Shown here: piece after piece, positions 1 through 64,000 of the stretch
Layout of the letters: the number at the start of each line of letters is the position of its first letter
How positions within the stretch are numbered: position 1 is the stretch's first letter
Source of the DNA: Candidatus Woesearchaeota archaeon
Lineage (GTDB): Archaea > Nanobdellota > Nanobdellia > SCGC-AAA011-G17 > VGLX01
Assembly: GCA_964428965.1 (NCBI GenBank)
Contig: CAYSAF010000003.1
Coordinates: forward strand, 7,272-71,271
DNA: 64,000 nt
Direction: 5' to 3'
Notes under the pieces: model-generated
What the model was told of the DNA's origin: nothing
The model's database searches: none
What the model saw: the letters and a program-made list of their open reading frames with translations, nothing else
Translations under genes and position numbers: made by a program

Positions 1-131
1 ACTCGCCAGTATCATTTTCAGCATAAGCCTCTCCTGTTAAAACTCAGGTGAGAAGCAGGATCCTGTGTAGGGGTGGGCGAGGCTTGCATTCTCCACAAAA
101 TTTTTAAACATACTTTGTTTATCCTTTTTTA

Positions 132-692
132 ATGGTAGACTTCGAAAGCATCAAGGCTTTTTTCAACCTCAGTGAGGGCGGCTTTCTTATTAAGCTAATC
201 GCTGCCATTTCCATTGTCTTGGCTGGCTTGCTTGTTGGTTACATCGCTGGGAGGCTTGCTAAGAGGCTTCTTCACGAGCTTGAGCTGAATAAGGTTCTTA
301 AGGAGCAGAACGTTAAGATTCCTTTGGAGGAGTTGATTGCTTCTTTTGTTCGTTACATAATCTATTTTATTGCTTTGATTTTTGCTCTTGGCCAGCTCGG
401 TTTGAAGACAATAGTCTTTTCTTTAATCTTGGGTGTTATTCTTGTTATCATGATAGCCTTTGTTATCCTTGCTTTCAAGGATTTCATTCCTAACGTTACT
501 GCTGGTTTTTTTATTCATCAGCAGGGTTTTATCAGGAAGGGTGACCGGATTAAGGTCAGTAATTCAGAGGGTGTTGTCATTCATACTGATATTACTGAGA
601 CTAGGTTGAGGCTTGATAACGGTGACGTTATTTACATTCCCAATTCTTTGATTGTTAAGAGTGAAGTTGTAAAGGTAAAAGTGAAAAAGTAA
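132..692 (+). CDS. Small-conductance mechanosensitive channel (MscS-like) membrane protein
   Basis: The N-terminal half has about three TM helices and the C-terminal half is beta-rich (IKVSNSEGVVIHTDITETRLRLDNGDVIYIPNS), which is typical of MscS channels. The C-terminus is a KVKVKK tail. Confidence 0.5.
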   Translation: MVDFESIKAFFNLSEGGFLIKLIAAISIVLAGLLVGYIAGRLAKRLLHELELNKVLKEQNVKIPLEELIASFVRYIIYFIALIFALGQLGLKTIVFSLILGVILVIMIAFVILAFKDFIPNVTAGFFIHQQGFIRKGDRIKVSNSEGVVIHTDITETRLRLDNGDVIYIPNSLIVKSEVVKVKVKK

Positions 693-732
693 GCGAAAGT
701 ATTATATATTATTTAAAATAACCTTTTCAATT

Positions 733-1326
733 ATGAAATGGTTGATTGCTGTCATGTTTCTTGTATTCGTTGCTGGTTGTTCTACTACTGAATACCCGAT
801 TGTTGACTATGGTTCTATTATCTGCAGTTCTCCTTATTTTGAGTTTAAGGCTGGTGAGTGTTGTCTTGACGAGAACAGCAACCAGGTATGTGATAGTGAA
901 GAGGTTGAGAAGTTTCCTGAGGAGCAGGAGGTTAATATTCCAGATGTTTGTCAGCTCGGAACTTACTTTGATTGCACCGACATTAACATAAAGGATGATC
1001 CGGTTACAGGCGGCTTTATCATGTTTGACCTCAAGTTTAAGAAGTTTGGAGCTGCAGTTGTTACGAAGATTGATCTCCCTAAACTAGGCTGTTCTTACAC
1101 AAATGATCAGTGGGACATAGATGACGGTGTTAGGCAGTCACCCAAGTCTTTCTACATACCCTGCAGTTTCAAGGGCGAAACTTTGACAAGTAATTTTGCT
1201 GATTCGGAAATGGTTGTTGACGTTGTCCATTTTGATGAGGTCAGGCAGGGTAAGGATTCTGCTTGGTCAGGCACTTATGATGTTAAGAAGGTCACAATCA
1301 CCGGTCATATCTCTGGCAGCATCTAA
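733..1326 (+). CDS. Secreted/lipoprotein-like Cys-rich hypothetical protein
   Basis: The signal peptide has a lipobox-like Cys (MKWLIAVMFLVFVAGCSTT), and the rest is rich in Cys and Asp. I recognise no family. Confidence 0.35.
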   Translation: MKWLIAVMFLVFVAGCSTTEYPIVDYGSIICSSPYFEFKAGECCLDENSNQVCDSEEVEKFPEEQEVNIPDVCQLGTYFDCTDINIKDDPVTGGFIMFDLKFKKFGAAVVTKIDLPKLGCSYTNDQWDIDDGVRQSPKSFYIPCSFKGETLTSNFADSEMVVDVVHFDEVRQGKDSAWSGTYDVKKVTITGHISGSI

Positions 1327-1359
1327 AGTTTTTTATACTAACTTCTTATTTGTTTTGTT

Positions 1360-1701
1360 ATGAAGCTTGTTCACAGGGGTAGGGTTTTGGCAGACGGTGT
1401 TGTTTTTTATCGTAACCCTTTTTTGAGGGCTTTGGGTTTGAGATACTCTTTAAAGCCGAAGCCTATTGTTTTAGTATCCTCTTCTGAAAGTGTTAGTGGT
1501 TGTGCTATTGACATGTTTTTTGTTTTCTTTCCCATAGATGTTTTGTGGCTTGATTCTGATAAGAAGGTTGTTGATTTTAAAACAAATGTCAAGCCTTTCG
1601 CTCTTCCCATTAAACCTAGAATGCCTGCCAGGTTTGTTGTTGAGCTTCCTAAAGGTTTTTTGAAAGGCGTTAAGCTTGGTGATAAAGTTATTTTTGAGTG
1701 A
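1360..1701 (+). CDS. DUF192 (COG1430) family protein
   Basis: It is 113 aa and carries the conserved I-D-x-x-W-L-D block (FFPIDVLWLDSDKKVVD) typical of DUF192. Confidence 0.45.
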   Translation: MKLVHRGRVLADGVVFYRNPFLRALGLRYSLKPKPIVLVSSSESVSGCAIDMFFVFFPIDVLWLDSDKKVVDFKTNVKPFALPIKPRMPARFVVELPKGFLKGVKLGDKVIFE

Positions 1702-1741
1702 ATCCAAAGTTTTTTAAACTAGCTTTCTGTTTTTATTTTTC

Positions 1742-3073
1742 ATGGATATTTGCACTGTTGGCGGTTATGCTGAAGTCGGCAAAAACATGACCGTCGTTAA
1801 GGTTGACAACGACGCAGTTGTTATCGATATGGGCTTTTTTCTTCCGAAGTTGATCGACTTTGAGGAGGAGGGTGGTGATCGTAAGACAACCACTTCTGAA
1901 AGTCTTATCAAGATCGGTGCCATCCCCAACGACAAGATTATTGATTCCTGGAGGAAGGATGTTAAGGTCATAGCTCTGGGTCATTGCCATCTTGACCACA
2001 TAGGTGCAACCCCTTTCCTTGCTCATAAGTATAATTGTCCAATCATAGGCACGCCTTACACCGTTGAGGTTTTGAGGAACATGGTTAAGGAAGATAATTT
2101 GATGATGAAGAACGAGGTTAAGCCTCTGAATCCAAATTCGAGTTTGAGAGTTTCTAAGAACGTTGGGATTGAGTTGATTAACATGACCCATTCTACGCCG
2201 CAGACTGCTATGATTGCCGTTCACACAAAGGAAGGTATCATTCTTTATGCTAACGACTTTAAGTTTGATAATCACCCTGTTGTTGGTAAGAAGCCTAACA
2301 TTAAGAGGTTGAGGCAGCTTGGTGATGAGGGTGTTAAGGCTTTGATTGTTGATTCTACTTATGCATCTGATGAGCGTAAAACTCCTTCTGAGAAAGTAGC
2401 TAGGGAGATGCTCAAGGATGTTATGCTAGGGACTAGCAACGAGAACAACGCTGTTATCGCAACAACTTTCGCTTCGCACATTGCCAGGTTGAAAAGCATT
2501 TATGATTTCGGTGTTGAGTTGGATAGAAAAGTTGTTTTTCTCGGCCGTAGCATGATGAAGTACATACTTGCTGCTGAGAAGCTGAACCTTGTTAAGTTTC
2601 AGAAGGCTCAGGTAGTTGGTTATGCTAATAAGGTCAAGAAGAAGTTGAAGGAGATTGAGCGTGAGGGTAGGTCTAACTATCTTATTGTTTGTACTGGTAG
2701 TCAGGGTGAGCCCGGTTCTGTTCTTAGCAGGATGACCACCAATCAGCTTCCTTTTGAGTTCATAACCGATGATCATGTAATCTTTTCTTGCAAGACAATT
2801 CCAGCCCCCATAAACCAAGCTAATCGTGCTGTTCTCGAGGGCAGGCTTAAGAAGAGAAAGGTTCGTATCTTTACTGACATCCATGTTTCGGGTCACGCTG
2901 GCAGGGAAGATATACGGGATTTGATTAACATGGTTAAGCCTCAACACATAATTCCTGCTCACGGTAGTCTTTCAATGCTTACAGCGTTAGGTGACTTAGC
3001 TGTTGAGATGGATTACCAGCTTGGCAAGACAGTTCATATAATGGGTAACGGTCAGGTTTTGAATATCCGTTAG
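1742..3073 (+). CDS. rnj: Archaeal ribonuclease J (metallo-beta-lactamase / beta-CASP family)
   Basis: It has the HxHxDH motif (ALGHCHLDHIGATPF), plus downstream D/H motifs and a C-terminal HVSGHAGREDI motif. The 443-aa length is typical of archaeal RNase J. Confidence 0.7.
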   Translation: MDICTVGGYAEVGKNMTVVKVDNDAVVIDMGFFLPKLIDFEEEGGDRKTTTSESLIKIGAIPNDKIIDSWRKDVKVIALGHCHLDHIGATPFLAHKYNCPIIGTPYTVEVLRNMVKEDNLMMKNEVKPLNPNSSLRVSKNVGIELINMTHSTPQTAMIAVHTKEGIILYANDFKFDNHPVVGKKPNIKRLRQLGDEGVKALIVDSTYASDERKTPSEKVAREMLKDVMLGTSNENNAVIATTFASHIARLKSIYDFGVELDRKVVFLGRSMMKYILAAEKLNLVKFQKAQVVGYANKVKKKLKEIEREGRSNYLIVCTGSQGEPGSVLSRMTTNQLPFEFITDDHVIFSCKTIPAPINQANRAVLEGRLKKRKVRIFTDIHVSGHAGREDIRDLINMVKPQHIIPAHGSLSMLTALGDLAVEMDYQLGKTVHIMGNGQVLNIR

Positions 3074-3107
3074 AAATATTTTTATATACTCTGTAAGTGG
3101 GGTCTTT

Positions 3108-3878
3108 ATGAAGGGCATTATTTTGGGTAGTGTCGATTGGTATGACGCTCCCTTCAGGAGCAGGACTTCTTGTGTATTTTTTCCAGAGAAGAAAATAGTT
3201 TTGGATGCTGGCACTGGTTTTGCTAACATACCAGATTATTTGCGTGATAAAGATGAGTTGCATATTTTAGTGTCCCATGGCCATAACGATCACATATATG
3301 GTCTTTGGCCAGCTCATAACATATTGAGTGATTTTAAGAAGGTGAGGGTTTACGGTCATGAGCATATAAAAAAATCTATTGATAATCTTTTTAACGAGTG
3401 TTCTTCTGGTTACAGGTTTGGTGACGTGAAATTTGATCTTGAGACTGTTGTTTTGGATAACAACGATCAATTTAACATCAACGATGTTAGGGTTGAGACT
3501 AAACGTTTAGGTCCTCATACCCTACGTGTTAACTGCTTTAAGTTGTTTTTTGGTGATAAGGTACTTTCTTATGTTCTGGATCTGCCAATTTCAAGGGCAT
3601 CCAAGCACGGCATTCTCGATTTTATAGGTGGCTCTACAACCGTTATTCATAACTGTTTTGAGCATACCACCCCAAAAGATTACAACCTAAGGTTACATGT
3701 TACATATGCTGATGAGCTCGGAAAATATCTTAGGGGCAGAGTTAAGAAGGTTATTCTTATAGGGATGAATCCTAAGCTTGCGAATGAGTTTTATAAATTT
3801 ACTAACAATGTTTTTGTTGACTTGGAGCGTTGGCAAGAAGTTGTTTGTTCTTATGACGGCATGAAGTTTGATGTTTAA
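3108..3878 (+). CDS. Metallo-beta-lactamase-fold hydrolase (possibly RNase Z-like)
   Basis: It has an HxHxDH motif (ILVSHGHNDHIYGL) at the expected position after a glycine-rich strand (VLDAGTGFA). Confidence 0.45.
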   Translation: MKGIILGSVDWYDAPFRSRTSCVFFPEKKIVLDAGTGFANIPDYLRDKDELHILVSHGHNDHIYGLWPAHNILSDFKKVRVYGHEHIKKSIDNLFNECSSGYRFGDVKFDLETVVLDNNDQFNINDVRVETKRLGPHTLRVNCFKLFFGDKVLSYVLDLPISRASKHGILDFIGGSTTVIHNCFEHTTPKDYNLRLHVTYADELGKYLRGRVKKVILIGMNPKLANEFYKFTNNVFVDLERWQEVVCSYDGMKFDV

Positions 3879-3952
3879 TCCTTTAGCATTTGAATTCGTT
3901 TCCATGGGAAAGTTTTATAATGTAATTATTATCAACTACAAAAGGGTTTATT

Positions 3953-4612
3953 ATGGACTTAACTGATTTTGAAGAAAAATCTGTAGAAAGATATGTTAGG
4001 AATGGTATAATAATTACAGAGGCTTTTGTAGAAAAAAATGGCAGATCAATTGTAGATGATTCTAAAAAAGAATTCCATGTCTTAGAGAATTGGCCAATTA
4101 TTGAAGAGGTTAGGGCTTTTGCTTACAAATCCGATCCCAGGATAGCCTTATTGGTGAGGAATTTTTTTGATTATATTGAATATTTGGAAGAGCGAGGTGA
4201 ATACGCATATGAACAGTATTTTAAAGCATCTCCGGCAGAGGTAGCTAAACCCCAGAAGTTTGGGCACGTTAATTACGAATCGGATATCAGTGGTTTACAA
4301 ATACCTTTTAGTCCAGAAGATAGGCACATATTACTCTATAGCGAAGCTGTAGATGGCAGTAAATTGTTTACTGTGAATTTAGGGATTCAGTATGCTGGGA
4401 TTATTGAAATGACCGCAGATGAGGAAGAGATAGGTAAAGTCTTGATGTCACATTCGAATGATGTGTTACCTAAATTGCTAGAAACTCATAGGGGAAGAAT
4501 TGAGGGTTACGAATTGTTAAGAAATCATGGCATGTTTAAGAAAGCGAATGAAACATTAGATAACATATTCGAGTTTTCCCATCAATATTCCTGGCATGAC
4601 CATTGTATATAA
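3953..4612 (+). CDS. Hypothetical protein
   Basis: A 219-aa ORF with clean coding statistics and no family I recognise. It ends 2 nt before the tRNA-Gly gene. Confidence 0.3.
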   Translation: MDLTDFEEKSVERYVRNGIIITEAFVEKNGRSIVDDSKKEFHVLENWPIIEEVRAFAYKSDPRIALLVRNFFDYIEYLEERGEYAYEQYFKASPAEVAKPQKFGHVNYESDISGLQIPFSPEDRHILLYSEAVDGSKLFTVNLGIQYAGIIEMTADEEEIGKVLMSHSNDVLPKLLETHRGRIEGYELLRNHGMFKKANETLDNIFEFSHQYSWHDHCI

Positions 4613-4613
4613 G

Positions 4614-4700
4614 TGCGCCGGCCGGGATTTGAACCCAGATGGTCAGCTAACTTCTCTAATGAATGGAAGGCTGAAATCATAGCCATTAGATCACCAGCGC
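4614..4700 (-). tRNA. tRNA-Gly(UCC) with a 15-nt canonical intron (37/38)
   Basis: The minus-strand read is GCGCTGG-T-G-ATCT-AATGGCTA-TGAT-T-TCAGC-CTTCCA-[TTCATTAGAGAAGTT]-A-GCTGA-CCAT-CTGGG-TTCAAAT-CCCGG-CCGGCGC-A. The acceptor and T-arm are clean, with U33 and anticodon UCC, and the mature length is 72 nt. Confidence 0.55.
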
Positions 4701-4777
4701 TTGAAAAAATTTACGTTTTAGAATTCTTATAAACCTTTCTGTTATCGATTGAAAGTTTTATATATAAGTTCTTATCC

Positions 4778-6337
4778 TTGGGGGTCATGATGGAGAAGAG
4801 ATATAGTACCGATTGGGCAAAGGCGAAGTCAAGAGATTTGGTTAAAGATATGATAGAGAGGACCCTGTTAAAATTTGTTAAACCTCAAGATATGCGTGTT
4901 CTATGTTTTCCAGGGATTGATGCTGAGGAGATATTTCGGGTATACGATCCTTTAGGTATACCCAGGTCTAACATTGTAGGTGTTGAGAGAGATGCTGAAA
5001 TTGCAGATGCGATTGAAAGCAAGCATTTGGGTATAAAATTGGAAAAGACTACTTTGAAGGATTATATACTTAGTAAGGGATCTTTCAATTTTGATGTAGT
5101 AAGTTTGGATTATACTGGTCCACTTAATGAGGAGAACCTATATTTGATTACGCGTCTCTCAAAAAGTCAAGTAAAAAATCATTTTGTGCTTCATACAGCA
5201 AACCTACTCAAAAGGGATGCGGGCAGTATTCATTTGTATTATCATGGCTATGTGCTGAATAATGATAAATATAATGTTGGAGAGACATACAGTGATGAAC
5301 GTATTGATGAAATCATTGGTAGATCAAATAATTTTATAAAAAAGTTAAAAGAAAATAAAAGTATTTATGATGAAAAAAAATATGGTTATACATCGATGTT
5401 GAGGGTTACTTTTGCAGGTACTTCAAGGGAAGCTTTGAATACAGTAATAAGGTTTATTTCCAAAGATCGTTATAAAGAGATGTTAAGACATTGCGAACAG
5501 AAAGTACATGAAATAACAAATCTTGAAATTAAACTGGATGAGGACGATCCCTTTGGGAGCACAAGAAAGACGGGGGTTTCTCCCTTAGCACAACATTTTT
5601 TAGAGCAAAGTATGTATAGGAGAATAGAAGAAGAATGCAGAAAACAAGGGATTACTAATAAATTAATACCTTACACCTTAAACTATGCACTTATTGAATT
5701 TTCAAACAGGCAACATAGATTTTTAAAACCAAAAGATGCGATATGCTACTCTTATATATCTGAATCCGGGGCTCCGATGGTGGGTGATATCTATTTTCTT
5801 AGTTACCCTTATAGAGAAATTGATATTGCAGGCGAAGTAGCCCGGTCGGTAGGATTTCCTGATAAATTCGAGATAAAAAATAAGGTATTATTAGACAAAT
5901 TAATGAGAGACTACATAAAAGCAATAAATAAGTTTATGTCTCAAGATGAATTATCAAAAGTAGAGCATAAAGAAAAAAACCGTATTTTCCTTGGGAATTC
6001 CAGTAAGCCTGTATTAACGAAGGGGAGGGCAATTGAAGAGTTCAAGGTTGGAACAACCATAGAAAGTTTAAAGGAGAAGTATCGCGGTTGGACTAACAAA
6101 CCTCTGCCTCAGTGGAAAGCCCACGTTACAATGCATACTTATGATACAAAGCAAGTTCTAGATGAAAAAGAGGATTCAGACCTTGAAAAAATAACAAAAG
6201 AAGAGGTATTGGATCTTCTATCTTCTGACATACCAGCGGATGAAATATATGATGCATTTCCAACCTCATTTTCTATCGGTCAGCTTAGGGCTTACAAGGC
6301 TCACTTAACAATGGGGTCTTATAACCATAAAGGATAA
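4778..6337 (+). CDS. Hypothetical 519-aa protein with a possible N-terminal Rossmann/methyltransferase-like region
   Basis: The N-terminus has weak class-I MTase-like blocks (VLCFPGIDAEE, VGVERD, FDVVSLDYTGP). The C-terminal 300 aa have no recognisable family. It lies directly next to a tRNA gene. Confidence 0.3.
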   Translation: MGVMMEKRYSTDWAKAKSRDLVKDMIERTLLKFVKPQDMRVLCFPGIDAEEIFRVYDPLGIPRSNIVGVERDAEIADAIESKHLGIKLEKTTLKDYILSKGSFNFDVVSLDYTGPLNEENLYLITRLSKSQVKNHFVLHTANLLKRDAGSIHLYYHGYVLNNDKYNVGETYSDERIDEIIGRSNNFIKKLKENKSIYDEKKYGYTSMLRVTFAGTSREALNTVIRFISKDRYKEMLRHCEQKVHEITNLEIKLDEDDPFGSTRKTGVSPLAQHFLEQSMYRRIEEECRKQGITNKLIPYTLNYALIEFSNRQHRFLKPKDAICYSYISESGAPMVGDIYFLSYPYREIDIAGEVARSVGFPDKFEIKNKVLLDKLMRDYIKAINKFMSQDELSKVEHKEKNRIFLGNSSKPVLTKGRAIEEFKVGTTIESLKEKYRGWTNKPLPQWKAHVTMHTYDTKQVLDEKEDSDLEKITKEEVLDLLSSDIPADEIYDAFPTSFSIGQLRAYKAHLTMGSYNHKG

Positions 6338-6341
6338 TCAC

Positions 6342-9074
6342 TTATTTCTTGACCTGTTCCTCAAAGAACGGTTTTGTTTTTTCTTCTTTCAGTTTCTTAT
6401 CCACAATCATCATTGGCTTTTGTCTTTCTGCTGCTTTAGCAAACCCTTCTTTAATCATGCTGTCTTTCCAACCCTTAGCCTTTAAACTCTGTGTTATTTT
6501 CTCGTCTGATACGTTTAGGCTCTTGCACACCTGTATGTACGCTACTAGTTTCTTCATGTCTTCTGTCTCTCCAGGTGCTTTCTTTATGGTTTCTTCTCTC
6601 TTCTTGTCCCATTCTATGTCATCAAATGCAAACTCAACCTGTTCCTTAGTCCATCCCTTGTTTAGTAGCGGTTTTGCTACGTCTTTCCTCTTTACCCCAT
6701 TCCTTAATTGGTCTTTTATGTAGTTCTTCACGCTTTCAAGGTCTTTCTCTGATTTGAACGGTGAACTTTTTCTCGCTAGCTTTCCTAGGCTTAGTTCCCC
6801 CCTGTAGAAATTTATGTAGAGTAGTCCTAGTACAAGTACTACAGCTATGACTATTATCCACATCCAGGGTATCTTCATTTCCTTTTCGCAGTCTTCTGGG
6901 CATATTGTTTCATCTTCATCTGGTCTGCTGCATATTCCGTCCCCGCAAACGTATTCTTGTCCCTGCGGTATTTCTGGTGAGATTTTTTTTGGTACTATTA
7001 TCGTTTTGAGTTGATACATCGCTTGTTGTGTTACCATAGAATTGACAGCATATTTTATAGTTGTCGAGGTTAGTGTTTGATGGTAATACTTTACTATGGG
7101 ATCTTCTCTTTCTATTTCGAATGTTGGTTTTTCAAATGTTATTTCTGAAATACTTGAAGCTATCGTCTTTGGTATAACCTCGTAAACATAAACGTCTTTG
7201 ATGCTTTCCTTTGGGATTATGTTTTTCTTTATTATGCTGTAGAGCTCTGCTGTCCCATCTTGTCTTGTTAGTTTGTAATTGGTTACTGCTACGTTAACAT
7301 TTACTTTGTCTTGGTATTGAAATATCTCTCCTGCGTTTTCAGTTACAAGCTCCTCCACATCTGATGGGTTGACTATCTGTGTGTCTCCTGATTCTGACAG
7401 TTTTGTTGCCGTGTCAGGTAGGCTTTCTATGTAAGCCATAATCTCATCTTTTATTTCTGCTAGTTGTCCCTCTTTTTCTTCTAGGGATATGTTCATGTTT
7501 TTGATGCTTTTCACTTCTGCCTTGTAGTTTGCTAGCTGTTGTATGTCTTCGTCAACGTTTAGTATCCATGCTATCTCTTGTGTTTTTATCTTGTTTAGTT
7601 TTGTTTCGGCTTCTTGTATTTCTTCTTCTACTTCTCTGAATTCTTCCGGCGTTTCTGTTGAGTAAACTACTATGTCCTTGCTGTCGCTTTCTCCAGCCAG
7701 GCTAACAAATAGTTCTACTGTTTGTTTTTTCGTTAAGTTTGGCGTTGTTATGTTGAAATATGACAGCGGTATTGTTAATTTTGCGGTGTTCATCGATTTG
7801 TTTCCTATCTCGTATATTTCCGGCCTGGTAGTGGCGATGTCGTAAAAGTTTGTAGAGTATGAAACCCCTCCTTCTAATTCTGTGTAGTCAATTCTCAAGT
7901 TTGCTAGCTGTACGTAACCGTTGCTTTCTGATTTTATTTTCATTACAACACTGCAGTCTCCTATCTCGTCTGGTTCGCAAGATTCAAGATAAGATATGAG
8001 CGCATTTTCGAATGGTACGTCTGTGAACCAAGCCGGGAATTGTTGTGTTGCTATCATTCCCGTAAGGTTTTCGTTATACACCCCAGGGGATATTCTTATG
8101 TAGTAGTTTCTTGATTCAACGGGGTTGCAGAAGGCGTACCCCCAGTCTTGGTCTAATCCCATTTGGCAGTTGTATTTTGTTGTTGAAGGTGACTCGTCCC
8201 TTGATATCTCGTAACTTCTTTCTTCTTTGTCTAGTGTAACACATACCATGTAATAGCCCTGTATTCCCTGTTCGAGATTGATGTTGCAGCTGTTCCATGT
8301 GCTCACAGTTGTGCCTCTCGGCAGGGTGCAGTTTTGTCCCCCTCCGTAAGCAAGGTCGCCGTCAAATGATAGTATTATAGCGTTTAGATTTGCTGTGCTT
8401 CCGCTTATTGCCGCATACTTTGCTCCTATCTGATAGTCCTTTGCGTATGGCAAGTTAATTAATTGACAGTGATACGTTGTGTTTTTTTCTATGTACTGTA
8501 TGCTTCCCTCTGACTGTGTGTTTAGTCCTTCGGGGTATACAAATATGCCGTATGCGTCGAGGAAGGGTCCTATGTACTTCCACTCGGGTTTTCCGGATGA
8601 TTCTGGTATGTCTAAGGAGAGTAGTCTTGTTGGGTTGCTAGGTGACCCTATTATGTTCATAGTTATGCTGTCTATTGTTGCTCCTGCTGGTAGTTTGAAT
8701 CCTAGAAGTGTTTCTTGTCCTGCTGTTAGCGTTAGGTTTTTTGTGGTTGTTGGGTTTGTCACTGTTGTTTTTTCTGGTGTTGTTTTGTAGCTTGTGTTTG
8801 TGTTTGCCAGATAGTCGGTTAAAAGCACTACTTCTTTTTTTCCCTCGAGGTCTACCTCTATTTCTGCTTCTTTGTCTACATTTCCGTTAAATGAGATGTT
8901 TATTACCCCTTGGAGCTTTTCGTTAGGTAGGTATTTTTCTTTATCTAGCTCTATGCTCATTGTTGGGTCAGCAACTGCATAACCGGTATAGCTTAATTTT
9001 TGGTTGATGAAGAACACGCCTACTGTGAGTATGGTTATGAGTAAAATTAGTCGCAGATCCAACTTCATTAGCAT
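6342..9074 (-). CDS. Large surface (S-layer-like) glycoprotein, single-pass membrane-anchored
   Basis: It has a signal peptide and an ectodomain of about 740 aa rich in N-x-S/T sequons. A Cys-rich stalk (CGDGICSRPDEDETICPEDC) precedes the TM helix (IPWMWIIVIAVVLVLGLLY). The cytoplasmic tail is Lys/Glu-rich and contains the internal repeat KGWTKEQVEFAF / KGWKDSMIKEGFAKA. Confidence 0.4.
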   Translation of the reverse strand: MLMKLDLRLILLITILTVGVFFINQKLSYTGYAVADPTMSIELDKEKYLPNEKLQGVINISFNGNVDKEAEIEVDLEGKKEVVLLTDYLANTNTSYKTTPEKTTVTNPTTTKNLTLTAGQETLLGFKLPAGATIDSITMNIIGSPSNPTRLLSLDIPESSGKPEWKYIGPFLDAYGIFVYPEGLNTQSEGSIQYIEKNTTYHCQLINLPYAKDYQIGAKYAAISGSTANLNAIILSFDGDLAYGGGQNCTLPRGTTVSTWNSCNINLEQGIQGYYMVCVTLDKEERSYEISRDESPSTTKYNCQMGLDQDWGYAFCNPVESRNYYIRISPGVYNENLTGMIATQQFPAWFTDVPFENALISYLESCEPDEIGDCSVVMKIKSESNGYVQLANLRIDYTELEGGVSYSTNFYDIATTRPEIYEIGNKSMNTAKLTIPLSYFNITTPNLTKKQTVELFVSLAGESDSKDIVVYSTETPEEFREVEEEIQEAETKLNKIKTQEIAWILNVDEDIQQLANYKAEVKSIKNMNISLEEKEGQLAEIKDEIMAYIESLPDTATKLSESGDTQIVNPSDVEELVTENAGEIFQYQDKVNVNVAVTNYKLTRQDGTAELYSIIKKNIIPKESIKDVYVYEVIPKTIASSISEITFEKPTFEIEREDPIVKYYHQTLTSTTIKYAVNSMVTQQAMYQLKTIIVPKKISPEIPQGQEYVCGDGICSRPDEDETICPEDCEKEMKIPWMWIIVIAVVLVLGLLYINFYRGELSLGKLARKSSPFKSEKDLESVKNYIKDQLRNGVKRKDVAKPLLNKGWTKEQVEFAFDDIEWDKKREETIKKAPGETEDMKKLVAYIQVCKSLNVSDEKITQSLKAKGWKDSMIKEGFAKAAERQKPMMIVDKKLKEEKTKPFFEEQVKK

Positions 9075-9179
9075 CCCTCTTTTCTTTATTTTGCATGTTT
9101 TTTCTCATATTTAAATCTTTGCCATATTTTTCTGTCGTCAGCTCGTGGTGTAGTTTTCTTACATTGCCAACGCTCTTAA

Positions 9180-11048
9180 CTAACCCCTTTCGTTGAAGAA
9201 ATCTTCTATGGCTGTTATGGGCATGCTTGTGGTTATCATCTCCCATTCTTTCGGGAAGCATGAGAGATATTTTTGCCACGCGTATCTTTCATCTACAAAT
9301 ATCCTTACTCCCTTGTCTTGCTTACTCCTTATGCATCTCCCCGCATTCTGTATCGCTTTTAGTATTGCTGGGTATATGTAACCGTATTCCCAGCCCTTTC
9401 CGAATTTCATGTCATAGTATTCTATGAGTTTCTTTGTTTCCAAGTCAGGTTTTGATAGGGGCAATCCTACAACTATCACCCCTTTTAGGTATTCTCCGGG
9501 AAGATCGATTCCCTCACCAAAGCTTCCAGATGAACATCCTAGTAGTGCTGCTCCACTGTCTTTGTACGATTTGAATTTTTCTAGTGTTTCTTGTCTTTCT
9601 TTCTTGTTCATTCCCGGTATTTCTGTGAGTGTTGTTTTTTCGCTGTATGTGTTGAAGTATTTGCTCACGTCTTCGAGCACCTGGTAGCTGGGGAAGAATA
9701 TAGCTACGTTTCCAGGCACAGCGTTCGATAGTTTTGCTGCTACTATTGCTATTTTGTTGTACATATCGCTATTTCTTTCAGTGAACCTTGTTGTTGTTTT
9801 AGGTATTATCAGGTTTAACCTGTTTTGTTTTGGGAATATGTCCTTGTACTCTTTTATTTCTGATTTTATTCCGAATAGGTCTTTGTACATAGTTGTGGGT
9901 GTTAGTGTTCCTGACATGACTACTATTTTTGTTTCTTCTGCTAATGGTTTCATTAGTATGCTCGGGTCCAGGCATCTGTACGATAATGTTATGTAGGGTT
10001 TTCCTTGTTTTGTGAAACCTTTTGTTATTATCCTTGCGAATCCTTCGTCTTGCCCCATCCATTGTTCCATGAACAGCGCTAGGTTGTGTGCTGAGCTTCT
10101 TTTTTTCATTTCTAGTATTTGTTCTGCTACGAAGTACAAGTTGCCATTCAACTTTTCGTATTCGTTTATTTTTGTTATTTCATCGTAGAATTCTTGTTTT
10201 TCTACTGTCGCTTCGTGTGTTTCTATCCTTGTTTTTTCTTTGATGAATTTTTCTAGTACCCCTCCTATTTTTTCCACTTGTCCTGCTAATTCGTATTGCT
10301 CAAGTGTTCTACATTCCTTTGCAGCACTGTCTATCCCCATGGTGGTTATTGTTGCTGTTAGAAGGTCTCTTATCCTGTTGGGTAGGTTGTGTCCCTCATC
10401 GAAGATTAGTGTTATTTCGTTCAGGTCTTTGTTCATCTTGCCCAACAGGCTGTTTCTGATTGACGGATTCAAGGCATGGTGGTAATCCCCTATTAGGACT
10501 TGTGCATTCAGCCCGAGCAAGCAGGATATTTCATACGGGCATAATTTTCTTTCTCCGGACATCTTGCACAGCTCTTCTACATGCAATGGGTTTTTATCTT
10601 CCAGTTCCTTCAATAAGAATTCTGTATCTACGGATGGTTTTCCTTTTTTCTTCACATTGTTGTAATAATCGCATATTCCCTTTTCTATCATGTCGCTGCA
10701 GTATTCCCCGAATTCATTTGAGGTTAATGCTTCCACCCCTTTCTGCTGGCACATCCATCTCTTTCCTATGAAGTCCACTGCAGTAAACTTCGTCTTGTAT
10801 TTTTCCTTAATCTTTCTCAAAGTTTCTATAGCTATTTTGTGTTGTGTGTGCATCGGTGTTATGAAGAACACTGTTTTCTTGTTTTTTATCGCATAGGCAA
10901 GTGCAGGTCCGAGTATGGTTGTCTTCCCCAGTCCGGTTGGCGCATGCATTATCATGTTTTTGTTTTCTTCTAGAAATTTGGCTACGTCTTTTATGAAGTC
11001 TTCCTGTACCTCTCTTATTTTTTCGTGTGGAAAAAGAAATTCTTCCAT
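9180..11048 (-). CDS. xpd: XPD/Rad3-family 5'-3' DNA helicase (Fe-S cluster helicase)
   Basis: It has a Walker A motif (HAPTGLGKT) and a DEAH-box (FDEGHN). A four-Cys Fe-S domain (C..C..C..C in WMCQQ...YCSD...ICDY...KLCPY) lies between them. Helicase motifs V and VI (GRCIRS) are present. Confidence 0.75.
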   Translation of the reverse strand: MEEFLFPHEKIREVQEDFIKDVAKFLEENKNMIMHAPTGLGKTTILGPALAYAIKNKKTVFFITPMHTQHKIAIETLRKIKEKYKTKFTAVDFIGKRWMCQQKGVEALTSNEFGEYCSDMIEKGICDYYNNVKKKGKPSVDTEFLLKELEDKNPLHVEELCKMSGERKLCPYEISCLLGLNAQVLIGDYHHALNPSIRNSLLGKMNKDLNEITLIFDEGHNLPNRIRDLLTATITTMGIDSAAKECRTLEQYELAGQVEKIGGVLEKFIKEKTRIETHEATVEKQEFYDEITKINEYEKLNGNLYFVAEQILEMKKRSSAHNLALFMEQWMGQDEGFARIITKGFTKQGKPYITLSYRCLDPSILMKPLAEETKIVVMSGTLTPTTMYKDLFGIKSEIKEYKDIFPKQNRLNLIIPKTTTRFTERNSDMYNKIAIVAAKLSNAVPGNVAIFFPSYQVLEDVSKYFNTYSEKTTLTEIPGMNKKERQETLEKFKSYKDSGAALLGCSSGSFGEGIDLPGEYLKGVIVVGLPLSKPDLETKKLIEYYDMKFGKGWEYGYIYPAILKAIQNAGRCIRSKQDKGVRIFVDERYAWQKYLSCFPKEWEMITTSMPITAIEDFFNERG

Positions 11049-11070
11049 GTTCCTCTTAATCTCAGTTAAT

Positions 11071-11080
11071 CTTATAAATA
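11071..11080 (+). promoter_or_regulatory. TATA-box-like element (CTTATAAATA) about 25 nt upstream of the 11101 start codon, suggesting a leaderless mRNA
   Basis: The motif reads TTATAAAT in the divergent intergenic region between xpd (minus) and the RNase P subunit candidate (plus). Confidence 0.35.
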
Positions 11081-11100
11081 CTTTTCCCTTGTTTGTTGGT

Positions 11101-11685
11101 ATGTTTTCGGATGTTGTTTTTTGTAAGGATTTTGGTAATCCAGGTTTTTCCAGGGTTTATCATGCTAACCTGATCGTTCCTAACAACGTTAAGGATTTGA
11201 GGAAGAAGGTTAACAAGGAGTTTGGCCTTGTTGTTGTTATGGGTTCTCAGCTTAATCGTGATGTTGTTTCAAACAGTAAGGTTGATATTTTGTTGAGCCC
11301 TCACTCCGGTGTTGTTCGTGATTATTTGCATTCCCGTAATTCAGGTCTGAACGATGTTCTATGTAAATTGGCTAGGAAGAGTAACGTTGCTGTTGGTTTT
11401 TCTTTTTGTGATGTTTTGAACGCTCACGGTGTTGAGCGTGCTCTGATAATTGGTAGGATGATGCAGAACGTTTCTCTCTGTCGTAAGTTTAAGGTTCCTA
11501 TGGTTTTGGGCAGTTTTGCTTTTGATAAGTTCGAGATGAAGCAGCCCAGGGAGCTTATCTCTTTCGCTTTGGTAATCGGTATGAATCCCGGTGAGGCTAA
11601 GAGTGCTCTCTCTTTGGTTGATCATTTAGTTAGCGATAAGCATCTTTCTCAAAGCATTGTTTCTGAAGGTGTTAGGGAGGTATAG
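11101..11685 (+). CDS. Candidate RNase P protein component 3 (Rpp30/Rnp3-like TIM-barrel)
   Basis: Its size of 194 aa and alternating beta/alpha pattern fit a TIM-barrel. The C-terminal blocks GFSFCDVL...ERALIIGRMMQN...PMVLGSFAFD resemble Rpp30. The ORF-track entry 10915..11685 carries an unlikely N-terminal extension that overlaps xpd. Confidence 0.35.
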   Translation: MFSDVVFCKDFGNPGFSRVYHANLIVPNNVKDLRKKVNKEFGLVVVMGSQLNRDVVSNSKVDILLSPHSGVVRDYLHSRNSGLNDVLCKLARKSNVAVGFSFCDVLNAHGVERALIIGRMMQNVSLCRKFKVPMVLGSFAFDKFEMKQPRELISFALVIGMNPGEAKSALSLVDHLVSDKHLSQSIVSEGVREV

Positions 11686-11722
11686 GAAAGTTTTATATAC
11701 ACTTTTTCCCTAATTTTTATCG

Positions 11723-14700
11723 ATGAAAAAGTGGTTTTTTTTACTAATTTTTATTGTTCTAGCCTATTCAAAGATTTGCTTCGCTCAGGGCAATTATTAT
11801 CTCCTGGAGTTCGCCGGTCCGGTGATGCCTGAATGGAAGTCTGAGTTGTCTGAAAGGGGTGTTGTTTTTTCTTCTTACATTCCTGATTATTCTTTCATAG
11901 TTACTTTCGATCCTGCTGTTAAGCAGGGTGTTGAGAGTTTAGATTTTGTTGCTTCCGTCTCTCCTTACAACCCCAAGGTTAAATTTGACCCTTCAATCTC
12001 TAGGAAGCTTTCTTCTTCCCCTTCAATCTCTAGGAAGCTTTCTTCTTCCAGTACTTACGATTTTTATGTTCTGATTCACGAAGGTTCTGACGTTAATGTT
12101 TTGCTTGATGAGTTTTCTAAACTTAATGTTAAAGTCTCTTCAGTTTCTGAGAATCGTTTGAAAGTGTCTGCTAAGTATTCTCAGCTTGATTCCATAGCCG
12201 GTTTTGATTTTGTTTCTTGGGTTGAGGAGGCTCCTCGTTACGTTGTAGTTAACGATATCGCTTCCGGTATAATTTCTGCTAATTTTACTTGGAACAGTTA
12301 TGGTTTGTCCGGTGTTAATCAGAGTGTTGCAATTTCCGACTCTGGCCTTGATACAGGTTCCAACGATAACTTAAGTGAGGATTTTAGGGGTAAGGTTGTT
12401 ATTGTCAATCTGTATGGTGCCTCTGCTGATGATGTGAGTGGTCACGGTACTCATACTGCTGGTTCGCTTGCCGGTTCTGCTAACAATTCTTTTGGTCAGT
12501 TTAAGGGTATTGTATATAATGCTGAAATATTTTTTCAAGCCATCGGTGACGATGCCGGTTCTACTGCTGTTTATCCGCCTACTAACTTGAGTGATTTGTT
12601 TATCCAGGCTTATGAGAACGGTTCCAGAGTTCATAGTAACAGTTGGGGTAGTGATAGTGGTTTTGGTAATTATGTTACTGACTCCCAGACCGTTGACGAT
12701 TTCATGTGGAACTACACTGATTTCCTGGTTGTTTTTGCCGCTGGCAATAAGGGTTCTGCTGTTAACACAGTTGAGTTTCCCTCCACTGCAAAGAATTGTT
12801 TAAGCGTCGGTGCTAGTGAGAACAACAGGACCGATCGTGGTAGCAGCTCTGATAACATAAATGAGGTTGCTTCTTTCAGTTCACATGGTCCTGCTGATGA
12901 TGGTAGGGTTAAGCCTGATTTGGTTGCTCCCGGTACTTCCATCGTTTCTGCTAAGTCTTCTCTTGGTGTTACGAGTTGTACTTCTTCTTATGAAAGCAAC
13001 GGTAACTATTCGTACTGTCAGGGCACTTCGATGGCCACCCCATTAGCTGCTGGTGCCGCTGCCCTGGTCAGGGAGCATTATCTTAACCTTAACGTTAATC
13101 CCTCTGCTGCTTTGCTTAAAGCCACCCTTATTAACGGTGCCATGGACTTAGGTTATGGAATTCCAAGTAATGAGACTGGTTGGGGCCGTATCAACCTTTC
13201 AGAATCGCTTCACCCTGCTAAGCCCAGGGTAGTTAATTACACCGACTATTCTTCTGGTTTGTCTACAGGCGAGTCAATTTCTTACAACTTTACTGTGTAC
13301 AACGAGTCTTCTCCTGTTAAGGTCACCGTTGTCTGGACTGACTATCCTGGTAGTCCCTCTGCTGCCAAGGCCCTTGTTAACGACTTGAATCTCGTTGTCA
13401 CATCTTGTGACGGTTCTGTTTTCAACGGCAATGATTATGTCAAGCCTTTTTATGATCAGGTTGATGATACTAATAACGTTGAGCAGGTTAACATATCTAA
13501 CGTCAGCATGGGCTCTTACCTTGTTAACGTTTCTGCTTTTAACGTTCCTAACGGCCCTCAGCCCTTTGCTTTGGTTGTTTCTGGTCCTGTTACTTCTTTC
13601 ATTAATCTGCTTACAGGAGACAACTCTGCTTTTAACTCGATGGGTGTTTTCCTTAACTTTTCTGTTGATGATTCTTATAACGAGAGTAATTGCTCTCTTT
13701 TCTTGAACGATGAGTTTAATCAGAGCTTGGTCATGGCTGGTGCTGAGTCTTTCTTTGAACTTAACCTTTCTGACGGTTCTTACAACTGGTCTGTCCAGTG
13801 TTTCGAAGGAACGTTTAACGCTGCTAGCGATGTCCTGTTTTTCGTTGTGGATTCTTCACCAAGCATAATTGTAACGAGTCCTGAGAACCTGACTTATCCT
13901 TCATCCAGTGTTGATTTGAATTTTTCTGTTGATAGCTTTGACAGTTGTTGGTACAACCTAGGTTCAGGTAACATTTCACTTGTCTCTTGCGCTAACACCA
14001 CCCTTGCTTTGGCTGAGTCTTCTTACCTTATTTATGTTTACGCTAACAACACTAACGGTTTGGAGAATTTTTCTTCAGTTGCTTTCAGAGTTGACATAAC
14101 CTATCCAGAAATATCTTTAGTCTCTCCTTCTGACAGCTCTTCTTGGACCTCTTCCAACTCAGTTGATTTCTCATTTAACGTTTCAGATTCAGAGATCGAT
14201 AGTTGCAACTTGTTTGTTGACAATGTTGTTGTGCTTACTAACGACTCTGCTGATGTGGGTCAGCAGTATCTTACTTACACTTTGTCTAACGGTGTTTACA
14301 ACTGGAGCGTTTCCTGTTCTGATTCGGCAGGAAATCTTAACTCCTCACCTTCTTATTCCCTGACTGTTAGCTATGCCCCTACTCAGTCTGCTTCTCCCGG
14401 TGGGGGTGGCGGAGGCGGTGGAGGGGGTGGTAGCAGGGTTGTTGCTTGTGAAGAGTCTTGGAGTTGTTCGTCCTGGTCTGGTTGTGTTAGCAACTCTCAG
14501 GCAAGAGATTGTGTTGATTTGAACGATTGCGGCACCTCTAATAAGAAGCCCATAACCTACCAGGTTTGTGTTTCTGAGCCTTCAGGTTATGTTGTTGAGC
14601 AGAACAAGATCCAAGAGCTTTCCGGTGCTACTGTAGCCGAGAAGCCTAAAACCATTCAGAGTTCTTTCAGACTCCCTGACTATCAGCTCAACAAGCTGTA

Positions 14701-14779
14701 TTTCTTCGGTCCCCTTGCACTTATTCTCTTTATCATTCTTACATACATAATTTACAAAAACTTCTTGTTGAAGAAGTAG
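11723..14779 (+). CDS. Subtilisin-like serine protease (peptidase S8), secreted and C-terminally membrane-anchored
   Basis: It has a signal peptide and the catalytic D/H/S blocks (AISDSGLDTG, GHGTHTAG, GTSMATPLAAG). The C-terminus carries a Gly11 linker, a Cys-rich module (CEESWSCSSWSGC...C..C) and a TM helix. Confidence 0.8.
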   Translation: MKKWFFLLIFIVLAYSKICFAQGNYYLLEFAGPVMPEWKSELSERGVVFSSYIPDYSFIVTFDPAVKQGVESLDFVASVSPYNPKVKFDPSISRKLSSSPSISRKLSSSSTYDFYVLIHEGSDVNVLLDEFSKLNVKVSSVSENRLKVSAKYSQLDSIAGFDFVSWVEEAPRYVVVNDIASGIISANFTWNSYGLSGVNQSVAISDSGLDTGSNDNLSEDFRGKVVIVNLYGASADDVSGHGTHTAGSLAGSANNSFGQFKGIVYNAEIFFQAIGDDAGSTAVYPPTNLSDLFIQAYENGSRVHSNSWGSDSGFGNYVTDSQTVDDFMWNYTDFLVVFAAGNKGSAVNTVEFPSTAKNCLSVGASENNRTDRGSSSDNINEVASFSSHGPADDGRVKPDLVAPGTSIVSAKSSLGVTSCTSSYESNGNYSYCQGTSMATPLAAGAAALVREHYLNLNVNPSAALLKATLINGAMDLGYGIPSNETGWGRINLSESLHPAKPRVVNYTDYSSGLSTGESISYNFTVYNESSPVKVTVVWTDYPGSPSAAKALVNDLNLVVTSCDGSVFNGNDYVKPFYDQVDDTNNVEQVNISNVSMGSYLVNVSAFNVPNGPQPFALVVSGPVTSFINLLTGDNSAFNSMGVFLNFSVDDSYNESNCSLFLNDEFNQSLVMAGAESFFELNLSDGSYNWSVQCFEGTFNAASDVLFFVVDSSPSIIVTSPENLTYPSSSVDLNFSVDSFDSCWYNLGSGNISLVSCANTTLALAESSYLIYVYANNTNGLENFSSVAFRVDITYPEISLVSPSDSSSWTSSNSVDFSFNVSDSEIDSCNLFVDNVVVLTNDSADVGQQYLTYTLSNGVYNWSVSCSDSAGNLNSSPSYSLTVSYAPTQSASPGGGGGGGGGGGSRVVACEESWSCSSWSGCVSNSQARDCVDLNDCGTSNKKPITYQVCVSEPSGYVVEQNKIQELSGATVAEKPKTIQSSFRLPDYQLNKLYFFGPLALILFIILTYIIYKNFLLKK
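11990..12049 (+). repeat. In-frame 30-nt tandem duplication (x2) inside the subtilase propeptide region
   Basis: CCTTCAATCTCTAGGAAGCTTTCTTCTTCC is repeated exactly and encodes PSISRKLSSS twice. Confidence 0.8.
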
Positions 14780-14793
14780 TTGTAGCGTTTAGA

Positions 14794-14802
14794 GGGTGAA
14801 GG
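14794..14802. repeat. Left copy of the 9-bp target-site duplication GGGTGAAGG
   Basis: The same 9-mer occurs at 19718..19726, immediately outside the inverted terminal repeats. Confidence 0.55.
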
Positions 14803-15300
14803 AGCTTTGCCTGATAAGTGACCCCTACCCGAAAAGAAGATAGTATGCCCGAAAAGTCAAAAGGGGGTAGATTTACAAAGTTTTATTAAGGAATACTGCC
14901 TTATACGAGTGTCTTAGCCCACTAAATGGTGGGTGGGGGATATAGGGTTTGTTTTTTGAACCCCCTCAACAGTCTTAACCCTTAAAAAAAATCTTATCGA
15001 GCAAACCCTTAAAAAACTTCTTAAGCTCATTCTTACTTAGGGGGTTGTGATGAGAACACCAAAAAACTCTGTATCCCTTAAAAAAGAACAATACAAGGGA
15101 GGTGGGGTTGCTATGATTCGGGTGGATGATTATACAGTCTTGTTAATCATAATCTTGGTCGTAGTTGTCTATATAACAACACACTCTATGTAAAAATAGA
15201 TGTGGTTGTTATTAGAAAAACTATTTTTCTTTTTTTATTTTCAATTTTAGTTGCAGTCTTTACGGATTTTAAGGGCAAAAGCATTTTAAGGAGATAGTTT

Positions 15301-15495
15301 TTGAATGTTTTTATGGGATGTGAAGAGATTGTTAGGTCTTTGTTTGTTAAAATGCTTGATAAGAACAATTTTGATTATGAAAAGACTATAGGGGTGTTTG
15401 TTGATGTTCTGAATGAGGTTGTTATGCGTAAGAATTATCTTGAAGAAAAGGCAGGTTTTAAGATAGAAAGGGTGGTTATTCTGGGGAAGAGTTAA
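15301..15495 (+). CDS. Small hypothetical protein (64 aa) inside the transposon
   Basis: The ORF is convergent with the RM gene and overlaps it by 4 nt. It has no recognisable family. Confidence 0.2.
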   Translation: MNVFMGCEEIVRSLFVKMLDKNNFDYEKTIGVFVDVLNEVVMRKNYLEEKAGFKIERVVILGKS

Positions 15496-18116
15496 GTAAC
15501 TAAGTTGCCAAACTCTTCTTTTAATGAACTTATTTTATTTACAGCTTCCCACTTGCTTTCAAAAGCTTCTCTTATCTTTTTCTTTATTTTCTCTCTTTCG
15601 TTCTTGTCTTTTGCAATCGGAAGGTAAAGTTCTTCCCATCTTCTTGCTATGTTAGGTAAGGTGGTATCAATTAGGACTTTGTTATAGAGTTGTTTTTGGG
15701 TTAATTCATGCGAAAATAGGTATAATAAATAGAAGGGGTCTATTCCATATTCATTCTCTTCATTTACTACCCTAAAGACATGGATTTCCCTTGTTAAAAG
15801 AACTTCTGTGTCAGATTTGGAAACCATAGCTACACTACCTATCCTATAACTACCTCTCCTAACGAAAAGAACATCTTTCTCTTTTAAGTCTCTGTTATTC
15901 CCTTTTATTTGTTTGTAGATTGTTTCTGGAATTAGGGATGTTGGGTTTTTGTAAATCTCCCAATTTACAATATCTGCAACACGAACATAAGGCACATCCC
16001 CCTTTCCTTTGTATTTCCCTGCTGGTGAGCCATGCCCACTAAACTCTTTTATAATCCCCTTATTAATTAACTCTTTTACCTGAACAAAGTTTAAGTTTTG
16101 ATTTTCAGCCTCTCTCTTTAATTTTTCAATTCTCTTATTCCAATAGTATCTCGGGACAAAAACATTATTCTTTATGTCTTTCATATCCACAACAAATGTG
16201 TTCTTATTCTTTGGGTCTGCTGGATTATCTAATTCTTTTCTGATTATTTCAGTATCGTCCCATATTTCTTCTGTAAATTTATGGTTAGCTTCATCGTATC
16301 TATAAACTGGTTTCCCATTATGGTCATGCCCTATTTCCTCAGCTACACCCATAATAATTTTATCTTGTTGTTGGATGCCTTTTTCTAAAATTAATAAAAG
16401 AGTTTTTGCATTATTATGAGGTCTAAATGTATTATGGGCAAGGTCAATAATCACAATTATATTGTTATTTTTTCTTATATAATTTAAAACATATCTTGAG
16501 TTTGGAGCATGAAAATACGTTTCTGGAAGAACTATTGCTAATTTACCCCCTTCTTTTAACATATCAAAACATCTTTCAATAAAAAGAACTTGTGGTTCTG
16601 TGTCCCTGTATTCTTCAGTTTTTACCCATTTGTCTTCTTCTTTTTTCCATATATGCCCTAAATCAAAATTTTTTGCTTCCTCTGCTAAAACTTTGTGCTT
16701 TTTACCAAAAGGGGGGTTAGTTAAGATTATATCAAATTTCTTGAATTTTCCTTTTTCGATAAAAATATCCTTTGCTCTTTTTTCAAATTCCTTTGGTGAA
16801 TGTAGGCTATTCTGTTGAACAATACCTCCTCTCCCATCTCCAACAATTGCCATATATGCCTTAGCTATTTTTACTAAATCTATTTCTTTGTCTATACCAA
16901 AAAAATATTTTTCAGCAATTTCTTTTTTTATTATGTCTAAATCTTTTATTCCACTGTATCTCTTATCAGTATCCATAATATTCCAAATGTTTTCAAGAGC
17001 ATAAATTAAAAAACCACCACTCCCACAGGCAGGGTCTAATATTGTTTCTTTTGGTTGGGGGTTAATTATTTTAATTGCTGTTTTAACTACTTCTCTGGGG
17101 GTAAAAAATTCTCCTTTTTCTCCAACTAACTTACTTTCTGCAAATACCTCAAAAGCATCTCCAATAACATCTTTATATAACCTTGCTGTTTCAGAAAAAC
17201 TAAAAGGTTCTAATTCACCAACAACATAAGCTACAGATTTCGCTTCTAATTTAATCTCTTCTTCATTATCAAAAACTCCATCACTAACTAATTCATCTTT
17301 AACTTCTTGAAATAATCCTTCAATTCTTTCTTTAACTACCTCTGGGTTTTCATTAAAACCAATTCTAAATTCTGGTAATGCTTTTGGGTTATATCTTTCA
17401 TCCCAAATTTTACAAAAAATAAGTCTTATCATTTCGTTACCAAGTTTTTCTCTTCTACTAATGTTGGTATTGGAATAAAGAGTATTTAGTAATCTTGTAA
17501 AAATTAGTTTAAGATTTTTAGACGGTTTTAATTTATCTTTTGATATTCTCCCTATTTCTTCCCAAGTTTCTCCTCTTTTTGGTATTTGATAAACAAAATT
17601 TCTTTTTATTCCCCCTGATTTTTGGTCTCGGTAAATATACTCTATTTCTTTGCCATTTGTCCATACCCCCCAAGAACATGAAGTCGCAGTCATGTAAGTC
17701 ATTAATTGCTTTACCCCCTCTTTTCTTGTAGGTCTTTTAGTTTCAACTATACCAAGAATATCTTCATTTTGTTCCTTTTTATTTTTGTCTCCTGTTTTGT
17801 AAATAATAATATCAGCAAAATCGGTTTCTCCTTTCTGTTTTTTTGTCCCTCTTCTTATTGGAACATTAATCTCCATAAGAGAATAGTGATAGTCATAATC
17901 TTCATAAAGGACTTTTTCATAATCTTGTCTAACCTTTTCTTCAGGAGTATCACGAACTTGTTTACCTGTTGCTTTATCTATAATATAACCCTCTTTTAGT
18001 GTGGTAACTTCTTTTGGCATATGTTTGCTATGTTTTTGTCCTTTAAGAACTTTTCGAAAGATATTTTCACGCTTTAGAGCCACTCTAAAGTGAGAACGGT
18101 TCTGTTTTTTTAACAT
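15492..18116 (-). CDS. Single-chain Type IIG/IIL restriction-modification enzyme (PD-ExK nuclease + gamma-class N6-adenine MTase + HsdS-like TRD)
   Basis: The N-terminus has a PD-(D/E)xK-like motif (FADIIIY...IVETKRP). The centre has MTase motif I (ILDPACGSGGFL) and motif IV (ILTNPPFGKK). The C-terminal 300 aa resemble an HsdS target-recognition domain (VPRYYWN, GDVPYVRVADI, DVLFVRRGS). The likely start is MLKKQN at 18116, 2 nt after the transposase stop; the longer ORF-track call extends into the transposase gene. Confidence 0.7.
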   Translation of the reverse strand: MLKKQNRSHFRVALKRENIFRKVLKGQKHSKHMPKEVTTLKEGYIIDKATGKQVRDTPEEKVRQDYEKVLYEDYDYHYSLMEINVPIRRGTKKQKGETDFADIIIYKTGDKNKKEQNEDILGIVETKRPTRKEGVKQLMTYMTATSCSWGVWTNGKEIEYIYRDQKSGGIKRNFVYQIPKRGETWEEIGRISKDKLKPSKNLKLIFTRLLNTLYSNTNISRREKLGNEMIRLIFCKIWDERYNPKALPEFRIGFNENPEVVKERIEGLFQEVKDELVSDGVFDNEEEIKLEAKSVAYVVGELEPFSFSETARLYKDVIGDAFEVFAESKLVGEKGEFFTPREVVKTAIKIINPQPKETILDPACGSGGFLIYALENIWNIMDTDKRYSGIKDLDIIKKEIAEKYFFGIDKEIDLVKIAKAYMAIVGDGRGGIVQQNSLHSPKEFEKRAKDIFIEKGKFKKFDIILTNPPFGKKHKVLAEEAKNFDLGHIWKKEEDKWVKTEEYRDTEPQVLFIERCFDMLKEGGKLAIVLPETYFHAPNSRYVLNYIRKNNNIIVIIDLAHNTFRPHNNAKTLLLILEKGIQQQDKIIMGVAEEIGHDHNGKPVYRYDEANHKFTEEIWDDTEIIRKELDNPADPKNKNTFVVDMKDIKNNVFVPRYYWNKRIEKLKREAENQNLNFVQVKELINKGIIKEFSGHGSPAGKYKGKGDVPYVRVADIVNWEIYKNPTSLIPETIYKQIKGNNRDLKEKDVLFVRRGSYRIGSVAMVSKSDTEVLLTREIHVFRVVNEENEYGIDPFYLLYLFSHELTQKQLYNKVLIDTTLPNIARRWEELYLPIAKDKNEREKIKKKIREAFESKWEAVNKISSLKEEFGNLVT

Positions 18117-18118
18117 TT

Positions 18119-19336
18119 TTATTGTTCCTCTGTTGTGAATTCTCCTCGTATTCCTATGGTGTGCATTTCCATTATGACTACGCAGATGTTGTGTGCTATT
18201 ATTTTGCATAGGACTTCGTTGGTTTGTGCTGTCCAATTCTTACTACGGACAGAGTCTCCGAATTTGGTTTTTATCATAAAGACTGTGCTTTCTGCGTTTG
18301 AACGCCTGTGGTAGTGCGTTAGGAATTCGTCGTTGTGCAGGGAGAAGTAGTGGTATAGTTTTTTCCAGACCATTCCCTTCTTGTTAGGAATAGAATTGCT
18401 TTTGAATGGTATAAAGGCTTTTGTTCCTTGTCCTTCTATGAGTTCGAGGTTGTCTTTTGATAGGTATGCTTTGTCTCCTGATAGTTCTTGCATATCAAAA
18501 TGCTCTGCGGTCTTTTGGTAGAGTTCGGGTAGTTGTGGGCAATCATTATCAAATTCAGAGGTTATCTTAGCAGAGGTTATTATGTTGGTTTTAGTTCCAC
18601 AGAGGAAGTGGCATTTGACCCACTTTCTACTGCTTATTTCTCTTCCGTGTTTGAAGCTGAACCATCTCTGGAATTGGCTTGTTCCGAAGCCTGTTGCGTC
18701 TATGGTAAAATCCTTTTCAACACTTCTCAGAGGCAAACTTGTTATTGTTATAAGATTGGAGAGTATGGATGTTAGTTCTGGCTTGTTGAAGTAGTCAAAC
18801 ATGGTGTTGTAAGGTATCTTCTGGCTCACAAACTCATTTGCTTTTGCTTCTTCCATGTCCGTGTTAAATCTACGACCTGAGAACGTGCTGTAAACCTTAA
18901 AGACCATCGAATAAACCATATCGCTTAGGGGTGTTGTGGGTCTGCCGAAGCTGTAAGTTTGGTTTGGTATTCCGCTTGTGAGGTCTGATAGGAGTTTCAT
19001 AAAAAGTTCTTTCTCATGGGTCTGTGCGAGGTTGTAGTTCTTCCAATCCTGAGGGTATGTTTTCTTTATTGTTTGGGTTATTGTTACGTTCCCATTTTGG
19101 TCTATTTGTTGTGTTACTATGAGTTCTACTGCCCAGATGTGCTTACACTTGCAGCCCCTGTCTTGGTGGTCTAGGCAATTGCATGAAGCCCCAAATCCGT
19201 TGCTCTTAACGATGTAAATGCCTTTTCCACTTTGGCTTGGGACTTTCCAATCTCCCTTTTCGTTTCTTTCTATTCTGCTTGTTTGGGCTATTTGTAAGCC
19301 CCTTTCTTTTCTTCCGTCTTGTTGTTGATTTTCCAT
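18119..19336 (-). CDS. DDE transposase (IS4/IS5-superfamily-like) with an N-terminal SWIM zinc finger
   Basis: The SWIM-type C-x-C-x(n)-C-x-H motif is CNCLDHQDRGCKCKHIWAVE. The DDE triad candidates are IDATG, LSGDKAY and YHRRSNAEStvFmIKtKFG, which follow the Y-x2-R-x3-E signature. Confidence 0.7.
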   Translation of the reverse strand: MENQQQDGRKERGLQIAQTSRIERNEKGDWKVPSQSGKGIYIVKSNGFGASCNCLDHQDRGCKCKHIWAVELIVTQQIDQNGNVTITQTIKKTYPQDWKNYNLAQTHEKELFMKLLSDLTSGIPNQTYSFGRPTTPLSDMVYSMVFKVYSTFSGRRFNTDMEEAKANEFVSQKIPYNTMFDYFNKPELTSILSNLITITSLPLRSVEKDFTIDATGFGTSQFQRWFSFKHGREISSRKWVKCHFLCGTKTNIITSAKITSEFDNDCPQLPELYQKTAEHFDMQELSGDKAYLSKDNLELIEGQGTKAFIPFKSNSIPNKKGMVWKKLYHYFSLHNDEFLTHYHRRSNAESTVFMIKTKFGDSVRSKNWTAQTNEVLCKIIAHNICVVIMEMHTIGIRGEFTTEEQ

Positions 19337-19458
19337 TTTCTTACCTCCAAACTTATAGTAATATAGTTAGATATATAACTATATAAATACTATTGAGAGA
19401 CAAACTATATATTACAAGATAGGTATATTTATATATTACTAAATAACTATCTTACCCT

Positions 19459-19599
19459 ATGGAGAGGGTTACAGTTGGGCTAAAGATAGACCCTGACCTG
19501 TGGAAAGAGGTAAAACACAGATGCATAGATGAAGGGTTAGAATATTCTGAATTTGTGGAACGGGCTTTAAAGGAAGCCCTAAAAAAGAAGAAGCCTTAA
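19459..19599 (+). CDS. Small ribbon-helix-helix (CopG/Arc-like) protein, 46 aa
   Basis: The sequence MERVTVGLKIDPDLWKEVKHRCIDEGLEYSEFVERALKEALKKKKP has an N-terminal beta-strand followed by two helices, as in the RHH fold. It is divergent from the transposase and lies inside the element. The ORF track omits it because it is under 60 aa. Confidence 0.4.
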   Translation: MERVTVGLKIDPDLWKEVKHRCIDEGLEYSEFVERALKEALKKKKP

Positions 19600-19695
19600 G
19601 GCACGATAATTATTTCTGTAAAATAAAACAACCTTTCCACTATCCATTTTTATTCTGCCCGATAAGTGTTAATCCTGCCTGATAAGTCAGACTTT

Positions 19696-19717
19696 TCGGG
19701 GACTATTCGGGCAAAGC
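19696..19717. repeat. Right terminal inverted repeat of the transposon
   Basis: GGGGACTATTCGGGCAAAGCT is the imperfect reverse complement of the left end at 14803..14825. Confidence 0.5.
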
Positions 19718-19802
19718 TGGGTGAAGGAAAAAATTTATAAAGCTCATAACTTTATTGTTTTTTGGTCGAGAAGGAGAAGAAGAGATTTTTCTCTGATTTT
19801 GG

Positions 19803-20141
19803 GTGAATAAAATCAAACCTGTTTTGCCAAGCCTGAGGGAAAAGAAGCGTTACCTCATGTTTGAGGTGGTTGCTACGCACTCCTTGAGCTTTGATGAGGT
19901 TAGGCGCAGTATTAATGCATCTTTGCTTCAGTTTCTTGGTGAGTTGGGCTTTGCTAAGGCAGGAGTCATGATTTTGGAAGATTGGAAGCACAACAAGGGT
20001 ATGATTAAAGTGAATAATAAATACGTTGATGATGTAAGGGCCGGTCTGGCTTTGATCAGCAAGTTTGGTAACGAGCCGGTTATAGTTAGGACCTTGGGCG
20101 TTTCCGGTATATTGAGAAAAGCGAGGGCCAAGTATTCATAA
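19803..20141 (+). CDS. rnp2: RNase P protein component 2 (Pop5/Rpp14 homolog)
   Basis: It has the characteristic N-terminal REKKRYLMFEV motif. The 112-aa size and its position at the head of the psmA-exosome superoperon both fit Pop5. Confidence 0.6.
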   Translation: MNKIKPVLPSLREKKRYLMFEVVATHSLSFDEVRRSINASLLQFLGELGFAKAGVMILEDWKHNKGMIKVNNKYVDDVRAGLALISKFGNEPVIVRTLGVSGILRKARAKYS

Positions 20142-20147
20142 AGGAGG

Positions 20148-20870
20148 TTGATTGTTATGGAACAAATGCAGCATCAGATGATGGGTTATGACCGTACAAG
20201 TACCATGTTCAGTCCTGACGGTCGTTTGTTACAGGTAGAGTATGCTAAGAAGGCTGTTAAGCAGGGGACTACAGCTATAGGCATGGTCTGTCGTGACGGC
20301 GTTTTACTTGTTGCTGACAGAAGGATGACTGAGAAGTTGATTGTTGCTAGGTCTGTTGAGAAGGTATTTCAGGTTGATGATCACATCGCAGCAACTTCTT
20401 CCGGCTATGTTATGGACGGAAGGATTCTGATTGAACGTGCCCAGTTGATCGCTCAGCAGTACAAGGTTGGCAATGATGAGCCTATTGATGTTATCGAACT
20501 GGTTAAGGAGATTGCTGACGTTAAGCAGTTCTTCACCCAGTACGGGGGTGCCCGTCCTTTTGGCGTTTCGATATTGTTTGCTGGTGTTGATGATAAGCCC
20601 TCTCTGTTTATGACAGATCCTACAGGGATATTTTTCGAGTTCAAGGCTACTGCTATCGGCGAAGCTGAGAACGAGATCAAGGACATCCTTAACAAGGAGT
20701 ACAAGGAGACTCTGAGCATAGATGATGGTTTGAAGCTTGCCGTTAAGGCTTTGAAGAAGGTTCTCGGCAAGGATTTCGGCATCGAAAGGATTGATGGTGC
20801 TTACATAAATCTTCAGGATAAGATGTATACTAAGCTTGACAGGAGTAGGTTGGCTAAGTTGGGAGCTTGA
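20148..20870 (+). CDS. psmA: Proteasome subunit alpha
   Basis: It has the N-terminal YDRTSTMFSPDGRLLQVEYA signature and is 240 aa. Confidence 0.85.
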   Translation: MIVMEQMQHQMMGYDRTSTMFSPDGRLLQVEYAKKAVKQGTTAIGMVCRDGVLLVADRRMTEKLIVARSVEKVFQVDDHIAATSSGYVMDGRILIERAQLIAQQYKVGNDEPIDVIELVKEIADVKQFFTQYGGARPFGVSILFAGVDDKPSLFMTDPTGIFFEFKATAIGEAENEIKDILNKEYKETLSIDDGLKLAVKALKKVLGKDFGIERIDGAYINLQDKMYTKLDRSRLAKLGA

Positions 20871-21574
20871 ATATGACGAGTGTTGACGAAGCAGTTATTG
20901 CCAGGTACAGGGTTAAGAACATTAATTTTGAGATCTTGGTAGACTGTGATAAAGCGCTTGAGTTTAAGGAGGGTAATGCTTCCCTTGACGATGCTTTGGT
21001 TACCAATTCCGTTTTCAGCGACGTGAAGAAGGGTGAGCATGCTAAGGAAGCTGATTTGATGTCTGCTTTCAAGACTAGTGACTACAGGCATATTTCTGAG
21101 CAGATTATCAAGCACGGTGAGATCCAACTTACTGCTGAACACAGAAACAAGATGCGTGAGGAAGTCAGGAAGAAGATAGTTAACATGATTCATCGTAACG
21201 CTATAGATTCTAAGACTGGTTTGCCTCATCCGCCACAGCGTATCGAGCTTGCTATGGAACAGGCAAAGGTTAGGGTTGATGAGTTTAAGAAGGCTGAGGA
21301 GCAGCTTCATGAGATCGTTGAGAAGCTCAGGCCCATCCTACCTATCAAGTTTGAGGTTCGCGAGCTTGCTGTCAAGATCCCAGCTAAGTACACATCTCAG
21401 TCTTATCACATATTGAAGGGTTACGGTAAGATTCTCCGTGATGAGTGGCAGAATGACGGCTCGCTTGTTTGTCTTATTGAGCTGCCTTCCGGTCTCAGCG
21501 AGGAGTTTGAGGATGCTTTGAATAAGTTGACTCACGGTGAGGTTGATATGAAGTTAATAGGTAAGCGAGGTTAG
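20867..21574 (+). CDS. sdo1: Ribosome maturation protein SBDS/Sdo1
   Basis: It has the N-terminal FYSH domain block (ARYRVKNINFEILVD), is 235 aa, and sits at the conserved position between psmA and rrp4. Confidence 0.75.
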   Translation: MNMTSVDEAVIARYRVKNINFEILVDCDKALEFKEGNASLDDALVTNSVFSDVKKGEHAKEADLMSAFKTSDYRHISEQIIKHGEIQLTAEHRNKMREEVRKKIVNMIHRNAIDSKTGLPHPPQRIELAMEQAKVRVDEFKKAEEQLHEIVEKLRPILPIKFEVRELAVKIPAKYTSQSYHILKGYGKILRDEWQNDGSLVCLIELPSGLSEEFEDALNKLTHGEVDMKLIGKRG

Positions 21575-21575
21575 A

Positions 21576-22268
21576 ATGAAAGAAGATATGGTTAATGATA
21601 AAGACATCGTGGTTCCGGGTGAGGAGCTTGCTGTTGGTATGGACTATGTTCCATCTACCGGCACTTATCGTGACAGTGATAAGATAATTGCTGCCCAGCT
21701 TGGTATTGTTAATATTGCTGGCCGTGTTATCAAGATCATCCCCCTGAATGGTCGTTACATGCCCAAGATTGGTGACGTTGTTATCGGCAAGGTTGCCAAC
21801 ATGACCTTTTCAAGCTGGTTTATTGATATAGGCTATGCTTACGAAGCTGTCATCTCTTTGAAGGATGCTACCTCTGAGTTTATAGAGAGGGGTGCTGATT
21901 TGAGTAGGTACTTTGATTTTGGTGACTTGGTTGTTGCTAAGATTGTTAACGTTACCAAGTCTAATGCTATTGATTTGAGTATGAAAGGTCCTGGCTTGCA
22001 CAAGCTGAAGGGTGGTAGAATAATTTATGTCACTCCTTCGAAAGTTCCTCGTATCATCGGTAAGCAGGCTAGCATGATTAACCTTGTTAAGGAGAAGACG
22101 GGTTGCAAAATAACCGTAGGTCAGAACGGCTGGGTTTGGATCGAGTCTGAAAATCCTAAGAAAGAGCTGATTGCTAGCAAGGTCCTTGAATACATAGATG
22201 AGAACGCTCACAAGAACGGTCTGACCGATGACGTTTCTAACATGTTGGCTAAGGAGTTGAGGGGATGA
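21576..22268 (+). CDS. rrp4: Exosome RNA-binding subunit Rrp4 (S1 + KH domains)
   Basis: It has an S1-like central region and a KH motif (KVPRIIGKQASMINLVKEKTGCKITVGQNGWVWI). Confidence 0.8.
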   Translation: MKEDMVNDKDIVVPGEELAVGMDYVPSTGTYRDSDKIIAAQLGIVNIAGRVIKIIPLNGRYMPKIGDVVIGKVANMTFSSWFIDIGYAYEAVISLKDATSEFIERGADLSRYFDFGDLVVAKIVNVTKSNAIDLSMKGPGLHKLKGGRIIYVTPSKVPRIIGKQASMINLVKEKTGCKITVGQNGWVWIESENPKKELIASKVLEYIDENAHKNGLTDDVSNMLAKELRG

Positions 22269-22885
22269 AGTTGTTTAATTTTGCAATAGGTAATGTTTAT
22301 AACGACAAGGGGAGGTATCTTAAAGAGATTAAGTACAAGCACGAAATGGTAGGGGAGGTGTTGGGTGATAAGTCTGGTAAGGTGTTGGATTTGGGTTTTA
22401 ATCAAGCACCAAACACCTTTTTTAAAGGTTTTGTTTACGGAGTGGATAAGGAAATTAGTGGTAAGCCAAGCAATTATGTTGAAGTGGTAAAAGCGGATTT
22501 GGATTGTTGTGACTCTCTGCCTTACTCTGATAAAAGTTTTTGTACCATATTGGCTTATGATATATTGGAACATCTGGAGTGTATGCCGAAAGTTCTTAAT
22601 GAGTTACACCGCATCCTTGCTGATGATGGTATCTTAGCAGTTACTGTGCCTAATTATGGCGGTATTAATATGACAGTAATCAAATTTTTTAATAAAGACC
22701 ATTCAGAGCATCACATTTACGATTTTGATAGGGAGTTTGTGGAAGCTGGTTTTGTTATAACTGAAAAGTTTTTTTTCAGGTTCAAAATGCCTTTTATCTA
22801 TTTTGTTATAATCAATAAGCGTGTTCCCAAACTGTTATCAACAGGGGTGGCATACATACTAAAAAAGCGGGGTTTGAAGAGATGA
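22265..22885 (+). CDS. Class I SAM-dependent methyltransferase (Methyltransf_11-like)
   Basis: Motif I is VLDLGFN and the post-I acidic residue is in YGVDKE. A C-terminal LAVTVPN block is present. It overlaps rrp4 by 4 nt (ATGA). Confidence 0.55.
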   Translation: MKLFNFAIGNVYNDKGRYLKEIKYKHEMVGEVLGDKSGKVLDLGFNQAPNTFFKGFVYGVDKEISGKPSNYVEVVKADLDCCDSLPYSDKSFCTILAYDILEHLECMPKVLNELHRILADDGILAVTVPNYGGINMTVIKFFNKDHSEHHIYDFDREFVEAGFVITEKFFFRFKMPFIYFVIINKRVPKLLSTGVAYILKKRGLKR

Positions 22886-23574
22886 TTGACGCTTGTGATA
22901 AGATATGGCTTGAAGGTAAGTACAAGTGGACTCCTTCTTATCACACTCATGTTTTCTGGCTTAAGAAATCCATGAAGGCTTTGGGTAGTAGTTTGCTTGA
23001 TGTGGGTTGTGGTGATGGTTCATACGTGAACAACATCATCACAAAAAAAGTAGATTATACGGGCATAGATCATTCAGAAATAGCAATCGGTGAGGGGGTT
23101 AAGAAAGGTTTTAATGTCATGTTAGGTGATGCTGAATGTTTCGGTTTTGAAAAGAAATTTGATGTGATAATAGTTAATGATGTTTTGGAACACATAAACG
23201 ATGACGTGGCGTGTCTGAAATGCTGTTGCAAAAATCTGAGAAGCGGAGGCACTTTGATAGTTAGTACCCCCATACACATGAAGTATTGGTCGGGTAATGA
23301 TGACGAGTTTGGTCATAAGAGAAGATACGACCCTGATGGGATAATAAGAATGTTAGAAGCAGAAGGTTTTGAGATTGTTGAGGTTAGATATTGGGGTTTT
23401 CTCATACCGAACTTCTTGTTTCACTTCAGAGAAGTATTTAAGAAACACAAACGTAACCTTATAGGGGTGGCTAAGATTATAGGTCTTGCTGATTGTGCTT
23501 TCTCAAATAGATTGTTTAGTGTGAAATCCAAAGGTATGTTAATCAAAGCAACTAAGAAGGAGGAGTTGAAGTAA
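22882..23574 (+). CDS. Class I SAM-dependent methyltransferase
   Basis: Motif I is LLDVGCGDGSY, motif II is YTGIDHS, and motif IV is FDVIIVNDVLEH. It overlaps the upstream MTase by 4 nt and is followed directly by rrp41. Confidence 0.6.
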   Translation: MIDACDKIWLEGKYKWTPSYHTHVFWLKKSMKALGSSLLDVGCGDGSYVNNIITKKVDYTGIDHSEIAIGEGVKKGFNVMLGDAECFGFEKKFDVIIVNDVLEHINDDVACLKCCCKNLRSGGTLIVSTPIHMKYWSGNDDEFGHKRRYDPDGIIRMLEAEGFEIVEVRYWGFLIPNFLFHFREVFKKHKRNLIGVAKIIGLADCAFSNRLFSVKSKGMLIKATKKEELK

Positions 23575-23575
23575 T

Positions 23576-24274
23576 ATGGTTTACGAAAAGAGATTTGATG
23601 GTAGGGAGTGGGATGAAATAAGACCTATGGAGGCTAAAGTTGGCGTAGTTAAGAGGGCTGACGGTTCTGCTATGTTTAAGATGGGTAAGACGGTTGCTTA
23701 CGCTGCTGTTTATGGTCCCCGTGCTTTGCATCCAACATTCATGAGAGATCCGCAGAGAGGTCTTTTGAGATGCCATTATAATATGATGAGTTTTTCAGGC
23801 TCTGGCGAGAGAGTTCGTCCTGGTCCTTCAAGAAGGAGCAAGGAGATTTCCCTTGTAACAACAAACGCCTTGTTACCTGTTCTTGATTTAACACCCTATC
23901 CGAATACCGTTGTTGATGTTTTCATCGAGCTTATCCAAACTGATGCTGGCACAAGATGTGCTGGTATTACCGCTGCTGCGATGGCTCTTGCTGACGCAGG
24001 CTTGATGATGAAGGACCTTGTTGCTGCTGTCTCTGTTGGGAATGTTGGCGACAAGCTTGTTGTCGACCTTAACAAAGAAGAGGAGGATTTTGAAGGAGGG
24101 GCTACGGACATTCCAGTTGCCATGACCCCTCGTAACGGAGATATTACTTTATTGCAGCTTGACGGTAATATTTCTAAGGATGATTTGAATAAGGTTTTGG
24201 AGATGGCTAGGAAGGCTACCTCTCAGATTTATGAGGTTCAGAAGAGGGCTTTGAAGGCCAAGTACGGGGTGTAA
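23576..24274 (+). CDS. rrp41: Exosome catalytic subunit Rrp41 (RNase PH domain)
   Basis: It has the RNase PH fold hallmarks (RxDGR...ADGSA and GTRCAG blocks) and is 232 aa. Confidence 0.8.
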   Translation: MVYEKRFDGREWDEIRPMEAKVGVVKRADGSAMFKMGKTVAYAAVYGPRALHPTFMRDPQRGLLRCHYNMMSFSGSGERVRPGPSRRSKEISLVTTNALLPVLDLTPYPNTVVDVFIELIQTDAGTRCAGITAAAMALADAGLMMKDLVAAVSVGNVGDKLVVDLNKEEEDFEGGATDIPVAMTPRNGDITLLQLDGNISKDDLNKVLEMARKATSQIYEVQKRALKAKYGV

Positions 24275-24275
24275 A

Positions 24276-25058
24276 ATGGTAGAGGAAGCTAATAAAAAAT
24301 ACATTACTGCCTTGATTGAGAGGTGTATGAGGGTTGACGGTAGGCCCTTGAATAAGTACAGGGATATCAGCATAGAGTATGGCATTTCTGCTAAGTCAGC
24401 TGAGGGCTCTGCTCGTGTTACTATTGGTGAAACAATTGTTGTTGCAGGTATTAAGTTTGAAGTCGGTGAACCTTTCCCGGATAAGCCTGATGAGGGTACA
24501 ATTATCGTTAACGCTGAACTGTTGCCTTTGTCTTCTCCTGAGTTTGAATCTGGACCGCCTGACGTTGATTCGATTGAGCTTGCAAGGGTTGTAGACAGGG
24601 GCATTCGTGAGTCAAACTCTCTTGATTTCAAGAAGCTCTGCGTAAAAAAGGGTGAGAAGGTTTGGCTTATCTTCATTGATATTTATCCCATCAACGATGC
24701 CGGCAACTTGTTTGACGCAGCTGCCCTGGCTGCTTTTGCTGCCTTGAAAGATGCCCGGTTCCCAAAGTATGACGAGGCTCTTGATAGGATTGTTTATGAC
24801 GAGCGTACCGATATGAAGCTTCCCCTTGGTAACCTTCCAGTTGCTTGCACGGTGATTAAGGTTAACGACAAGTTTTTGGTGGATCCTGTAACCGAAGAGG
24901 AAGATGCCATGGATTCTAGGCTTACAGTTGCTTCCCTGGAAAACGGGAATATTTGTGCCATGCAGAAGGGTGGTCCCAAACCTTTGAATCTTTCTGACGT
25001 CACAAAGATGGTTGACCTTGCCCTGGAGAAGTGTAGTGAACTTCGCAAGTTATTATGA
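24276..25058 (+). CDS. rrp42: Exosome subunit Rrp42 (inactive RNase PH-like)
   Basis: It is the second RNase PH-like paralog immediately after rrp41, and is 260 aa. Confidence 0.75.
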   Translation: MVEEANKKYITALIERCMRVDGRPLNKYRDISIEYGISAKSAEGSARVTIGETIVVAGIKFEVGEPFPDKPDEGTIIVNAELLPLSSPEFESGPPDVDSIELARVVDRGIRESNSLDFKKLCVKKGEKVWLIFIDIYPINDAGNLFDAAALAAFAALKDARFPKYDEALDRIVYDERTDMKLPLGNLPVACTVIKVNDKFLVDPVTEEEDAMDSRLTVASLENGNICAMQKGGPKPLNLSDVTKMVDLALEKCSELRKLL

Positions 25059-25094
25059 TAAAGTTTTTATATTCCTTCTTGTTTTTCTTTCCTT

Positions 25095-26243
25095 ATGAAA
25101 ATTAAAAAGTTGGTGGCCAGGGAGATAAAAGATTCCCGTGGCAACCCAACGATTGAAATAACTGTCAACCGTAAGTTTTCTGCCTCCTGCCCTTCTGGTG
25201 CGTCTACAGGCAAGAATGAGGTTGCTGCTTTTCCAGTTGGAGGTCCTCCTGTTGCTGTTAGCTTTCTTAACAAGTTTAAGGATTTTGAGGGTTTGAACTT
25301 TGAGAAGTTTGAGGACCTTTCACAGGTCGAGTACCTTCTTCGTAATGTTGGTGCTAACTCGATAGTTGCTTTGCAACTAGCTATTCTTAAGGCCTTGTCT
25401 GATGATAACATTTGGCAGTTTTTGAATGCCAGGGCTAACTACCTTCCAATCCCTCTGGGTAACTGTGTTGGCGGTGGCATCCATACGAAGTTTTCTGCCT
25501 CTGACTTCCAGGAATTTTTGTTGTTGCCAAGGGCTAAGGTTTTGCACGATGCTATCTTTGCCAATAATTACATCTACAACTATGTTAGTAAGAAGATTGG
25601 GACTAAGTTGAAGACTGATGAGGGTGCTTGGGCTCCTTATATGGATGCCGGTTCTGTTCTTCAGGTTTTGAGGGATGCTTCTGATTTTGCTTATGACGAG
25701 GTTGGTGTTAAGGTTGACCTTGGCTTGGATGTTGCTGCTTCTCAGATGTGGCACGGCATGATGTATAGTTACAAGTTTTATTCTAAAACTACTAAAGCGA
25801 GGAAGCTTTCAAGAACCGAACACATCGCTTTTCTTTCTGACTTGATAAAAGAGTTTGATTTACGCTATGTTGAGGACCCAGTCCAAGAAGATGATTTTGA
25901 TGGTTTCAAGAGTTTCCTAATCCACAGTAATCTTCTTGTTTGCGGTGATGATTTGGTCTGTACTAACATCGAGAGGTTGAAGAAGGCTGTTGGCAAGATT
26001 AACGCTGTTATCATTAAGCCCAATCAGATAGGTTCCCTTGTTAAGGCTAAGGAAGTTGTTGACTTTGCCAAGGCTAATGACATTACCCCTGTTATTTCTC
26101 ATCGTTCTGGGGAAACAATGGACACTTGGTTGTCCCACTTGGCTGTTGGTTGGCAGATTCCTATAATTAAGTGCGGTATTTTTGGTAAGGAGCGTGTTGT
26201 TAAGTTGAAGGAGTTGAAGAAGATTCAGGAGCAAATTAAATAA
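25095..26243 (+). CDS. eno: Enolase (phosphopyruvate hydratase), short form
   Basis: It has the N-terminal DSRGNPTIEI...PSGASTGKNE block and the C-terminal IKPNQIGSL and SHRSGETMDT blocks. Confidence 0.65.
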   Translation: MKIKKLVAREIKDSRGNPTIEITVNRKFSASCPSGASTGKNEVAAFPVGGPPVAVSFLNKFKDFEGLNFEKFEDLSQVEYLLRNVGANSIVALQLAILKALSDDNIWQFLNARANYLPIPLGNCVGGGIHTKFSASDFQEFLLLPRAKVLHDAIFANNYIYNYVSKKIGTKLKTDEGAWAPYMDAGSVLQVLRDASDFAYDEVGVKVDLGLDVAASQMWHGMMYSYKFYSKTTKARKLSRTEHIAFLSDLIKEFDLRYVEDPVQEDDFDGFKSFLIHSNLLVCGDDLVCTNIERLKKAVGKINAVIIKPNQIGSLVKAKEVVDFAKANDITPVISHRSGETMDTWLSHLAVGWQIPIIKCGIFGKERVVKLKELKKIQEQIK

Positions 26244-26272
26244 ACAAGATCTTGATGAAGTACCCTTCTGAA

Positions 26273-26662
26273 CTATTCAACAGTTTTCAATATTATCGTT
26301 CTTTCTCTTGGCCCGTCAAACTCGCAGAGTGAGACGCTCTGCCACCTTCCCAGCATGAGCTTTCCATTTTTGATGGGTATTGTTTGGCTCACGCCAATTA
26401 TGCTTGATTTTATGTGTGCGTCTGCGTTGTTGTCAACTTTGTCATGTTTCCATTTTCCTTGTGGTATTAATTTTTTAAAGAATTCCAGTATGTCATCATT
26501 CACATTTGGATCATAATTTTCGTTTATCGTTATGCCTGCTGTTGCGTGTGGCACGTAGAGAAAGACAATTCCCTCTTTAATGTCTTTTATTTGTTCTTCT
26601 ACTTTTTTTGTTATGTCTATTAGTTCTTCTCTTTTTGTGCTTCTTATTTTTATTTCTTTCAT
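26273..26662 (-). CDS. YjbQ/UPF0047 family (secondary thiamine-phosphate synthase-like)
   Basis: The HATAGITINENYDP...ADAHIKSS...GRWQ blocks are typical of YjbQ, and the protein is 129 aa. Confidence 0.65.
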   Translation of the reverse strand: MKEIKIRSTKREELIDITKKVEEQIKDIKEGIVFLYVPHATAGITINENYDPNVNDDILEFFKKLIPQGKWKHDKVDNNADAHIKSSIIGVSQTIPIKNGKLMLGRWQSVSLCEFDGPRERTIILKTVE

Positions 26663-26713
26663 TAGAAATTTGCTTATGCTTTTCTAGCTATTAAACTTTT
26701 CTTCTAAGTCAAC

Positions 26714-26747
26714 TTTGCACATAAACAGGGTTTTGCACATAAATAGG
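26714..26747. promoter_or_regulatory. Two tandem copies of the 16-nt motif TTTGCACATAAAYAGG upstream of the yjbQ-like gene
   Basis: The copies are at 26714..26729 and 26732..26747. A third copy lies at 27547..27563, upstream of the adjacent HD gene. Confidence 0.4.
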
Positions 26748-26864
26748 ATTTAATTAAAGTGTAAAGTGTGAAACAATTTTGAAATACAATTGGGGCTTTT
26801 TTCATATACTAACAGTTATATTCAATTTGTCCCCAAGCTTATCTTTCAGAAGAGGAAGTGCCCG

Positions 26865-27554
26865 TTATCTCTTTCCATTCCATTCAAGTTTAAAATCTTC
26901 TAAGAATTTAAGCATAGTCCCATGTCTTGCTTGTGCAATTTTCTTCGCGTATTCAGTATTCATATTATCTTTCAGGTTTAATAATTTAGTGTAAAAGTGT
27001 TGAATTGCTGAGGTTAATTGACCTTCATTGTAGTCTTCTTCCAATCTGTGCATGTCGTCTAGTGTTCCTAATGGATAACCTAACGATGCTGTGGTATAAA
27101 AACACCTAGCAATACCTATAGCTCCTAATGCATCTAATCTATCAGCATCCTGAAGAATTAGACACTCTTTGCTTAGTTTCCGTTTTCTTCTACTAAAATC
27201 ATAATCTTCGTGATGTCTTATGGCATCAATGACTGCATTAATCTTGCCTTTTGGGAAACATAAAGCAATAAGATCATTTCTTATTTCAATCAATGCTGGT
27301 TTACTTATATGGTATTCTCTACCGCCATAACTACACCAATCATGCGTATAACTTACAGTGGAGAGGACTAATTGATCACCACCCTCATATTCATGGATTT
27401 TGTCTGCTAGATTTGCAACCCTCATAGCATGTAAATAACCATGAGCATCATCATTTTGTGCTAATCTTTCCTTAGCTCTTGCTATAATTCTTTCTATCAT
27501 AAAAATCAAAGCATTGGACATATTTATAAACCTTTTTATGGATGGGCTTTGCAC
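26865..27554 (-). CDS. HD-domain phosphohydrolase
   Basis: It has an H...HD...D metal-binding pattern (GYLHAMRVANL, HDWCSY, RHHEDYDF, LQDADRLDALGAIGIARC). Confidence 0.6.
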   Translation of the reverse strand: MQSPSIKRFINMSNALIFMIERIIARAKERLAQNDDAHGYLHAMRVANLADKIHEYEGGDQLVLSTVSYTHDWCSYGGREYHISKPALIEIRNDLIALCFPKGKINAVIDAIRHHEDYDFSRRKRKLSKECLILQDADRLDALGAIGIARCFYTTASLGYPLGTLDDMHRLEEDYNEGQLTSAIQHFYTKLLNLKDNMNTEYAKKIAQARHGTMLKFLEDFKLEWNGKR

Positions 27555-27563
27555 ATAAATAAG
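27547..27563. promoter_or_regulatory. Third copy of the TTTGCACATAAA motif, immediately upstream of the HD gene
   Basis: CTTTGCACATAAATAAG overlaps the start region of the minus-strand HD gene. Confidence 0.35.
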
Positions 27564-27772
27564 CTTTAGTTATAAACTCACAGAATCTATGGAAGAAAGG
27601 TAATTAAAAAGTTATCTTTCTTATATTTTTTCTTGCCACACCCCACATTTAATTATTTAATCTTTTCTAGCTGAAATCTATCAGATTTTATTAAAAAGTA
27701 ATAGTTAGGCTATGTTTATATCTTTTAATCACAACAAAGTATTTAATAGAGTGAGTTGTTTTATGGTAGAAA

Positions 27773-29167
27773 ATGGAAAAAATGTTTGAAAAACCAATAG
27801 TTAATTTAGAAGCTACTTTGATGAATCGTGAACATAAAAGACTTGGTTCTGAAGAGATTTCGGTTTATGGTGCTTTAGGATGTTTTGAAGAAAAAACTCC
27901 TTTAGATCTATTCCTTGAAGATGAAGAAAAGCTTGCAAGTGGAGAGGTAACAGTAGAAGGATTAGAAAAGAAAAAAGATAGAATATTTAACGAAACTAGT
28001 GGAAGGGGTCATGGTTCTGTTTTAGATCAAAGTAGGTTTACTTTCGTTATAGAAGATCTGCCTAGGATAGTTACATTACAATTATGTTTACCACAGTATT
28101 TGGATCATTTACAACAATCGTTAAGAAGAGCAAAAGCTGACAGGGGTTTTTATTTGCCACAATCAATAAAAAATTCTAGATTATTTGATAAAACTGTTAG
28201 TATCTTGAATAAAACATTTAGTTTATATAAAGAGATGTGCGATGCAAAGATTCCAGGTGAGGATGCTAGGTTTATTTTACCTTTGTATACCAAAACAAAT
28301 ATCCAAACTACAGGAGATGCTAGGGAATTAATGCATTTACATTATATGAGTAGACAAGATCATATTCCTTCAATAATTAAAGAAACAATTGAAGAAATGA
28401 TAAACAAATTGAAAGAATATTCCTCAAATTTATTCAAAGAAAGAGCAACAAATTATGAAGTTTTAGCATGGTATCCTAGTTCCCAGTTATTTGCTATGAG
28501 CAATAAAACACTAGAAAACCTTATAGAAAAAAAAGGAAGGGAGAATATAGCTCTTGTAGATAATAGTGGAATAAAAATTTCTGAAGAGGAATTAGATAGA
28601 GCAGTAAAATATAGAAACGAAGAGGAATTAGCTAATCTAAAACATATTCATTTTACTTTTTTAGCTCCAATGAGTTTGGCTTGTTTCCATCAAGCGACAA
28701 GACAGAGGACATGGGATCAGAGTATTGAACCAATCTATAATGCAATAAAAAGAAAAAATATTGTTATTCCACCAAGTATTATGAAAAATGAGTTATATAA
28801 AGATAAGTATATTGATCATAATTTAAGAATGATAGATTTATTTAATGAATTACTTAAAGATGTGCCAGCAAAAGAAGCTATTGGTGTAATACCCCATTCA
28901 CAAAGAGTGTATGATTTAATACACATAAATGGATGGAATGCTATACATTCTATTGGTAAAAGAACTTGTAATGAAGCACAATGGGAGATAAGGAATATTG
29001 CCAAAGGTATGGCAACAATAATAAAAGAAAAAAGCCCTGTCTTAGGAAAATATACAGAACCACAAGGAATAATTTATGGAAGATGCCCTGAAAAGAATTC
29101 TTGCGGATATTGCGAGGCTAAGATGGGTGGAACACTTGAAGAATTACATAGAACCGAAAGAATATAA
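27773..29167 (+). CDS. Tandem-domain ThyX-like (flavin-dependent thymidylate synthase family) protein with divergent active-site motifs
   Basis: Both halves resemble the ThyX core. The first is GHGSVLDQSRFTFVIEDLPRIVTLQL followed by LPQ...QQSLRR in place of RHR...SQRY. The second is FTFLAPMSLACFHQATRQRTWDQS. The gene is directly upstream of tmk. Confidence 0.4.
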   Translation: MEKMFEKPIVNLEATLMNREHKRLGSEEISVYGALGCFEEKTPLDLFLEDEEKLASGEVTVEGLEKKKDRIFNETSGRGHGSVLDQSRFTFVIEDLPRIVTLQLCLPQYLDHLQQSLRRAKADRGFYLPQSIKNSRLFDKTVSILNKTFSLYKEMCDAKIPGEDARFILPLYTKTNIQTTGDARELMHLHYMSRQDHIPSIIKETIEEMINKLKEYSSNLFKERATNYEVLAWYPSSQLFAMSNKTLENLIEKKGRENIALVDNSGIKISEEELDRAVKYRNEEELANLKHIHFTFLAPMSLACFHQATRQRTWDQSIEPIYNAIKRKNIVIPPSIMKNELYKDKYIDHNLRMIDLFNELLKDVPAKEAIGVIPHSQRVYDLIHINGWNAIHSIGKRTCNEAQWEIRNIAKGMATIIKEKSPVLGKYTEPQGIIYGRCPEKNSCGYCEAKMGGTLEELHRTERI

Positions 29168-29168
29168 G

Positions 29169-29813
29169 ATGAAGGGTAAGTTGATTACTTTTGAGGGGAT
29201 TGAGGGTTGTGGTAAGACCACTCAGATTAAACTTCTTTCTGATTATTTAAGCAAGGAAGGTCATGACGTTTCCAAGTATCATGAACCTGGCAGCACTCGT
29301 GTCGGTGCTGAGATCAGGAGAATTTTGCTTCATCCCGATCATATCGAACTTTGTCCTAATTCTGAGTTGCTTCTTTATTACGCTGCTCGTACCCAGCTCA
29401 TTTCTGAGAAGTTGATTCCTGATTTGGATGCTGGTAAGCTTGTTCTTTGTGATCGTTATGATGATTCGAGCATGGCTTATCAGCATTATGGTCGCGGTCT
29501 TGATTTGAAGTTGTTGAATCTGTTGAAGGGCACTTTTGTTAAGGTAGAGCCTGACCTGACCATTCTTCTTGATGTTCCTGTTGATATGGGTCTTGAGCGT
29601 AGTTACAGGGTTACTGATGAGTTTCGTAGGCCTGACCGTATCGAGTCTGAGGTTCATGAGTTTCATGAGCGTGTTAGGCATGGTTACTTGGAGATGGCTA
29701 AGGCCGAACCTAAAAGGTTTAAGGTTATTGATGGCAACCTTCCTGAGCATGCTGTTTTTGCTGCTGTCTATCAGCATGTCTTCCCTCTTCTAAATGAAAA
29801 TAAGAAGAAGTAA
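29169..29813 (+). CDS. tmk: Thymidylate kinase
   Basis: It has the P-loop FEGIEGCGKTTQ, the DRY motif (LCDRYDDSSMAYQ) and a lid region. The likely start is MKGKLITFEG; the ORF-track extension would overlap the previous gene. Confidence 0.8.
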   Translation: MKGKLITFEGIEGCGKTTQIKLLSDYLSKEGHDVSKYHEPGSTRVGAEIRRILLHPDHIELCPNSELLLYYAARTQLISEKLIPDLDAGKLVLCDRYDDSSMAYQHYGRGLDLKLLNLLKGTFVKVEPDLTILLDVPVDMGLERSYRVTDEFRRPDRIESEVHEFHERVRHGYLEMAKAEPKRFKVIDGNLPEHAVFAAVYQHVFPLLNENKKK

Positions 29814-29845
29814 GCTTTTTATAATCCTAAGATTTATTTTTTTGT

Positions 29846-30382
29846 ATGATTATTACAATTTCAGGCCTTCCCGGCTCTGGCAAAACCTCTGTCGCTAAGC
29901 TTCTCGCTAAAAAACTCAATTTCAAGTTTTATTCTATGGGTGACATAATCCAGACTTTTGTTCTGAGTAAGAAAATGACCTTGTTGCAGTTCAATAAGCT
30001 CAGAGATAAGAATAAGGCCTGGGATTACATGATTGATTCTTACCAGAAGCAGCTTGTTAAAAAGCATAAGGATGTTATTGTTGACGGAATCACTTCTTTT
30101 TATCTTTTTTCTGATTCGATTAAGGTGTTCTTTAGCGTTAAGCCTGAGGTCAGTGCAAAAAGGATTTTTCAGGCAAAGCGTCCTGATGAGCCTTACAAAT
30201 CTTTTTCAGAAGCCTTAAAGGCTGTTAAGAAACGTATCAAGGATGATAGGAGTCGTTATAATCGTCTTTACGGCATCGATTGTCATAAGCTTAGTAATTT
30301 TGATCTGGTTATTGACACCTCTGACTTGAGTCCAAAAGAGGTTGTTAATGTTATATTAAAGTTTGTAAAGGAAAAGCTTTAG
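29846..30382 (+). CDS. cmk: Archaeal-type cytidylate kinase
   Basis: The N-terminal MIITISGLPGSGKTSVAKLLA P-loop is typical of archaeal CMP kinases, and the protein is 178 aa. Confidence 0.65.
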   Translation: MIITISGLPGSGKTSVAKLLAKKLNFKFYSMGDIIQTFVLSKKMTLLQFNKLRDKNKAWDYMIDSYQKQLVKKHKDVIVDGITSFYLFSDSIKVFFSVKPEVSAKRIFQAKRPDEPYKSFSEALKAVKKRIKDDRSRYNRLYGIDCHKLSNFDLVIDTSDLSPKEVVNVILKFVKEKL

Positions 30383-30384
30383 TT

Positions 30385-30408
30385 GTCACTTGTAGTGAAA
30401 CATTTTTG
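30385..30408 (+). terminator. Hairpin (TCACT-TGT-AGTGA) followed by a T-tract immediately after the cmk stop codon
   Basis: The sequence is GTCACTTGTAGTGAAACATTTTTG. Archaeal terminators are oligo-T-based, so this is a plausible operon end. Confidence 0.3.
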
Positions 30409-30548
30409 TGTCATTGACATGAGTGAATGGTTTTTTCTTCTGTTTAATGGTTATTTTTTATAATCGAAATTAATTTAAAGGCCTTATTGCTATTAATACA
30501 AGTTGTTTTTATCACCACTCATATTTGATAAAATCACACTGGTGGACT

Positions 30549-30668
30549 ATGGAGATCATAACTTGTAAGTGTAAGAAGTGTAACAAGGAGTACGATACTT
30601 TGGAAATGGACGATGGTTATATTATTTCTAATTTCTGCGACGACTGTTTGAAGCGTGAGAAGTATTAG
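30549..30668 (+). CDS. 39-aa zinc-ribbon protein (CxxC...CxxC)
   Basis: MEIITCKCKKCNKEYDTLEMDDGYIISNFCDDCLKREKY has two CxxC pairs. It is convergent with iscU and overlaps it by 40 nt, so it could be spurious. Confidence 0.3.
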   Translation: MEIITCKCKKCNKEYDTLEMDDGYIISNFCDDCLKREKY

Positions 30669-31041
30669 CTTTGTATTTTTTTATCGCTGCTCTTAGTGCT
30701 TGTTCTCCCAGCACTGAGCAGTGCACTTTTATCTGCGGCAATCCTCCCAGGTAGTCGTTTATTTCTTTGTTTGTTATTTTTTCTGCTTCTTTCAGTGTTT
30801 TTCCTTTTGCCAGTTCACAAAGAATGTCTGATGCGCTTATTGCAGCTGCACACCCAAAAGTTTTGAAGCTTATGTCTTTTATTGTTTCCTCTCCTTTTTT
30901 ATTCTTGCTTACTTTTATGAAAACTTCCATTTGATCCCCACAGCGGGGGTTGCCGACTTGTCCTACTGCATCGTAGTTTTTCATCTCTCTTGAATGCTTT
31001 GGGTGCAGGAAGTGTTCCATAACAGTTTTACTGTATAGCAT
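30628..31041 (-). CDS. iscU: Fe-S cluster assembly scaffold IscU/NifU-like
   Basis: It carries the three conserved Cys (GNPRCGDQMEV, FKTFGCAAAIASSD, VHCSVLGEQAL). Confidence 0.75.
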   Translation of the reverse strand: MLYSKTVMEHFLHPKHSREMKNYDAVGQVGNPRCGDQMEVFIKVSKNKKGEETIKDISFKTFGCAAAISASDILCELAKGKTLKEAEKITNKEINDYLGGLPQIKVHCSVLGEQALRAAIKKYKANTSHASNSRRRN

Positions 31042-32182
31042 TTTTCCTCCAGAGTGGGCTTATCTGCCTTAGTTTTTTGGCAGCTTCTTTTGCCTCTTTT
31101 ATAGCATAATCAATTTCTTTTTGTGTTGTATACCTGCTTATCGTGAACCTTATCGATCCGTGCGCTTCTTCGTGTTTTAAACCAATAGCTAGTAGTACGT
31201 GGCTTGGTTCCAGTGATTTTGAGCTGCACGCGCTTCCTGTTGACACAGCTATTCCCTTCTCGTTCAGCAGCAGCAGTAGTGATTCTCCTTCTATTTTTTT
31301 GAATGTTATGTTTGCATTATTACAAAGTCTTTTTGTTTTACTTCCATTCAACATTGTTTCCGGTACTTGTTTTAGTATTCCTCCTATTAGTTTGTCCCTT
31401 AATCTTTCCATGTTTTTTATTTGTTTTTCGTTGGTTAGCTCTACTGCTTTGGCAAAGCCAACAGCTCCTGATACGTTTTCTGTTCCTGCTCTCAGGTTTT
31501 TCTCGTGCGGACCACCATCCATGAGTTTTCTTATTTTTGTTCCTTTTCTAACGTAAAGTGCTCCAATCCCTTTAGGCCCGTGTATCTTGTGGCTGCTTAT
31601 TGAAATTAAGTCAACATTTATTTTTTTCACATCTATCGCTACCTTTGTGAAGCTTTGCACAGCATCTGTGTGGAATACTACCCCTTTTTTCTTGCATATC
31701 TCTCCTATCTTTTCAATGTCTTGTACAGTTCCTATCTCGTTGTTCGCATGTATGACAGATACTACTGCTGTGTCATCTGTTATGGCATTTTCTAATTCAT
31801 TTAAATTGATGAATCCTTCCCTGTCAACTTTTAGGTATGTTATTTTGTACCCTTCCCTTTGTAGTGTTTCGCAAGCGTTTAGAACAGCAGGATGTTCTAT
31901 TTTTGTTGTTATTATGTGTTTTTTGTTTGATGCATAAGCTGCTCCTTTTATTGCCAGGTTGTCTGATTCAGTGCCGCCAGAAGTGAATATTATCTCGTCA
32001 GGCTCTGCGTTTAGCTTTTTTGCTATTATCTCTCTTGCTCTTTCCAGTGCCTCATTAGCCTCTTCTCCAAAACTGTGCAAAGAGCTGGCATTTCCGTATT
32101 TCTTTGTCATATAGTCTTGTATTTCTTTTGCCACTTCTGGTGCCACCACAGTTGTTGCCCCGTTATCCATGTACACCCTCAT
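31028..32182 (-). CDS. iscS: Cysteine desulfurase IscS/NifS (PLP-dependent)
   Basis: It has the MDNGATT start block, the PLP lysine region (SISSHKIHGPKG) and the active-site Cys loop (SACSSKS). I placed the start at MRVYMDNGATT (32182), directly after the upstream regulator's stop codon. Confidence 0.75.
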   Translation of the reverse strand: MRVYMDNGATTVVAPEVAKEIQDYMTKKYGNASSLHSFGEEANEALERAREIIAKKLNAEPDEIIFTSGGTESDNLAIKGAAYASNKKHIITTKIEHPAVLNACETLQREGYKITYLKVDREGFINLNELENAITDDTAVVSVIHANNEIGTVQDIEKIGEICKKKGVVFHTDAVQSFTKVAIDVKKINVDLISISSHKIHGPKGIGALYVRKGTKIRKLMDGGPHEKNLRAGTENVSGAVGFAKAVELTNEKQIKNMERLRDKLIGGILKQVPETMLNGSKTKRLCNNANITFKKIEGESLLLLLNEKGIAVSTGSACSSKSLEPSHVLLAIGLKHEEAHGSIRFTISRYTTQKEIDYAIKEAKEAAKKLRQISPLWRKNAIQ

Positions 32183-32523
32183 CTCATGCACACCTCGCAT
32201 CCTTTTACCTTTCCCTTGTGCAGCTTGCACAAGCATCCTGACTTTCTTATCTTAGTTATCATGTTTTGTAGCTCTTCCATAACCGTTGCTTTATTCGTCA
32301 GAATCCTGTCTACCGACTTTCTTATTTCTTGCCCTATCTTTTTGTCAAACTTTACCTCTTTTCCTCTTTTTGATTTTATGTAGTGGGAAACAGCAGCCTC
32401 TCCTATGCCTAGTTTTTTTGCTGTTTCTCTTTGCTTCAATCCTTTTTTTATCATTAATTTTGCAAATTCTCTTCTTAGTGCTGGTATCACATACCAAACT
32501 TCCAGTTCTTGCGGCATCTCCAT
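32179..32523 (-). CDS. HTH transcriptional regulator with a C-terminal Cys cluster (candidate Fe-S-sensing regulator of the isc operon)
   Basis: It has an HTH (ETAKKLGIGEAAVSHYIKSKRG) and a C-terminal CLCKLHKGKVKGCEVC. It is the first gene of the regulator-iscS-iscU operon. Confidence 0.45.
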   Translation of the reverse strand: MEMPQELEVWYVIPALRREFAKLMIKKGLKQRETAKKLGIGEAAVSHYIKSKRGKEVKFDKKIGQEIRKSVDRILTNKATVMEELQNMITKIRKSGCLCKLHKGKVKGCEVCMR

Positions 32524-32599
32524 GGAACTTTACAATTGTAAAGTATTTATAAATCTTTTCTTTAGGTTTTTAGAGAAACTTATGTTCATGCCTTGTTGA

Positions 32600-33124
32600 T
32601 CAGATGAAGTCTTTTATTCTGTGGTGTCTGTACTCGTGAACTAGCCATATCACCAGTAGTATTGCGTCCATTCCTGGTATCACAGTCGTTGCTAAGTCTA
32701 ACGGTATTATATTCAGGCCTACCATGTATGTGCTTAAAGGGTAGAGTGGCCTTATCCATCCAGATAGTAAGAAATCCAAGAGGAGGTGTATTCCCACCCC
32801 AAGTGCTGTGAAGAATGCTATGTCACTTATGCTTATCTTGTATTTTGCTATCCTTTTCATTTTGTATGTCAAAAATCCTATTGCTAGGAATATTGCTGGA
32901 AAGAATAATGTGTGCGTAAACGTCCGGTGCACTTCTGAAATTTCCACCAAGGATATTATCCTTAGGAGCCAGTAAACTATTATATCTATGTCAGGCAGTA
33001 GTCCTGCTATTCCTGCTATGAGAATTAGGTATAAGGGTATTTTTCTCTTGTTTTTTACGAGGTAGTCCCTTATTGTGTCAGCTACTATTATTGCTATCAG
33101 TACGTGTGTTACAGCGTGTGGCAT
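32600..33124 (-). CDS. Membrane-bound metal-dependent hydrolase (DUF457/YdjM-like)
   Basis: It has an N-terminal HxxxH-like start (MPHAVTHVLIAII), 4-5 TM helices and a C-terminal HEYRHHR. Confidence 0.45.
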   Translation of the reverse strand: MPHAVTHVLIAIIVADTIRDYLVKNKRKIPLYLILIAGIAGLLPDIDIIVYWLLRIISLVEISEVHRTFTHTLFFPAIFLAIGFLTYKMKRIAKYKISISDIAFFTALGVGIHLLLDFLLSGWIRPLYPLSTYMVGLNIIPLDLATTVIPGMDAILLVIWLVHEYRHHRIKDFI

Positions 33125-33365
33125 GTTTTAGGATTATCTTTTTCTCTTTTTTGTTTTTTGAATCTTTTTCCGAGGGTCATGTACGATTTTGGTTTTAATC
33201 TTTCTATTATATTATCCAATTCTAGTTTGAACAGAACGTTCGCTATCTGGTTCAACCTCTTTATGTCCCTCAGGGTCTGAGCTATGTTCATGAAATAATT
33301 TTTGATTTAGTAATTTATATAACTTTCTTATTTAGTTAACAAGTAGTTGGATTTGGTTAAACTTT

Positions 33366-34118
33366 CTAAGGTCTAGCAATCTCCCATAAATGTAAAAAAT
33401 AGGCTTTATTTTCTTCTGCAATTAATTTATTTTTGATTTCTATAACATGAGGCTTGTTATCTAGAGTGAATAGATATGCAAGATTGTCACCGAAGATAAC
33501 TGTGGTTACATTTGTTGGGATATTTTTAATAAATCTATTCTCGCCAAGATTAAAAAACATTTTAACAAATGTATTATTTTTAAACCTTACATCCCATATG
33601 CCCCTATATTTTATTTTTTTATTAATTTTTGATTTCTTTGCTTCTTTTAAGAGTCTTTCTAGAAATAATTGAGAACTTGTATGTTCTACTGGTCCATTTC
33701 CTATCGTATAAATTTCTTTAACTTTCCCTTCTTTTACTAGGTTAAACAAATTGAAATTAAATTGCTTTTGGCCGTGCCCGCTCTCTAGGACTCTAATCTC
33801 GGAAGGGATTTCCTCACGCAATTTCTCAAATTGGGGTATTAACGACATAAGGATAGACTCCTTATCTTTTAACTTCGATATCAACTGGCTTATTTCCAAT
33901 ACAGAATAAAAAGTCTTACCATCTTTCTCTATTTTGTTAATAAATCCCTTAGATATCAATCTCTCGAGGACATCATAAGTAGTAGACCTATGAATTCCTG
34001 TTTTTTTAGCTATAACATATGCAGTTAGTTCTAAATTTCCAACTAATAATAAGTATATTTTAATCTCTTTTTCATCTAACCCATATTCCTCTAAAATCAT
34101 CTTAATTTTTATATCCAT
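33366..34118 (-). CDS. TrmB-family transcriptional regulator
   Basis: It has the N-terminal TrmB HTH (EKEIKIYLLLVGNLELTAYVIAKKTGIHRSTTYDVLERLISKGFI) and a C-terminal sensor domain. Confidence 0.65.
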   Translation of the reverse strand: MDIKIKMILEEYGLDEKEIKIYLLLVGNLELTAYVIAKKTGIHRSTTYDVLERLISKGFINKIEKDGKTFYSVLEISQLISKLKDKESILMSLIPQFEKLREEIPSEIRVLESGHGQKQFNFNLFNLVKEGKVKEIYTIGNGPVEHTSSQLFLERLLKEAKKSKINKKIKYRGIWDVRFKNNTFVKMFFNLGENRFIKNIPTNVTTVIFGDNLAYLFTLDNKPHVIEIKNKLIAEENKAYFLHLWEIARP

Positions 34119-34215
34119 ATCATAATAGGTTATAACAATTAGTTAATAAATCTATCTATTAGACGGTATTTTCCGACTACTTTCATTTAAGTATATACAT
34201 AGTTGCCACTATTTT

Positions 34216-34875
34216 ATGATAAAAACAACAATATTACACCCAAGTGATCTTGAAAAAATCTTAGGTGTAGAGAGAAGAGCATTTATTCCCCCCATCCAAA
34301 CAACAGAAGAAGTTATAAAAAGAAGGTTGGGTAAAGGACACATTTATCTGGGGGTTGAGGTTGAAAATGGGTTGGTGGGTACTTTAGCTTTAAGATTTGC
34401 GTATTTTATACCTGATTTCGTAGATTTTTGCAAAAGAAACCCAACGTTTTCAGATTATGCCGAAAAATATAATGAAGAAAATGCAAACGCAGTTTTTGTT
34501 TATAGCCTAGGTATAGTTCCATCACATAGAAATGCATTAAATTCTAAAAATTTGCTTCAAAAGGCATTTAATATTGCTAAAGAAAGAAATATGGATTTCC
34601 TTGTGGGGGATCCAAGAGTCCCGTCTTATAACGGGAGTAATCAATTGCCCTATGAAAAATTTGACAAGAATGATGTACTGCAAAAAGCAATTGATAGTTA
34701 TCTCAAAACAGGGATTTTACCACCAAGAGGGGTGATAGAGAAAGATCCTGTAGCAGGGTTTTACCTTAAAGTATTCCAAAAAGGTGAAGTTTTGGGAATA
34801 ACAGATGGAAATTTTTGGAAAGGGGATGAACCTTGCGGGGGTCATATGGTAATTGGATACCTTAAATCAAAATGA
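34216..34875 (+). CDS. Hypothetical protein (possible GNAT-like acyltransferase)
   Basis: A 219-aa ORF with weak GNAT-like central strands (GLVGTLALRF...VFVYSLGIVPSHRN). It overlaps the next gene by 4 nt. Confidence 0.25.
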   Translation: MIKTTILHPSDLEKILGVERRAFIPPIQTTEEVIKRRLGKGHIYLGVEVENGLVGTLALRFAYFIPDFVDFCKRNPTFSDYAEKYNEENANAVFVYSLGIVPSHRNALNSKNLLQKAFNIAKERNMDFLVGDPRVPSYNGSNQLPYEKFDKNDVLQKAIDSYLKTGILPPRGVIEKDPVAGFYLKVFQKGEVLGITDGNFWKGDEPCGGHMVIGYLKSK

Positions 34876-35591
34876 TATCCTTATCAAAAGAATGGGCAAT
34901 TTTATCAAAAGAAATGTATGGACAAGAGTTCACTGATGAATTAGGTGAATTTCTAAAAGAACACAAAGTTAAGGATATTTTAGAATGTGGGTGTGGTGAT
35001 GGGTATATCCTTCAAGGACTTGCTAAGAAAGGTTTTAGTGGAATCGGAATCGATGCAACTCCAGAGATGATAGCTCTTGCTTTAGAAGACCATAACCATC
35101 CAAATATTTCATATAGACAAATGGACTGGTTGAATCTTAGAAATTTAAAAATCCAATTTGATACGGTTATTTGTAGAGGTAACAGTTTATCTTGTGTTTC
35201 TAACTGGGGCAAACAAGAGATAAATCCAGAACAAGCAAAAAGAAAAATTGAAGAAAGTGTTGGCTTGTTCTATCAAAAACTAAAGAAGGGTGGTTTGCTT
35301 TATGTTGATACTATTTCTCAAAATGAATTGGATAAAAATGGAGGGGATATTGAGGTAAAAACAGTAAATATCCATTTAGTAGGGAGAATTGAATATGATT
35401 GGCAAAAGAAGGAGAGAAGAGTTTTTGGTAGCGGGAAGGTCTTAGGGGAAGATTTTAGTGGCAGTTCTACTTCTTACCTTCTAACGCCTCAGGAATTAGA
35501 GGGGATTGTGAGAAATTTTCAAAACAGAGAAGTCTGGACACCCCAGCTTAAAAACGAAAGGAACTACACTGTGATTTGTGCAATTAAGTAG
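34872..35591 (+). CDS. Class I SAM-dependent methyltransferase
   Basis: Motif I is ILECGCGDGYIL, motif II is GIGIDATPEM, and motif IV is FDTVICRGNSL. Confidence 0.6.
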   Translation: MISLSKEWAILSKEMYGQEFTDELGEFLKEHKVKDILECGCGDGYILQGLAKKGFSGIGIDATPEMIALALEDHNHPNISYRQMDWLNLRNLKIQFDTVICRGNSLSCVSNWGKQEINPEQAKRKIEESVGLFYQKLKKGGLLYVDTISQNELDKNGGDIEVKTVNIHLVGRIEYDWQKKERRVFGSGKVLGEDFSGSSTSYLLTPQELEGIVRNFQNREVWTPQLKNERNYTVICAIK

Positions 35592-35680
35592 GGATTTCTT
35601 AAAATTTTTTGATTCAAGTCCTTTTAACGCAACAATGCACTTATTTAGAAATCTTTATATAATTTGAATAGATTAGCAGA

Positions 35681-36007
35681 GTGATGGATAAAATAGTGGT
35701 GGGTCTTACTGAAAAAGTTGTGATTAACGGGAAAGAGGTTACCGCCAGGATAGATACTGGCGCTCATCGCAGTTCTATATGCAGGGAGCTTTATTCTAAG
35801 CTTGACCTAGGTCCCTTTGTTGGCAGAGTTAAGGTTAAGTCTGTTAATAATCTTGAGGTCAGGCCTACTGTTCAGGCTGAGTTGGAGATCAAGGGCAAGA
35901 AGGTGCTCACTGTTTTGAATGTTGCTGATCGTTCAAAGATGAAGTATCAGTTGCTTATCGGTCAGGATGTTTTGAAAAGGGGGTTTTTGGTCGATCCGTC
36001 AAGATGA
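35681..36007 (+). CDS. Retropepsin-like aspartic protease (RimK-associated, COG4067-like)
   Basis: It has the D-T-G catalytic motif (ARIDTGAH), is 108 aa, and overlaps the rimK-like gene by 4 nt. Confidence 0.5.
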   Translation: MMDKIVVGLTEKVVINGKEVTARIDTGAHRSSICRELYSKLDLGPFVGRVKVKSVNNLEVRPTVQAELEIKGKKVLTVLNVADRSKMKYQLLIGQDVLKRGFLVDPSR

Positions 36008-37086
36008 AGCTAGCTATTATAAGTCTTGGTGCAACATCCAGTAAAAATATTTTGGAGGAATCAAAGAAGTATTTTGATGTGGCTGACAGCATAGATATTC
36101 GCAAGGTCGATGTTGAGATGGGCTCTGACGGTTTGGTGGTTATGCATAACGGTAAGAGGCTTCCTGATTACGACTGTGTTTACGTCAGGGGTTCTTACAA
36201 GTATGCCTTATTACAGTCCTCGGTTACTTCCGCTTTGTTTGGTAAGTGCTACATGCCTTTGCACAGCACTTCATTTACCACTGGCCACGATAAGTTGCTG
36301 ACTTTCTTGGAGTTACAGCGTTGCAGCATTCCAATGCCAACCACCTATGTCTCTGCTACCACTAATTCCGCTAAGCAGCTCTTCAATAACGTCCGCTACC
36401 CAGTAATTATTAAGATTCCTAAGGGCACTCAAGGGAAGGGTGTGATGGTTGCTGATTCTGTTCAGTCAGCAAGGTCTATGATAGATGCCCTCGATGCCTT
36501 TAATCAGCCTTACATAATCCAGGAATATTTGGAGACTGATGCTTCTGACATAAGGGCCATAGTCCTGGGCGATAAGGTTGTTGCTTGTATGCGCCGTAAG
36601 AATCCCTCTCCTGCTGAATTCCGTGCAAATATACACCAAGGTGGTGTTGGTGAGCCTTGCTCTCTTGACTTTGATGCAGAGCAGGTTGCTGTTCGTGCTG
36701 CTCGTGCCCTGAAGTGTGACATCTGTGCTGTTGACTTGCTTGAGTTCAATAACAGAATGTATGTTATTGAGGTTAATCTCTCTCCTGGTTTAGAAGGCAT
36801 TAACGCTGCTCTTGATACTAACGTTGCTGTTCCCCTAGCTAAGTTCCTCTATGACAGGACTCTAGAATTTGTTGAGAGTAAGAAGAACGGAGATTTTAAC
36901 AAGGTTATCAGGAAGATTGACAGCCAGGAGATGATCTCCAACCTGAGCATTAAGGCTGGAGTTATTAAGCTGCCAGAGCTTATCACAAAGATTACAGGTT
37001 TCACTCCCGATGATGACGTTAGGATTGTTATTAGTAAGGGTAATTTGATGATTCACAAGTATGATCTTGAGAAGGATAAAAGTTAA
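36004..37086 (+). CDS. rimK: RimK-family ATP-grasp alpha-L-glutamate ligase
   Basis: The ATP-grasp blocks are present (VIIKIPKGTQGKGVMVADS, YIIQEYLE, IRAIVLGDKVVACMRR, MYVIEVNLSPGLEG). Confidence 0.7.
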   Translation: MKLAIISLGATSSKNILEESKKYFDVADSIDIRKVDVEMGSDGLVVMHNGKRLPDYDCVYVRGSYKYALLQSSVTSALFGKCYMPLHSTSFTTGHDKLLTFLELQRCSIPMPTTYVSATTNSAKQLFNNVRYPVIIKIPKGTQGKGVMVADSVQSARSMIDALDAFNQPYIIQEYLETDASDIRAIVLGDKVVACMRRKNPSPAEFRANIHQGGVGEPCSLDFDAEQVAVRAARALKCDICAVDLLEFNNRMYVIEVNLSPGLEGINAALDTNVAVPLAKFLYDRTLEFVESKKNGDFNKVIRKIDSQEMISNLSIKAGVIKLPELITKITGFTPDDDVRIVISKGNLMIHKYDLEKDKS

Positions 37087-37097
37087 AATAAATAGCT

Positions 37098-37463
37098 CTA
37101 TATTTTGTTTCTTCCTTCTTGAAATCCTTTGTGCCAGCCTATATGCCCTGATAACCTGTTGTTGACTTGGTAGACCATACCCATAAGGGTTACAGTTAAT
37201 GTTAAATTTGCTATGACTAAGGCAAGAATAACATTTTCTATTGTCCAGCTTCCTCCAAGTAACAATCTGATTATCTGGATAATTAGGATTATGGCTATTA
37301 TGTAAAATAAAATCTGTGCAGATATTTTAATGAATTTGACAAGTTTATTTTTATTCATCTCAACCTCGTTATAAGTAGTATTATTGCAAGTATTGTTAAT
37401 AGTGCAGCTATAACCATTGACACCGTAAGGAAAGTCTGTTCTTTTTGCATATTTATTAATCAT
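37098..37463 (-). CDS. Small membrane protein, hypothetical
   Basis: It has two or three predicted TM helices and no recognisable family. Confidence 0.3.
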   Translation of the reverse strand: MINKYAKRTDFPYGVNGYSCTINNTCNNTTYNEVEMNKNKLVKFIKISAQILFYIIAIILIIQIIRLLLGGSWTIENVILALVIANLTLTVTLMGMVYQVNNRLSGHIGWHKGFQEGRNKI

Positions 37464-37534
37464 ATTACCTTGTTATTAAGCCTTTCTTAGGTTTATTCAG
37501 AAATATTATAAAAAAAATAAAAAAAGAAAAAGTT

Positions 37535-38572
37535 TTAGCAACTTCCTGTTGTTGTAGAACCTGTTGTGCTTAGATTCTGACTGCATTCTGTTGGCTTTGT
37601 CTTAAAGCCGCAGCAGATGTTTTCTTTGTACTGGTCTGGTGCCCTTCCTCCTTCGTAAGGTTCGCTGTTTACGAAGATTGTTGGGCTTCCTTCCACGCCT
37701 TTCTCTTCATTCAGTTTTTTCTCTGCTTCCATCAGGGCTACTCCCTCGTTTGTGAAGCATTCATTGACCTTTGCTTTGTCAACTTTTGTCTTGTCTGCAC
37801 ATGTTTCCCAGCACGTCTTTATGTTGCTAACGCTGCAGTCTGTCATCGCACAATTTATATAGTCCCAGAACTTGTCTTTCTGGTATTTGTAGACGCATGC
37901 TTGTCTAATGTCTTCGTTCAATTCCTCTACGCCGTGCATGCTGCAGAGCGTTCCGTTGTTGATGCAGTAGTCTGCGCTTCCACCTTGGTATTCCTCATAT
38001 ACTACGTAGTGTGGTTGTATGTCCACCTTGTCTGCAAACAGCTTTGCTACAGGTGCCATTCCTTCCATTGCTTGTATTCCGTATGGACAGTATGCCATGT
38101 AGTACACTTCAACTGTTGGCTTGTCTTGTTTTGTCATATCTTCGCATGCTTTTGCTTGCGTTTCCTCTGGTGTTGCTACCTTTTTGTTGAGGTCTATTCC
38201 TTGTGGGAATAGCAGCCTTCCGTCTTTAGTTACGTAAGCATCGAATTTTTGTGCCCCTATGGTTAGTTTTACGTTGTACAAGTCCCCATTGTCTTTTATC
38301 TCTCCGAGCGTTGCTGTCATCTGTCCTTGGAGCAGTACATCGTTGATGTATTTTATTGCCTTGTCTCCTGCTTGCTGTTCACCTATCGGGGCTCCTATGC
38401 TGCCTCCTCCGAGTGAGGTGAAGCCTCTAGTGAACATGGAGATGATAAGCAGTGCAAATAGAACCCCTGAAGCTATAATCCAGAAGCTGTTTCTCCTTCT
38501 TCTCTTGGGGAGCTCCAGTTTTTGTTCTGTTTTGTGCTCGATATTCTCTTTATGTTCGTGTTCTTCAGCCAT
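37535..38572 (-). CDS. Membrane-anchored Cys-rich thioredoxin-fold (DsbA-like) protein with a degenerate CPYG motif
   Basis: It has an N-terminal TM anchor. The region VEVYYMAYCPYGIQAM resembles a DsbA CPxC active site with the second Cys replaced. The C-terminal half contains more than 12 additional Cys. Confidence 0.3.
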   Translation of the reverse strand: MAEEHEHKENIEHKTEQKLELPKRRRRNSFWIIASGVLFALLIISMFTRGFTSLGGGSIGAPIGEQQAGDKAIKYINDVLLQGQMTATLGEIKDNGDLYNVKLTIGAQKFDAYVTKDGRLLFPQGIDLNKKVATPEETQAKACEDMTKQDKPTVEVYYMAYCPYGIQAMEGMAPVAKLFADKVDIQPHYVVYEEYQGGSADYCINNGTLCSMHGVEELNEDIRQACVYKYQKDKFWDYINCAMTDCSVSNIKTCWETCADKTKVDKAKVNECFTNEGVALMEAEKKLNEEKGVEGSPTIFVNSEPYEGGRAPDQYKENICCGFKTKPTECSQNLSTTGSTTTGSC

Positions 38573-38586
38573 TTTGTAAATCCCCC

Positions 38587-40380
38587 TTAGTAGTTTATAA
38601 GTATCTCGACCCTTTTTCCGAACAGATTTCTTAAGTCCTCAAATATCTTTTCTTTGATGAATACCTTTGATGGTATCTGGTTTTTTCCGAGCTCTTTTTC
38701 CATCTCTTCTTGAGAGCTTTTTGTGATGTTTTTTAAGCCCCCCTCCTCTGTGACTTCTGCCTTTTGTACATCTTCCCTGTTTTCCAGGTTTGAGGTTATA
38801 AAGGCTACCTTCTCTAGTAGTAGTACCTCTCCGAATTTGTCTTCATATTTAAATCTTATCTTTGCCCTTTCCAGTTCCATGCCCCTGCTTCTCTGTATGT
38901 ATTCTACTAATATTTTTATGTACACCCTTGCTTCTTTGTTTATTTTTTCTATTTCCTGTTTCGTGATTTTCTTTGATTTGAAGTCTTTTCTTGCTTTTAT
39001 CACGTTTTTTAGTATGCCCAGCATCTTTTCTGGCAGTTTCCCCTCGTCTACTAATTTTTCTTTGAGTACCTTTTCTATTTCTGCTGCTTTTTCTTGTGTT
39101 GTCATTCTTAGCGCATCCTTGGTTATCATCATGCATGTGTCATAAATTTCTTCTACGTTTTTTACTTCGCTTCTCTTCTCTATTTCAACGAACAGTTTCT
39201 TTATCCTTTTGAGGTAATCGTCAATTTCTTTTAGTAGCGTGTCTATCTCTTTGCCGCTTACTTCCTTCAGCTTTCCATGTTCCACTTCCTTGAACATCTT
39301 TCTTATCCTTTCTAGTGTGTTTACGTATTTCTTTTCGAGCATTTTTTCTTTCTTTACGAATATTTCTTCCATAAGCTTTACTGTTTCTTTTGGTGTTGGC
39401 GGCGGTATTCCGTAAAGCATGAGTGCTGCTTGTGCGGGGTTTAAAGCAGCGTAGAACAGGTCTTCTCCTACCACGCTTAGCAGTTTTTGTTTTACTCTTT
39501 CTATGAGTTTTTCTCCTATGTCCATGTTCATGTCTATTGCCTCTGGGCTTGGTCTTATCCTTCCCATCTGCAGTAGCAGTTTCCACGGCATGAAAACTCC
39601 CCTGTCAAATAAAGGAACACCATCCCTTAGGAATGTGAATATTACCGGGTTTGCATCTTTTATTGAGTCCCAGAAGTCTGTAAGTATGTACGTCTGGACA
39701 TGAAATTGTGCCTCTACCCCAACCATTTTTCCTGCTGTGTAGCCCATGTCTGATATTATTGCTCTGAGTTTGTCCTTTAATTCTGCTCTTGACATCTTTT
39801 TTACGTCTGTGTCATCTATTATTATGTACACGTCAATGTCGTTGGGCTTTGAGTCCCCCCTGAATAAAGATCCTGCTGCAACATAGCTTATGACGTATTT
39901 TTCGAATTTCTTGATTGCCATGTCCTTGTGCACTTCTGCTGCTTTTAGTGCAGAGAGCATTCCCCTGTCGTGCACTATCGCTCCCACAGCTATCAAGTTA
40001 AGGACGTCATATTTTCCGTCGAAGCACATCTCTTTTAGGTCAGAAACCATTAAAGATTGGGGTCTTATGTTTTTGTCTATTCCCTTTGCAATCTCTCCTA
40101 AAGAGTTTTCAATCTTTACTTTTATGGCTTCTTTGTTCATTTTTTGTATTTCAGAATCGTCTATCAGGATTAGTACGTTTATTTCTTGTGTTTTTTTCTT
40201 TTCTTTTTCCGGTGGCAATAATTCTATGCCTACCACCTCTTTGTTGTATTTTTTGATGACTTCTTCTTTGAATTTTTCCAGAGTTTTCTTTATTTCATCA
40301 AGTTTTTTCTGTATTTCCGGAGAAATCTGGGCTATTTCTTCTTCTGTCATTATTTCCTTGTTTTCTTCTTCCTTCTTCAT
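38587..40380 (-). CDS. Nucleotidyltransferase-domain protein (Pol-beta superfamily, possibly two NTase-like modules plus a helical domain)
   Basis: The motif GS-x9-DxD (AAGSLFRGDSKPNDIDVYIIID) is present, and an earlier weaker copy reads VVGIELLPPEK...INVLILIDD. The C-terminal half is long and helical. Confidence 0.4.
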   Translation of the reverse strand: MKKEEENKEIMTEEEIAQISPEIQKKLDEIKKTLEKFKEEVIKKYNKEVVGIELLPPEKEKKKTQEINVLILIDDSEIQKMNKEAIKVKIENSLGEIAKGIDKNIRPQSLMVSDLKEMCFDGKYDVLNLIAVGAIVHDRGMLSALKAAEVHKDMAIKKFEKYVISYVAAGSLFRGDSKPNDIDVYIIIDDTDVKKMSRAELKDKLRAIISDMGYTAGKMVGVEAQFHVQTYILTDFWDSIKDANPVIFTFLRDGVPLFDRGVFMPWKLLLQMGRIRPSPEAIDMNMDIGEKLIERVKQKLLSVVGEDLFYAALNPAQAALMLYGIPPPTPKETVKLMEEIFVKKEKMLEKKYVNTLERIRKMFKEVEHGKLKEVSGKEIDTLLKEIDDYLKRIKKLFVEIEKRSEVKNVEEIYDTCMMITKDALRMTTQEKAAEIEKVLKEKLVDEGKLPEKMLGILKNVIKARKDFKSKKITKQEIEKINKEARVYIKILVEYIQRSRGMELERAKIRFKYEDKFGEVLLLEKVAFITSNLENREDVQKAEVTEEGGLKNITKSSQEEMEKELGKNQIPSKVFIKEKIFEDLRNLFGKRVEILINY

Positions 40381-40475
40381 GTTAGGATTTCAGCTTTTTT
40401 GTTATTTAAATGTTTTGATTCTCGTTCTATTTTCCCAAAAGTTTTTTAAAGAGAGTTTAAACCTTCTTTTACCAA

Positions 40476-40588
40476 GGGCCTGTGGTCTAGTGGTTATGAT
40501 AGGAGTTAAAGACCTATAATACACATCACCCTTACAAAAATTAATTTAAGAGCGGTGGAGGTCCCCGGTTCGAATCCGGGCAGGCCCA
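40476..40588 (+). tRNA. tRNA-Val(UAC) with two introns (about 24 nt near position 26/27 and 16 nt at 37/38)
   Basis: The read is GGGCCTG-T-G-GTCT-AGTGGTTA-TGAT-A-[GGAGTTAAAGACCTATAATACACA]-TCACC-CTTACA-[AAAATTAATTTAAGAG]-C-GGTGG-AGGTC-CCCGG-TTCGAAT-CCGGG-CAGGCCC-A. The 5' part matches the archaeal tRNA-Val D-arm (GTGGTCTAGTGGTTATGA). Confidence 0.5.
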
Positions 40589-40937
40589 TTTCTTACTTCT
40601 TAACATCTTTAGATGCAATTTCCGTTGGAACGTATTTTTTTCAGGGTAAATTCTCAAATAGAACAAAACTGTTTGAAACCTTTGCCATGTAGCCAAGGTA
40701 ATCAGCTCTCACTTTGGTTCCGGGTTTATAGTCTTCTAGTTTGCAATCAATGGACTTGAAGCAATGTCCGTGTTTTTTTACTAAGAAGGTTCCGACATGG
40801 TCCTCTCTCGTTACTTCATCTCCCTCTTCCAATTCAATGAACAGTTTCATGATCAAAGTACATTCTTAAAAAATTTAAATAAATATCTGTTCTCCAGACT
40901 AGTAAGCTTTTTAAACCCCATCACAGTAACGCTGGAC

Positions 40938-41294
40938 ATGTCAGTCGAGACTAGGGTTAGGCCCCATGAGTGTTGTGGCGGGTTTTCAGTAACCGCCCAC
41001 TTGGATGGTTTTGTTAAAGGTTTGTGTATGATCCACTTCGATTCTGAGGACTGTTTGGGTTGTTATATCACCTCGCTTCAACCTTCATCTGGCATCCCTC
41101 GTGCTTTGATTAGCAGGGCCTCAGAGGAGATAGGTATTATGACAAGGAAAGTCGGAAGAAAATTGGTGCATAAGGTGGTTTTAGTTAACGAGCGTTCTCA
41201 AAAGGTTCTGCCTCACATTTATGAGGAGTGGGGTTATAAGAATGAGGGTATGAGTGGGCTTCATTTGGTAATGACTAAAGAATATAATCCCTAG
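40938..41294 (+). CDS. Hypothetical Cys-rich protein (118 aa)
   Basis: It contains the PHECCGGFSVTAHLDGFVKGLCMIHFDSEDCLGC motif. The likely start is MSVETRV; the longer ORF-track N-terminus is improbable. Confidence 0.3.
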   Translation: MSVETRVRPHECCGGFSVTAHLDGFVKGLCMIHFDSEDCLGCYITSLQPSSGIPRALISRASEEIGIMTRKVGRKLVHKVVLVNERSQKVLPHIYEEWGYKNEGMSGLHLVMTKEYNP

Positions 41295-41295
41295 T

Positions 41296-41886
41296 TTACC
41301 TGCTCGCATCAGTCTGTCTTTCTATCTCCAGCTTCTTTGCTATGGCTACTGATTTGTTGTCGCAGTTGTAAGCCCTTATTATCTCTTCTGCTAGTGTTTC
41401 TTCTATTTTTTTCTTTGCGTTGAATGACTTTTGGTAAGCTCCCTGTGTCATCAGCCTTAACGCAAAGTCAACTCTTCTCTGGGGTGACATTTCCACAGGT
41501 TGGGGATATACAGCTCCTCCGTATTCTATGGTGTTTACCTCCTCCCTGGGAGCAGCGTTCTCTATCGCTTTGATTAGGACTTCTATTGGGTTTTTCTTTG
41601 TTTGCTGTTCTATTATGAGGAATGCCTTTTCTACTATCTTGTATGCCCTCACTGCTTTTCCGCCTGCTCTTCCTGAGGTTATCCTATGTTTCTTCCCCTT
41701 ATGGCCTGGTACCATCAGTTTGTTCATCAGTCTCTCTACTATGGATGCCTTTGTCTTTCCGAATTGTGTTTTCACATTCCTTCCGCCTGTTCTCGGTATT
41801 ATCCTTGGTTCCAGGTTTATGTATGCCTGCAATCCAGCATCGATTACCTTTACCCCTTCTATATCCCATCTGTTGAACATCTTCAC
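41296..41886 (-). CDS. rps7: 30S ribosomal protein S7 (uS7)
   Basis: It has the archaeal S7 N-terminus ([19 protein letters not shown]) and the conserved Y...AIENA...VNTIEYGG blocks. Confidence 0.85.
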
Positions 41887-42320
41887 CTTCTTCCCTTCTC
41901 TATCTTGCCTGATAGCAGTGCTTCTAGTGATTGATCATTAACTTTTATTACTTGCCACCTCACTCCTGGCAAATCACCCTTAGCTCTTCCCTTCTTTCCC
42001 CCTATGGCTTCTATGAGAACTTCGTCGTGTTCGTTAATCAGCTTTATTGCGTTGTTGCCTGGAACGAATGCCGTTACTTTTCTTCCGTTTTTTATCAGTT
42101 GTACCTTTACTACTTTTCTCATTGCTGAGTTCGGCTGTTTTGCCTCTACCTGAGATTTTTCCAGCACTATTGCCTTTGCCTGCGGCACCCCTTTTAGGGG
42201 GTCTGATTTTGCTTTAAGCTTTAGGATTCTTCTCTTGTATGCGTCGTCTTGCCATCTGTGTTTCTTTCTCTTAAGCTTTAATTTTTTTCCAAGCCCCAGT
42301 CCTCTTCCTTTCTTTCCCAT
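41883..42320 (-). CDS. rps12: 30S ribosomal protein S12 (uS12)
   Basis: It has the PNSAMRKV...[12 protein letters not shown]...[16 protein letters not shown] blocks. Confidence 0.85.
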
Positions 42321-42321
42321 C

Positions 42322-42729
42322 TTATTGTACCTCTATGTTTACATCAAAGTAGTTAGATACTATCTCTTGGAGCTCTTTTAAATTTTTCCTTTCTCTTCCA
42401 AGTACCGCTTCTTTGAATCTTGCTCCCTTCCCTTCTATGATTATCGTTTTTTCGTCTTTCATGTACACCTTGGCTTTCTGTGGTGCTATCATGTTCTCAG
42501 TGAATTTTGTTGCTTCATCATTAAATTCAACAATTTTTATTTTTTTCTTGAGTACGTTTGTTGCTTTTTTTATGTTCGCGCCATCTCTGCCTATCGCCTT
42601 TCCAGCCTCGCCCTCGTGAACTATGAATATGACTTCTTCTTGTGTCACATAACAGTCTTTCACCCTCGCCCTTGTCAGGTTCTCGAATAGGTTTATGAAT
42701 CCTATCGTCTCGGAGGTGAATTTTATCAT
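42322..42729 (-). CDS. nusA: Archaeal NusA-like KH-domain protein
   Basis: It has two KH-like segments with the GxxG motif ([15 protein letters not shown]) and sits at the conserved position between L30e and S12. Confidence 0.7.
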
Positions 42730-42730
42730 C

Positions 42731-42979
42731 TTAGTAGCAGAGTACGCTTATCGAGAACGGTTTCTTGCATATCAACCCTATCTCATCGTTCGGTATGTCC
42801 AGTTGTATTATTCCTATATTTCCCAGTTTAGAGTAGTATTCTATCTTTTTTCTTGTGCTCTCTGGGCAGTTTGAAGATAAGAAAACTTTTTTTGCGTTGG
42901 CATTTTTTATTCTTTTTATGGTATTTTCTGTGCCAAAGCTTATCGTCGTTTCCTTCAGTGCTTTTCTTAATTCGTCCAT
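42731..42979 (-). CDS. rpl30e: 50S ribosomal protein L30e
   Basis: Its 82-aa size, its sequence (LKETTISFGTENTIKRIKNANAKKVFLSSNCPES...NIGIIQLD) and its conserved cluster position all fit L30e. Confidence 0.65.
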   Translation of the reverse strand: MDELRKALKETTISFGTENTIKRIKNANAKKVFLSSNCPESTRKKIEYYSKLGNIGIIQLDIPNDEIGLICKKPFSISVLCY

Positions 42980-43004
42980 GGTTTTTTCAGAAGTAGATGC
43001 CTTT

Positions 43005-43460
43005 TTAAATGTTTTCTTTTCTCACCGCTGTATTTGAAGCATAGTCCTTGTTTCCAAAGTTTATCCTTAGTGTTTGTATGCCCTCGTTTCTCACTCCCAT
43101 GCTTATGCTTCCTACCTGTTCGCAGTTGTAATTGCTTAATGTTATTGTTCCCCCCTTGATTTCATAGTCCATTACCTCACTGCCGCATCTTATCTCAGGC
43201 TTTGTTATGTAGTAAAAGGCATCACCTATTTCCACTATTTGCAGCTCTCCCCCCCCTTCTGTTTTGAATCTTACAGTCCATAAATCATTTACTGCAGCAT
43301 AGCTCTGCTTGTTCATAACCTCTATTCTTTGTTCTTTTGTCGCATACCCTGTTATTTTTGGGTCTTTTAGGAATACCATCCCGCATACGATTATTACTCC
43401 TAAAAAGAATAAGGCTGCTGCAATTCTTTCATGTCTTGCATGATCTCTCTTTTTTTTCAT
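43005..43460 (-). CDS. Hypothetical membrane-anchored protein
   Basis: It has an N-terminal TM (AAALFFLGVIIVCGMVFL) and an extracytoplasmic beta-rich domain. It is inserted in the RNAP/ribosomal cluster. Confidence 0.3.
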   Translation of the reverse strand: MKKKRDHARHERIAAALFFLGVIIVCGMVFLKDPKITGYATKEQRIEVMNKQSYAAVNDLWTVRFKTEGGGELQIVEIGDAFYYITKPEIRCGSEVMDYEIKGGTITLSNYNCEQVGSISMGVRNEGIQTLRINFGNKDYASNTAVRKENI

Positions 43461-43572
43461 TTTATCTTATCTATAAAATTTATTTTAACTTATAAATGTT
43501 TCTTTCCTGAAAACTGTTTTTTATTAGCGTAATGTCAAAAAGCTTATAAATTCTTTATTCCAATTAATTGCT

Positions 43573-44349
43573 GTGCCAATCGAAGAACACACAAAAAGGA
43601 TGTACAACCAGTTCGGAAGTGAGTACCAAAAAAGTCGTGATGAAAGAAAAAAGGAAAGGGTGTACAACGAATTCTTGGAAGTACCGTCAATGGTTAAAGC
43701 TGTTGGTAACATAGGAAGCAAAAGGTTGCTTGATGTTGGTTGCGGTGCGGGCATACACGCAAAGAAGTACCTTCAGAAAGGGGCAAAGGTTGAGGGGGTT
43801 GACATAAGCGAGACCATGATAAAATTGGCAAGAAAGAACTGCCCTGATGTAAATTTCAAAATTGGCACCATCACAAAATTACCTTACAAAAGTTCTTCTT
43901 TTGATGTGGTGACTGCAAGCCTCGTAATTGACTACGTTGATAATTTGAATAAAGCCTTCAGTGAGGTTAACAGAGTCTTGAAGAAAAAAGGCTTGTTTTA
44001 CTACTCCCGTAACAGCCCTGAAGCCTCTGCCAGGGAGCTGAAAGTGGAAGGGAGGTACAGGTACTGTGCTGTTGGTGCTGTGAGGGACACCAAGAACAAA
44101 AGATTAATCCCACTGGGAACACATTGGAAAGAAGGCATCCAAAAATTTGAGATGTTTCCAGGAATGACCTTAAAGTACTACAAAAGGAGTTTTAGCACAA
44201 ATCTTAAAGCGATAGTGAAATCTGGATTTGAATTGGTTAATTTCATAGACTGCAAACCCACACCTACCTTTAAGAATTATGACCAAGATACATACAGGAT
44301 ATTCACCAAATTCCCACTGTTTAGCATATATGTTTGTAGAAAGAAATAA
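43573..44349 (+). CDS. Class I SAM-dependent methyltransferase
   Basis: Motif I is LLDVGCGAGIHA, motif II is EGVDISETMIKLA, and motif IV is FDVVTASLVIDYV. Confidence 0.6.
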   Translation: MPIEEHTKRMYNQFGSEYQKSRDERKKERVYNEFLEVPSMVKAVGNIGSKRLLDVGCGAGIHAKKYLQKGAKVEGVDISETMIKLARKNCPDVNFKIGTITKLPYKSSSFDVVTASLVIDYVDNLNKAFSEVNRVLKKKGLFYYSRNSPEASARELKVEGRYRYCAVGAVRDTKNKRLIPLGTHWKEGIQKFEMFPGMTLKYYKRSFSTNLKAIVKSGFELVNFIDCKPTPTFKNYDQDTYRIFTKFPLFSIYVCRKK

Positions 44350-44474
44350 TAAAAACTTACCTAAAAATCATCTCAATTCTTCGATATCTTTATTCTTATC
44401 TACGTGCTTCTTTAATTTTAAAACGTCTTTTTTAGTTAAGATTTTCATGACATATGCCCACCTTTTTTTCTTTT

Positions 44475-45641
44475 TTATTTTTTCTTTTCCTGGTGGTTCA
44501 TTCTTGCTACTAAGTCTGGTAAGCCAGTTCCAAGGGGTACAGGTTGGTTTAGCAGTACGTTCTCTATTACAGAATTCAGATGGTCTTCTTCCCCTACCAT
44601 TGCCGCGTTTATTATGTGCTTTATCGGTGTTTCGAATGACGCCCTTGCCAGTACTGATTCTTTTTCTCCTGTTATTCCGCTTCTTGTTATCCCCCTTATT
44701 TCTCCTGTTGATGTCATTATGTCCGCTAGGAACATGATGTGCCTTACATCCACATCCAGTCCTTGGTCTTTTATCACCGTGTGAGCTTCGTTTATTATTG
44801 CCTGTCTTCCCGCCTCTATTCCCAGCACTTTTGCTGCTTCAAAGATGTTGTTGGTTGTTGTCCTCGTTATATCAACTTCCTCAATTTCAAGTACGTCTCT
44901 CAGGTTTGATCCTGCCGTTATTATTATAAACTCGTTTTTGCTTTTTGTTGGCATTACCTGTTTTATTCCCTGGACGCCCTTTATTACAAGTTCTTTTATC
45001 TTCTCTTTTAGCTTGTAGAGCTCTATTAGGCCCCCGCCTAATTCTTCTCCTTCCTTGGATTTTAGCTTTACTATGAATTCTTCTTTTTGTTCTTTTACCA
45101 TTGCTGTTTTTATGTTTGATATGCTTTTTATTATTAACTCTTCATTAACCCCCAACTCTTTCATCTTTTTTTTGTTGGGTTTTAGCTCTATCTGGGATTT
45201 TACCATGTTTATTGAGAATTCTGAGATTACTTCTTGCAGTTTTATCTCTTTTACCTTTGCTGCTACCTTTTTTACTTTGTCCGGATCGTTTCTTACCTCT
45301 TTGTCAAGGTAAATTTCCATTGCAGGTGTTTTTATTTCTTTTCTAGCGTCAAGTATTTCTATAAGTCTTGGCAGTCCCAACGTAACGTTTACTTCTGCTA
45401 CTCCGGCAAAGTGGAATGTGTTCAAAGTCATCTGCGTACCAGGTTCACCAAAGCTCTCTGCTGTTATCATTCCTATGGCTTCTCCCGGGTTTATTTTTGC
45501 ATCTGTGTATCTTTGCTTTAAAATTTCTTTTGCTTTTTCTGATTGTGCTCTGGTTAGTTTTCTCGCTTGTATTTCTGCTTCCAACTCTTCAACCAGTTTT
45601 GCCGGCAATTTTGCTTCTTCTTGTTTTTTTTCTTCTGCCAT
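44475..45641 (-). CDS. rpoA2: DNA-directed RNA polymerase subunit A'' (Rpo1C)
   Basis: It has the conserved [16 protein letters not shown] trigger-loop region and sits directly after rpoA'. Confidence 0.85.
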
Positions 45642-45642
45642 T

Positions 45643-48264
45643 TTATTCTCCCAGGACGTCTTTTACTATGTTCTTGACATTTATGGTCCCGCCTTCACTC
45701 TTTGATATGTCTATGTTGTCTTCGCCATAGTCGAATTGTATGATGTTTCTGTTTGCGTCCCTTACTGTATGGTCATATTCCACTTTCAAATCCTGTAGTG
45801 CGTTTGCCAGTCTTCTGTACATGTATCCTGATTTTGGTGTTCTCAAAGCAGTATCCATGAGGCTGTCTCTTCCTGTCATAGCTGCATAGAAGAATTGTAC
45901 AGGTGTTAGGCCTTCTTTGAATCCCCTGCCTATGAACCCTCTTGCTTCTGGGCTTCTGTCTCCTTCTTTGAACAACGACAGTGTTCTTTTTTTGTATCCT
46001 TTTTGTATCCTTTTTCCCCTTAGTGCTTGTTGGCCTACGCATGCTGCCATTTGCGCTAGGTTCAGTATGTTTCCTTTTGCTCCTGCTCTTGACATTATGA
46101 TGCTTGGGTTTTGGTCGCTTGAGTGCTCTGATATTATTCCGCCTACTTTGTTTCTTACTTTGTTCAATACTTGTAATATCCTCAACTCTAGTGTTTCTTC
46201 TAGTGTTTTGCTTGGTAAAACGTCCATCTCTCCCTTGTTGTATTCTTCTATGAATCTCTGGACGTCTCTTTCCGCTTCCCTTATTACTTGGTTTATTCTT
46301 TCTTGTATGTTTGGTGATAGGTCTGTGTCTGATAGCGTAGTTGAGAATCCTCTTTTAAGTAGTGCAGCTATTCCAAGTCTGAATATCTGCCCCATTATTT
46401 CCAGGGTCTTGTCCTCTTGGTATTCTCTGTGCAGTGCCCTTATTAAAGTGCCATTTCCCTCTCCTATTGTGCTGCTGTCTATTATCCCCGATTGCAGCTG
46501 TCCGTCTTGGATTAATACATAAGCGTCTATGTCGCATTTTGTTTTTTTGCAGTTTTCGCATTTCCTGCAGCCTTTTGAGTTTCCTATGAAGCTGAATCCT
46601 TTTGGTATTACCGCGCTGAATACTTCCTTTCCTATCACTGTGCTTTTGAAGTTTTTGAATTTGGGGTAGTCTATTGCTCCTATTGAGATTAGCATGTTCA
46701 TAGCGTCTTCTTTTGACATGTTCATTTCCTTTGTCAGCAAGTAGTTTCCTGATATTGCATCTTCAACACAGCCTATTATGTTGTATCCGTTCTTGGGTGT
46801 TATTATTTGTGTCTGTACTTCCATTAGTATTTCCGCTTCTGCTCTTGCTTCCTCTGTTTGGGGTATGTGTAAGTTCATCTCGTCACCGTCGAAGTCTGCG
46901 TTGTATGGGTTACACACAGTGGGGTTTAACCTGAATGATCTTCCTGGCAGTATTTTTATTTTATGGCACATAATGCTCATCCTGTGCAGGCTTGGTTGTC
47001 TGTTGAATATTGCTACGTCTCCATCCATGATATGTCTTTCTACTATGCTTCCCAGTTCTAGCCCCTCTAGAAGTATTTGTTTGGTATCATCGGTGATTTT
47101 CTTCTTTTTTCCGTCGGGTGTTATTACGTAATTTGCTCCCGGATATTCTGTTGGTCCCCTCTTTATGAACTCCTTAAGCCTGTTTATGTTCCATTCCGTT
47201 ACCCTTTCTGGCACGGTTAGTTCTGTAGCTATTTCTCTTGGCACTCCTACTTCGTTCAACTTTAAAGTTGCGTCTGGGCTTATCACTGTTCTTGCTGCAA
47301 AATTTACCCTTTTCCCTGCTAGGTTGTGCCTGAATCTTCCTTCTTTGCTTTTTATCCTCTCCACCAAAGTTTTTAGAGGTTGTCCGCTTCTGTGTCTCGC
47401 TGGCGGTATCGATGTTAAAGTGTTGTCAAAATAAGTGATTATGTGGTACTGCAACAAGTCCCAGAGGTCTTCTACTATTATCTCCGGTGCTCCCGCGTTT
47501 ATGTTTTCGAACAGCCTTTGGTTTATTCTTACTATGTCCCCCAGTTTGTGTGTTAAGTCGTCTTCGCTTCTTTCTCCTGATTCCAGGGTGATTGACGGTC
47601 TCATAGTCACTGGCGGTATTTGGAGTATAGTCAGAACCGTCCATTCTGGTCTTGCAAACTTTGGATCAAGGCCTAGAAGTTCTACATCCATGTCTGGTAT
47701 TTTTTCTAGTCTTGTTCTTATTTCTATGGGGTTTAGTCTCTTTTCATCTTCGTAGAAGTTGATTGGTTTTTCTAGTTTGTATGTGGATTGTTTTTTTCTT
47801 CCGCAGTGTGGGCATTTTCTTTTTTTTGCTTTTATTGTTGATATCATCTCTCTTGTTTTTCTTCTGTATGCTTCCATTCCGTATTCTTTTTTTATTTTTT
47901 CCAGAACTAATATCAGTCTCTGTATTTCTTTCTCGTCTTCAAGTAACCTTCCGCAGTCTTTGCAGGTGCTTCTTAAGAAGTCCAGTATTGTTTTTGTGAA
48001 TAGGATGTGCATTACGGGTCTTGCTAGTTCTATGTAGCCGAAGTGCCCCATGCATTCTTTGAGTTTTTCTCCGCAGGTCTTGCATCTCAACCCGGGGTCT
48101 ATAACCCCTAGTCTTACGTCCATTAGGCCGCCGTCTACAGGGTAGCCTTCCTTGTCGTATAACTCTGGCGTTACTATCTTTGCGCACGCCATCTTCTTTA
48201 TTTCTTTCGGACTCAATAGTCCGAAGACGATGCTTGATACCTTTTTGTGAATTCCTTCTACCAT
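45643..48264 (-). CDS. rpoA1: DNA-directed RNA polymerase subunit A' (Rpo1N)
   Basis: It has the zinc-binding N-terminus ([20 protein letters not shown]) and the [10 protein letters not shown] catalytic aspartate motif. It is 873 aa. Confidence 0.9.
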
Positions 48265-48271
48265 TTTTTAC

Positions 48272-50074
48272 CTAGTATTTGCTTTTTAACACCAATCTCG
48301 GGTTTATTCCCAGAGATTTTAATTCGTCCATTAATAGTTTGAATGCATAGCTTAACTCTATGACAGATATCTCTACGTTTGCTCCGCATCTTGCGCAGAA
48401 TTTTCTGTTTTTGTAGCTGTCGTAAATAGCGAACATGCCGCATGATTCGCAAACATAAACAGTTGTTTTGTCTGAGTCAAATCTTTCTTTCAACAACAAT
48501 GAGCTTCCGTGAGCAACAAAACAGTCTTTCTCCATCTCTCCCAATCTCAGTCCGCCACCTTTGCTTCTCCCCTCTATCGGCTGTCTGGTTAGCAGTTGTA
48601 TCCTTCCTGATGCTCTGCTGTGCAGTTTGTTTGCTACCATGTGTTTCAGTTTTTGGTAGTACATGTTTCCGATAAAAATTTGCGCTTCGAATTCTTCTCC
48701 CGTTATTCCGTTGTACATCTTTTCTGTTCCGTTGTCCCTGAACCCCATTCCAAGTAGTTCTTTTCTTAAGTCCGTTTCTTTTTCTGCTTGGAAGATTGTT
48801 CCGTCTACGTATCTTCCTGCCAGCGCCCCTGTTTTTCCTGCCAGTACCTCAATCATGTGGCTTATCGTCATTCTTGAGGGTATCGAATGCGGACTGAATA
48901 TCAAATCCGGCTTAATTCCCGATGCTGTGAATGGCAGGTCTGCCTCTGGTATTATTGCCCCTACAACTCCCTTCTGTCCATGCCTAGAAGCGAACTTGTC
49001 TCCTATTTCTGGTATTCTCAAATCCCTCAGTCTTACTTGCACCAGTTTGTTTCCTTCCTCGTTTTCTGTTATTATTACCGCATCCACAGTTCCTGTTTCT
49101 CCGTGTTTGACTGTTACTGAGCTTTCTCTCCTTATGTTTGCTGCTATGCTGAATTCTTCTAGTTCTCCTAAGAATCTTGGTGGGCTTGTCTTTCCTATTA
49201 TCACGTCCTCTGCGTTCAGCTTTGCTTCTGGGTAAACAACACCATCTTCTTCTAGGTATTTGTATTCTTTTTCTGTTCTGTAACCCTTTACCTCTTTGTC
49301 GGGAATGCCTATCTCGTCAGTTAGTCCTCCTGAATATCTCAGTTCCTCGACAGCGTATGGTCTGAAGTATGTGCTTCTCGCCAGTCCTCTGTCTACAGAT
49401 CCCTTGTTAAGTATGATCGCATCTTGCATGTTTTGTCCTTGGTAACTCATCAATGCTACAACCATGTTTTGTCCTGATGGGTGTTTCTCGAATTCCAGTA
49501 TGTCGTGCATAAATGTTTTTACCACCGCCTTTTGTGGATAATTCAATAAACTTACGTCTGTGTCCATTCTTAGCAGGTAGTTAGAAGTATACATTCCTAA
49601 CGCTTGTTTTTGTCCCTTTGATCCCCTGTTCAGTCTTGCGCTCTGGCCGTAATTTGCGTATGGCACAAGTCCAGTTACCACACCAACGATTGTTGCAGGG
49701 GATATTTCCAAATGGGTGTGTTCTGGTGTTATGTCCTCTTCCTTTAACGCGACTAGTGCGTTTTCCTCTTCTGCAGCGTCCAAGTACTCTATAACCCCCT
49801 GGTTAACCAAGTCTTTCCAGGTTACTTCTTTTCTTTCTAGTTGTTGCATGATTTCTTTTGTGACTTTTGATGCCCCGTTTTCTACTACTACCAGCGGTCT
49901 TCTTGCCCTTCCCCTTGAGAAATCCACATATACTTCGTTCAGGTCTTTGTTGTGGTATACATTCACTAAGGATTGTATTTTTCCTTTTCTTCTTTCTTGT
50001 TTGAATTTCTCTATGAACTCCTGTGCATTGTCCACAGTTCCTACGAATTTTTCGTTTACGTATACGTCTACCAT
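48272..50074 (-). CDS. rpoB1: DNA-directed RNA polymerase subunit B' (Rpo2C, C-terminal half of split RpoB)
   Basis: It has the conserved GDKFASRHGQKGV and GEMEKDC motifs and a C-terminal Zn ribbon (CESCG...CARCG). Confidence 0.9.
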   Translation of the reverse strand: MVDVYVNEKFVGTVDNAQEFIEKFKQERRKGKIQSLVNVYHNKDLNEVYVDFSRGRARRPLVVVENGASKVTKEIMQQLERKEVTWKDLVNQGVIEYLDAAEEENALVALKEEDITPEHTHLEISPATIVGVVTGLVPYANYGQSARLNRGSKGQKQALGMYTSNYLLRMDTDVSLLNYPQKAVVKTFMHDILEFEKHPSGQNMVVALMSYQGQNMQDAIILNKGSVDRGLARSTYFRPYAVEELRYSGGLTDEIGIPDKEVKGYRTEKEYKYLEEDGVVYPEAKLNAEDVIIGKTSPPRFLGELEEFSIAANIRRESSVTVKHGETGTVDAVIITENEEGNKLVQVRLRDLRIPEIGDKFASRHGQKGVVGAIIPEADLPFTASGIKPDLIFSPHSIPSRMTISHMIEVLAGKTGALAGRYVDGTIFQAEKETDLRKELLGMGFRDNGTEKMYNGITGEEFEAQIFIGNMYYQKLKHMVANKLHSRASGRIQLLTRQPIEGRSKGGGLRLGEMEKDCFVAHGSSLLLKERFDSDKTTVYVCESCGMFAIYDSYKNRKFCARCGANVEISVIELSYAFKLLMDELKSLGINPRLVLKSKY

Positions 50075-50075
50075 C

Positions 50076-51563
50076 TTATTTTACCAGGTTTAAACCACAT
50101 CCTTCTAGCATTTTCTTTATCTTTTCTTCTTGCACCTCTTCTTGTGATATATTGCATAAGCATGCTAAATTCTTTCTCAGTCCTATCGATGTCCCTTCTG
50201 GTGTTTCTATTGCGCAAAGCCTTCCCCAGTGTGTTGGGTGCAGTTCCCTTGCTTCGAAGTTTTCTTGTGACACGCTCAATAATGAAACTACCCTTTGCAG
50301 GTGTGATATTGTTGCGAGGAAGTTTATTCTGTCTATGTTTTGGCTTATTCCCTTTCTTCCCCCCACCCAAGATCCTGTTGCCATCGCGCTTAAAACCCTT
50401 GATGTTAGTAGTTTGTCCCTGATTATGTTTTTGACCGATGAAAATTTCCCCCTCTTCACCAGTCTCTGGAAGTTGTACAGTATGTCATTTATGAGCACTC
50501 TTAAATTCATTCTGAAGAGTTCTGCCAGTAGGTCTCCTGATAGTTGTAGTTGTTTGTTCATGTAGTGGTCTTTGTCGCTTACTTGTACACCCTCTCTTGA
50601 TACCATCAGGAATTTCTTTACTAATTTACATAGATTGTACGCTTTTATCATTCTGTCTTTTGGGTTTGTTCCCAGGTGTGGTAAGAGGTACTTGTCGAGG
50701 TTTTCTCTTGTTTTTTCCACCTTTACCTCTCTCGGTTGTGTAATTCTTAATTTTTTTGCTATGAATTCTAGCGCGTCTTCTTCATTTTTTAGTTCCATGC
50801 TGTGGTATAAGTTTATGAAAACGTCGTCGTATTGTTTGTCTTTTGATATCACTTCTGTTATTTCCTGATCTTTCGTTAAGCCAAGTGCTTTTATCACTGC
50901 CACGATTGGTATTCTTTTGAATCTCGTGAAGCTTAGGTATATTATTCCGTCTTTCATCTGTTCCACAACATGGGGTATTCTGTACGGTCCCCTGGCTGAG
51001 AATAACTTGGCTGTGTACCTGCTCGGCCCTACTTTGTTTTCTTGTATGAACACCTTGTTTGATGCTAAGTCCTCAACTAAAATCAGGACTCTTTCATTTC
51101 CATTCAGTATGAAATAGCCGCCTGGGTCGTCTGGGTCCTCTCCGTGTTTTATCAGTTCTTCTCTGCTTAGGTTGTGTAAGTGGCAGTATTTTGATTTGAG
51201 CATTATCGGAAGTTTTCCTATTTTCTGTGTGAATGCTTCTCTCTGCACCCCGTCTATGTGTACGCTCACATCAACGTAAATGTCTGCAGAGTAACTTAGC
51301 TTTCTAATCCTCGCTTCATTGGGGTGTATGTCCCTTTGGCTTCCGTCAGCTTCTGTGATCTTTGGTTTGTTTACCGTTAGTTTTTCAAACTTTATTTTGT
51401 ATTCTTGCGCGTCGGGAGGTATTATTGCTGGCACCGCATCTCCCATCTCCTCAAGTATTTTGTGTATTTCCCTTTCCACAAAATTGTTGAAGCTTGCTAT
51501 GTTTGACTCTATCAAGGAGTGTTCTTCGAAGTACTTTTTTACGAGCAAGTTTTTTTCAGCCAT
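50076..51563 (-). CDS. rpoB2: DNA-directed RNA polymerase subunit B'' (Rpo2N, N-terminal half of split RpoB)
   Basis: It has RpoB N-terminal lobe/protrusion motifs, is 495 aa, and ends at the start of B'. Confidence 0.9.
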   Translation of the reverse strand: MAEKNLLVKKYFEEHSLIESNIASFNNFVEREIHKILEEMGDAVPAIIPPDAQEYKIKFEKLTVNKPKITEADGSQRDIHPNEARIRKLSYSADIYVDVSVHIDGVQREAFTQKIGKLPIMLKSKYCHLHNLSREELIKHGEDPDDPGGYFILNGNERVLILVEDLASNKVFIQENKVGPSRYTAKLFSARGPYRIPHVVEQMKDGIIYLSFTRFKRIPIVAVIKALGLTKDQEITEVISKDKQYDDVFINLYHSMELKNEEDALEFIAKKLRITQPREVKVEKTRENLDKYLLPHLGTNPKDRMIKAYNLCKLVKKFLMVSREGVQVSDKDHYMNKQLQLSGDLLAELFRMNLRVLINDILYNFQRLVKRGKFSSVKNIIRDKLLTSRVLSAMATGSWVGGRKGISQNIDRINFLATISHLQRVVSLLSVSQENFEARELHPTHWGRLCAIETPEGTSIGLRKNLACLCNISQEEVQEEKIKKMLEGCGLNLVK

Positions 51564-51804
51564 TTATTACCACCCTATAGAACAGGTATTCGCCTGCCGT
51601 TTGGCTTCTTCTCATTATCTTTATGACGTCGCCAGGCTTTGCATTTAATTCTTTTATTACAGGGTCACTTTTTTTTATGTTCGGTAGTTGTTTTAGAGAA
51701 ATGTTGTATTGCGTCAGTAGTTCTTGTACCTCTTCTTCTGTTAGCTTTATGTGTTTTGGTACGAAGGAATGTTTTGTGATGTCTACTTTTGTTTGGGCTT
51801 TCAT
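51556..51804 (-). CDS. rpoH: DNA-directed RNA polymerase subunit H (Rpb5 homolog)
   Basis: It has the HxLVPxHxxL block (HSFVPKHIKLTEEE) and the C-terminal GDVIKIMRRSQTAGEYLFYRVV. I placed the start at MKAQTK (51804); the longer ORF-track N-terminus overlaps the tRNA-Lys gene. Confidence 0.7.
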   Translation of the reverse strand: MKAQTKVDITKHSFVPKHIKLTEEEVQELLTQYNISLKQLPNIKKSDPVIKELNAKPGDVIKIMRRSQTAGEYLFYRVVING

Positions 51805-51821
51805 CTTGTTGTGATTATGAA

Positions 51822-51952
51822 TGGACCGGACGGGATTTGAACCCGCGACCACCTGATGTCTTTGCTTGGTTAAAAGTTTCACCTAAAATGATTATGATGC
51901 TAGTTTCTCCTCGATTTTTCAGGTGCTCTGTTCCAAGCTGAGCTACCGGTCC
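51822..51952 (-). tRNA. tRNA-Lys(UUU) candidate with a complex/double intron flanking the anticodon loop
   Basis: The minus-strand read is GGACCGG-TA-GCTC-AGCTTGGAACA-GAGC-A-CCTGA-[43 nt]-CTTTTAA-[13 nt]-TCAGG-TGGTC-GCGGG-TTCAAAT-CCCGT-CCGGTCC-A. The acceptor, D-arm, T-arm and anticodon stem are clean, and the exon order matches archaeal tRNA-Lys (CCTGA CTTTTAA TCAGG). Confidence 0.45.
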
Positions 51953-51970
51953 TCCAAAACGCCCTGACCG
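51953..51970. repeat. 18-bp direct repeat TCCAAAACGCCCTGACCG (copy A), duplicating the 3' end and trailer of tRNA-Asp
   Basis: The identical 18-mer occurs at 52022..52039, where it includes the acceptor 3' strand and discriminator of tRNA-Asp. The copies are 51 bp apart. Confidence 0.6.
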
Positions 51971-52028
51971 TACATCAGGCAATTTCTCTCACTCCCTACT
52001 TTCCCAGGGAGTTTGGGTTTTTCCAAAA

Positions 52029-52195
52029 CGCCCTGACCGGGACTTTCGATTGTGATTTTTTCGAACCCGGGTCGCGGCCTGACTGCGTTATGAGGCTTTT
52101 TCTTTCTTCTGCGCCTCTTCGCCTCGACAGGGCCGCATGATTGGCCTCCAGGCAAAATTTCTGTTTTGGATTAGGCCGGACTACACCATCAGGGC
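52029..52195 (-). tRNA. tRNA-Asp(GUC) with three introns (D-loop about 31 nt, anticodon 37/38 about 44 nt, T-loop 59/60 about 17 nt)
   Basis: The exons assemble to GCCCTGA-T-G-GTGT-AGTCCGGCCAA-TCAT-G-CGGCC-CTGTCG-A-GGCCG-CGAC-CCGGG-TTCGAAT-CCCGG-TCAGGGC-G, which is 75 nt. It matches the archaeal tRNA-Asp/Glu GGTGTAG...GGCCAATCAT signature, and all stems are Watson-Crick. Confidence 0.5.
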
Positions 52196-52442
52196 ATCAA
52201 TCTTTCTAAACAACAATTTTTTGTTGTTTATTTTGTGATTTGTTTGGCAATTCTCTGTTTTTTGAGTCTCTGCTGCCTATAGAAAGATTTTGTCATCGCT
52301 TATTTGGGATTTTTTGAAGGTATATAAACTTTTCTATTTCAGATATTCAGAACTATTTCTGTCTGTTTACACCAACTTTTAGTTATAGGGTTAAAATAAT
52401 ATATAAATAATGTTATACTGTAGTATATATTTAAAGAATTTC

Positions 52443-53321
52443 TTAAAGCTTCAGTTCTAAGTCTGATAGCTTGTAGGTTTGGTGGAATCTCCCCCTTAGT
52501 TGTGAAGGTAGGTAGTTACCTGGGAAGGGTCTTAACGATCTCTTTATTAGTTCTTTGTATGCTTCCTTGAAGTTCTCGTCTGCTTTTTTGAAAATTTCTT
52601 CTATTTTGGGGTAGTCGAATTTGTCTTCTACACCTTGTTTTGCGACCAACTTCCTGAATTCGCTAACATAATCTATCTTCTTGTTATAGACATTTGCATG
52701 AAGGATTACATTGCCGTTGTTCATTTCAACAAGATCGTAGTTTATTTTTAGGGGGACCTCCTTAATTATCCCATCCTCTTTTTCTGGCTCTACAAGATCA
52801 TATAGCCTTAGCATGTCCTCCATTCTAACCCTGAGGCACCCGCCTGAAACTGCAAACCCTACAGTGTGGTCGTCAAGTGCGGAATGTATCACATAGTCAA
52901 TGTATGTGTAGCCATCACTAGGTCTCTTTATCTTCATTCCAATCCCTCTTATTCTTTGGTAGGGTACTTTGAATCCTGTGGGCTTTCCCTCTGGCGTGAA
53001 GGTGTTGTTCCATTTTATCACGTCGCCCTTCTTTATCTTTAATTGAGGATAATCGCCGCCATAAAAGAATAATACTCTTTTTCTTTTTTCATAAACTGTG
53101 CCATTGCCTATTGGCGTGGGGTGTCTGTCCTCGAATAAACCTCCAACAGCTATGTTGAATTCGTGTTCTTTAGTGGAAGTTTCATTTTTTTCCACTAGCT
53201 TTAGTTTGTATGCGGGTACATTTACTACGATCTCTTTCTTTATCTCAGAAGCTAGCAGGGTTGCTGGTATCAAAGTCAGTCCAAGTACTGTGCTTATTAT
53301 CTTCTTTATCGTCCTTGTCAT
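52443..53321 (-). CDS. L,D-transpeptidase (YkuD/ErfK-like) domain protein with a signal peptide
   Basis: It has the catalytic His...Ser-x-Gly-Cys signature (HSALDDHTVGFAVSGGCLRV) and an N-terminal signal/TM (IISTVLGLTLIPATLLA). Confidence 0.5.
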   Translation of the reverse strand: MTRTIKKIISTVLGLTLIPATLLASEIKKEIVVNVPAYKLKLVEKNETSTKEHEFNIAVGGLFEDRHPTPIGNGTVYEKRKRVLFFYGGDYPQLKIKKGDVIKWNNTFTPEGKPTGFKVPYQRIRGIGMKIKRPSDGYTYIDYVIHSALDDHTVGFAVSGGCLRVRMEDMLRLYDLVEPEKEDGIIKEVPLKINYDLVEMNNGNVILHANVYNKKIDYVSEFRKLVAKQGVEDKFDYPKIEEIFKKADENFKEAYKELIKRSLRPFPGNYLPSQLRGRFHQTYKLSDLELKL

Positions 53322-53428
53322 GCTTTTTGGCTTTATGTTTCTATTTAAAAACTTAACTGTTGAGAAAATTCCCCTCTCGTTAGGGTTAAGATAAATTTAT
53401 AAAGTAATTATGTGCGGAGGTAACTGCC

Positions 53429-53851
53429 ATGGTATTATCTAAAAAAGAACTTTCAGAAGGAGTAAAGGCTTTAGTTAAGATGCATCATATATGGAAAGAC
53501 ATTACAAAAGACGATCTTGAGAGATTTTCTGGGGAAGGTGCATACTTAAGGTTGTATAATATAGTAAAAAAAATAAGAACAGATGACATCACTAAGGAAG
53601 CATTAAACATTATAGGCTTAGCAAATCATGGTAAAATTATAAGAGGGGAGAGCCTTGATGATTGTTTTTCCGACGCCAAAGATTATATCAGGACAGTAGA
53701 AGCACTTAACAGAGATAGAGGCACACCATCTGAAGGTTACGCAAAGGCAAAGTTTATGCTTTTTGAGAATCCTAGGTTCAGAAATGAAGTTGTTGAGCTT
53801 TACCGTACAAAAGTTATACCTAAATTAAGTAAGCCTAAACGTAGTCATTAA
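53429..53851 (+). CDS. Hypothetical protein (140 aa)
   Basis: A mostly helical ORF with no recognisable family. Confidence 0.25.
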   Translation: MVLSKKELSEGVKALVKMHHIWKDITKDDLERFSGEGAYLRLYNIVKKIRTDDITKEALNIIGLANHGKIIRGESLDDCFSDAKDYIRTVEALNRDRGTPSEGYAKAKFMLFENPRFRNEVVELYRTKVIPKLSKPKRSH

Positions 53852-54000
53852 TTCTAAATCCCACCTCCCAAACACAACCAAAAATGTTCGAGTCTGTGCC
53901 TACTTGTATTTTTAATAATATCTAATCATCATGCTAGCCACAATTTTTTTATTGGCTCAGCGAAATTCAGGACAGAATCTGATAAGCGAAAAGAGATAGC

Positions 54001-54759
54001 TTATTTTACGAATTCTATTTTATTCAATTTGTATATTATATAGAAAGGCAATTCACTTTCTTTTCCCCATCTCTTAGGAAATATTTCTAAGTCTTCACCA
54101 GTTGCAAGAGGTTCAATAATAGTTTGGATGTTAAAACCAGATTCCACTATTGCTTTAGCATATTCCTCTCTAGAATGCGGGTATGCTATTACTTTGAATG
54201 ATGCTCCCTGTCCAGTATAAAGGGTAATTGGAACAGCAATATCTTCACCTGAAGGAAGAAAATCATAATCACAAGTCCACCAATTGCTTTGAGCTTTATC
54301 CTTATATCTTTCAGGATGAGGCACTGCAAGTATTAATTTGCCATTTTCTTTTAATATCTGAGCAGTATTTCTAAATGATAAAACCATCTCTTGATATTTT
54401 AAATGAGGAGTTACGCAGATGGAAAATGCCAAGTCTTGAGAATGTTCTGGGATAAATGGCCTCATATCTTGAGTAGCATCTGATATATGATATTCTATTC
54501 CTTGTTTTAATCTGCACTCTGTTTGTTTAGCTTTCTCAATTAAAGTAGGGCTTACATCTATTCCAATAACTTTTGCTCCAAGATTAGAGAGAATTCTGGA
54601 GACATAGCCTTCTCCACAACCAATATCTGCTACTTTTCTGCCAAACACTTCTCCAGCTAATTGCAGCGCATGGGGTCGGCATATAAAATCACTTTGGATT
54701 TTCTTTTCTAACCTGCCCCAAAAGCTTCCGTATCCAACATAAGGGTCTTTATTTACCAT
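54001..54759 (-). CDS. Class I SAM-dependent methyltransferase
   Basis: Motif I is VADIGCGEGYVS, motif II is IGIDVSPTLIEKA, and motif IV is LAFSICVTPHL. Confidence 0.6.
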   Translation of the reverse strand: MVNKDPYVGYGSFWGRLEKKIQSDFICRPHALQLAGEVFGRKVADIGCGEGYVSRILSNLGAKVIGIDVSPTLIEKAKQTECRLKQGIEYHISDATQDMRPFIPEHSQDLAFSICVTPHLKYQEMVLSFRNTAQILKENGKLILAVPHPERYKDKAQSNWWTCDYDFLPSGEDIAVPITLYTGQGASFKVIAYPHSREEYAKAIVESGFNIQTIIEPLATGEDLEIFPKRWGKESELPFYIIYKLNKIEFVK

Positions 54760-54857
54760 TCGTTAATGGTAACTATTTTAACTATATTAATATAATCCCC
54801 CACTTAGTGTAGAGTAATATAGAAAGGTTTATATAGTTCTAGATAAATCTTTTAATT

Positions 54858-55604
54858 ATGATAGAACAAGTATTACAGGAAATAGGTCTCACACAAAATG
54901 AGATTAAAATATATCTTGCCTTATTGGAATTGGGGGAGTCAAAATCTGGGGAAATTCTGAAAAAATCCGGATTAAACTCAGGAAAAATATATGAAATTTT
55001 AGACTCTTTGCAAAAAAAAGGTATAGTTTCTTTTATTATTAAATCGGGCGTTAAATATTTTAGTCCAGCAAACCCAAAAAGGCTTTTAGATTATTTAAGT
55101 GAGAAGAAACAAGTTATATTAAAACAAGAAGAAGATTATAAAAGTATTCTCCCTGAATTATTAAAGAAAGTTTCTTTGAAAAGCCCTAAAGCTAGAATAG
55201 AAATATTCACAGGAATAAAAGGCATGAAAACCGCTTATGCAAAAGAGCTAGAGTTTTCCAAATCAAATACTATATATGTTCTTGGAGTCGCTTCTTCTAC
55301 AAAATATGAAAAGCAAATATGGGATTTTTTTACTTACAATCATCAGCCTAAAAGAGAAAGAAAAGGATATAAAGTAAAAAAATTACTTACTCGAGATGCT
55401 AAAAATGACAAAAAATATCACGAAAAAGATGCAGAGATCAAATTTTTACCTTATGCCTCTTTAGTATCAATGAATATAATTGGAAACTTGACTACAATCG
55501 GATTATTCACAGAAGAACTTATATTTATCTCAGTTGAAAATCAAGAAATTGCAGACAATTTTGTTGAACAATTTAATAGCATATGGAAAATAGCTAAACC
55601 TTAA
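54858..55604 (+). CDS. TrmB-family transcriptional regulator (paralog of the 33366..34118 gene)
   Basis: The N-terminal TrmB HTH reads QNEIKIYLALLELGESKSGEILKKSGLNSGKIYEILDSLQKKGIV. Its size is similar to the other TrmB gene. Confidence 0.55.
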   Translation: MIEQVLQEIGLTQNEIKIYLALLELGESKSGEILKKSGLNSGKIYEILDSLQKKGIVSFIIKSGVKYFSPANPKRLLDYLSEKKQVILKQEEDYKSILPELLKKVSLKSPKARIEIFTGIKGMKTAYAKELEFSKSNTIYVLGVASSTKYEKQIWDFFTYNHQPKRERKGYKVKKLLTRDAKNDKKYHEKDAEIKFLPYASLVSMNIIGNLTTIGLFTEELIFISVENQEIADNFVEQFNSIWKIAKP

Positions 55605-55681
55605 ATCTTTTTTAAATCCCCCCATACTTTTAGAAATTATTGAAACTTATAAGGTTTTCTAATTTTCAAGGATAAATTTGC

Positions 55682-55808
55682 TCCCACCTCCCGGACTCGA
55701 ACCGGGAACATCTCGGTATCGGCTGACTATTTTTCATACATAGCCTTTCTCAAGGCCTAGTCGAATAGTATGCTACAGCCGAGTGCTCTACCGTTGAGCT
55801 AAGGTGGG
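55682..55808 (-). tRNA. tRNA-Tyr(GUA) with an intron of about 53 nt at the canonical position
   Basis: The read is CCCACCT-TA-GCTC-AACGGTA-GAGC-A-CTCGG-CTGTAG-[53 nt]-A-CCGAG-ATGTT-CCCGG-TTCGAGT-CCGGG-AGGTGGG-A. All stems are Watson-Crick, with U33 and anticodon GUA. Confidence 0.6.
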
Positions 55809-55896
55809 TAATGGAGAAGGTATTAATTTTGTTTAAAAAAGTTTCTATTTCTCCAATACAGAAATGTTTATATTTTACCTATCCAATCCTTAACGT

Positions 55897-56205
55897 ATGC
55901 CTGAAAGAGTCAATAAGGTTGAGAGTGGTTACATAATAGGCAAGAACGGTAAAAAGTTCCTTTGTAGCCTTGTTCATGTTGCTGAGAAAGAGATACATAC
56001 CTGTGAGAGGACTTGGTTTACAGAGTCTGATCGTGATGGTTTGTTAAGTAAAAGCTTGGATAAGTTGAAGCGTGATAATGTAGTTCCTGATTTTTATTTT
56101 GAGAGATGGCCTCAAGACTCTGCTCGTGATTACACGATTTTTTTTGTTAAGCCACCCATTGTTTATCTTAAGATAGAATTCTATAGGATTCTGAAGGAAC
56201 TTTAG
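55897..56205 (+). CDS. Hypothetical protein (102 aa)
   Basis: A small ORF that overlaps the downstream minus-strand gene end by 4 nt. It has no recognisable family. Confidence 0.25.
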   Translation: MPERVNKVESGYIIGKNGKKFLCSLVHVAEKEIHTCERTWFTESDRDGLLSKSLDKLKRDNVVPDFYFERWPQDSARDYTIFFVKPPIVYLKIEFYRILKEL

Positions 56206-57638
56206 TCTTCCTCTTCTCTCTTTTCTAAGTAGACCACTATGCTGCTTGATCTCTTTCCCATTACTGCTTTTCCTTTTCTGAATCTTAGCAGTGCCGGTGG
56301 CAGTATTATCGTTCCGAATATTTGCAAGCTTGGTTCTACTTTATATGATACCAGCCTTTCTTCTCCACCCTCGAGGCTTTCTATGTTCCATACAAGTCTG
56401 TTGCTCTTTTCTCCTTTCTGTATCTGGCTCGGTTTTAAGGTCCCAAATTCTTGTGTCATCTTCAGAACGTTTGGCAGTATGTCCATCACCTTTATGTCAG
56501 TTATCTTTCTTCCTGTTCTGTTCTTCACATGCAGCAGTATCTTCATCCCTGTGATTTCTCCCCTCTTCCCCCTTACTTTTACCACATGTTTGCTTATTCC
56601 TATGCTCTTCTTGATCTTCCACACCACTATTATCAGTATTATTATTAATGCAGCTATTGAGTATACGAGTGGTTTGTAGTCTGTTGTTATTGTTATGGTT
56701 TTTGTTTCTCCCGGCGGTATGTCCATCACCCATTCTACCTTGCTCTCTCCCACTATCGGCTCTGGTTCAAATCTTGTTAGCGTCCTCTGGAATCCTGATA
56801 TAGGGAATTCGTATCTTTCAGTTGCTATCACGTTTCCCTTGTTTGTTTTGCTTACCTTTATTGTCCTTACGAGGAATTCTGATTGTGTGGCTACCTTTTC
56901 TTCTATGTCTGGGTTGCCTACAACCTCAAACATCTTTGTAAGCTTCCCTATTAGTTTCTCCCCTTTGTATACTGTTATGCTTACAGAGTATCTTCCCGGT
57001 TTTTCATCGGGTTTTAGTTTGAATTTTACGTCTTCTTTTCCTTGGTCACTCAGGTACATTTCTTGGTAGGCATATAACTTCTTGTTTGGGAAGTCGTTTG
57101 TGAAGAAGTTTGTTGTTACGTAAGCTGTTATGGGTGCTAGTATCATGTTTGCAGTGTTCTTCAGTTTTATTTTGTATGAGTATTCCTTCCCAGGCATTAC
57201 CGCTTCTGGGAAGTTCACCTCTACCTTTACCGGGTTTTCTGGTGCTAGTACGTTTATCGTTAGCGGGTATTCTACTCTTTTTTCAGTTGTTCTTGAGTTT
57301 ATTCTCAGTGTTGTTTTGTAGTTTCTTCCCGGTTCTATGTTGTCAAGTAGCTCTACTTCTACTACAGCCTCTCCTGTGTCTTTTGCGTCTATTACCAGTA
57401 TGCTTGGATTTACTATGATGTCTTTGAAGTACGGCGAGAAGGGTGCATATCCCAACGGATCCTTGCTTATGGTGAACGTGTCAGCCTTTCCCTGGTTGTT
57501 TGTTATCAGCAGTCTGAATTTTGCTGTCTCTCCAGGGTATGCCCTCTCTGTCAGCGCTTCGTGCTTCACCGCTATGTCTTCTGCAAGGACTGTCAAAGAG
57601 CTTAGTATCAGCAACGTCACTAGAATCAGCTTTCTCAT
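56202..57638 (-). CDS. Membrane-anchored surface protein (beta-rich ectodomain, single TM, cytoplasmic tail)
   Basis: It has a signal peptide (MRKLILVTLLILSSLTVLA), an ectodomain of about 310 aa with a repeated Ig-like beta pattern, a TM (LVYSIAALIIILIIVVW) and a cytoplasmic domain of about 130 aa. Confidence 0.35.
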   Translation of the reverse strand: MRKLILVTLLILSSLTVLAEDIAVKHEALTERAYPGETAKFRLLITNNQGKADTFTISKDPLGYAPFSPYFKDIIVNPSILVIDAKDTGEAVVEVELLDNIEPGRNYKTTLRINSRTTEKRVEYPLTINVLAPENPVKVEVNFPEAVMPGKEYSYKIKLKNTANMILAPITAYVTTNFFTNDFPNKKLYAYQEMYLSDQGKEDVKFKLKPDEKPGRYSVSITVYKGEKLIGKLTKMFEVVGNPDIEEKVATQSEFLVRTIKVSKTNKGNVIATERYEFPISGFQRTLTRFEPEPIVGESKVEWVMDIPPGETKTITITTDYKPLVYSIAALIIILIIVVWKIKKSIGISKHVVKVRGKRGEITGMKILLHVKNRTGRKITDIKVMDILPNVLKMTQEFGTLKPSQIQKGEKSNRLVWNIESLEGGEERLVSYKVEPSLQIFGTIILPPALLRFRKGKAVMGKRSSSIVVYLEKREEED

Positions 57639-57696
57639 TGGCCACCTCTTTGTTTGTTATGTTTTCAGTAGCAAACCTTATATTTAAATATTGTTA

Positions 57697-58260
57697 TTAT
57701 ACCCTCTTTATTATCCTCGGTATTTCTGCTGTCATGTCTATTATCACCGATGGTTGGCTGCTTAGAGTTCCATCATCTATCACCATGTCAACCCATCTCA
57801 GTATTCTTTTTGGTATCTTCCTTATGTCGTTTACCGGTTCTTCTCCGGCTAGGTTTATGCTTGTTGTTATGAATGGTGTTTGTGATTTTTGTATCATGCC
57901 TGTTATTTTGTGGTTTGGAATCCTTATCCCTATGGTTTTTCCGTTGCTTGTGTGCCTGGAAACTATCCCTTCAGTTTTTGTTTTGAGTATGAATGTGTAA
58001 GGACCTGGCAGTCTTTCTACGTAGTTCTTGTTTTCCACCTCAAAATTGTCATATATCCACTGTCTTGAGGGTGCTATTATCGAGAAGGGTTTTTCTGTTC
58101 TGTTTTTTATCTCCCTTATTTTTTGCACAGAAGCCGAGTTTTTTGCGTCACAGCCTATGCCGTAGATTGTGTCTGTCGGGTATATTATTATTTTTCCTTC
58201 TTTGATCTCTTTTATGAGTTCTCTCTCCCTTAGTTCGTTCATTTTTATTATCTTTGTCAT
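57697..58260 (-). CDS. tsaC: L-threonylcarbamoyladenylate synthase (YrdC/Sua5 family, t6A biosynthesis)
   Basis: The YrdC core is present (IIIYPTDTIYGIGCDA...KNRTEKPFSIIA...PGPYTFIL...IGIRIP). Confidence 0.75.
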   Translation of the reverse strand: MTKIIKMNELRERELIKEIKEGKIIIYPTDTIYGIGCDAKNSASVQKIREIKNRTEKPFSIIAPSRQWIYDNFEVENKNYVERLPGPYTFILKTKTEGIVSRHTSNGKTIGIRIPNHKITGMIQKSQTPFITTSINLAGEEPVNDIRKIPKRILRWVDMVIDDGTLSSQPSVIIDMTAEIPRIIKRV

Positions 58261-58408
58261 TTTTACCCCCTCTTATCGAGCATCATTTTGTAACCACTTT
58301 AAAATAGGCACATACCGAAAAGTTTATATATCAGTTATATATTCCTAAACATATCACCTCTTTTTTCCCCAGGAAGATGCCTTAGGGTGTCTTCCCAGGG
58401 TTTTTTAA

Positions 58409-59332
58409 TCATGATCTTATTTCCAGTATGCTTTCTGTCTTCCCCCTGTTCACTATCTCTGTTCCTATCCCCCTTCCTATGTTATAGTAAGATTCTGCTG
58501 ACAGTCTTCCTAGCATGTCTAGTAGTCCTTTCTTTTCCTCATACTTTATTAATTTTGCTTCTGTCAGGTTTGCCATCTGTTTTGTTATGTTTATTGCCAA
58601 CTCTTTTCCTCCTATGTAGTCCACCATTTTCAGGTCATAGGCCTCAGTTCCGAGGTATATGCCTGCATTGCTTATCTCTTTTATTGTTTTGTTATCAAGG
58701 TTTCTGTTCTTTTTTACTTCTTCCAGGAAGTATGCCTGTATCTTGTCTATTTTTTCTTGAAGCAGCCTTCTTTCTTCATCTGTTAGTTCCCTGAACGGGC
58801 TTCCTGCTTCTTTGTATTTTCCGGATTTGAGTTCTTCATAGCTCACCCCGTATTTTTCCATGAGTCCTGAGAACTCTAGGTAAGAGCTTGTCACCCCTAT
58901 GCTTCCTGTTATAGACATCTCGTCTGCAACGATTTTGTCTGCTGCTGACGCAACCCAGTACGCCCCTGATGCTCCCACCTCCCTGATGAGTGCCACTGTT
59001 GGTTTTTGTGTTTTTTTCACAGCTTCGGCAATTTCCTTCCCAGCCATTACTGTCCCACCACCTGAGTTTATTTCCAGTATTATTCCCTTTACGTCAGGGT
59101 CTTTTTCTGCTTGCTCTATGAAGTTCACTATGGTTTTTGATGATGTTCCTGTTTCTCCTAATAACGATTCGGTTTTGTCTCCTGCTAGGAACCCTGTTAG
59201 GGGTATTACTGCTATTTTGTTGCTTAGTGATGTCCCCTCGAATTTTAGTAGGTTTGATAGTGAGAAGCTTACCAGCCAGAGTACTGCTATTACAAGTACT
59301 GCTATTCCTATCTTTTTTCTTGCTTCGTTCAT
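58409..59332 (-). CDS. sppA: Signal peptide peptidase SppA (36K type; ClpP/crotonase fold)
   Basis: It has an N-terminal TM, the SppA motifs (IILEINSGGGTVMAG, SITGSIGV) and the catalytic Ser/Lys region. Confidence 0.7.
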   Translation of the reverse strand: MNEARKKIGIAVLVIAVLWLVSFSLSNLLKFEGTSLSNKIAVIPLTGFLAGDKTESLLGETGTSSKTIVNFIEQAEKDPDVKGIILEINSGGGTVMAGKEIAEAVKKTQKPTVALIREVGASGAYWVASAADKIVADEMSITGSIGVTSSYLEFSGLMEKYGVSYEELKSGKYKEAGSPFRELTDEERRLLQEKIDKIQAYFLEEVKKNRNLDNKTIKEISNAGIYLGTEAYDLKMVDYIGGKELAINITKQMANLTEAKLIKYEEKKGLLDMLGRLSAESYYNIGRGIGTEIVNRGKTESILEIRS

Positions 59333-59817
59333 ATGGTGAACCTCTTTTCTACAACCCTTGTCTTGCTGAGTCTTTCCAGGAACCTCTGTTTATTACCAAT
59401 TATTCCTATGCAGTCTGTTAACAGCAGCAGTCCTGATATCTTGCTTACGTTCCTTATTATGCACTGTTGTAGCGTTAGAGTTTTTTCGTCTGACTTTACG
59501 TAAATGTTTAGGAGCATCTTTCCTATGCTCTGTCTTAGTTTGTATTCGAGTATTGCCCAGTATGCTATCGTCAGTATAGATACAATTACGAATAGTATTG
59601 CCATTTCTGGTAAGGTTGCCCTTACAGCCTCTTGGTTGCTGCTTATGTAATTGTATACTTGCAATATGTTGTTGCTTTGGAATCCCAGACTGAGCCTCAT
59701 TATTGTTTTCTGGAAGGGCCATATTATGATTATGTTTATTATTATCGCATCGATGATGTAAGCTATAACTCTTTTCCAGAATGATGCGTTCACCTCGTTC
59801 ATTCTCAATTTCATCAT
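59329..59817 (-). CDS. RDD-family membrane protein
   Basis: It has the R-D-D pattern (KRVIAYIIDAIIINI, with a later Arg and TM helices). It overlaps sppA by 4 nt. Confidence 0.5.
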   Translation of the reverse strand: MMKLRMNEVNASFWKRVIAYIIDAIIINIIIIWPFQKTIMRLSLGFQSNNILQVYNYISSNQEAVRATLPEMAILFVIVSILTIAYWAILEYKLRQSIGKMLLNIYVKSDEKTLTLQQCIIRNVSKISGLLLLTDCIGIIGNKQRFLERLSKTRVVEKRFTI

Positions 59818-59927
59818 CTTATCTTATTGTACTACCATATTTAAAAGTTTTCTTGTCTTTCTTTTGTTAGTAATCAAATGTTACCAATCCATAAGTATTA
59901 AAAATAGTAAATAAGTGGAAAAAAGAT

Positions 59928-61613
59928 ATGGAAAGTTTTTATCAGGAATTGATTGATGGTATCATTAAGGACAACCTTTCTCTAGAGCAGACCTTGAAGT
60001 TGAGGAGGAAGTTAGCAAGGAAGTATCACCCAAGGGTTTTTCCCTCAATAATTCATATTTTGCTGCACGCTTCAGATAAGCAACTTCCAAAACTTAAGCA
60101 CCTCATTTCAAAACCTTCTCGTGTTATCTCTGGTGTTGCTGTCGTTGCTGTCATGACTAAGCCTATTAAGTGTCCTCACGGTAAATGTGTTCCCTGTCCC
60201 GGCGGTCCTGATTCCTTTTTTGGTTCAGTCCCGCAAAGTTACACAGGAAAAGAGCCTGCAACGATGAGGGGTATAAGGAATTTTTATGATCCTTACCTGC
60301 AGATTTTTAATCGTCTCGAGCAGTATGTTCTGCTTGATCACATGCCTGACAAGGTTGAGTTGATTGTTATGGGTGGCACTTTTCCCTCATTCCAGAAGAA
60401 GTACCAGGAAGAATTTATCAAATATTGCTTTAAAGCCTTGAATGATTTTTCCAGGTTTTTCTTTAAGAGGGAGGTTCTTGATTTTGCAAAGTTCAAGGAT
60501 TTCTTCGAACTTCCTACGGAAGATATCAACAATAAGGATAGGATTTCAAGGATTCAGAAGAAGGTTCTCAAGTTGAAGGGCAATTCTTCCTTGTTGAAAG
60601 AGCAGAAAACGAACGAGTCTTCTTTGATAAGGTGTGTTGGTCTAACTATTGAGTCTAGGCCTGATTATGCCATGTTTAAGCATGCTAATGAGATGTTGAA
60701 GCTTGGCTGCACAAGAGTTGAGCTCGGCATTCAGTCAACTTACGACGATGTTTTGAAGAAGATGGAACGTGGTCATTCTGTAAATGATTCAATTAAGTCT
60801 ATGCAGATTCTTAAGGATTTGAGCTTTAAGGTTAATGCTCATATGATGCTTGGTTTGCCTGGTTCAAATCGTGAAAAAGACTTGGCTTCTTTGAGAGAGC
60901 TTTTCTCTAACCCTGATTTCAGGCCTGACATGCTTAAGTTGTATCCCTGTATGGTTTTGGAAGGCACTAAGCTTTATGATTTGTACAAGCGAGGTAAGTA
61001 TCACCCACTTAACACTAAAGATGCCATCGAGATTATCGCTAAGTTCAAGGCAGAAGTACCTCCTTACGTCCGTATTATGAGAGTCCAACGTGACATTCCC
61101 ACCAAGATGACCATTGCCGGCGTTGACAAGACAAACTTGAGGCAGTACGTTGACAAGTATATGAAGGAGCATAATTTGAAGTGCAGGTGCATTCGCTGCC
61201 GTGAAGCTGGTCGTGCTAAAAAGGTTGAAAAAGTTGAGATTATGGTTCGTCCCTATGACTCATCTCATGGCAGGGAATTCTTCATCTCCGTCGAGGATGT
61301 TAAGAACGATGTCCTTGTTGGTTTTTGCAGACTTCGTTTTCCTTCAAAGAGTCTGAGAAAGGAAATTACAAAGGAATCAGCTCTGATTAGGGAGCTTCAT
61401 GTTTATTCTCCCCTTGTTCAGATTGGTAAGTCCCCTGTTAAGGGTCAGATGCAGCATAAGGGTTTTGGTTCTATGCTTCTTGCCAAAGCAGAATCCATTG
61501 CAAAGGATCATGGTTATAAAAAGATGGTTGTTATCTCAGGGATTGGAGTTAAAAAATACTATTCATCACTTAGTTACCATAAGGATGGTCCATATATGTC
61601 AAAAATTTTGTAA
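59928..61613 (+). CDS. elp3: Elongator complex protein 3 homolog (radical SAM + GNAT; tRNA U34 modification)
   Basis: The radical-SAM Cys cluster is CPHGKCVPCPGG, and the C-terminal GNAT motif is QHKGFGSMLLAKAE. It is 561 aa. Confidence 0.85.
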   Translation: MESFYQELIDGIIKDNLSLEQTLKLRRKLARKYHPRVFPSIIHILLHASDKQLPKLKHLISKPSRVISGVAVVAVMTKPIKCPHGKCVPCPGGPDSFFGSVPQSYTGKEPATMRGIRNFYDPYLQIFNRLEQYVLLDHMPDKVELIVMGGTFPSFQKKYQEEFIKYCFKALNDFSRFFFKREVLDFAKFKDFFELPTEDINNKDRISRIQKKVLKLKGNSSLLKEQKTNESSLIRCVGLTIESRPDYAMFKHANEMLKLGCTRVELGIQSTYDDVLKKMERGHSVNDSIKSMQILKDLSFKVNAHMMLGLPGSNREKDLASLRELFSNPDFRPDMLKLYPCMVLEGTKLYDLYKRGKYHPLNTKDAIEIIAKFKAEVPPYVRIMRVQRDIPTKMTIAGVDKTNLRQYVDKYMKEHNLKCRCIRCREAGRAKKVEKVEIMVRPYDSSHGREFFISVEDVKNDVLVGFCRLRFPSKSLRKEITKESALIRELHVYSPLVQIGKSPVKGQMQHKGFGSMLLAKAESIAKDHGYKKMVVISGIGVKKYYSSLSYHKDGPYMSKIL

Positions 61614-61646
61614 TTACAATATTCCTTTTAAATAATTTAAATCTTC

Positions 61647-61703
61647 ATAGTGCCTTATACCCACAATTCTAGGTCATAGTGCCTTATACCCACAATTCTA
61701 GGT
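61647..61703. repeat. Tandem duplication of 28-29 nt (ATAGTGCCTTATACCCACAATTCTAGGT[C]) x2
   Basis: The copies are exact at 61647..61675 and 61676..61703. The duplication overlaps the 3' end of the minus-strand ORF 61655..61954. Confidence 0.8.
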
Positions 61704-61954
61704 ATAGGCTTTTGATTACAGTAAGAATTATAAGTAGTTATCGCTAATTCTTTCTTTTCAAAAGAATGCCTAACCATTGAAGCAGAGGGATGAATCCATG
61801 CTACTAAAACATAATTGTGTTTGTGATTCATATAGTCTTGTACTCTCCTTCTAAGATCAGCATTTTTTAGAGATGAATCTAAAATAATTTCATCAAGGAG
61901 TCTTTCTTCTCTTTGATTTCGTGGTTGAGTAGGTACATATAATACTTTTTTCAT
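61655..61954 (-). CDS. Hypothetical protein (99 aa)
   Basis: The ORF has a C-terminus encoded by the tandem-duplicated segment. It has no recognisable family. Confidence 0.25.
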   Translation of the reverse strand: MKKVLYVPTQPRNQREERLLDEIILDSSLKNADLRRRVQDYMNHKHNYVLVAWIHPSASMVRHSFEKKELAITTYNSYCNQKPIPRIVGIRHYDLELWV

Positions 61955-62282
61955 ATTCGGGAAGGTTGACTTGCAACTACTTAAAGTTTGCTGTTTCTTG
62001 ATATATTTATACAGAAAATAGGAACTTTTTAAAGTATATTTCTTTTTAATCGATTCCAGATTAGTATAAGTGTTGAATTACTATAATGCTTGCTTTTGGG
62101 CTACAGGCTAGAGGGGCCTTACATGGTTAAGAATTTGGCCTGAAAACCCTTCACTTCTGCTATATAAACCTTTCTCTTTTTTCTAAGTTCTTAGCCTTCC
62201 CAGAGCCTGTAGTGGTCAAATTTGGGCATTTTAGCCATACAAATATTTTTAAATAACCCAGCCATTTTTACATTGATTCTAG

Positions 62283-64000
<1,718 letters not shown>

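What the first reader, a model, noticed from the sequence alone, without database searches (positions are those of the whole stretch)
14794..19726. Cargo transposon with 9-bp target-site duplication carrying a Type IIG RM enzyme, a SWIM-DDE transposase and an RHH gene, inserted just upstream of the Pop5/exosome operon promoter
Read from the sequence: GGGTGAAGG occurs at 14794..14802 and 19718..19726. Immediately inside are inverted termini, AGCTTTGCCTGATAAGTGACCCC on the left and GGGGACTATTCGGGCAAAGCT on the right. The outer 9 nt are identical and the whole is about 80% matched. TGCCYGATAAGT is repeated subterminally at 14809, 19655 and 19675, which could be transposase binding sites. The interior holds a transposase with an N-terminal SWIM zinc finger and a DDE/YxxRxxxE core. 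A single-chain nuclease-MTase-TRD restriction enzyme starts 2 nt after the transposase stop, as if co-transcribed. A 46-aa RHH protein is divergent from the transposase, and about 470 bp of A-rich non-coding DNA contains three CCCTTAAAAAA repeats. Removing the element would rejoin the subtilase 3' region to a TATA box (TTTATAAA) in front of rnp2. A transposon that mobilises a complete Type IIG defence gene is unusual for an archaeon, and the arrangement may represent a specific IS-RM association.
Basis: partly seen in the sequence, partly recalled or inferred. Interest (0 to 1): 0.75.

Follow-up and report, generated by a model that had tools for sequence, protein, structure and literature searches.

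The report
Promoter-targeting archaeal transposon carrying restriction-modification gene
This is a real 4.9-kb jumping gene in a tiny (DPANN) archaeon that carries a restriction-modification defence gene, and it belongs to a large, apparently undescribed family that inserts at one exact position just upstream of archaeal gene promoters.

Summary
An element at 14803-19718 (4,916 bp) has imperfect inverted ends and a perfect 9-bp duplication, GGGTGAAGG, at 14794-14802 and 19719-19727. A related genome has the same subtilase-Pop5 junction without the element. The element encodes a DDE transposase with an N-terminal SWIM-like zinc finger, a nuclease-methylase-TRD enzyme and a divergent RHH gene.

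Three things were not in the finding.

1. It belongs to a large DPANN family. I delimited 54 distinct elements of 2.2-10.5 kb, each with an RGCTTTG... end and an exact 9-bp duplication. The family is related to bacterial IS903, which has the end GGCTTTGTTGAATAAATC and a 9-bp duplication.

2. Cargo is modular and mostly defence. At least 32 of 54 elements carry DNA methylases or RM systems. Transposases 98% identical carry unrelated cargo.

3. Insertions abut a BRE/TATA promoter in a fixed register: TSD, then GAAA, NN, TTTAWATA. 39 of 54 sites pass a strict test against 0.45 expected (P about 1e-68). Tandem arrays at one promoter share the same 9-mer.

Whether the promoter is recognised as DNA or through TBP/TFB is not known.

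The parts
14794..14802 (.). Left copy of the 9-bp target-site duplication, GGGTGAAGG
   Evidence: Exact match with 19719-19727 and the only two copies in the window. The orthologous empty site in L031 has a single 9-mer at this position.
14803..14856 (+). Cargo-side ('A-type') transposon end. It holds the 17-bp terminal inverted repeat at 14803-14819 and three direct copies of the 11-bp repeat TGCCYGAWAAG at 14808, 14826 and 14846.
   Evidence: (I21). The 6+/24+/44+ repeat layout is shared by one end of nearly every family member.
14857..15491 (.). AT-rich region with no assigned function. It holds three AACCCTTAAAAA copies (14977, 15004, 15073) and two unsupported small ORFs (15047-15193, 48 aa; 15301-15495, 64 aa).
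   Evidence: No Pfam, NCBIfam or PADLOC hit. No Rfam hit. No similarity to other family members. The repeat is local to this region.
15492..18116 (-). Cargo gene: a single-chain restriction-modification enzyme candidate of 874 aa. The domains are an N-terminal PD-(D/E)xK-like HSDR_N_2, a gamma-class N6-adenine methylase (NPPF) and a C-terminal HsdS-like TRD. An alternative start at 18020 gives 842 aa.
   Evidence: Pfam N6_Mtase 2.8e-35, HSDR_N_2 4e-16, Eco57I 7e-14. PADLOC MTase_II 278 bits and Specificity_I at residues 694-863. TRD similarity to an HsdS-like protein in L012. The D...ExK motif is conserved in homologues. GC 0.32.
18119..19336 (-). Transposase, 405 aa: an N-terminal SWIM-type CxCx9CxH zinc finger followed by an IS903/IS5-type DDE catalytic domain
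   Evidence: Pfam DDE_Tnp_1 2e-16. NCBIfam transpos_IS5_2 121 bits, below the 140 cut-off. 26% identity to the IS903 transposase over the catalytic core, E 9e-14. Invariant residues. AF2 model pLDDT 83, with Tn5 transposase the best global fold match at TM 0.42-0.43.
19337..19458 (.). Divergent intergenic control region between the transposase and RHH genes. It is AT-rich, with two 24-bp direct repeats (19406-19429 and 19430-19453) and inverted repeats. I infer these are operator and promoter sequences.
   Evidence: D13, I5, I20. The function is inferred, not tested.
19459..19599 (+). 46-aa ribbon-helix-helix protein, divergent from the transposase
   Evidence: Pfam RHH_1 22.1 bits against a cut-off of 20.5. 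A small DNA-binding-type gene (RHH, Zn-ribbon, AbrB-like or wHTH) sits in this position in most of the 50 of 54 family members that have an ORF there.
19656..19718 (-). Transposase-side ('B-type') transposon end. It holds the terminal inverted repeat at 19702-19718 and 11-bp repeats, one terminal and two inverted, at 19676-19686 and 19656-19666.
   Evidence: The 6+/33-/53- layout is shared by the other end of nearly every family member.
19719..19727 (.). Right copy of the 9-bp target-site duplication, GGGTGAAGG
19728..19741 (+). Host BRE/TATA-like promoter element AAAAAATTTATAAA of the Pop5-proteasome-exosome operon. It directly abuts the duplication and is the inferred targeting landmark.
   Evidence: Conserved at the empty site of L031. 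It fits the family-wide target consensus of TSD then RAAA-NN-TTTAWATA. The Pop5 ORF starts 76 nt after the TSD.
19803..20141 (+). Pop5/Rpp14 gene (context), the first gene of the downstream host operon
   Evidence: Pfam RNase_P_Rpp14 7.6e-15. Synteny with L031.

Best explanation
The region 14803-19718 is an intact unit transposon. It belongs to a large family of DPANN-archaeal elements that descend from, or are sister to, the IS903 group of the IS5 family.

**How it moves.** The 405-aa DDE transposase binds arrays of 11-bp repeats, three at each of two structurally different ends. It inserts the element with a 9-bp staggered cut. Relative to IS903 transposases it has gained an N-terminal SWIM-type zinc finger.

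**Where it lands.** The insertion point is not random. The 9 bp that become the duplication lie immediately upstream of an archaeal BRE/TATA promoter element, here the promoter of the Pop5-proteasome-exosome operon. Because the 9 bp are duplicated, the promoter keeps its native upstream context. The insertion therefore lands in a 'safe' spot in a gene-dense genome.

**What it carries.** Between the ends the element carries exchangeable cargo. Here the cargo is one AT-rich, horizontally acquired gene for a nuclease-methylase-TRD (Type IIG-like) restriction-modification enzyme. It sits 2 nt after the transposase stop and is probably co-transcribed with it. A divergent RHH protein probably controls the shared promoter region.

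**Shown:** element boundaries, the empty site, family membership, cargo diversity and the promoter register.

**Inferred:** cut-and-paste chemistry (by homology to IS903), restriction activity, RHH regulation, and whether the promoter is read as DNA or as a TBP/TFB complex. I favour an active targeting mechanism that involves the extra N-terminal domain.
For: **This copy**
- TSD and IRs.
- Empty orthologous site in L031.
- An identical insertion in an independent assembly, L029, 100% identical over 3.9 kb.

**Family**
- 2,768 transposase homologues, named Woese-, Nano- or Aenigmarchaeota where a name exists.
- More than 565 metagenome loci.
- 60 loci, giving 54 distinct elements, have an RGCTTTG... 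IR and an exact 9-bp TSD.

**Link to IS903**
- IS903's IR is GGCTTTGTTGAATAAATC. Family IRs such as GGCTTTGTTGCATAAG are close to it.
- IS903 makes a 9-bp TSD and prefers the flank motif WTTYA-N9-TRAAW (PMC2577343).
- The catalytic cores are 26% identical, E 9e-14.
- The Y-x2-R-x3-E motif is present.

**Ends**
- 11-bp repeats occur at 17 per kb in the terminal 150 bp, against 0.35 per kb in the interior.
- Each element has one A-type and one B-type end.
- 86-bp MITE-like derivatives exist.

**Cargo**
- Of 131 cargo proteins, 18 match N6_Mtase, 13 Methylase_S, 12 N6_N4_Mtase and 8 HSDR_N_2. EcoRI and D12 methylases, BglII and MvaI REases, Type III Mod/Res, GmrSD-HNH, DruA and HerA/NurA also occur.
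- Transposases are 58-88% identical, while cargo methylases are only 22-32% identical.
- L017 and L019 have transposases 98% identical and entirely different cargo.

**Promoter register**
- 39 of 54 sites pass the test against 0.45 expected, P 7.5e-69.
- The TATA match starts at +7 in 39 of 54 sites.
- A co-oriented ORF starts 32-57 nt after the TSD in 26 of 45 sites.
- Tandem arrays at one promoter reuse the same 9-mer.

**RM origin**
- Homologues at 78-80% identity occur in a CPR bacterium's defence island and on a virus-like contig, not next to this transposase.
- RM GC is 0.32, against 0.41 for the transposase.
Against: - No transposition, methylation or cleavage has been observed. Everything rests on sequence comparison.
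- The transposase is below NCBIfam's IS5_2 cut-off (121 against 140 bits). Its SWIM match is below Pfam's threshold in this copy.
- Only one copy is in the window, and I could not examine the rest of the genome.
- 15 of 54 sites fail the strict promoter test. Most of these still show a recognisable TATA at +7 or +9.
- Insertion orientation relative to the promoter is free (28 B-end against 24 A-end). A rigid docking complex might have predicted one orientation.
- IS903 itself prefers RAA-type flanks. Part of the signal (AAA at +2 to +4) could therefore be an inherited DNA preference rather than promoter recognition.
- The literature check covered only the held library, so the family may be described elsewhere, for example in ISfinder.
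Confidence: 0.85

Rival explanations
1. There is no dedicated targeting. The transposase only has an IS903-like preference for A-rich flanks and bendable AT-rich DNA. Purifying selection in gene-dense DPANN genomes then removes every insertion except those just upstream of promoters.
For: - IS903 prefers WTTYA-N9-TRAAW, and A at +3 and +4 is shared with the archaeal consensus.
- IS5-family elements are drawn to AT-rich, H-NS-bound DNA in bacteria (PMC11335895).
- Insertion orientation is free.
- All sites analysed are fixed, old insertions. They are not de novo events.
Against: - The signal is one-sided, extends 14 bp beyond the TSD and has single-nucleotide register, with TATA at +7 in 39 of 54 sites.
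- The IS903-type mirror half-site on the other flank carries no information.
- Even if insertions were confined to roughly 10% of the genome (my assumption for the intergenic share, not measured), the expected hit rate would be at most about 8%. The observed rate is 72%.
- Repeated insertions into exactly the same 9-mer build tandem arrays. Selection alone does not predict this.
Confidence: 0.2
2. The 874-aa cargo protein is a solitary DNA methylase or a degenerate enzyme, not an active restriction enzyme. Examples would be an epigenetic or anti-restriction function, or a part of a larger MADS-like system. On this view the element does not mobilise a complete defence system.
For: - PADLOC's best model is MTase_II (278 bits). 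The REase_MTase_IIG model scores only 39 bits.
- NCBIfam's best hit is the MADS MAD2 methylase, at 360 bits.
- Sources name the homologues 'N-6 DNA methylase' or 'type I restriction enzyme M protein'.
Against: - The N-terminal HSDR_N_2 nuclease-type domain reaches its threshold (59.5 against 25 bits).
- Its D...ExK residues are conserved across homologues at 64-80% identity.
- Nuclease, methylase and TRD in one chain is the Type IIG architecture. This is general knowledge and was not tested here.
- The MAD2 score is half the family cut-off (720), and no other MADS genes are present.
- Sister elements carry complete multi-gene RM systems: Type III Mod+Res, and EcoRI-type methylase with a partner.
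Confidence: 0.2
3. The element is a fixed, no longer mobile relic. The host has domesticated its genes, and the intact ends are only recent history.
For: - There is a single copy in the 64-kb window.
- The same insertion appears in an assembly from a second sample (L029).
- The terminal IRs have 3 mismatches in 17.
Against: - The TSD is perfect, and the transposase, RHH and RM ORFs are all full length.
- All catalytic and zinc-finger residues are conserved.
- Imperfect IRs with different A and B ends are the family norm.
- L030, from another sample, joins the same right end to a different interior. This hints at ongoing variation.
Confidence: 0.12
4. The RM gene is resident chromosomal DNA, and a plain IS merely landed next to it. 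On this view the left boundary is mis-assigned.
For: The RM gene's composition (GC 0.32) differs from that of the transposase (0.41).
Against: - The empty site in L031 lacks the RM gene, the transposase and RHH together. The break falls exactly at the IR/TSD boundaries.
- The left end carries the family's A-type triple repeat.
- Dozens of relatives have cargo inside the same kind of ends.
Confidence: 0.02

Closest known systems
IS903 (IS5 family, IS903 group; enterobacterial, the flanking IS of Tn903)
   Same: - The terminal sequences are close: IS903 GGCTTTGTTGAATAAATC against family ends RGCTTTG..., for example GGCTTTGTTGCATAAG.
- Both make a 9-bp target duplication.
- Both have a DDE_Tnp_1 core with Y-x2-R-x3-E. 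The cores are 26% identical, E 9e-14.
- Both prefer A-rich bases just outside the duplication.
   Different: - IS903 is 1,057 bp, with one gene and simple 18-bp IRs.
- This family is 2.2-10.5 kb and carries cargo.
- It has a divergent small regulator gene.
- Its transposase is about 80-100 aa longer at the N terminus, including a SWIM-type zinc finger.
- It has two non-equivalent ends with three binding-site-like repeats each.
- Its target motif is one-sided and promoter-shaped, not the palindromic WTTYA-N9-TRAAW.
- Its hosts are archaea.
- It falls below NCBIfam's IS5_2 cut-off.
'Transporter IS' (tIS), or unit transposons with passenger genes, as defined by ISfinder (from my own knowledge, not checked in a paper here)
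   Same: A single IS-type transposase and one pair of ends enclose passenger genes that are not needed for transposition.
   Different: - Passenger content here is overwhelmingly RM or defence and is swapped very quickly.
- I found no described tIS of the IS903 group, none in DPANN archaea and none with promoter-register targeting.
Tn7-like transposons with defence cargo (Benler et al. 2021, PMC8649781)
   Same: They are site-directed transposons whose variable cargo is rich in defence systems. Their ends are asymmetric, with multiple transposase-binding repeats. They insert at a 'safe' landmark next to a conserved gene.
   Different: - This family has no TnsA/B/C/D-type genes (no Pfam evidence in any ORF).
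- It has a single IS5-type transposase.
- The duplication is 9 bp, not 5 bp.
- The landmark is a generic promoter element, not one specific gene.
- Orientation is free.
- There is no sign of target immunity, because tandem arrays occur.
Ty3, Tf1 and Dictyostelium TRE retrotransposons, which integrate at fixed positions relative to Pol III or Pol II initiation complexes (my own knowledge)
   Same: Insertion occurs at a fixed distance from a transcription-initiation landmark in compact genomes. The same site is re-used. TBP and TFIIB-family factors (TFIIIB for Ty3) are the eukaryotic counterparts of archaeal TBP and TFB.
   Different: - Those are retroelements with integrases, and protein tethering has been demonstrated for them.
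- Here the element is a DDE DNA transposon in an archaeon, and tethering is only a hypothesis.
Mobile RM units linked to IS or transposase genes (Furuta et al. 2010, PMC2853133; Takahashi et al. 2011, PMC3031569)
   Same: RM genes are linked to transposase homologues and move as units.
   Different: - Those cases are mostly bacterial, heterogeneous and often composite or IS-flanked.
- Here one transposase family systematically carries RM genes inside its own ends.
- I read only those papers' abstracts.
Mutator/MULE transposases (a SWIM zinc finger plus a DDE domain in eukaryotes and IS256 relatives; my own knowledge)
   Same: A SWIM-type CxCxnCxH finger is combined with a DDE transposase. The duplication is about 9 bp, and subterminal repeats are present.
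   Different: - The catalytic domain here is DDE_Tnp_1 (IS4/IS5 type), not the MULE/IS256 type.
- The SWIM finger is N-terminal to the DDE domain here. In my recollection it is C-terminal in MULEs.

Membership tests
IS5 family, IS903 group | DDE transposase of the DDE_Tnp_1 type with the Y-x2-R-x3-E signature | tested here: met
   Pfam PF01609 at 60.6 bits against a cut-off of 23. D213, D288, E349 and Y342/R345/E349 are invariant.
IS5 family, IS903 group | Reaches the curated family model score (NCBIfam transpos_IS5_2 equivalog) | tested here: not met
   121.2 bits against a cut-off of 140. Only residues 199-384 match.
IS5 family, IS903 group | 9-bp target-site duplication | tested here: met
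   GGGTGAAGG occurs twice. Exact 9-bp duplications flank 60 related loci. The IS903 TSD of 9 bp is from PMC2577343, Table 1.
IS5 family, IS903 group | Terminal inverted repeats of the GGCTTTG... type | tested here: met
   The IS903 ends read from L114 are GGCTTTGTTGAATAAATC. Window ends are AGCTTTGCC..., and relatives have GGCTTTG....
IS5 family, IS903 group | A simple IS of about 1 kb holding only the transposase gene | tested here: not met
   The element is 4,916 bp with three or more genes. The smallest relative found is 2,203 bp.
Unit transposon / transporter IS (cargo inside one pair of ends) | Passenger genes lie between the IRs and are absent from the empty site | tested here: met
   The L031 empty site lacks the RM, transposase and RHH genes together.
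Type IIG restriction-modification enzyme | Nuclease, methylase and target-recognition domains in one polypeptide | tested here: met
   HSDR_N_2 at residues 58-170 and N6_Mtase at 315-654. Specificity_I at 694-863. NPPF and D...ExK motifs are present.
Type IIG restriction-modification enzyme | Match to a curated Type IIG model | tested here: inconclusive
   PADLOC REase_MTase_IIG scores 39 bits, E 6e-11, over the methylase core only. The best model is MTase_II at 278 bits.
Type IIG restriction-modification enzyme | Cleavage and methylation activity | not testable with these tools
   This needs biochemistry or methylome data.
MADS (methylation-associated defence system), MAD2 methylase | Reaches the NCBIfam equivalog cut-off and is accompanied by the other MADS genes | tested here: not met
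   359.7 bits against a cut-off of 720. No further defence genes lie within the element.
SWIM zinc finger (PF04434) | CxCxnCxH signature and a match to the Pfam model | tested here: inconclusive
   The signature C52-x-C54-x9-C64-x-H66 is invariant in 12 sequences. The three cysteines are invariant and H66 at least 90% conserved in 53 sequences. The Pfam score is 14.1 against 19.6 for this copy. PF04434 is precomputed on several homologues. The AF2 model shows strands followed by helices at residues 30-74.
Ribbon-helix-helix (CopG/RHH_1) | Match above the Pfam gathering score | tested here: met
   22.1 bits against 20.5.
Tn7-like transposons | TnsA/TnsB/TnsC core machinery | tested here: not met
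   No such domains occur in any ORF of the element or of 10 relatives.
Mutator/MULE-IS256 superfamily | MULE/IS256-type DDE domain | tested here: not met
   The only transposase family hit is DDE_Tnp_1. NCBIfam hits are IS5, IS1182, ISNCY, IS4 and IS982, not IS256.

The most novel reading that the evidence does not exclude
This family is the first prokaryotic DNA transposon lineage that uses the archaeal pre-initiation complex as its integration landmark. The landmark would be TBP and TFB bound to TATA and BRE, or the promoter DNA they shape. The element's extra N-terminal SWIM module would do the recognising. That would make it an archaeal counterpart of Ty3/TFIIIB-type tethered integration. 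The lineage also serves as a general shuttle that moves RM and other defence genes, and occasionally tRNAs and transporters, among DPANN archaea.
Probability: 0.35. Interest if true: 0.9.

Novelty: new variant of a known kind. Interest (0 to 1): 0.8.

Why it matters
- **Defence-gene traffic in DPANN archaea.** These organisms have about 1-Mb, gene-dense genomes and no cultured genetic system. Here is a concrete, abundant vehicle for defence-gene movement in them. The RM gene has 78-80% identical relatives in CPR bacteria and on a virus-like contig.
- **How a transposon survives in a compact genome.** It inserts exactly upstream of BRE/TATA and regenerates the promoter's upstream context through the duplication.
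- **A testable question about targeting.** The fixed register makes it possible to ask whether an archaeal transposase reads a transcription-initiation complex. If so, promoter-tethered integration is not only a eukaryotic invention.
- **A possible tool.** A compact, single-transposase system with large cargo capacity (up to at least 9 kb of cargo) and a predictable, non-disruptive insertion point could be developed for archaeal genetics.
- **Family evolution.** Relatives of a well-known bacterial IS (IS903) have diversified in archaea into true cargo transposons with asymmetric multi-site ends.

Tried and rejected
- **Second copy in the window.** tblastn and blastn of the element against the window found none. 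The IR-like hits at 30164 and 63384 are chance, and the latter lies inside gyrB.
- **Non-coding RNA in the element.** An Rfam scan of 14600-19900 at E up to 1 found nothing.
- **The CCCTTAAAAAA repeats.** They are local to 14977-15084. They are absent from all other family loci except the 53-nt variant segment of L030, and remain unexplained.
- **Viral carriage.** No relative was found in IMG/VR contigs.
- **Exact-protein look-ups.** The window's transposase, its Pop5 and P0237 are not on record, so the source record could not be identified.
- **MADS membership for the methylase.** Rejected, because the score is half the cut-off and no partner genes are present.
- **Orientation-specific docking at the promoter.** Rejected: 28 B-end against 24 A-end.
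- **IS903-type palindromic target.** Rejected, because the far flank carries no information.
- **Fold search for the N-terminal domain.** It gave only generic DDE/RNase-H-fold matches (Tn5, piggyBac, integrases) with weak E-values, and nothing specific for the N-terminal region.
- **First attempt to see IS903 ends.** The Klebsiella hit L112 was a truncated relative with GGCGTTGTTGACC... ends. I resolved this by querying with the IS903 terminus itself.
- **Literature.** Eight searches found no description of this family, of IS903-group cargo transposons in archaea, or of promoter-register insertion in archaea. The library is incomplete, and ISfinder could not be consulted.

Full report
**1. The observation**

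Reading 14500-20100 and the repeat and pattern scans confirm the finding.
- GGGTGAAGG occurs exactly twice in the window, at 14794-14802 and 19719-19727. Chance expectation is 0.30 copies.
- Directly inside lie inverted termini AGCTTTGCCTGATAAGT and AGCTTTGCCCGAATAGT, 17 nt and 82% complementary (I21). The end pattern is expected 0.04 times by chance.
- TGCCYGATAAGT-type repeats sit at 14808, 14846, 19656 and 19676.

The element is therefore 14803-19718, 4,916 bp. It holds four things:
- A 405-aa transposase at 18119-19336 (minus strand), DDE_Tnp_1 at 2e-16.
- An 874-aa ORF at 15492-18116 (minus strand). Its ATG is 2 nt after the transposase stop, and it has HSDR_N_2, N6_Mtase and Eco57I domains.
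- A divergent 46-aa RHH gene at 19459-19599.
- About 630 bp at 14857-15491 with no supported gene or RNA.

GC is about 0.32 for the RM gene, 0.41 for the transposase and 0.43 for the flanks.

**2. It is an insertion**

A Pop5 homologue (P0122, 76% identical) lies on contig L031, which has the same gene order: RNase P p30, S8 peptidase, Pop5, proteasome alpha, SBDS, Rrp4, Rrp41, Rrp42. Only 64 bp separate the peptidase from Pop5.

BLASTN aligns L031 1-3768 to window 10999-14793 and L031 3774-6312 to window 19724-22260. Exactly the element and one copy of the duplication are missing. The L031 junction reads ...GCGTTTTGATAATAAAGGAAAAAATTTATAAAT....

An independent assembly (L029) is 100% identical to window 18906-22846 and so carries the same insertion. 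A third contig (L030) matches 19630-20513 at 99.9%, but its first 53 nt are different sequence. This is a variant interior or a chimera, and I could not resolve it.

**3. It belongs to a large family**

The transposase has 2,768 homologues at E below 1e-3. The named ones come from Woesearchaeota, Nanoarchaeota and Aenigmarchaeota.

The first contexts examined all had methylase or RM genes next to the transposase, and the systems were of different kinds. The same IR and a perfect 9-bp duplication (TATTATAGA) bounded a 6,945-bp relative in L002.

I then fetched 23 genome loci and 80 metagenome loci (more than 565 metagenome matches). I searched each for an exact 9-bp direct repeat that flanks at least 12 of 16 complementary termini around the transposase. 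60 loci qualified, giving 54 distinct elements of 2,203-10,456 bp. Every one has termini beginning RGCTTTG.

**4. Relationship to IS903**
- NCBIfam places the catalytic half nearest transpos_IS5_2, at 121 bits against a cut-off of 140.
- tblastn against plasmids hits thousands of enterobacterial IS5-family elements.
- Querying with the IS903 terminus recovered elements annotated 'IS5-like element IS903 family transposase'. One copy (L114, 1201-2257, 1,057 bp) has GGCTTTGTTGAATAAATC at both ends.
- Family termini such as GGCTTTGTTGCATAAG and GGCTTTGTAAAATAAG are nearly the same.
- IS903 makes 9-bp duplications (PMC2577343, Table 1).
- The window transposase aligns to the IS903 transposase at 26% identity, E 9e-14, over residues 210-383.
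- D213, D288, E349 and Y342-x2-R345-x3-E349 are invariant.
- An AlphaFold2 model (pLDDT 83) has Tn5 transposase as its best whole-chain match, at TM 0.42-0.43.

Relative to IS903-type proteins, the archaeal transposases have a longer N-terminus that contains C52-x-C54-x9-C64-x-H66. These four residues are invariant in the 12-sequence alignment; in the 53-sequence alignment the cysteines are invariant and H66 is at least 90% conserved. The motif is sub-threshold for Pfam SWIM in this copy but is annotated PF04434 in several homologues.

**5. The ends are complex and asymmetric**

An 11-bp repeat, identical to bases 6-16 of the IR, occurs at 17 copies per kb in the terminal 150 bp and at 0.35 per kb inside. 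In 49 of the 54 elements one end has copies at positions 6, 24 and 44, all direct (the A end), and the other has copies at 6 (direct) and 33 and 53 (inverted) (the B end). The remaining five have at least one end that could not be typed.
- In the window, the A end is on the left (cargo side) and the B end is on the right (transposase side).
- The repeat sequence co-varies between sub-families (TGCCCGAWAAG, TGCACAAWAAG, TGTTGCAWAAG). This is what one expects of transposase-binding sites.
- 86-bp derivatives made of the ends alone occur.
- In 41 elements the transposase gene points towards the B end. In the window's clade of 8 it points away from it.

**6. Cargo**

Pfam scans of individual relatives and of 131 cargo proteins of at least 140 aa give these counts:

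| Family | Proteins |
|---|---|
| N6_Mtase | 18 |
| Methylase_S | 13 |
| N6_N4_Mtase | 12 |
| HSDR_N_2 | 8 |
| EVE | 5 |
| D12 methylase | 2 |
| DruA | 2 |
| HerA/NurA | 2 |
| EcoRI methylase | 1 |

BglII and MvaI endonucleases, Type III Mod+Res and GmrSD-HNH also occur. By clustering, 29 of 54 elements carry an N6_Mtase/HsdS-type or N6_N4-type methylase. Adding L011, L080 and L081 gives at least 32 of 54.

Non-defence cargo exists too. L019 carries a Liv-type ABC transporter and an O-methyltransferase. Proteases occur. tRNA genes lie inside L092 and L097.

Transposases are 58-88% identical, while the cargo methylases are only 22-32% identical, so acquisitions were independent. L017 and L019 share a 1,644-bp core at 95% nt identity (Zn-ribbon gene, transposase and B end). 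Their transposases are 98% identical, yet their cargo is entirely different: a Type III RM system against a transporter.

An ORF sits immediately upstream of the transposase and divergent from it in 50 of 54 elements. In most of them it is a small DNA-binding-type gene whose fold varies (RHH, Zn-ribbon, AbrB-like, wHTH); in five it is a large cargo protein.

**7. The cargo in this copy**

PADLOC gives MTase_II at 278 bits and a Specificity_I domain at residues 694-863. The TRD also matches an HsdS-like cargo protein in L012. The NPPF methylase motif and the D...ExK nuclease motif are intact and conserved. A single-chain Type IIG-like enzyme is therefore the best reading. Activity is untested, and the curated IIG model matches only weakly.

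The closest homologues, at 78-80% identity, are not next to this transposase. One lies in a defence island (integrase, AbiTii) of a complete Nealsonbacteria genome. One lies on a contig of many small genes that looks viral. Together with the low GC, this indicates recent horizontal acquisition.

The database protein P0237 is 100% identical but starts at M33, which corresponds to window 18020. The 32-aa N-terminal extension is conserved in five of ten homologues examined, so the start remains ambiguous.

In the window's clade the first cargo gene typically overlaps the transposase stop or follows it within 1-9 nt. This suggests co-transcription, but that is an inference.

**8. Target choice**

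I reconstructed the 54 empty sites. They show no conservation inside the 9-mer or on one flank. The other flank reads G-A-A-A-N-N-T-T-T-A-T-A-W-A starting at the first base after the duplication. Counts over 47 non-redundant sites are:

| Position | Base | Count (of 47) |
|---|---|---|
| +1 | G | 31 |
| +3 | A | 43 |
| +4 | A | 43 |
| +9 | T | 42 |
| +12 | A | 42 |
| +14 | A | 41 |

This is the archaeal BRE plus TATA box.
- A strict test required at least 3 of 4 matches to GAAA and at least 6 of 8 to TTTAWATA starting at +6 to +8. 39 of 54 sites pass it in one orientation or the other.
- 0.84% of control positions in the same loci pass. That gives 0.45 expected and a binomial P of 7.5e-69.
- The best TATA match starts at +7 in 39 of 54 sites and at +9 in 8.
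- A co-oriented ORF of at least 50 aa starts 32-57 nt after the duplication in 26 of 45 sites with enough flank. These are therefore real promoters, many of them for leaderless genes.
- The window fits: GGGTGAAGG|AAAAAATTTATAAAG, with Pop5 starting 76 nt downstream.
- Either end of the element can face the promoter (B 28, A 24).

In a peat-soil subgroup, several elements and 86-bp mini-elements sit in tandem at one promoter, each separated by the same 9-mer. Examples are L102, L097, L096, L106 and L107. This is what repeated insertion at a position defined by the promoter, not by the 9-mer, would produce.

The one bacterial-hosted relative (L024) lacks the motif.

**9. Mechanism**

*Shown.* This is a bounded, inserted element with an IS903-type transposase, multi-site asymmetric ends, exchangeable cargo and a fixed promoter register.

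*Inferred from homology.* It transposes by DDE-mediated cut-and-paste with a 9-bp stagger.

*Proposed.* The transpososome is positioned by the BRE/TATA element. Recognition could be direct DNA read-out or recognition of TBP/TFB-bound, bent DNA. The added SWIM-containing N-terminus is the obvious candidate module. Because the 9 bp are duplicated, the promoter keeps its native upstream sequence, and insertion is close to neutral.

*Two pieces of background.*
- IS903's own flank preference (TRAAW after the TSD) shares A at +3 and +4 with this family. The archaeal specificity may therefore be an elaboration of an ancestral preference.
- IS5-family elements are captured by H-NS-bound DNA in bacteria (PMC11335895). 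This is a precedent for guidance by a host protein.

The main rival is survivorship plus a simple AT-flank preference. It does not explain the one-sided 14-bp signal, the single-base register or the tandem arrays.

**10. Novelty**

Eight full-text searches found no description of this family, of IS903-group cargo transposons in archaea, or of promoter-register insertion in archaea. A 2026 survey of archaeal IS does not mention SWIM, passenger genes or DPANN outside its reference list. The library is incomplete and ISfinder was not available, so the claim is 'not found', not 'absent'.

I class the element as a new variant of a known kind: an IS903-related unit transposon. Its unusual and testable property is targeting to the upstream edge of BRE/TATA.

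Noticed in passing
window 22261-23559: Relative to the syntenic contig L031, the window has an extra 1.3 kb between the Rrp4 and Rrp41 genes. It holds two class-I SAM methyltransferase genes: 22265-22885 (Methyltransf_11) and 22882-23574 (Methyltransf_23/11/12). GC is lower, about 0.36-0.38. I saw no IR or TSD, and how the segment arrived is unknown.
   Followed up: partly
L030 1-53 (ENA ERZ27284381 k139_646510) against window 19577-19629: A contig from another sample matches the window at 99.9% from 19630 onward, covering the B end, the TSD and Pop5. Upstream of that it continues into unrelated sequence containing AACCCTTAAA, the same short motif that is repeated at window 14977-15084. It is either a variant element with a different interior at the same site or an assembly chimera.
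   Followed up: partly
L102 7557-13189; L097 5738-12485; L096 21-8333; L106 865-11458; L107 8613-14056: Two or three family members, including 86-bp MITE-like mini-elements, sit in tandem at a single promoter. Each unit is separated by the identical 9-bp duplication (for example CCAAATCAA or TCGATCCGG). The promoter drives a small wHTH gene (L092 11964 onward).
   Followed up: yes
L017 3028-11236 against L019 3836-11236: The transposases are 98% identical and share a 1,644-bp core at 95% nt identity. The rest of the two elements is unrelated: Type III Mod/Res plus DUF2779 against a Liv-type ABC transporter plus an O-methyltransferase. Similarity stops at the end of the Zn-ribbon gene. How cargo is swapped is unknown.
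   Followed up: partly
L092 9473-9562; L097 6687-6849: tRNA genes lie inside delimited elements: tRNA-Leu(TAA) in L092, and tRNA-Ser-like and tRNA-Tyr in L097. The cargo therefore includes tRNAs.
   Followed up: no
L118 6001-8526 (Nealsonbacteria CP179889.1) and L115 57-2675: The RM enzyme has 78-79% identical homologues in a CPR bacterium's defence island (next to an integrase, AbiTii and DUF4145) and on a contig of about 20 small co-oriented genes that looks viral. This implies recent transfer between bacteria, viruses and DPANN archaea.
   Followed up: partly
window 19406-19453: Two tandem 24-bp repeats (TATATATTACAAGATAGGTATATT and TATATATTACTAAATAACTATCTT) and overlapping inverted repeats lie between the transposase and RHH starts. 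They are likely operator sites for the RHH protein, but this is untested (D13, I5, I20).
   Followed up: no
L024 8706-11844 (Candidatus Angelobacter sp., a bacterium): A 40%-identical transposase in a bacterial MAG has the same GGCTTTG ends and a 9-bp duplication. Its insertion site shows no BRE/TATA-like motif. It is the only bacterial-hosted member examined.
   Followed up: no

Follow-up and report, generated by a model that had tools for sequence, protein, structure and literature searches.

An intron-rich tRNA-Asp/tRNA-Lys gene pair preceding the RNA polymerase cluster in a Woesearchaeota-type archaeon, and a 69-bp insertion specific to its lineage that separates the pair

Thermoproteales and other archaea possess multi-intron tRNA genes and splicing endonucleases of broad specificity. 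The tRNA-Asp and tRNA-Lys genes analysed here resemble these in carrying several short introns, both at position 37/38 and at non-canonical positions (D-loop, 30/31, 59/60), with bulge-helix-bulge (BHB) or relaxed BHB motifs, and in being missed by standard tRNA finders. They differ in their host, which is a DPANN archaeon of the Woesearchaeota type and not a crenarchaeon, and the splicing endonuclease was not among the 20 proteins scanned. A further system for comparison is the pre-tRNA-Glu(UUC) of Methanopyrus kandleri which, according to one study, contains a D-loop HBh' intron at 20b/21 in addition to a canonical intron and whose cleavage was shown biochemically (PMC5829648). The tRNA-Asp gene likewise combines a relaxed D-loop intron, at nearly the same position, with a 37/38 intron; unlike the M. 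kandleri gene it is interrupted a third time, in the T-loop, and its cleavage is a prediction. The same study describes, for DPANN lineages, endonucleases bearing an extra loop and more numerous disrupted tRNA genes, an L3 loop in the DPANN alpha4-type endonuclease (the survey included a Woesearchaeota genome), and incomplete DPANN tRNA sets which imply undetected disrupted genes (PMC5829648). Disrupted tRNA genes have been reported before for the Woesearchaeota group, and those described here are a further instance; the tRNA-Asp gene exemplifies the undetected disrupted DPANN genes of that study. The part considered gives proportions at the genome level and contains no description of the present locus, of its conserved place ahead of rpoH or of the turnover of its introns.

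The 64,000-nt stretch of DNA that was analysed (the window) belongs to a Woesearchaeota/Nanoarchaeota-type DPANN archaeon with about 39% GC. On the minus strand, the tRNA-Asp(GUC) gene (52029..52195) and the tRNA-Lys(UUU) gene (51822..51952) are located directly upstream of an RNA polymerase cluster consisting of rpoH, rpoB'' and rpoB'. The first of these, rpoH (51556..51804, minus strand), begins 17 nt past tRNA-Lys, and the Pfam domains RNA_pol_Rpb5_C and Rpb2 were found on the neighbouring gene calls. The coordinates given in an earlier note, made from the letters of this DNA, all proved correct. Of the 80 related loci scanned, 56 share the Asp-Lys-rpoH arrangement, and their intron sets differ greatly; the spacing between the tRNA genes is 7 nt in relatives and 2-7 nt in more distant Woesearchaeota. 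The two tRNA genes are the first two genes of this conserved cluster and are probably transcribed as a single precursor. Gene callers run rpoH across the missed tRNA-Lys gene.

The tRNA-Asp gene comprises 167 nt with three introns and encodes a mature tRNA of 75 nt, the CCA not being encoded. The unspliced gene was detected neither by ARAGORN nor by Rfam; after in-silico splicing, ARAGORN called tRNA-Asp(gtc) of 75 nt. Exon 1 (52172..52195, minus strand, as are all exons and introns below) spans positions 1 to about 21 and ends with ...GGCCUA at a junction in BHB register. Intron 1 (52141..52171, 31 nt) lies in the D-loop at about 21/22 in a relaxed BHB motif with the central helix GGCC/GGCC, the inner helix UCCA/UGGA and the bulges UA↓A and AA↓U (arrows mark the predicted cuts), without an adjacent outer helix. 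The earlier note had placed insertions in the D-loop, at 37/38 and at 59/60; the latter two sites were retained, whereas its D-loop junctions formed no BHB, with 0-3 central pairs in each of the equivalent registers. The revised cut (...GGCCUA ↓ AUCC...GGCCAA ↓ UCAUG), located 4 nt further 3', alters one base of the mature tRNA-Asp, leaves the ARAGORN call unchanged and recreates the ..CUAUCAUG of intron-less relatives, which read ..GG(C/U)(C/U)UAUCAUG. In the locus L006 the inner helix has changed in a compensatory way (UCUUC/GGGGA), and the intron that L015 carries at the same site has the central helix GGCU/GGCU. Exon 2 (52125..52140), from the 3' strand of the D-stem to position 37, contains the anticodon GUC and is invariant in all relatives. 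Intron 2 (52081..52124, 44 nt) occupies the canonical position 37/38 in a strict BHB motif, with the central helix CUGU/GCAG, the bulges CG↓A and UC↓A and the anticodon stem as the outer helix; one register only provides a 4-bp central helix together with an outer helix of 7. Two pairs of its internal hairpin GAGGC/GCCUC are compensatory (G-C to A-U) among relatives. Exon 3 (52060..52080, position 38 to 59) is invariant in relatives as well. Intron 3 (52043..52059, 17 nt) is inserted in the T-loop at 59/60 as a BHB with loop, with the central helix UUCG/CGAA, the bulges AA↓A and AG↓U and the T stem as the outer helix, in a unique register of 4 central and 5 outer pairs. Its helix, its 3' bulge and the T stem are present in the minimum free energy (MFE) fold of the Asp precursor. 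Across 41 T-loop introns of related loci, counted as the entries with a complete central helix in an over-permissive candidate list, this helix is kept with covariation (UUCA/UGAA vs UUCG/CGAA). Finally, exon 4 (52029..52042) extends from position 60 to the discriminator G73. In five sequences the acceptor stem, the T arm and the BHB helices of tRNA-Asp are 100% paired, and all 38 modelled pairs are kept.

The tRNA-Lys gene comprises 131 nt with two introns and encodes a mature tRNA of 76 nt. Rfam RF00005 matches it at 51822-51952 (minus strand) with 48.4 bits and a 62-nt insert in the anticodon region. ARAGORN made no call on the unspliced gene and called tRNA-Lys(ttt) of 76 nt after in-silico splicing. 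A single 55-nt intron was considered by direct reading of the sequence; two introns are needed because no placement of a single one leaves U33 in the loop. Intron 1 (51878..51919) is located at 30/31 (equivalently 31/32) in a relaxed BHB motif. It consists of 42 nt, instead of the 43 nt assigned to the first insert in the earlier note, whose second insert of 13 nt stood. Its motif has the outer helix AGAG/CUUU, the 3' bulge AA↓A, the central helix CACC/GGUG and the inner helix AAAAU/AUUUU; its 5' site UG↓A is a non-ideal bulge which forms either a 3x1 loop or a continuous helix. In the MFE fold of the Lys precursor, intron 1 is seen with its outer helix, its AAA bulge and the long helix. A 10-bp helix which had been placed wholly within this insert does exist, as the BHB of intron 1, and it uses the exon bases CACCUG. 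Compensatory changes were found in L004 (AAAAG/CUUUU), and many more distant loci have an intron at this site with CACU/GGUG. Intron 2 (51858..51870, 13 nt) lies at the canonical position 37/38 with the central helix CUUU/AAAG and the bulges UA↓A and AC↓A. Its outer helix is the anticodon stem, available only once intron 1 is out. Among equivalent registers, 30/31 and 37/38 are the sole ones with BHB geometry. The same CUUU serves as outer-helix partner in the motif of intron 1 and as a strand of the central helix in that of intron 2, and from these shared bases it follows that intron 1 is probably removed before intron 2.

Altogether, four of the five junction pairs offer a register with a 4-bp central helix and 3-nt bulges, the Asp D-loop being the exception. 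The strict central helix with bulges was found for Asp 37/38, Asp 59/60 and Lys 37/38; the register is unique for these three and for Lys 30/31, and the Asp D-loop intron and Lys intron 1 have relaxed motifs. Some of the BHBs are not displayed in the MFE folds of the precursors. Alignments of 5-8 lineages (including L003-L005 and L084-L086) show almost unchanging exons and variable intron interiors, a pattern seen in seven related lineages together with compensatory changes. As judged from these sequences, both genes are real multi-intron archaeal tRNA genes, for which function is the best explanation. The reading of three introns in tRNA-Asp and two in tRNA-Lys, advanced in the earlier note, was thus borne out by the ARAGORN calls on the spliced sequences and by BHB-type junctions, two of the introns having them in relaxed form. 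Processing would involve an archaeal tRNA-splicing endonuclease cutting each BHB or relaxed BHB between the second and the third bulge base, an RNA ligase joining the exons, and RNase P and RNase Z trimming the ends before CCA is added; the participation of these splicing and end-processing enzymes is presumed from the gene structures. A Pfam scan of 20 of the 59 window ORFs revealed no splicing endonuclease, ligase or integrase.

ARAGORN detected none of the five tRNA genes of the window. As the three-intron tRNA-Asp gene is invisible to both ARAGORN and Rfam, genomes of this group will appear to lack tRNAs because the tools cannot detect such genes, which is consistent with the published 'missing' tRNAs of DPANN genomes. 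Moreover, the Asp-Lys-rpoH locus provides a natural series for intron gain and loss at fixed sites (D-loop, 30/31, 37/38, 59/60).

The spacer between the two genes contains the 18-mer TCCAAAACGCCCTGACCG in exactly two copies, at 51953-51970 and 52022-52039, as had been noted earlier, and the identity extends neither way. By arithmetic, about 1e-4 exact 18-mer direct repeats within 100 nt are expected by chance per 64 kb. On the minus strand, repeat R1 (CGGUCAGGGCGUUUUGGA, 52022..52039) comprises the last 11 nt of tRNA-Asp and a 7-nt trailer. It is followed by insert X (51971..52021), 51 nt unique to the lineage of the window, and by repeat R2 (51953..51970), which abuts position +1 of tRNA-Lys and restores its native 7-nt leader UUUUGGA. 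X holds an imperfect inverted copy of the repeat, CCCAAACUCCCUG (52005-52017); compared with the repeat core in reverse complement, the sequence CCCAAACTCCCTG in X agrees at 11 of 13 positions (shuffle p=0.005). Within X, ACUCCCUG (52005-52012) forms a hairpin with UAGGGAGU (51991-51998), and the segment GCCUGA (51975-51980) pairs with R2. Both of the hairpins originally assigned to the 51 bp do form: ACTCCCT/AGGGAGT is present in the insert, and CCUGAU/GUCAGG appears in the MFE fold, its 3' arm lying in a repeat copy, outside the 51 unique bases. The complete 76-nt Asp-Lys spacer (51953-52028) folds into three hairpins with -26.3 kcal/mol.

Six related lineages (L003-L005, L084-L086) read Asp-TTTTGGA-Lys, with R1 only and without X. 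This single-copy empty site, obtained by the comparison of related genomes which the earlier note had proposed, indicates that the duplication flanks an insertion. Compared with these loci, the window has an additional 69 bp specific to its lineage, made up of 51 bp and the 18-bp repeat. Insertion is the derived state, because the relatives are single-copy and the distant relatives have 2-7-nt spacers. An independent ENA assembly carries the insertion too, with 2 mismatches in 661 nt, and exact look-ups of RpoH and RpoB'' for more strains of the population led to this one other insertion-bearing contig only. That the duplication is an assembly artefact, a risk which had been raised at the outset, is contradicted by the independent assembly. 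It is grouped here with the idea that the 69 nt are a fourth Asp intron, spliced out to join an alternative 3' exon; either copy could complete the acceptor stem, and the spliced dicistron has an MFE fold in which the 5' strand of Asp pairs with R2 and not with R1. However, R1 already completes the tRNA, and none of the 19 possible registers has a BHB with flanking helices, so that both possibilities together are extremely improbable.

A local template-switch duplication is favoured for the origin of the insertion over an integration scar, with moderate confidence. During replication or repair, a polymerase would have changed templates at the tRNA 3' end, a place rich in palindromes, before returning, which would yield direct, inverted and direct copies of the target, like a miniature tandem inversion duplication. 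An inverted copy between direct copies, as such a switch would leave, is present in the window. If the switch had been the only source of DNA, every inserted base should be traceable to a nearby template; about 27 of the 51 inserted bases are traceable to the repeat and about 24 are without detectable local source. Compared in both orientations, X had no significant similarity to the Asp gene, to its flanks or to the Lys region. Since degenerate inverted or direct copies of the repeat appear to make up about half of X, a local duplication mechanism is indicated, although the mutational mechanism is itself deduced from sequence. A simple tandem duplication was rejected, as the 51 nt that precede R do not resemble X. 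What speaks against a template switch is that R1 and R2 are identical while the inverted copies are not perfect. Template-switch rearrangements at short palindromes or quasi-palindromes are described as inverted triplications and tandem inversion duplications (PMC4689423, PMC3820800). The insertion shares with these the direct-inverted-direct arrangement of one segment and a site rich in short inverted repeats; it differs from them in its size (tens of bases, not kilobases), in its imperfect inverted copy with extra bases and in an archaeal mechanism that is presumed. Work in Salmonella has likewise dealt with tandem inversion duplications and template-switch rearrangements. The insertion would have been tolerated because the intact Asp 3' end and the native Lys leader were both regenerated, and it is probably a non-functional rearrangement. 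Jointly, a functional intron-rich tRNA pair and a young template-switch-type 69-bp insertion form the best explanation of the locus, which we regard as reasonably likely.

Similar 3'-end duplications were found at L034-Asp, L034-Lys, L058-Lys, L069-Lys and L072-Lys, so that, counting the window, five lineages show the pattern, at a total of six genes for Asp or Lys. Exact 8-mer recurrence was observed at 5 of 180 tRNA 3' ends and at none in three control classes, with 0.47 expected by chance. In the six cases the copies are separated by 41-113 bp, and the repeats are 13-30 nt long. An inverted copy was found for L034-Lys (11/13, p=0.01); that of L034-Asp matched 11/14 by eye and 7/8 in a scored local alignment, where it was not significant (p=0.10), and in the three remaining cases of the six the inverted copy is not significant either. 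The second copy is given as identical to the first in every lineage, though the L034-Asp pair differs by one base.

It is in the light of these cases that the attL/attR-style scar proposed in the earlier note has to be considered. In this scenario a virus or plasmid bearing a tRNA-Asp 3' end integrated, leaving R1 as attL and R2 as attR, and was later deleted down to 51 bp. Direct repeats of a tRNA 3' end flank DNA missing from relatives, as an integration would leave them; the repeat lengths vary like att identity segments, the second copy in L072 has the appearance of a degenerate tRNA 3' half, and the one-base difference in L034-Asp is of the kind that host and element copies might show. 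The tRNA at 55682 of the window has an 11-nt copy of its own 3' end 1.8 kb downstream, which fits the same picture. Archaeal partial tRNA genes from element integration are well documented (PMC9897764) and share with the window a second 3' end downstream of an intact gene; the window and the other cases depart from them in having no element, integrase or cargo, gaps of 41-113 bp and an inverted target copy inside. The space between the repeats holds no integrase or ORF, and 51 bp allow none; neither a 20-mer of X nor the 18-mer R had an exact match among IMG/VR viral contigs. An exact-match search of JGI metagenomes did not find X, and it also missed a 22-mer that is present in the L084/L086 contigs. 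Moreover, X is partly an inverted target including the non-tRNA trailer, which the arm of an element need not be, and two events, an integration and a near-total deletion, would be required each time. The scar is therefore unsupported and unlikely, and a partial tRNA copy need not imply a past integration of a mobile element.

A small non-autonomous transposable element with an 18-bp target-site duplication would likewise explain a direct duplication around the insert and the empty sites of relatives, and the two inserts of L034 begin alike (GCGAAGC..AUGGA). Against this, X lacks terminal inverted repeats, no second copy of it was found in the 64-kb window or in about 82-86 related loci, the duplication varies between 13 and 30 nt from case to case, unlike a transposase footprint, and 51 bp are very short for such an element, all of which makes this origin highly improbable.

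The folding of the spacer, which is better than that of all 200 shuffles (z=-3.3), would be expected if it were a selected RNA element, acting as a processing signal (the alternative named in the earlier note), as a separator in pre-tRNA folding or as a stable small RNA. More distant Woesearchaeota commonly have Asp-Lys spacers that form hairpins (L064, L068, L070, L071, L075, L076, L081), the pattern returns at Lys-rpoH junctions, and the second copy follows its own first copy even where the tRNA sequences differ (L069 vs L072). However, hairpins are the automatic outcome of an inverted duplication, six close relatives do without the insert, and nothing credible was found for the spacer in Rfam at E<=10. 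Covariation lends no support, as just two near-identical sequences carry the insert. The pairing of the Asp 5' strand with R2 makes the extra copy look like a folding liability, and a role of the spacer as an insulator of the two tRNAs was rejected on the same mispairing. Selection for such an element is thus distinctly doubtful, and the insertion by itself is a minor event.

The recurrence suggests that, in reduced genomes, tRNA 3' ends act as hot spots of small-scale rearrangement. A recurrent and specific process at Woesearchaeota tRNA 3' ends, producing the end, an inverted copy, a short hairpin and an identical end, would go beyond this. Both inserts of one genome are palindromic around a GC-GAA-GC centre, and because of these palindromes and of second copies kept identical, more than random error would fit. 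We consider such a process rather unlikely; if it exists, it could reflect an unknown mobile or repair activity that targets tRNA ends, or a selected minihelix resembling an acceptor stem in the processing of the tRNA-tRNA-rpoH precursor. The 3' end of tRNA-Tyr also has a copy of 14 nt in the window, at 58973; this copy, within an S49 peptidase gene, is probably a chance match.

The earlier note had read the tRNA-Asp(GUC) gene (52029-52195, minus strand) and the tRNA-Lys(UUU) gene (51822-51952, minus strand) as carrying three and two introns, respectively. Both regions were extracted, the proposed inserts were removed in silico and the products were analyzed with ARAGORN, which identified tRNA-Asp(gtc) in the 75-nt product and tRNA-Lys(ttt) in the 76-nt one, each with a normal cloverleaf. 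ARAGORN called no tRNA in the unspliced 64-kb window. The Rfam tRNA model found four intron-bearing genes in the window, including tRNA-Lys (48.4 bits, with an anticodon region enlarged by 62 bases), and did not detect tRNA-Asp even at E<=10. Two introns are needed in tRNA-Lys because no single-intron placement puts U33 in a 7-nt loop; they measure 42 nt (not 43 nt as claimed) and 13 nt. Altogether five tRNA genes were found in the window, every one with introns (at least nine overall), and ARAGORN detected none of the five and Rfam four. By our own reading, the other three are tRNA-Gly(UCC) (4614-4700, minus strand) with one intron, tRNA-Val(UAC) (40476-40588, plus strand) with a D-loop and an anticodon-loop intron, and tRNA-Tyr(GUA) (55682-55808, minus strand) with approximately 54 extra bases.

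In the bulge-helix-bulge (BHB) motif of archaeal pre-tRNA, the first 3-nt bulge straddles the 5' splice site, with two exon bases and one intron base, the four exon bases preceding it form the central helix with intron bases n-5 to n-2, and the second bulge straddles the 3' splice site, with two intron bases and one exon base. Every register giving an identical mature sequence was scored against this standard geometry. A full 4-bp central helix was found in one register only at Asp 37/38 (CUGU/GCAG, the anticodon stem being the outer helix), Asp 59/60 (UUCG/CGAA, outer T stem) and Lys 30/31 (CACC/GGUG, outer AGAG/CUUU), and in two adjacent registers at Lys 37/38 (CUUU/AAAG), where the canonical position was used. 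The Lys intron-1 motif, with an AAA bulge, and the Asp T-loop motif appear in the minimum free energy (MFE) folds of the unspliced precursors. Since the two Lys motifs have bases in common, intron 1 probably has to leave first, so that intron 2 can form its canonical motif with the anticodon stem. At the Asp D-loop junctions as first proposed, no BHB motif was present in the scored registers. With both cuts placed 4 nt further downstream, a relaxed motif appears that has the central helix GGCC/GGCC, the inner helix UCCA/UGGA and the bulges UA-A and AA-U but lacks an adjacent outer helix. This shift alters one base of mature tRNA-Asp (to ...GGCCUAUCAUG), and the product is still called tRNA-Asp. 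All intron-less tRNA-Asp genes of the related loci end as in the shifted register (..CUAUCAUG, ..UUAUCAUG) and none has the originally proposed ending ..CAAUCAUG. In the related locus L006 the inner helix is kept by compensatory changes (UCUUC/GGGGA), and L015 carries a shorter intron at the same D-loop site. The tRNA interpretation of the earlier note is supported, small corrections aside.

Downstream of tRNA-Lys lie rpoH and then a split rpoB. Querying with RpoB'' yielded 80 loci, and every one belongs to a Woesearchaeota, Nanoarchaeota or 'Nanoarchaeia' genome bin (closest 90-92% protein identity); L084-L087 were added by look-ups with RpoH homologues, and L084-L086 span the whole locus. 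In six close lineages (L003-L005 and L084-L086) the tRNA exons of both genes are nearly invariant, and substitutions and indels cluster within the proposed introns. The 38 pairs of the Asp acceptor stem, outer and BHB helices are all kept in each of the five aligned Asp sequences, and two pairs of the hairpin within the Asp 37/38 intron show compensatory G-C to A-U changes. The Asp-Lys pair is located upstream of rpoH in 56 of the 80 loci, as in the window, and its intron content is highly variable, with Asp genes of 72 to 316 nt. Among related loci, 41 T-loop introns retain the 4-bp central helix, with covariation of UUCA/UGAA versus UUCG/CGAA and the typical bulges AA-A and AG-U.

Kaneta et al. 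(2018; PMC5829648) describe a survey of 46 archaea, one Woesearchaeota genome among them, in which DPANN endonucleases with an 'L3' loop accompany a marked rise in disrupted tRNA genes and incomplete tRNA sets are taken to indicate undetected disrupted genes. They also include a counterpart of the tRNA-Asp studied here, the Methanopyrus kandleri tRNA-Glu with a relaxed D-loop intron at 20b/21 besides a canonical intron (PMC5829648). Apparently missing tRNAs are reported again in a 2026 preprint on complete Nanobdellota genomes. The intron-rich tRNA-Asp and tRNA-Lys are not new in kind, such tRNAs having been reported in outline for the host group. The three-intron tRNA-Asp, unseen by both ARAGORN and Rfam, is a clear case of the missing-tRNA problem. 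No splicing endonuclease was found among the 20 window proteins scanned.

An exact 18-mer noted earlier was confirmed at 52022-52039 (R1) and 51953-51970 (R2). On the minus strand R1, consisting of the last 11 nt of tRNA-Asp and the trailer UUUUGGA, is followed by 51 unique bases (X, 51971-52021) and by R2, which abuts Lys position +1. Comparison with related genomes, a check proposed in the earlier note, revealed a single copy with a 7-nt spacer in all six close lineages (...GUCCCGGUCAGGGCGUUUUGGA directly followed by GGACCGG...) and Asp-Lys spacers of 2-7 nt in more distant relatives, so that the 69-bp insertion of the window is the derived state. An assembly artefact was ruled out because a contig of a separate ENA assembly carries the same insertion, with 2 mismatches in 661 nt. 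As an intron the insertion was rejected, with a BHB at none of 19 possible registers. A plain tandem duplication was excluded because X is dissimilar to the Asp sequence upstream of the repeat and the event is necessarily young. The proposal of an attachment-site scar is only partly supported: the repeats do flank inserted DNA, and no evidence of an integrated element was found. X is too short for any gene and has neither terminal inverted repeats nor an Rfam match, no further copy of it was found in the window or in 82 loci, and neither a 20-mer of X nor the 18-mer had an exact match among the viral contigs of IMG/VR. An exact-match scan of metagenome contigs found no X; it also missed the 22-mer GTCCCGGTCAGGGCGTTTTGGA, which is present in the JGI metagenome contigs L084 and L086 obtained by protein look-up, so that its negatives carry little weight and are not readable as absence.

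The repeat core CAGGGCGUUUUGG, which takes in trailer bases outside the tRNA, is present in inverted form at positions 5-17 of X (CCCAAACUCCCUG), with 11 of 13 positions matching its reverse complement (shuffle p=0.005). After the inverted copy come its pairing partner UAGGGAGU, a degenerate direct copy, and then GCCUGA, which pairs with R2; approximately 27 of the 51 bases are readable as alternating direct and inverted modules. Template switching is favoured because this direct-inverted-direct arrangement sits at a site rich in short inverted repeats and, taken alone, it is the best explanation of the insertion, a tentative preference somewhat short of probable. A template switch during replication or repair would yield direct-inverted-direct copies of a short segment, and the product would be tolerated as Asp thereby regains an intact 3' end and Lys its native leader. 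Such rearrangements have been studied in Salmonella. Template switching of this type goes by the names inverted triplication or tandem inversion duplication at larger scale and quasi-palindrome mutation at small scale (PMC4689423, PMC3820800). It is also conceivable that the spacer is a selected, functional RNA element. The computed fold of the 76-nt spacer RNA has three hairpins (-26.3 kcal/mol, z=-3.3), a large share of the structure coming from copies of the repeat itself, and distant relatives often have structured Asp-Lys spacers, but the element is absent from the six close ones. Moreover, an apparent cost shows in the MFE fold of the spliced Asp-spacer-Lys dicistron (51953-52195, minus strand, plus Lys), where R2 takes the place of R1 as partner of the Asp 5' acceptor strand. 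With a spacer of 7 nt, the ancestral length, the acceptor stems of both cloverleaves form.

The arrangement of the window recurs in other lineages. Between Lys and rpoH, the Lys 3' end is duplicated over 13, 22 and 30 nt in the related loci L058 (2622-2723), L069 (2541-2672) and L072 (2522-2694), respectively, and the inserts, which are structured, measure 76-113 nt. An exact repeat of the last 8 nt of the tRNA lies no more than 170 nt downstream in 5 of 180 tRNA-like genes, versus 0 in three control classes and approximately 0.47 expected by chance; tRNA-Asp of L034, whose copies differ by one base (C/T), is a further case beyond these five. An integration scar, with repeats left by an integrated element since nearly all lost, is a less likely reading of the insertion. 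Integrated elements have commonly left partial tRNA copies in archaea (PMC9897764) and the second copy in L072, extended upstream by a degenerate T arm and anticodon-stem strand, resembles a degenerate tRNA 3' half, but near-complete element loss would be required in each case and an inverted copy of the host trailer is not to be expected in an element arm. The recurrent pattern is the one aspect possibly worth a wider survey.

In L034 (2225-2460, a Nanoarchaeota bin) the 3' ends of Asp and Lys each occur a second time, downstream of an insert of 41-43 nt. The two inserts start with GCGAAGC, a sequence known as a DNA mini-hairpin of unusual stability, and each is a palindrome with the GAA at its centre (GC-GAA-GC); the Lys insert contains AUGGAGCGGAUGG, to be compared with the exact complement AUGGACCGGACGG. 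The Asp-Lys spacer of L065 (approximately 2540-2590) consists of tandem units of approximately 21 nt, each opening with the last bases of tRNA-Asp and its trailer (GGGCGTTTCA...), and is another form of 3'-end repetition. In the window, the last 11 nt of tRNA-Tyr (GGGAGGTGGGA; 55682-55692, minus strand) are repeated in an intergenic position 1.8 kb downstream (53859-53869, minus strand). Between these copies, which may mark an old integration or rearrangement boundary, lie a methyltransferase gene and a TrmB-family regulator gene and no integrase; a 14-nt third copy at 58973, inside an S49 peptidase gene, is probably due to chance.

The rpoH start codon lies only 17 nt (51805-51821) beyond the 3' end of tRNA-Lys, and the Asp-Lys gap is 7 nt in the six close lineages; these short gaps leave no space for separate promoters. 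A BRE/TATA-like box AAAAGTTTATATA conserved in relatives is located at 52320-52333, approximately 125 nt upstream of tRNA-Asp. Given this box and the lack of promoter space, the RNA polymerase genes may be co-transcribed with both tRNAs, the mRNA 5' end arising from tRNA processing. The approximately 100 nt between box and tRNA-Asp (52200-52310, minus strand) contain a block (..AAAAAATCCCAAATAAGCGATGACAAAATCTTTCTA..) without an Rfam match that is nearly identical in L084-L086, where the introns are strongly diverged. The longest rpoH ORF (51556-51882, minus strand; 108 aa, GTG start) overlaps tRNA-Lys, and the JGI annotation of L084 has a likewise over-extended 110-aa RpoH. The real start is likely that of the 82-aa ATG form, the N-terminal over-extension of the neighbouring gene resulting from the undetected tRNA.
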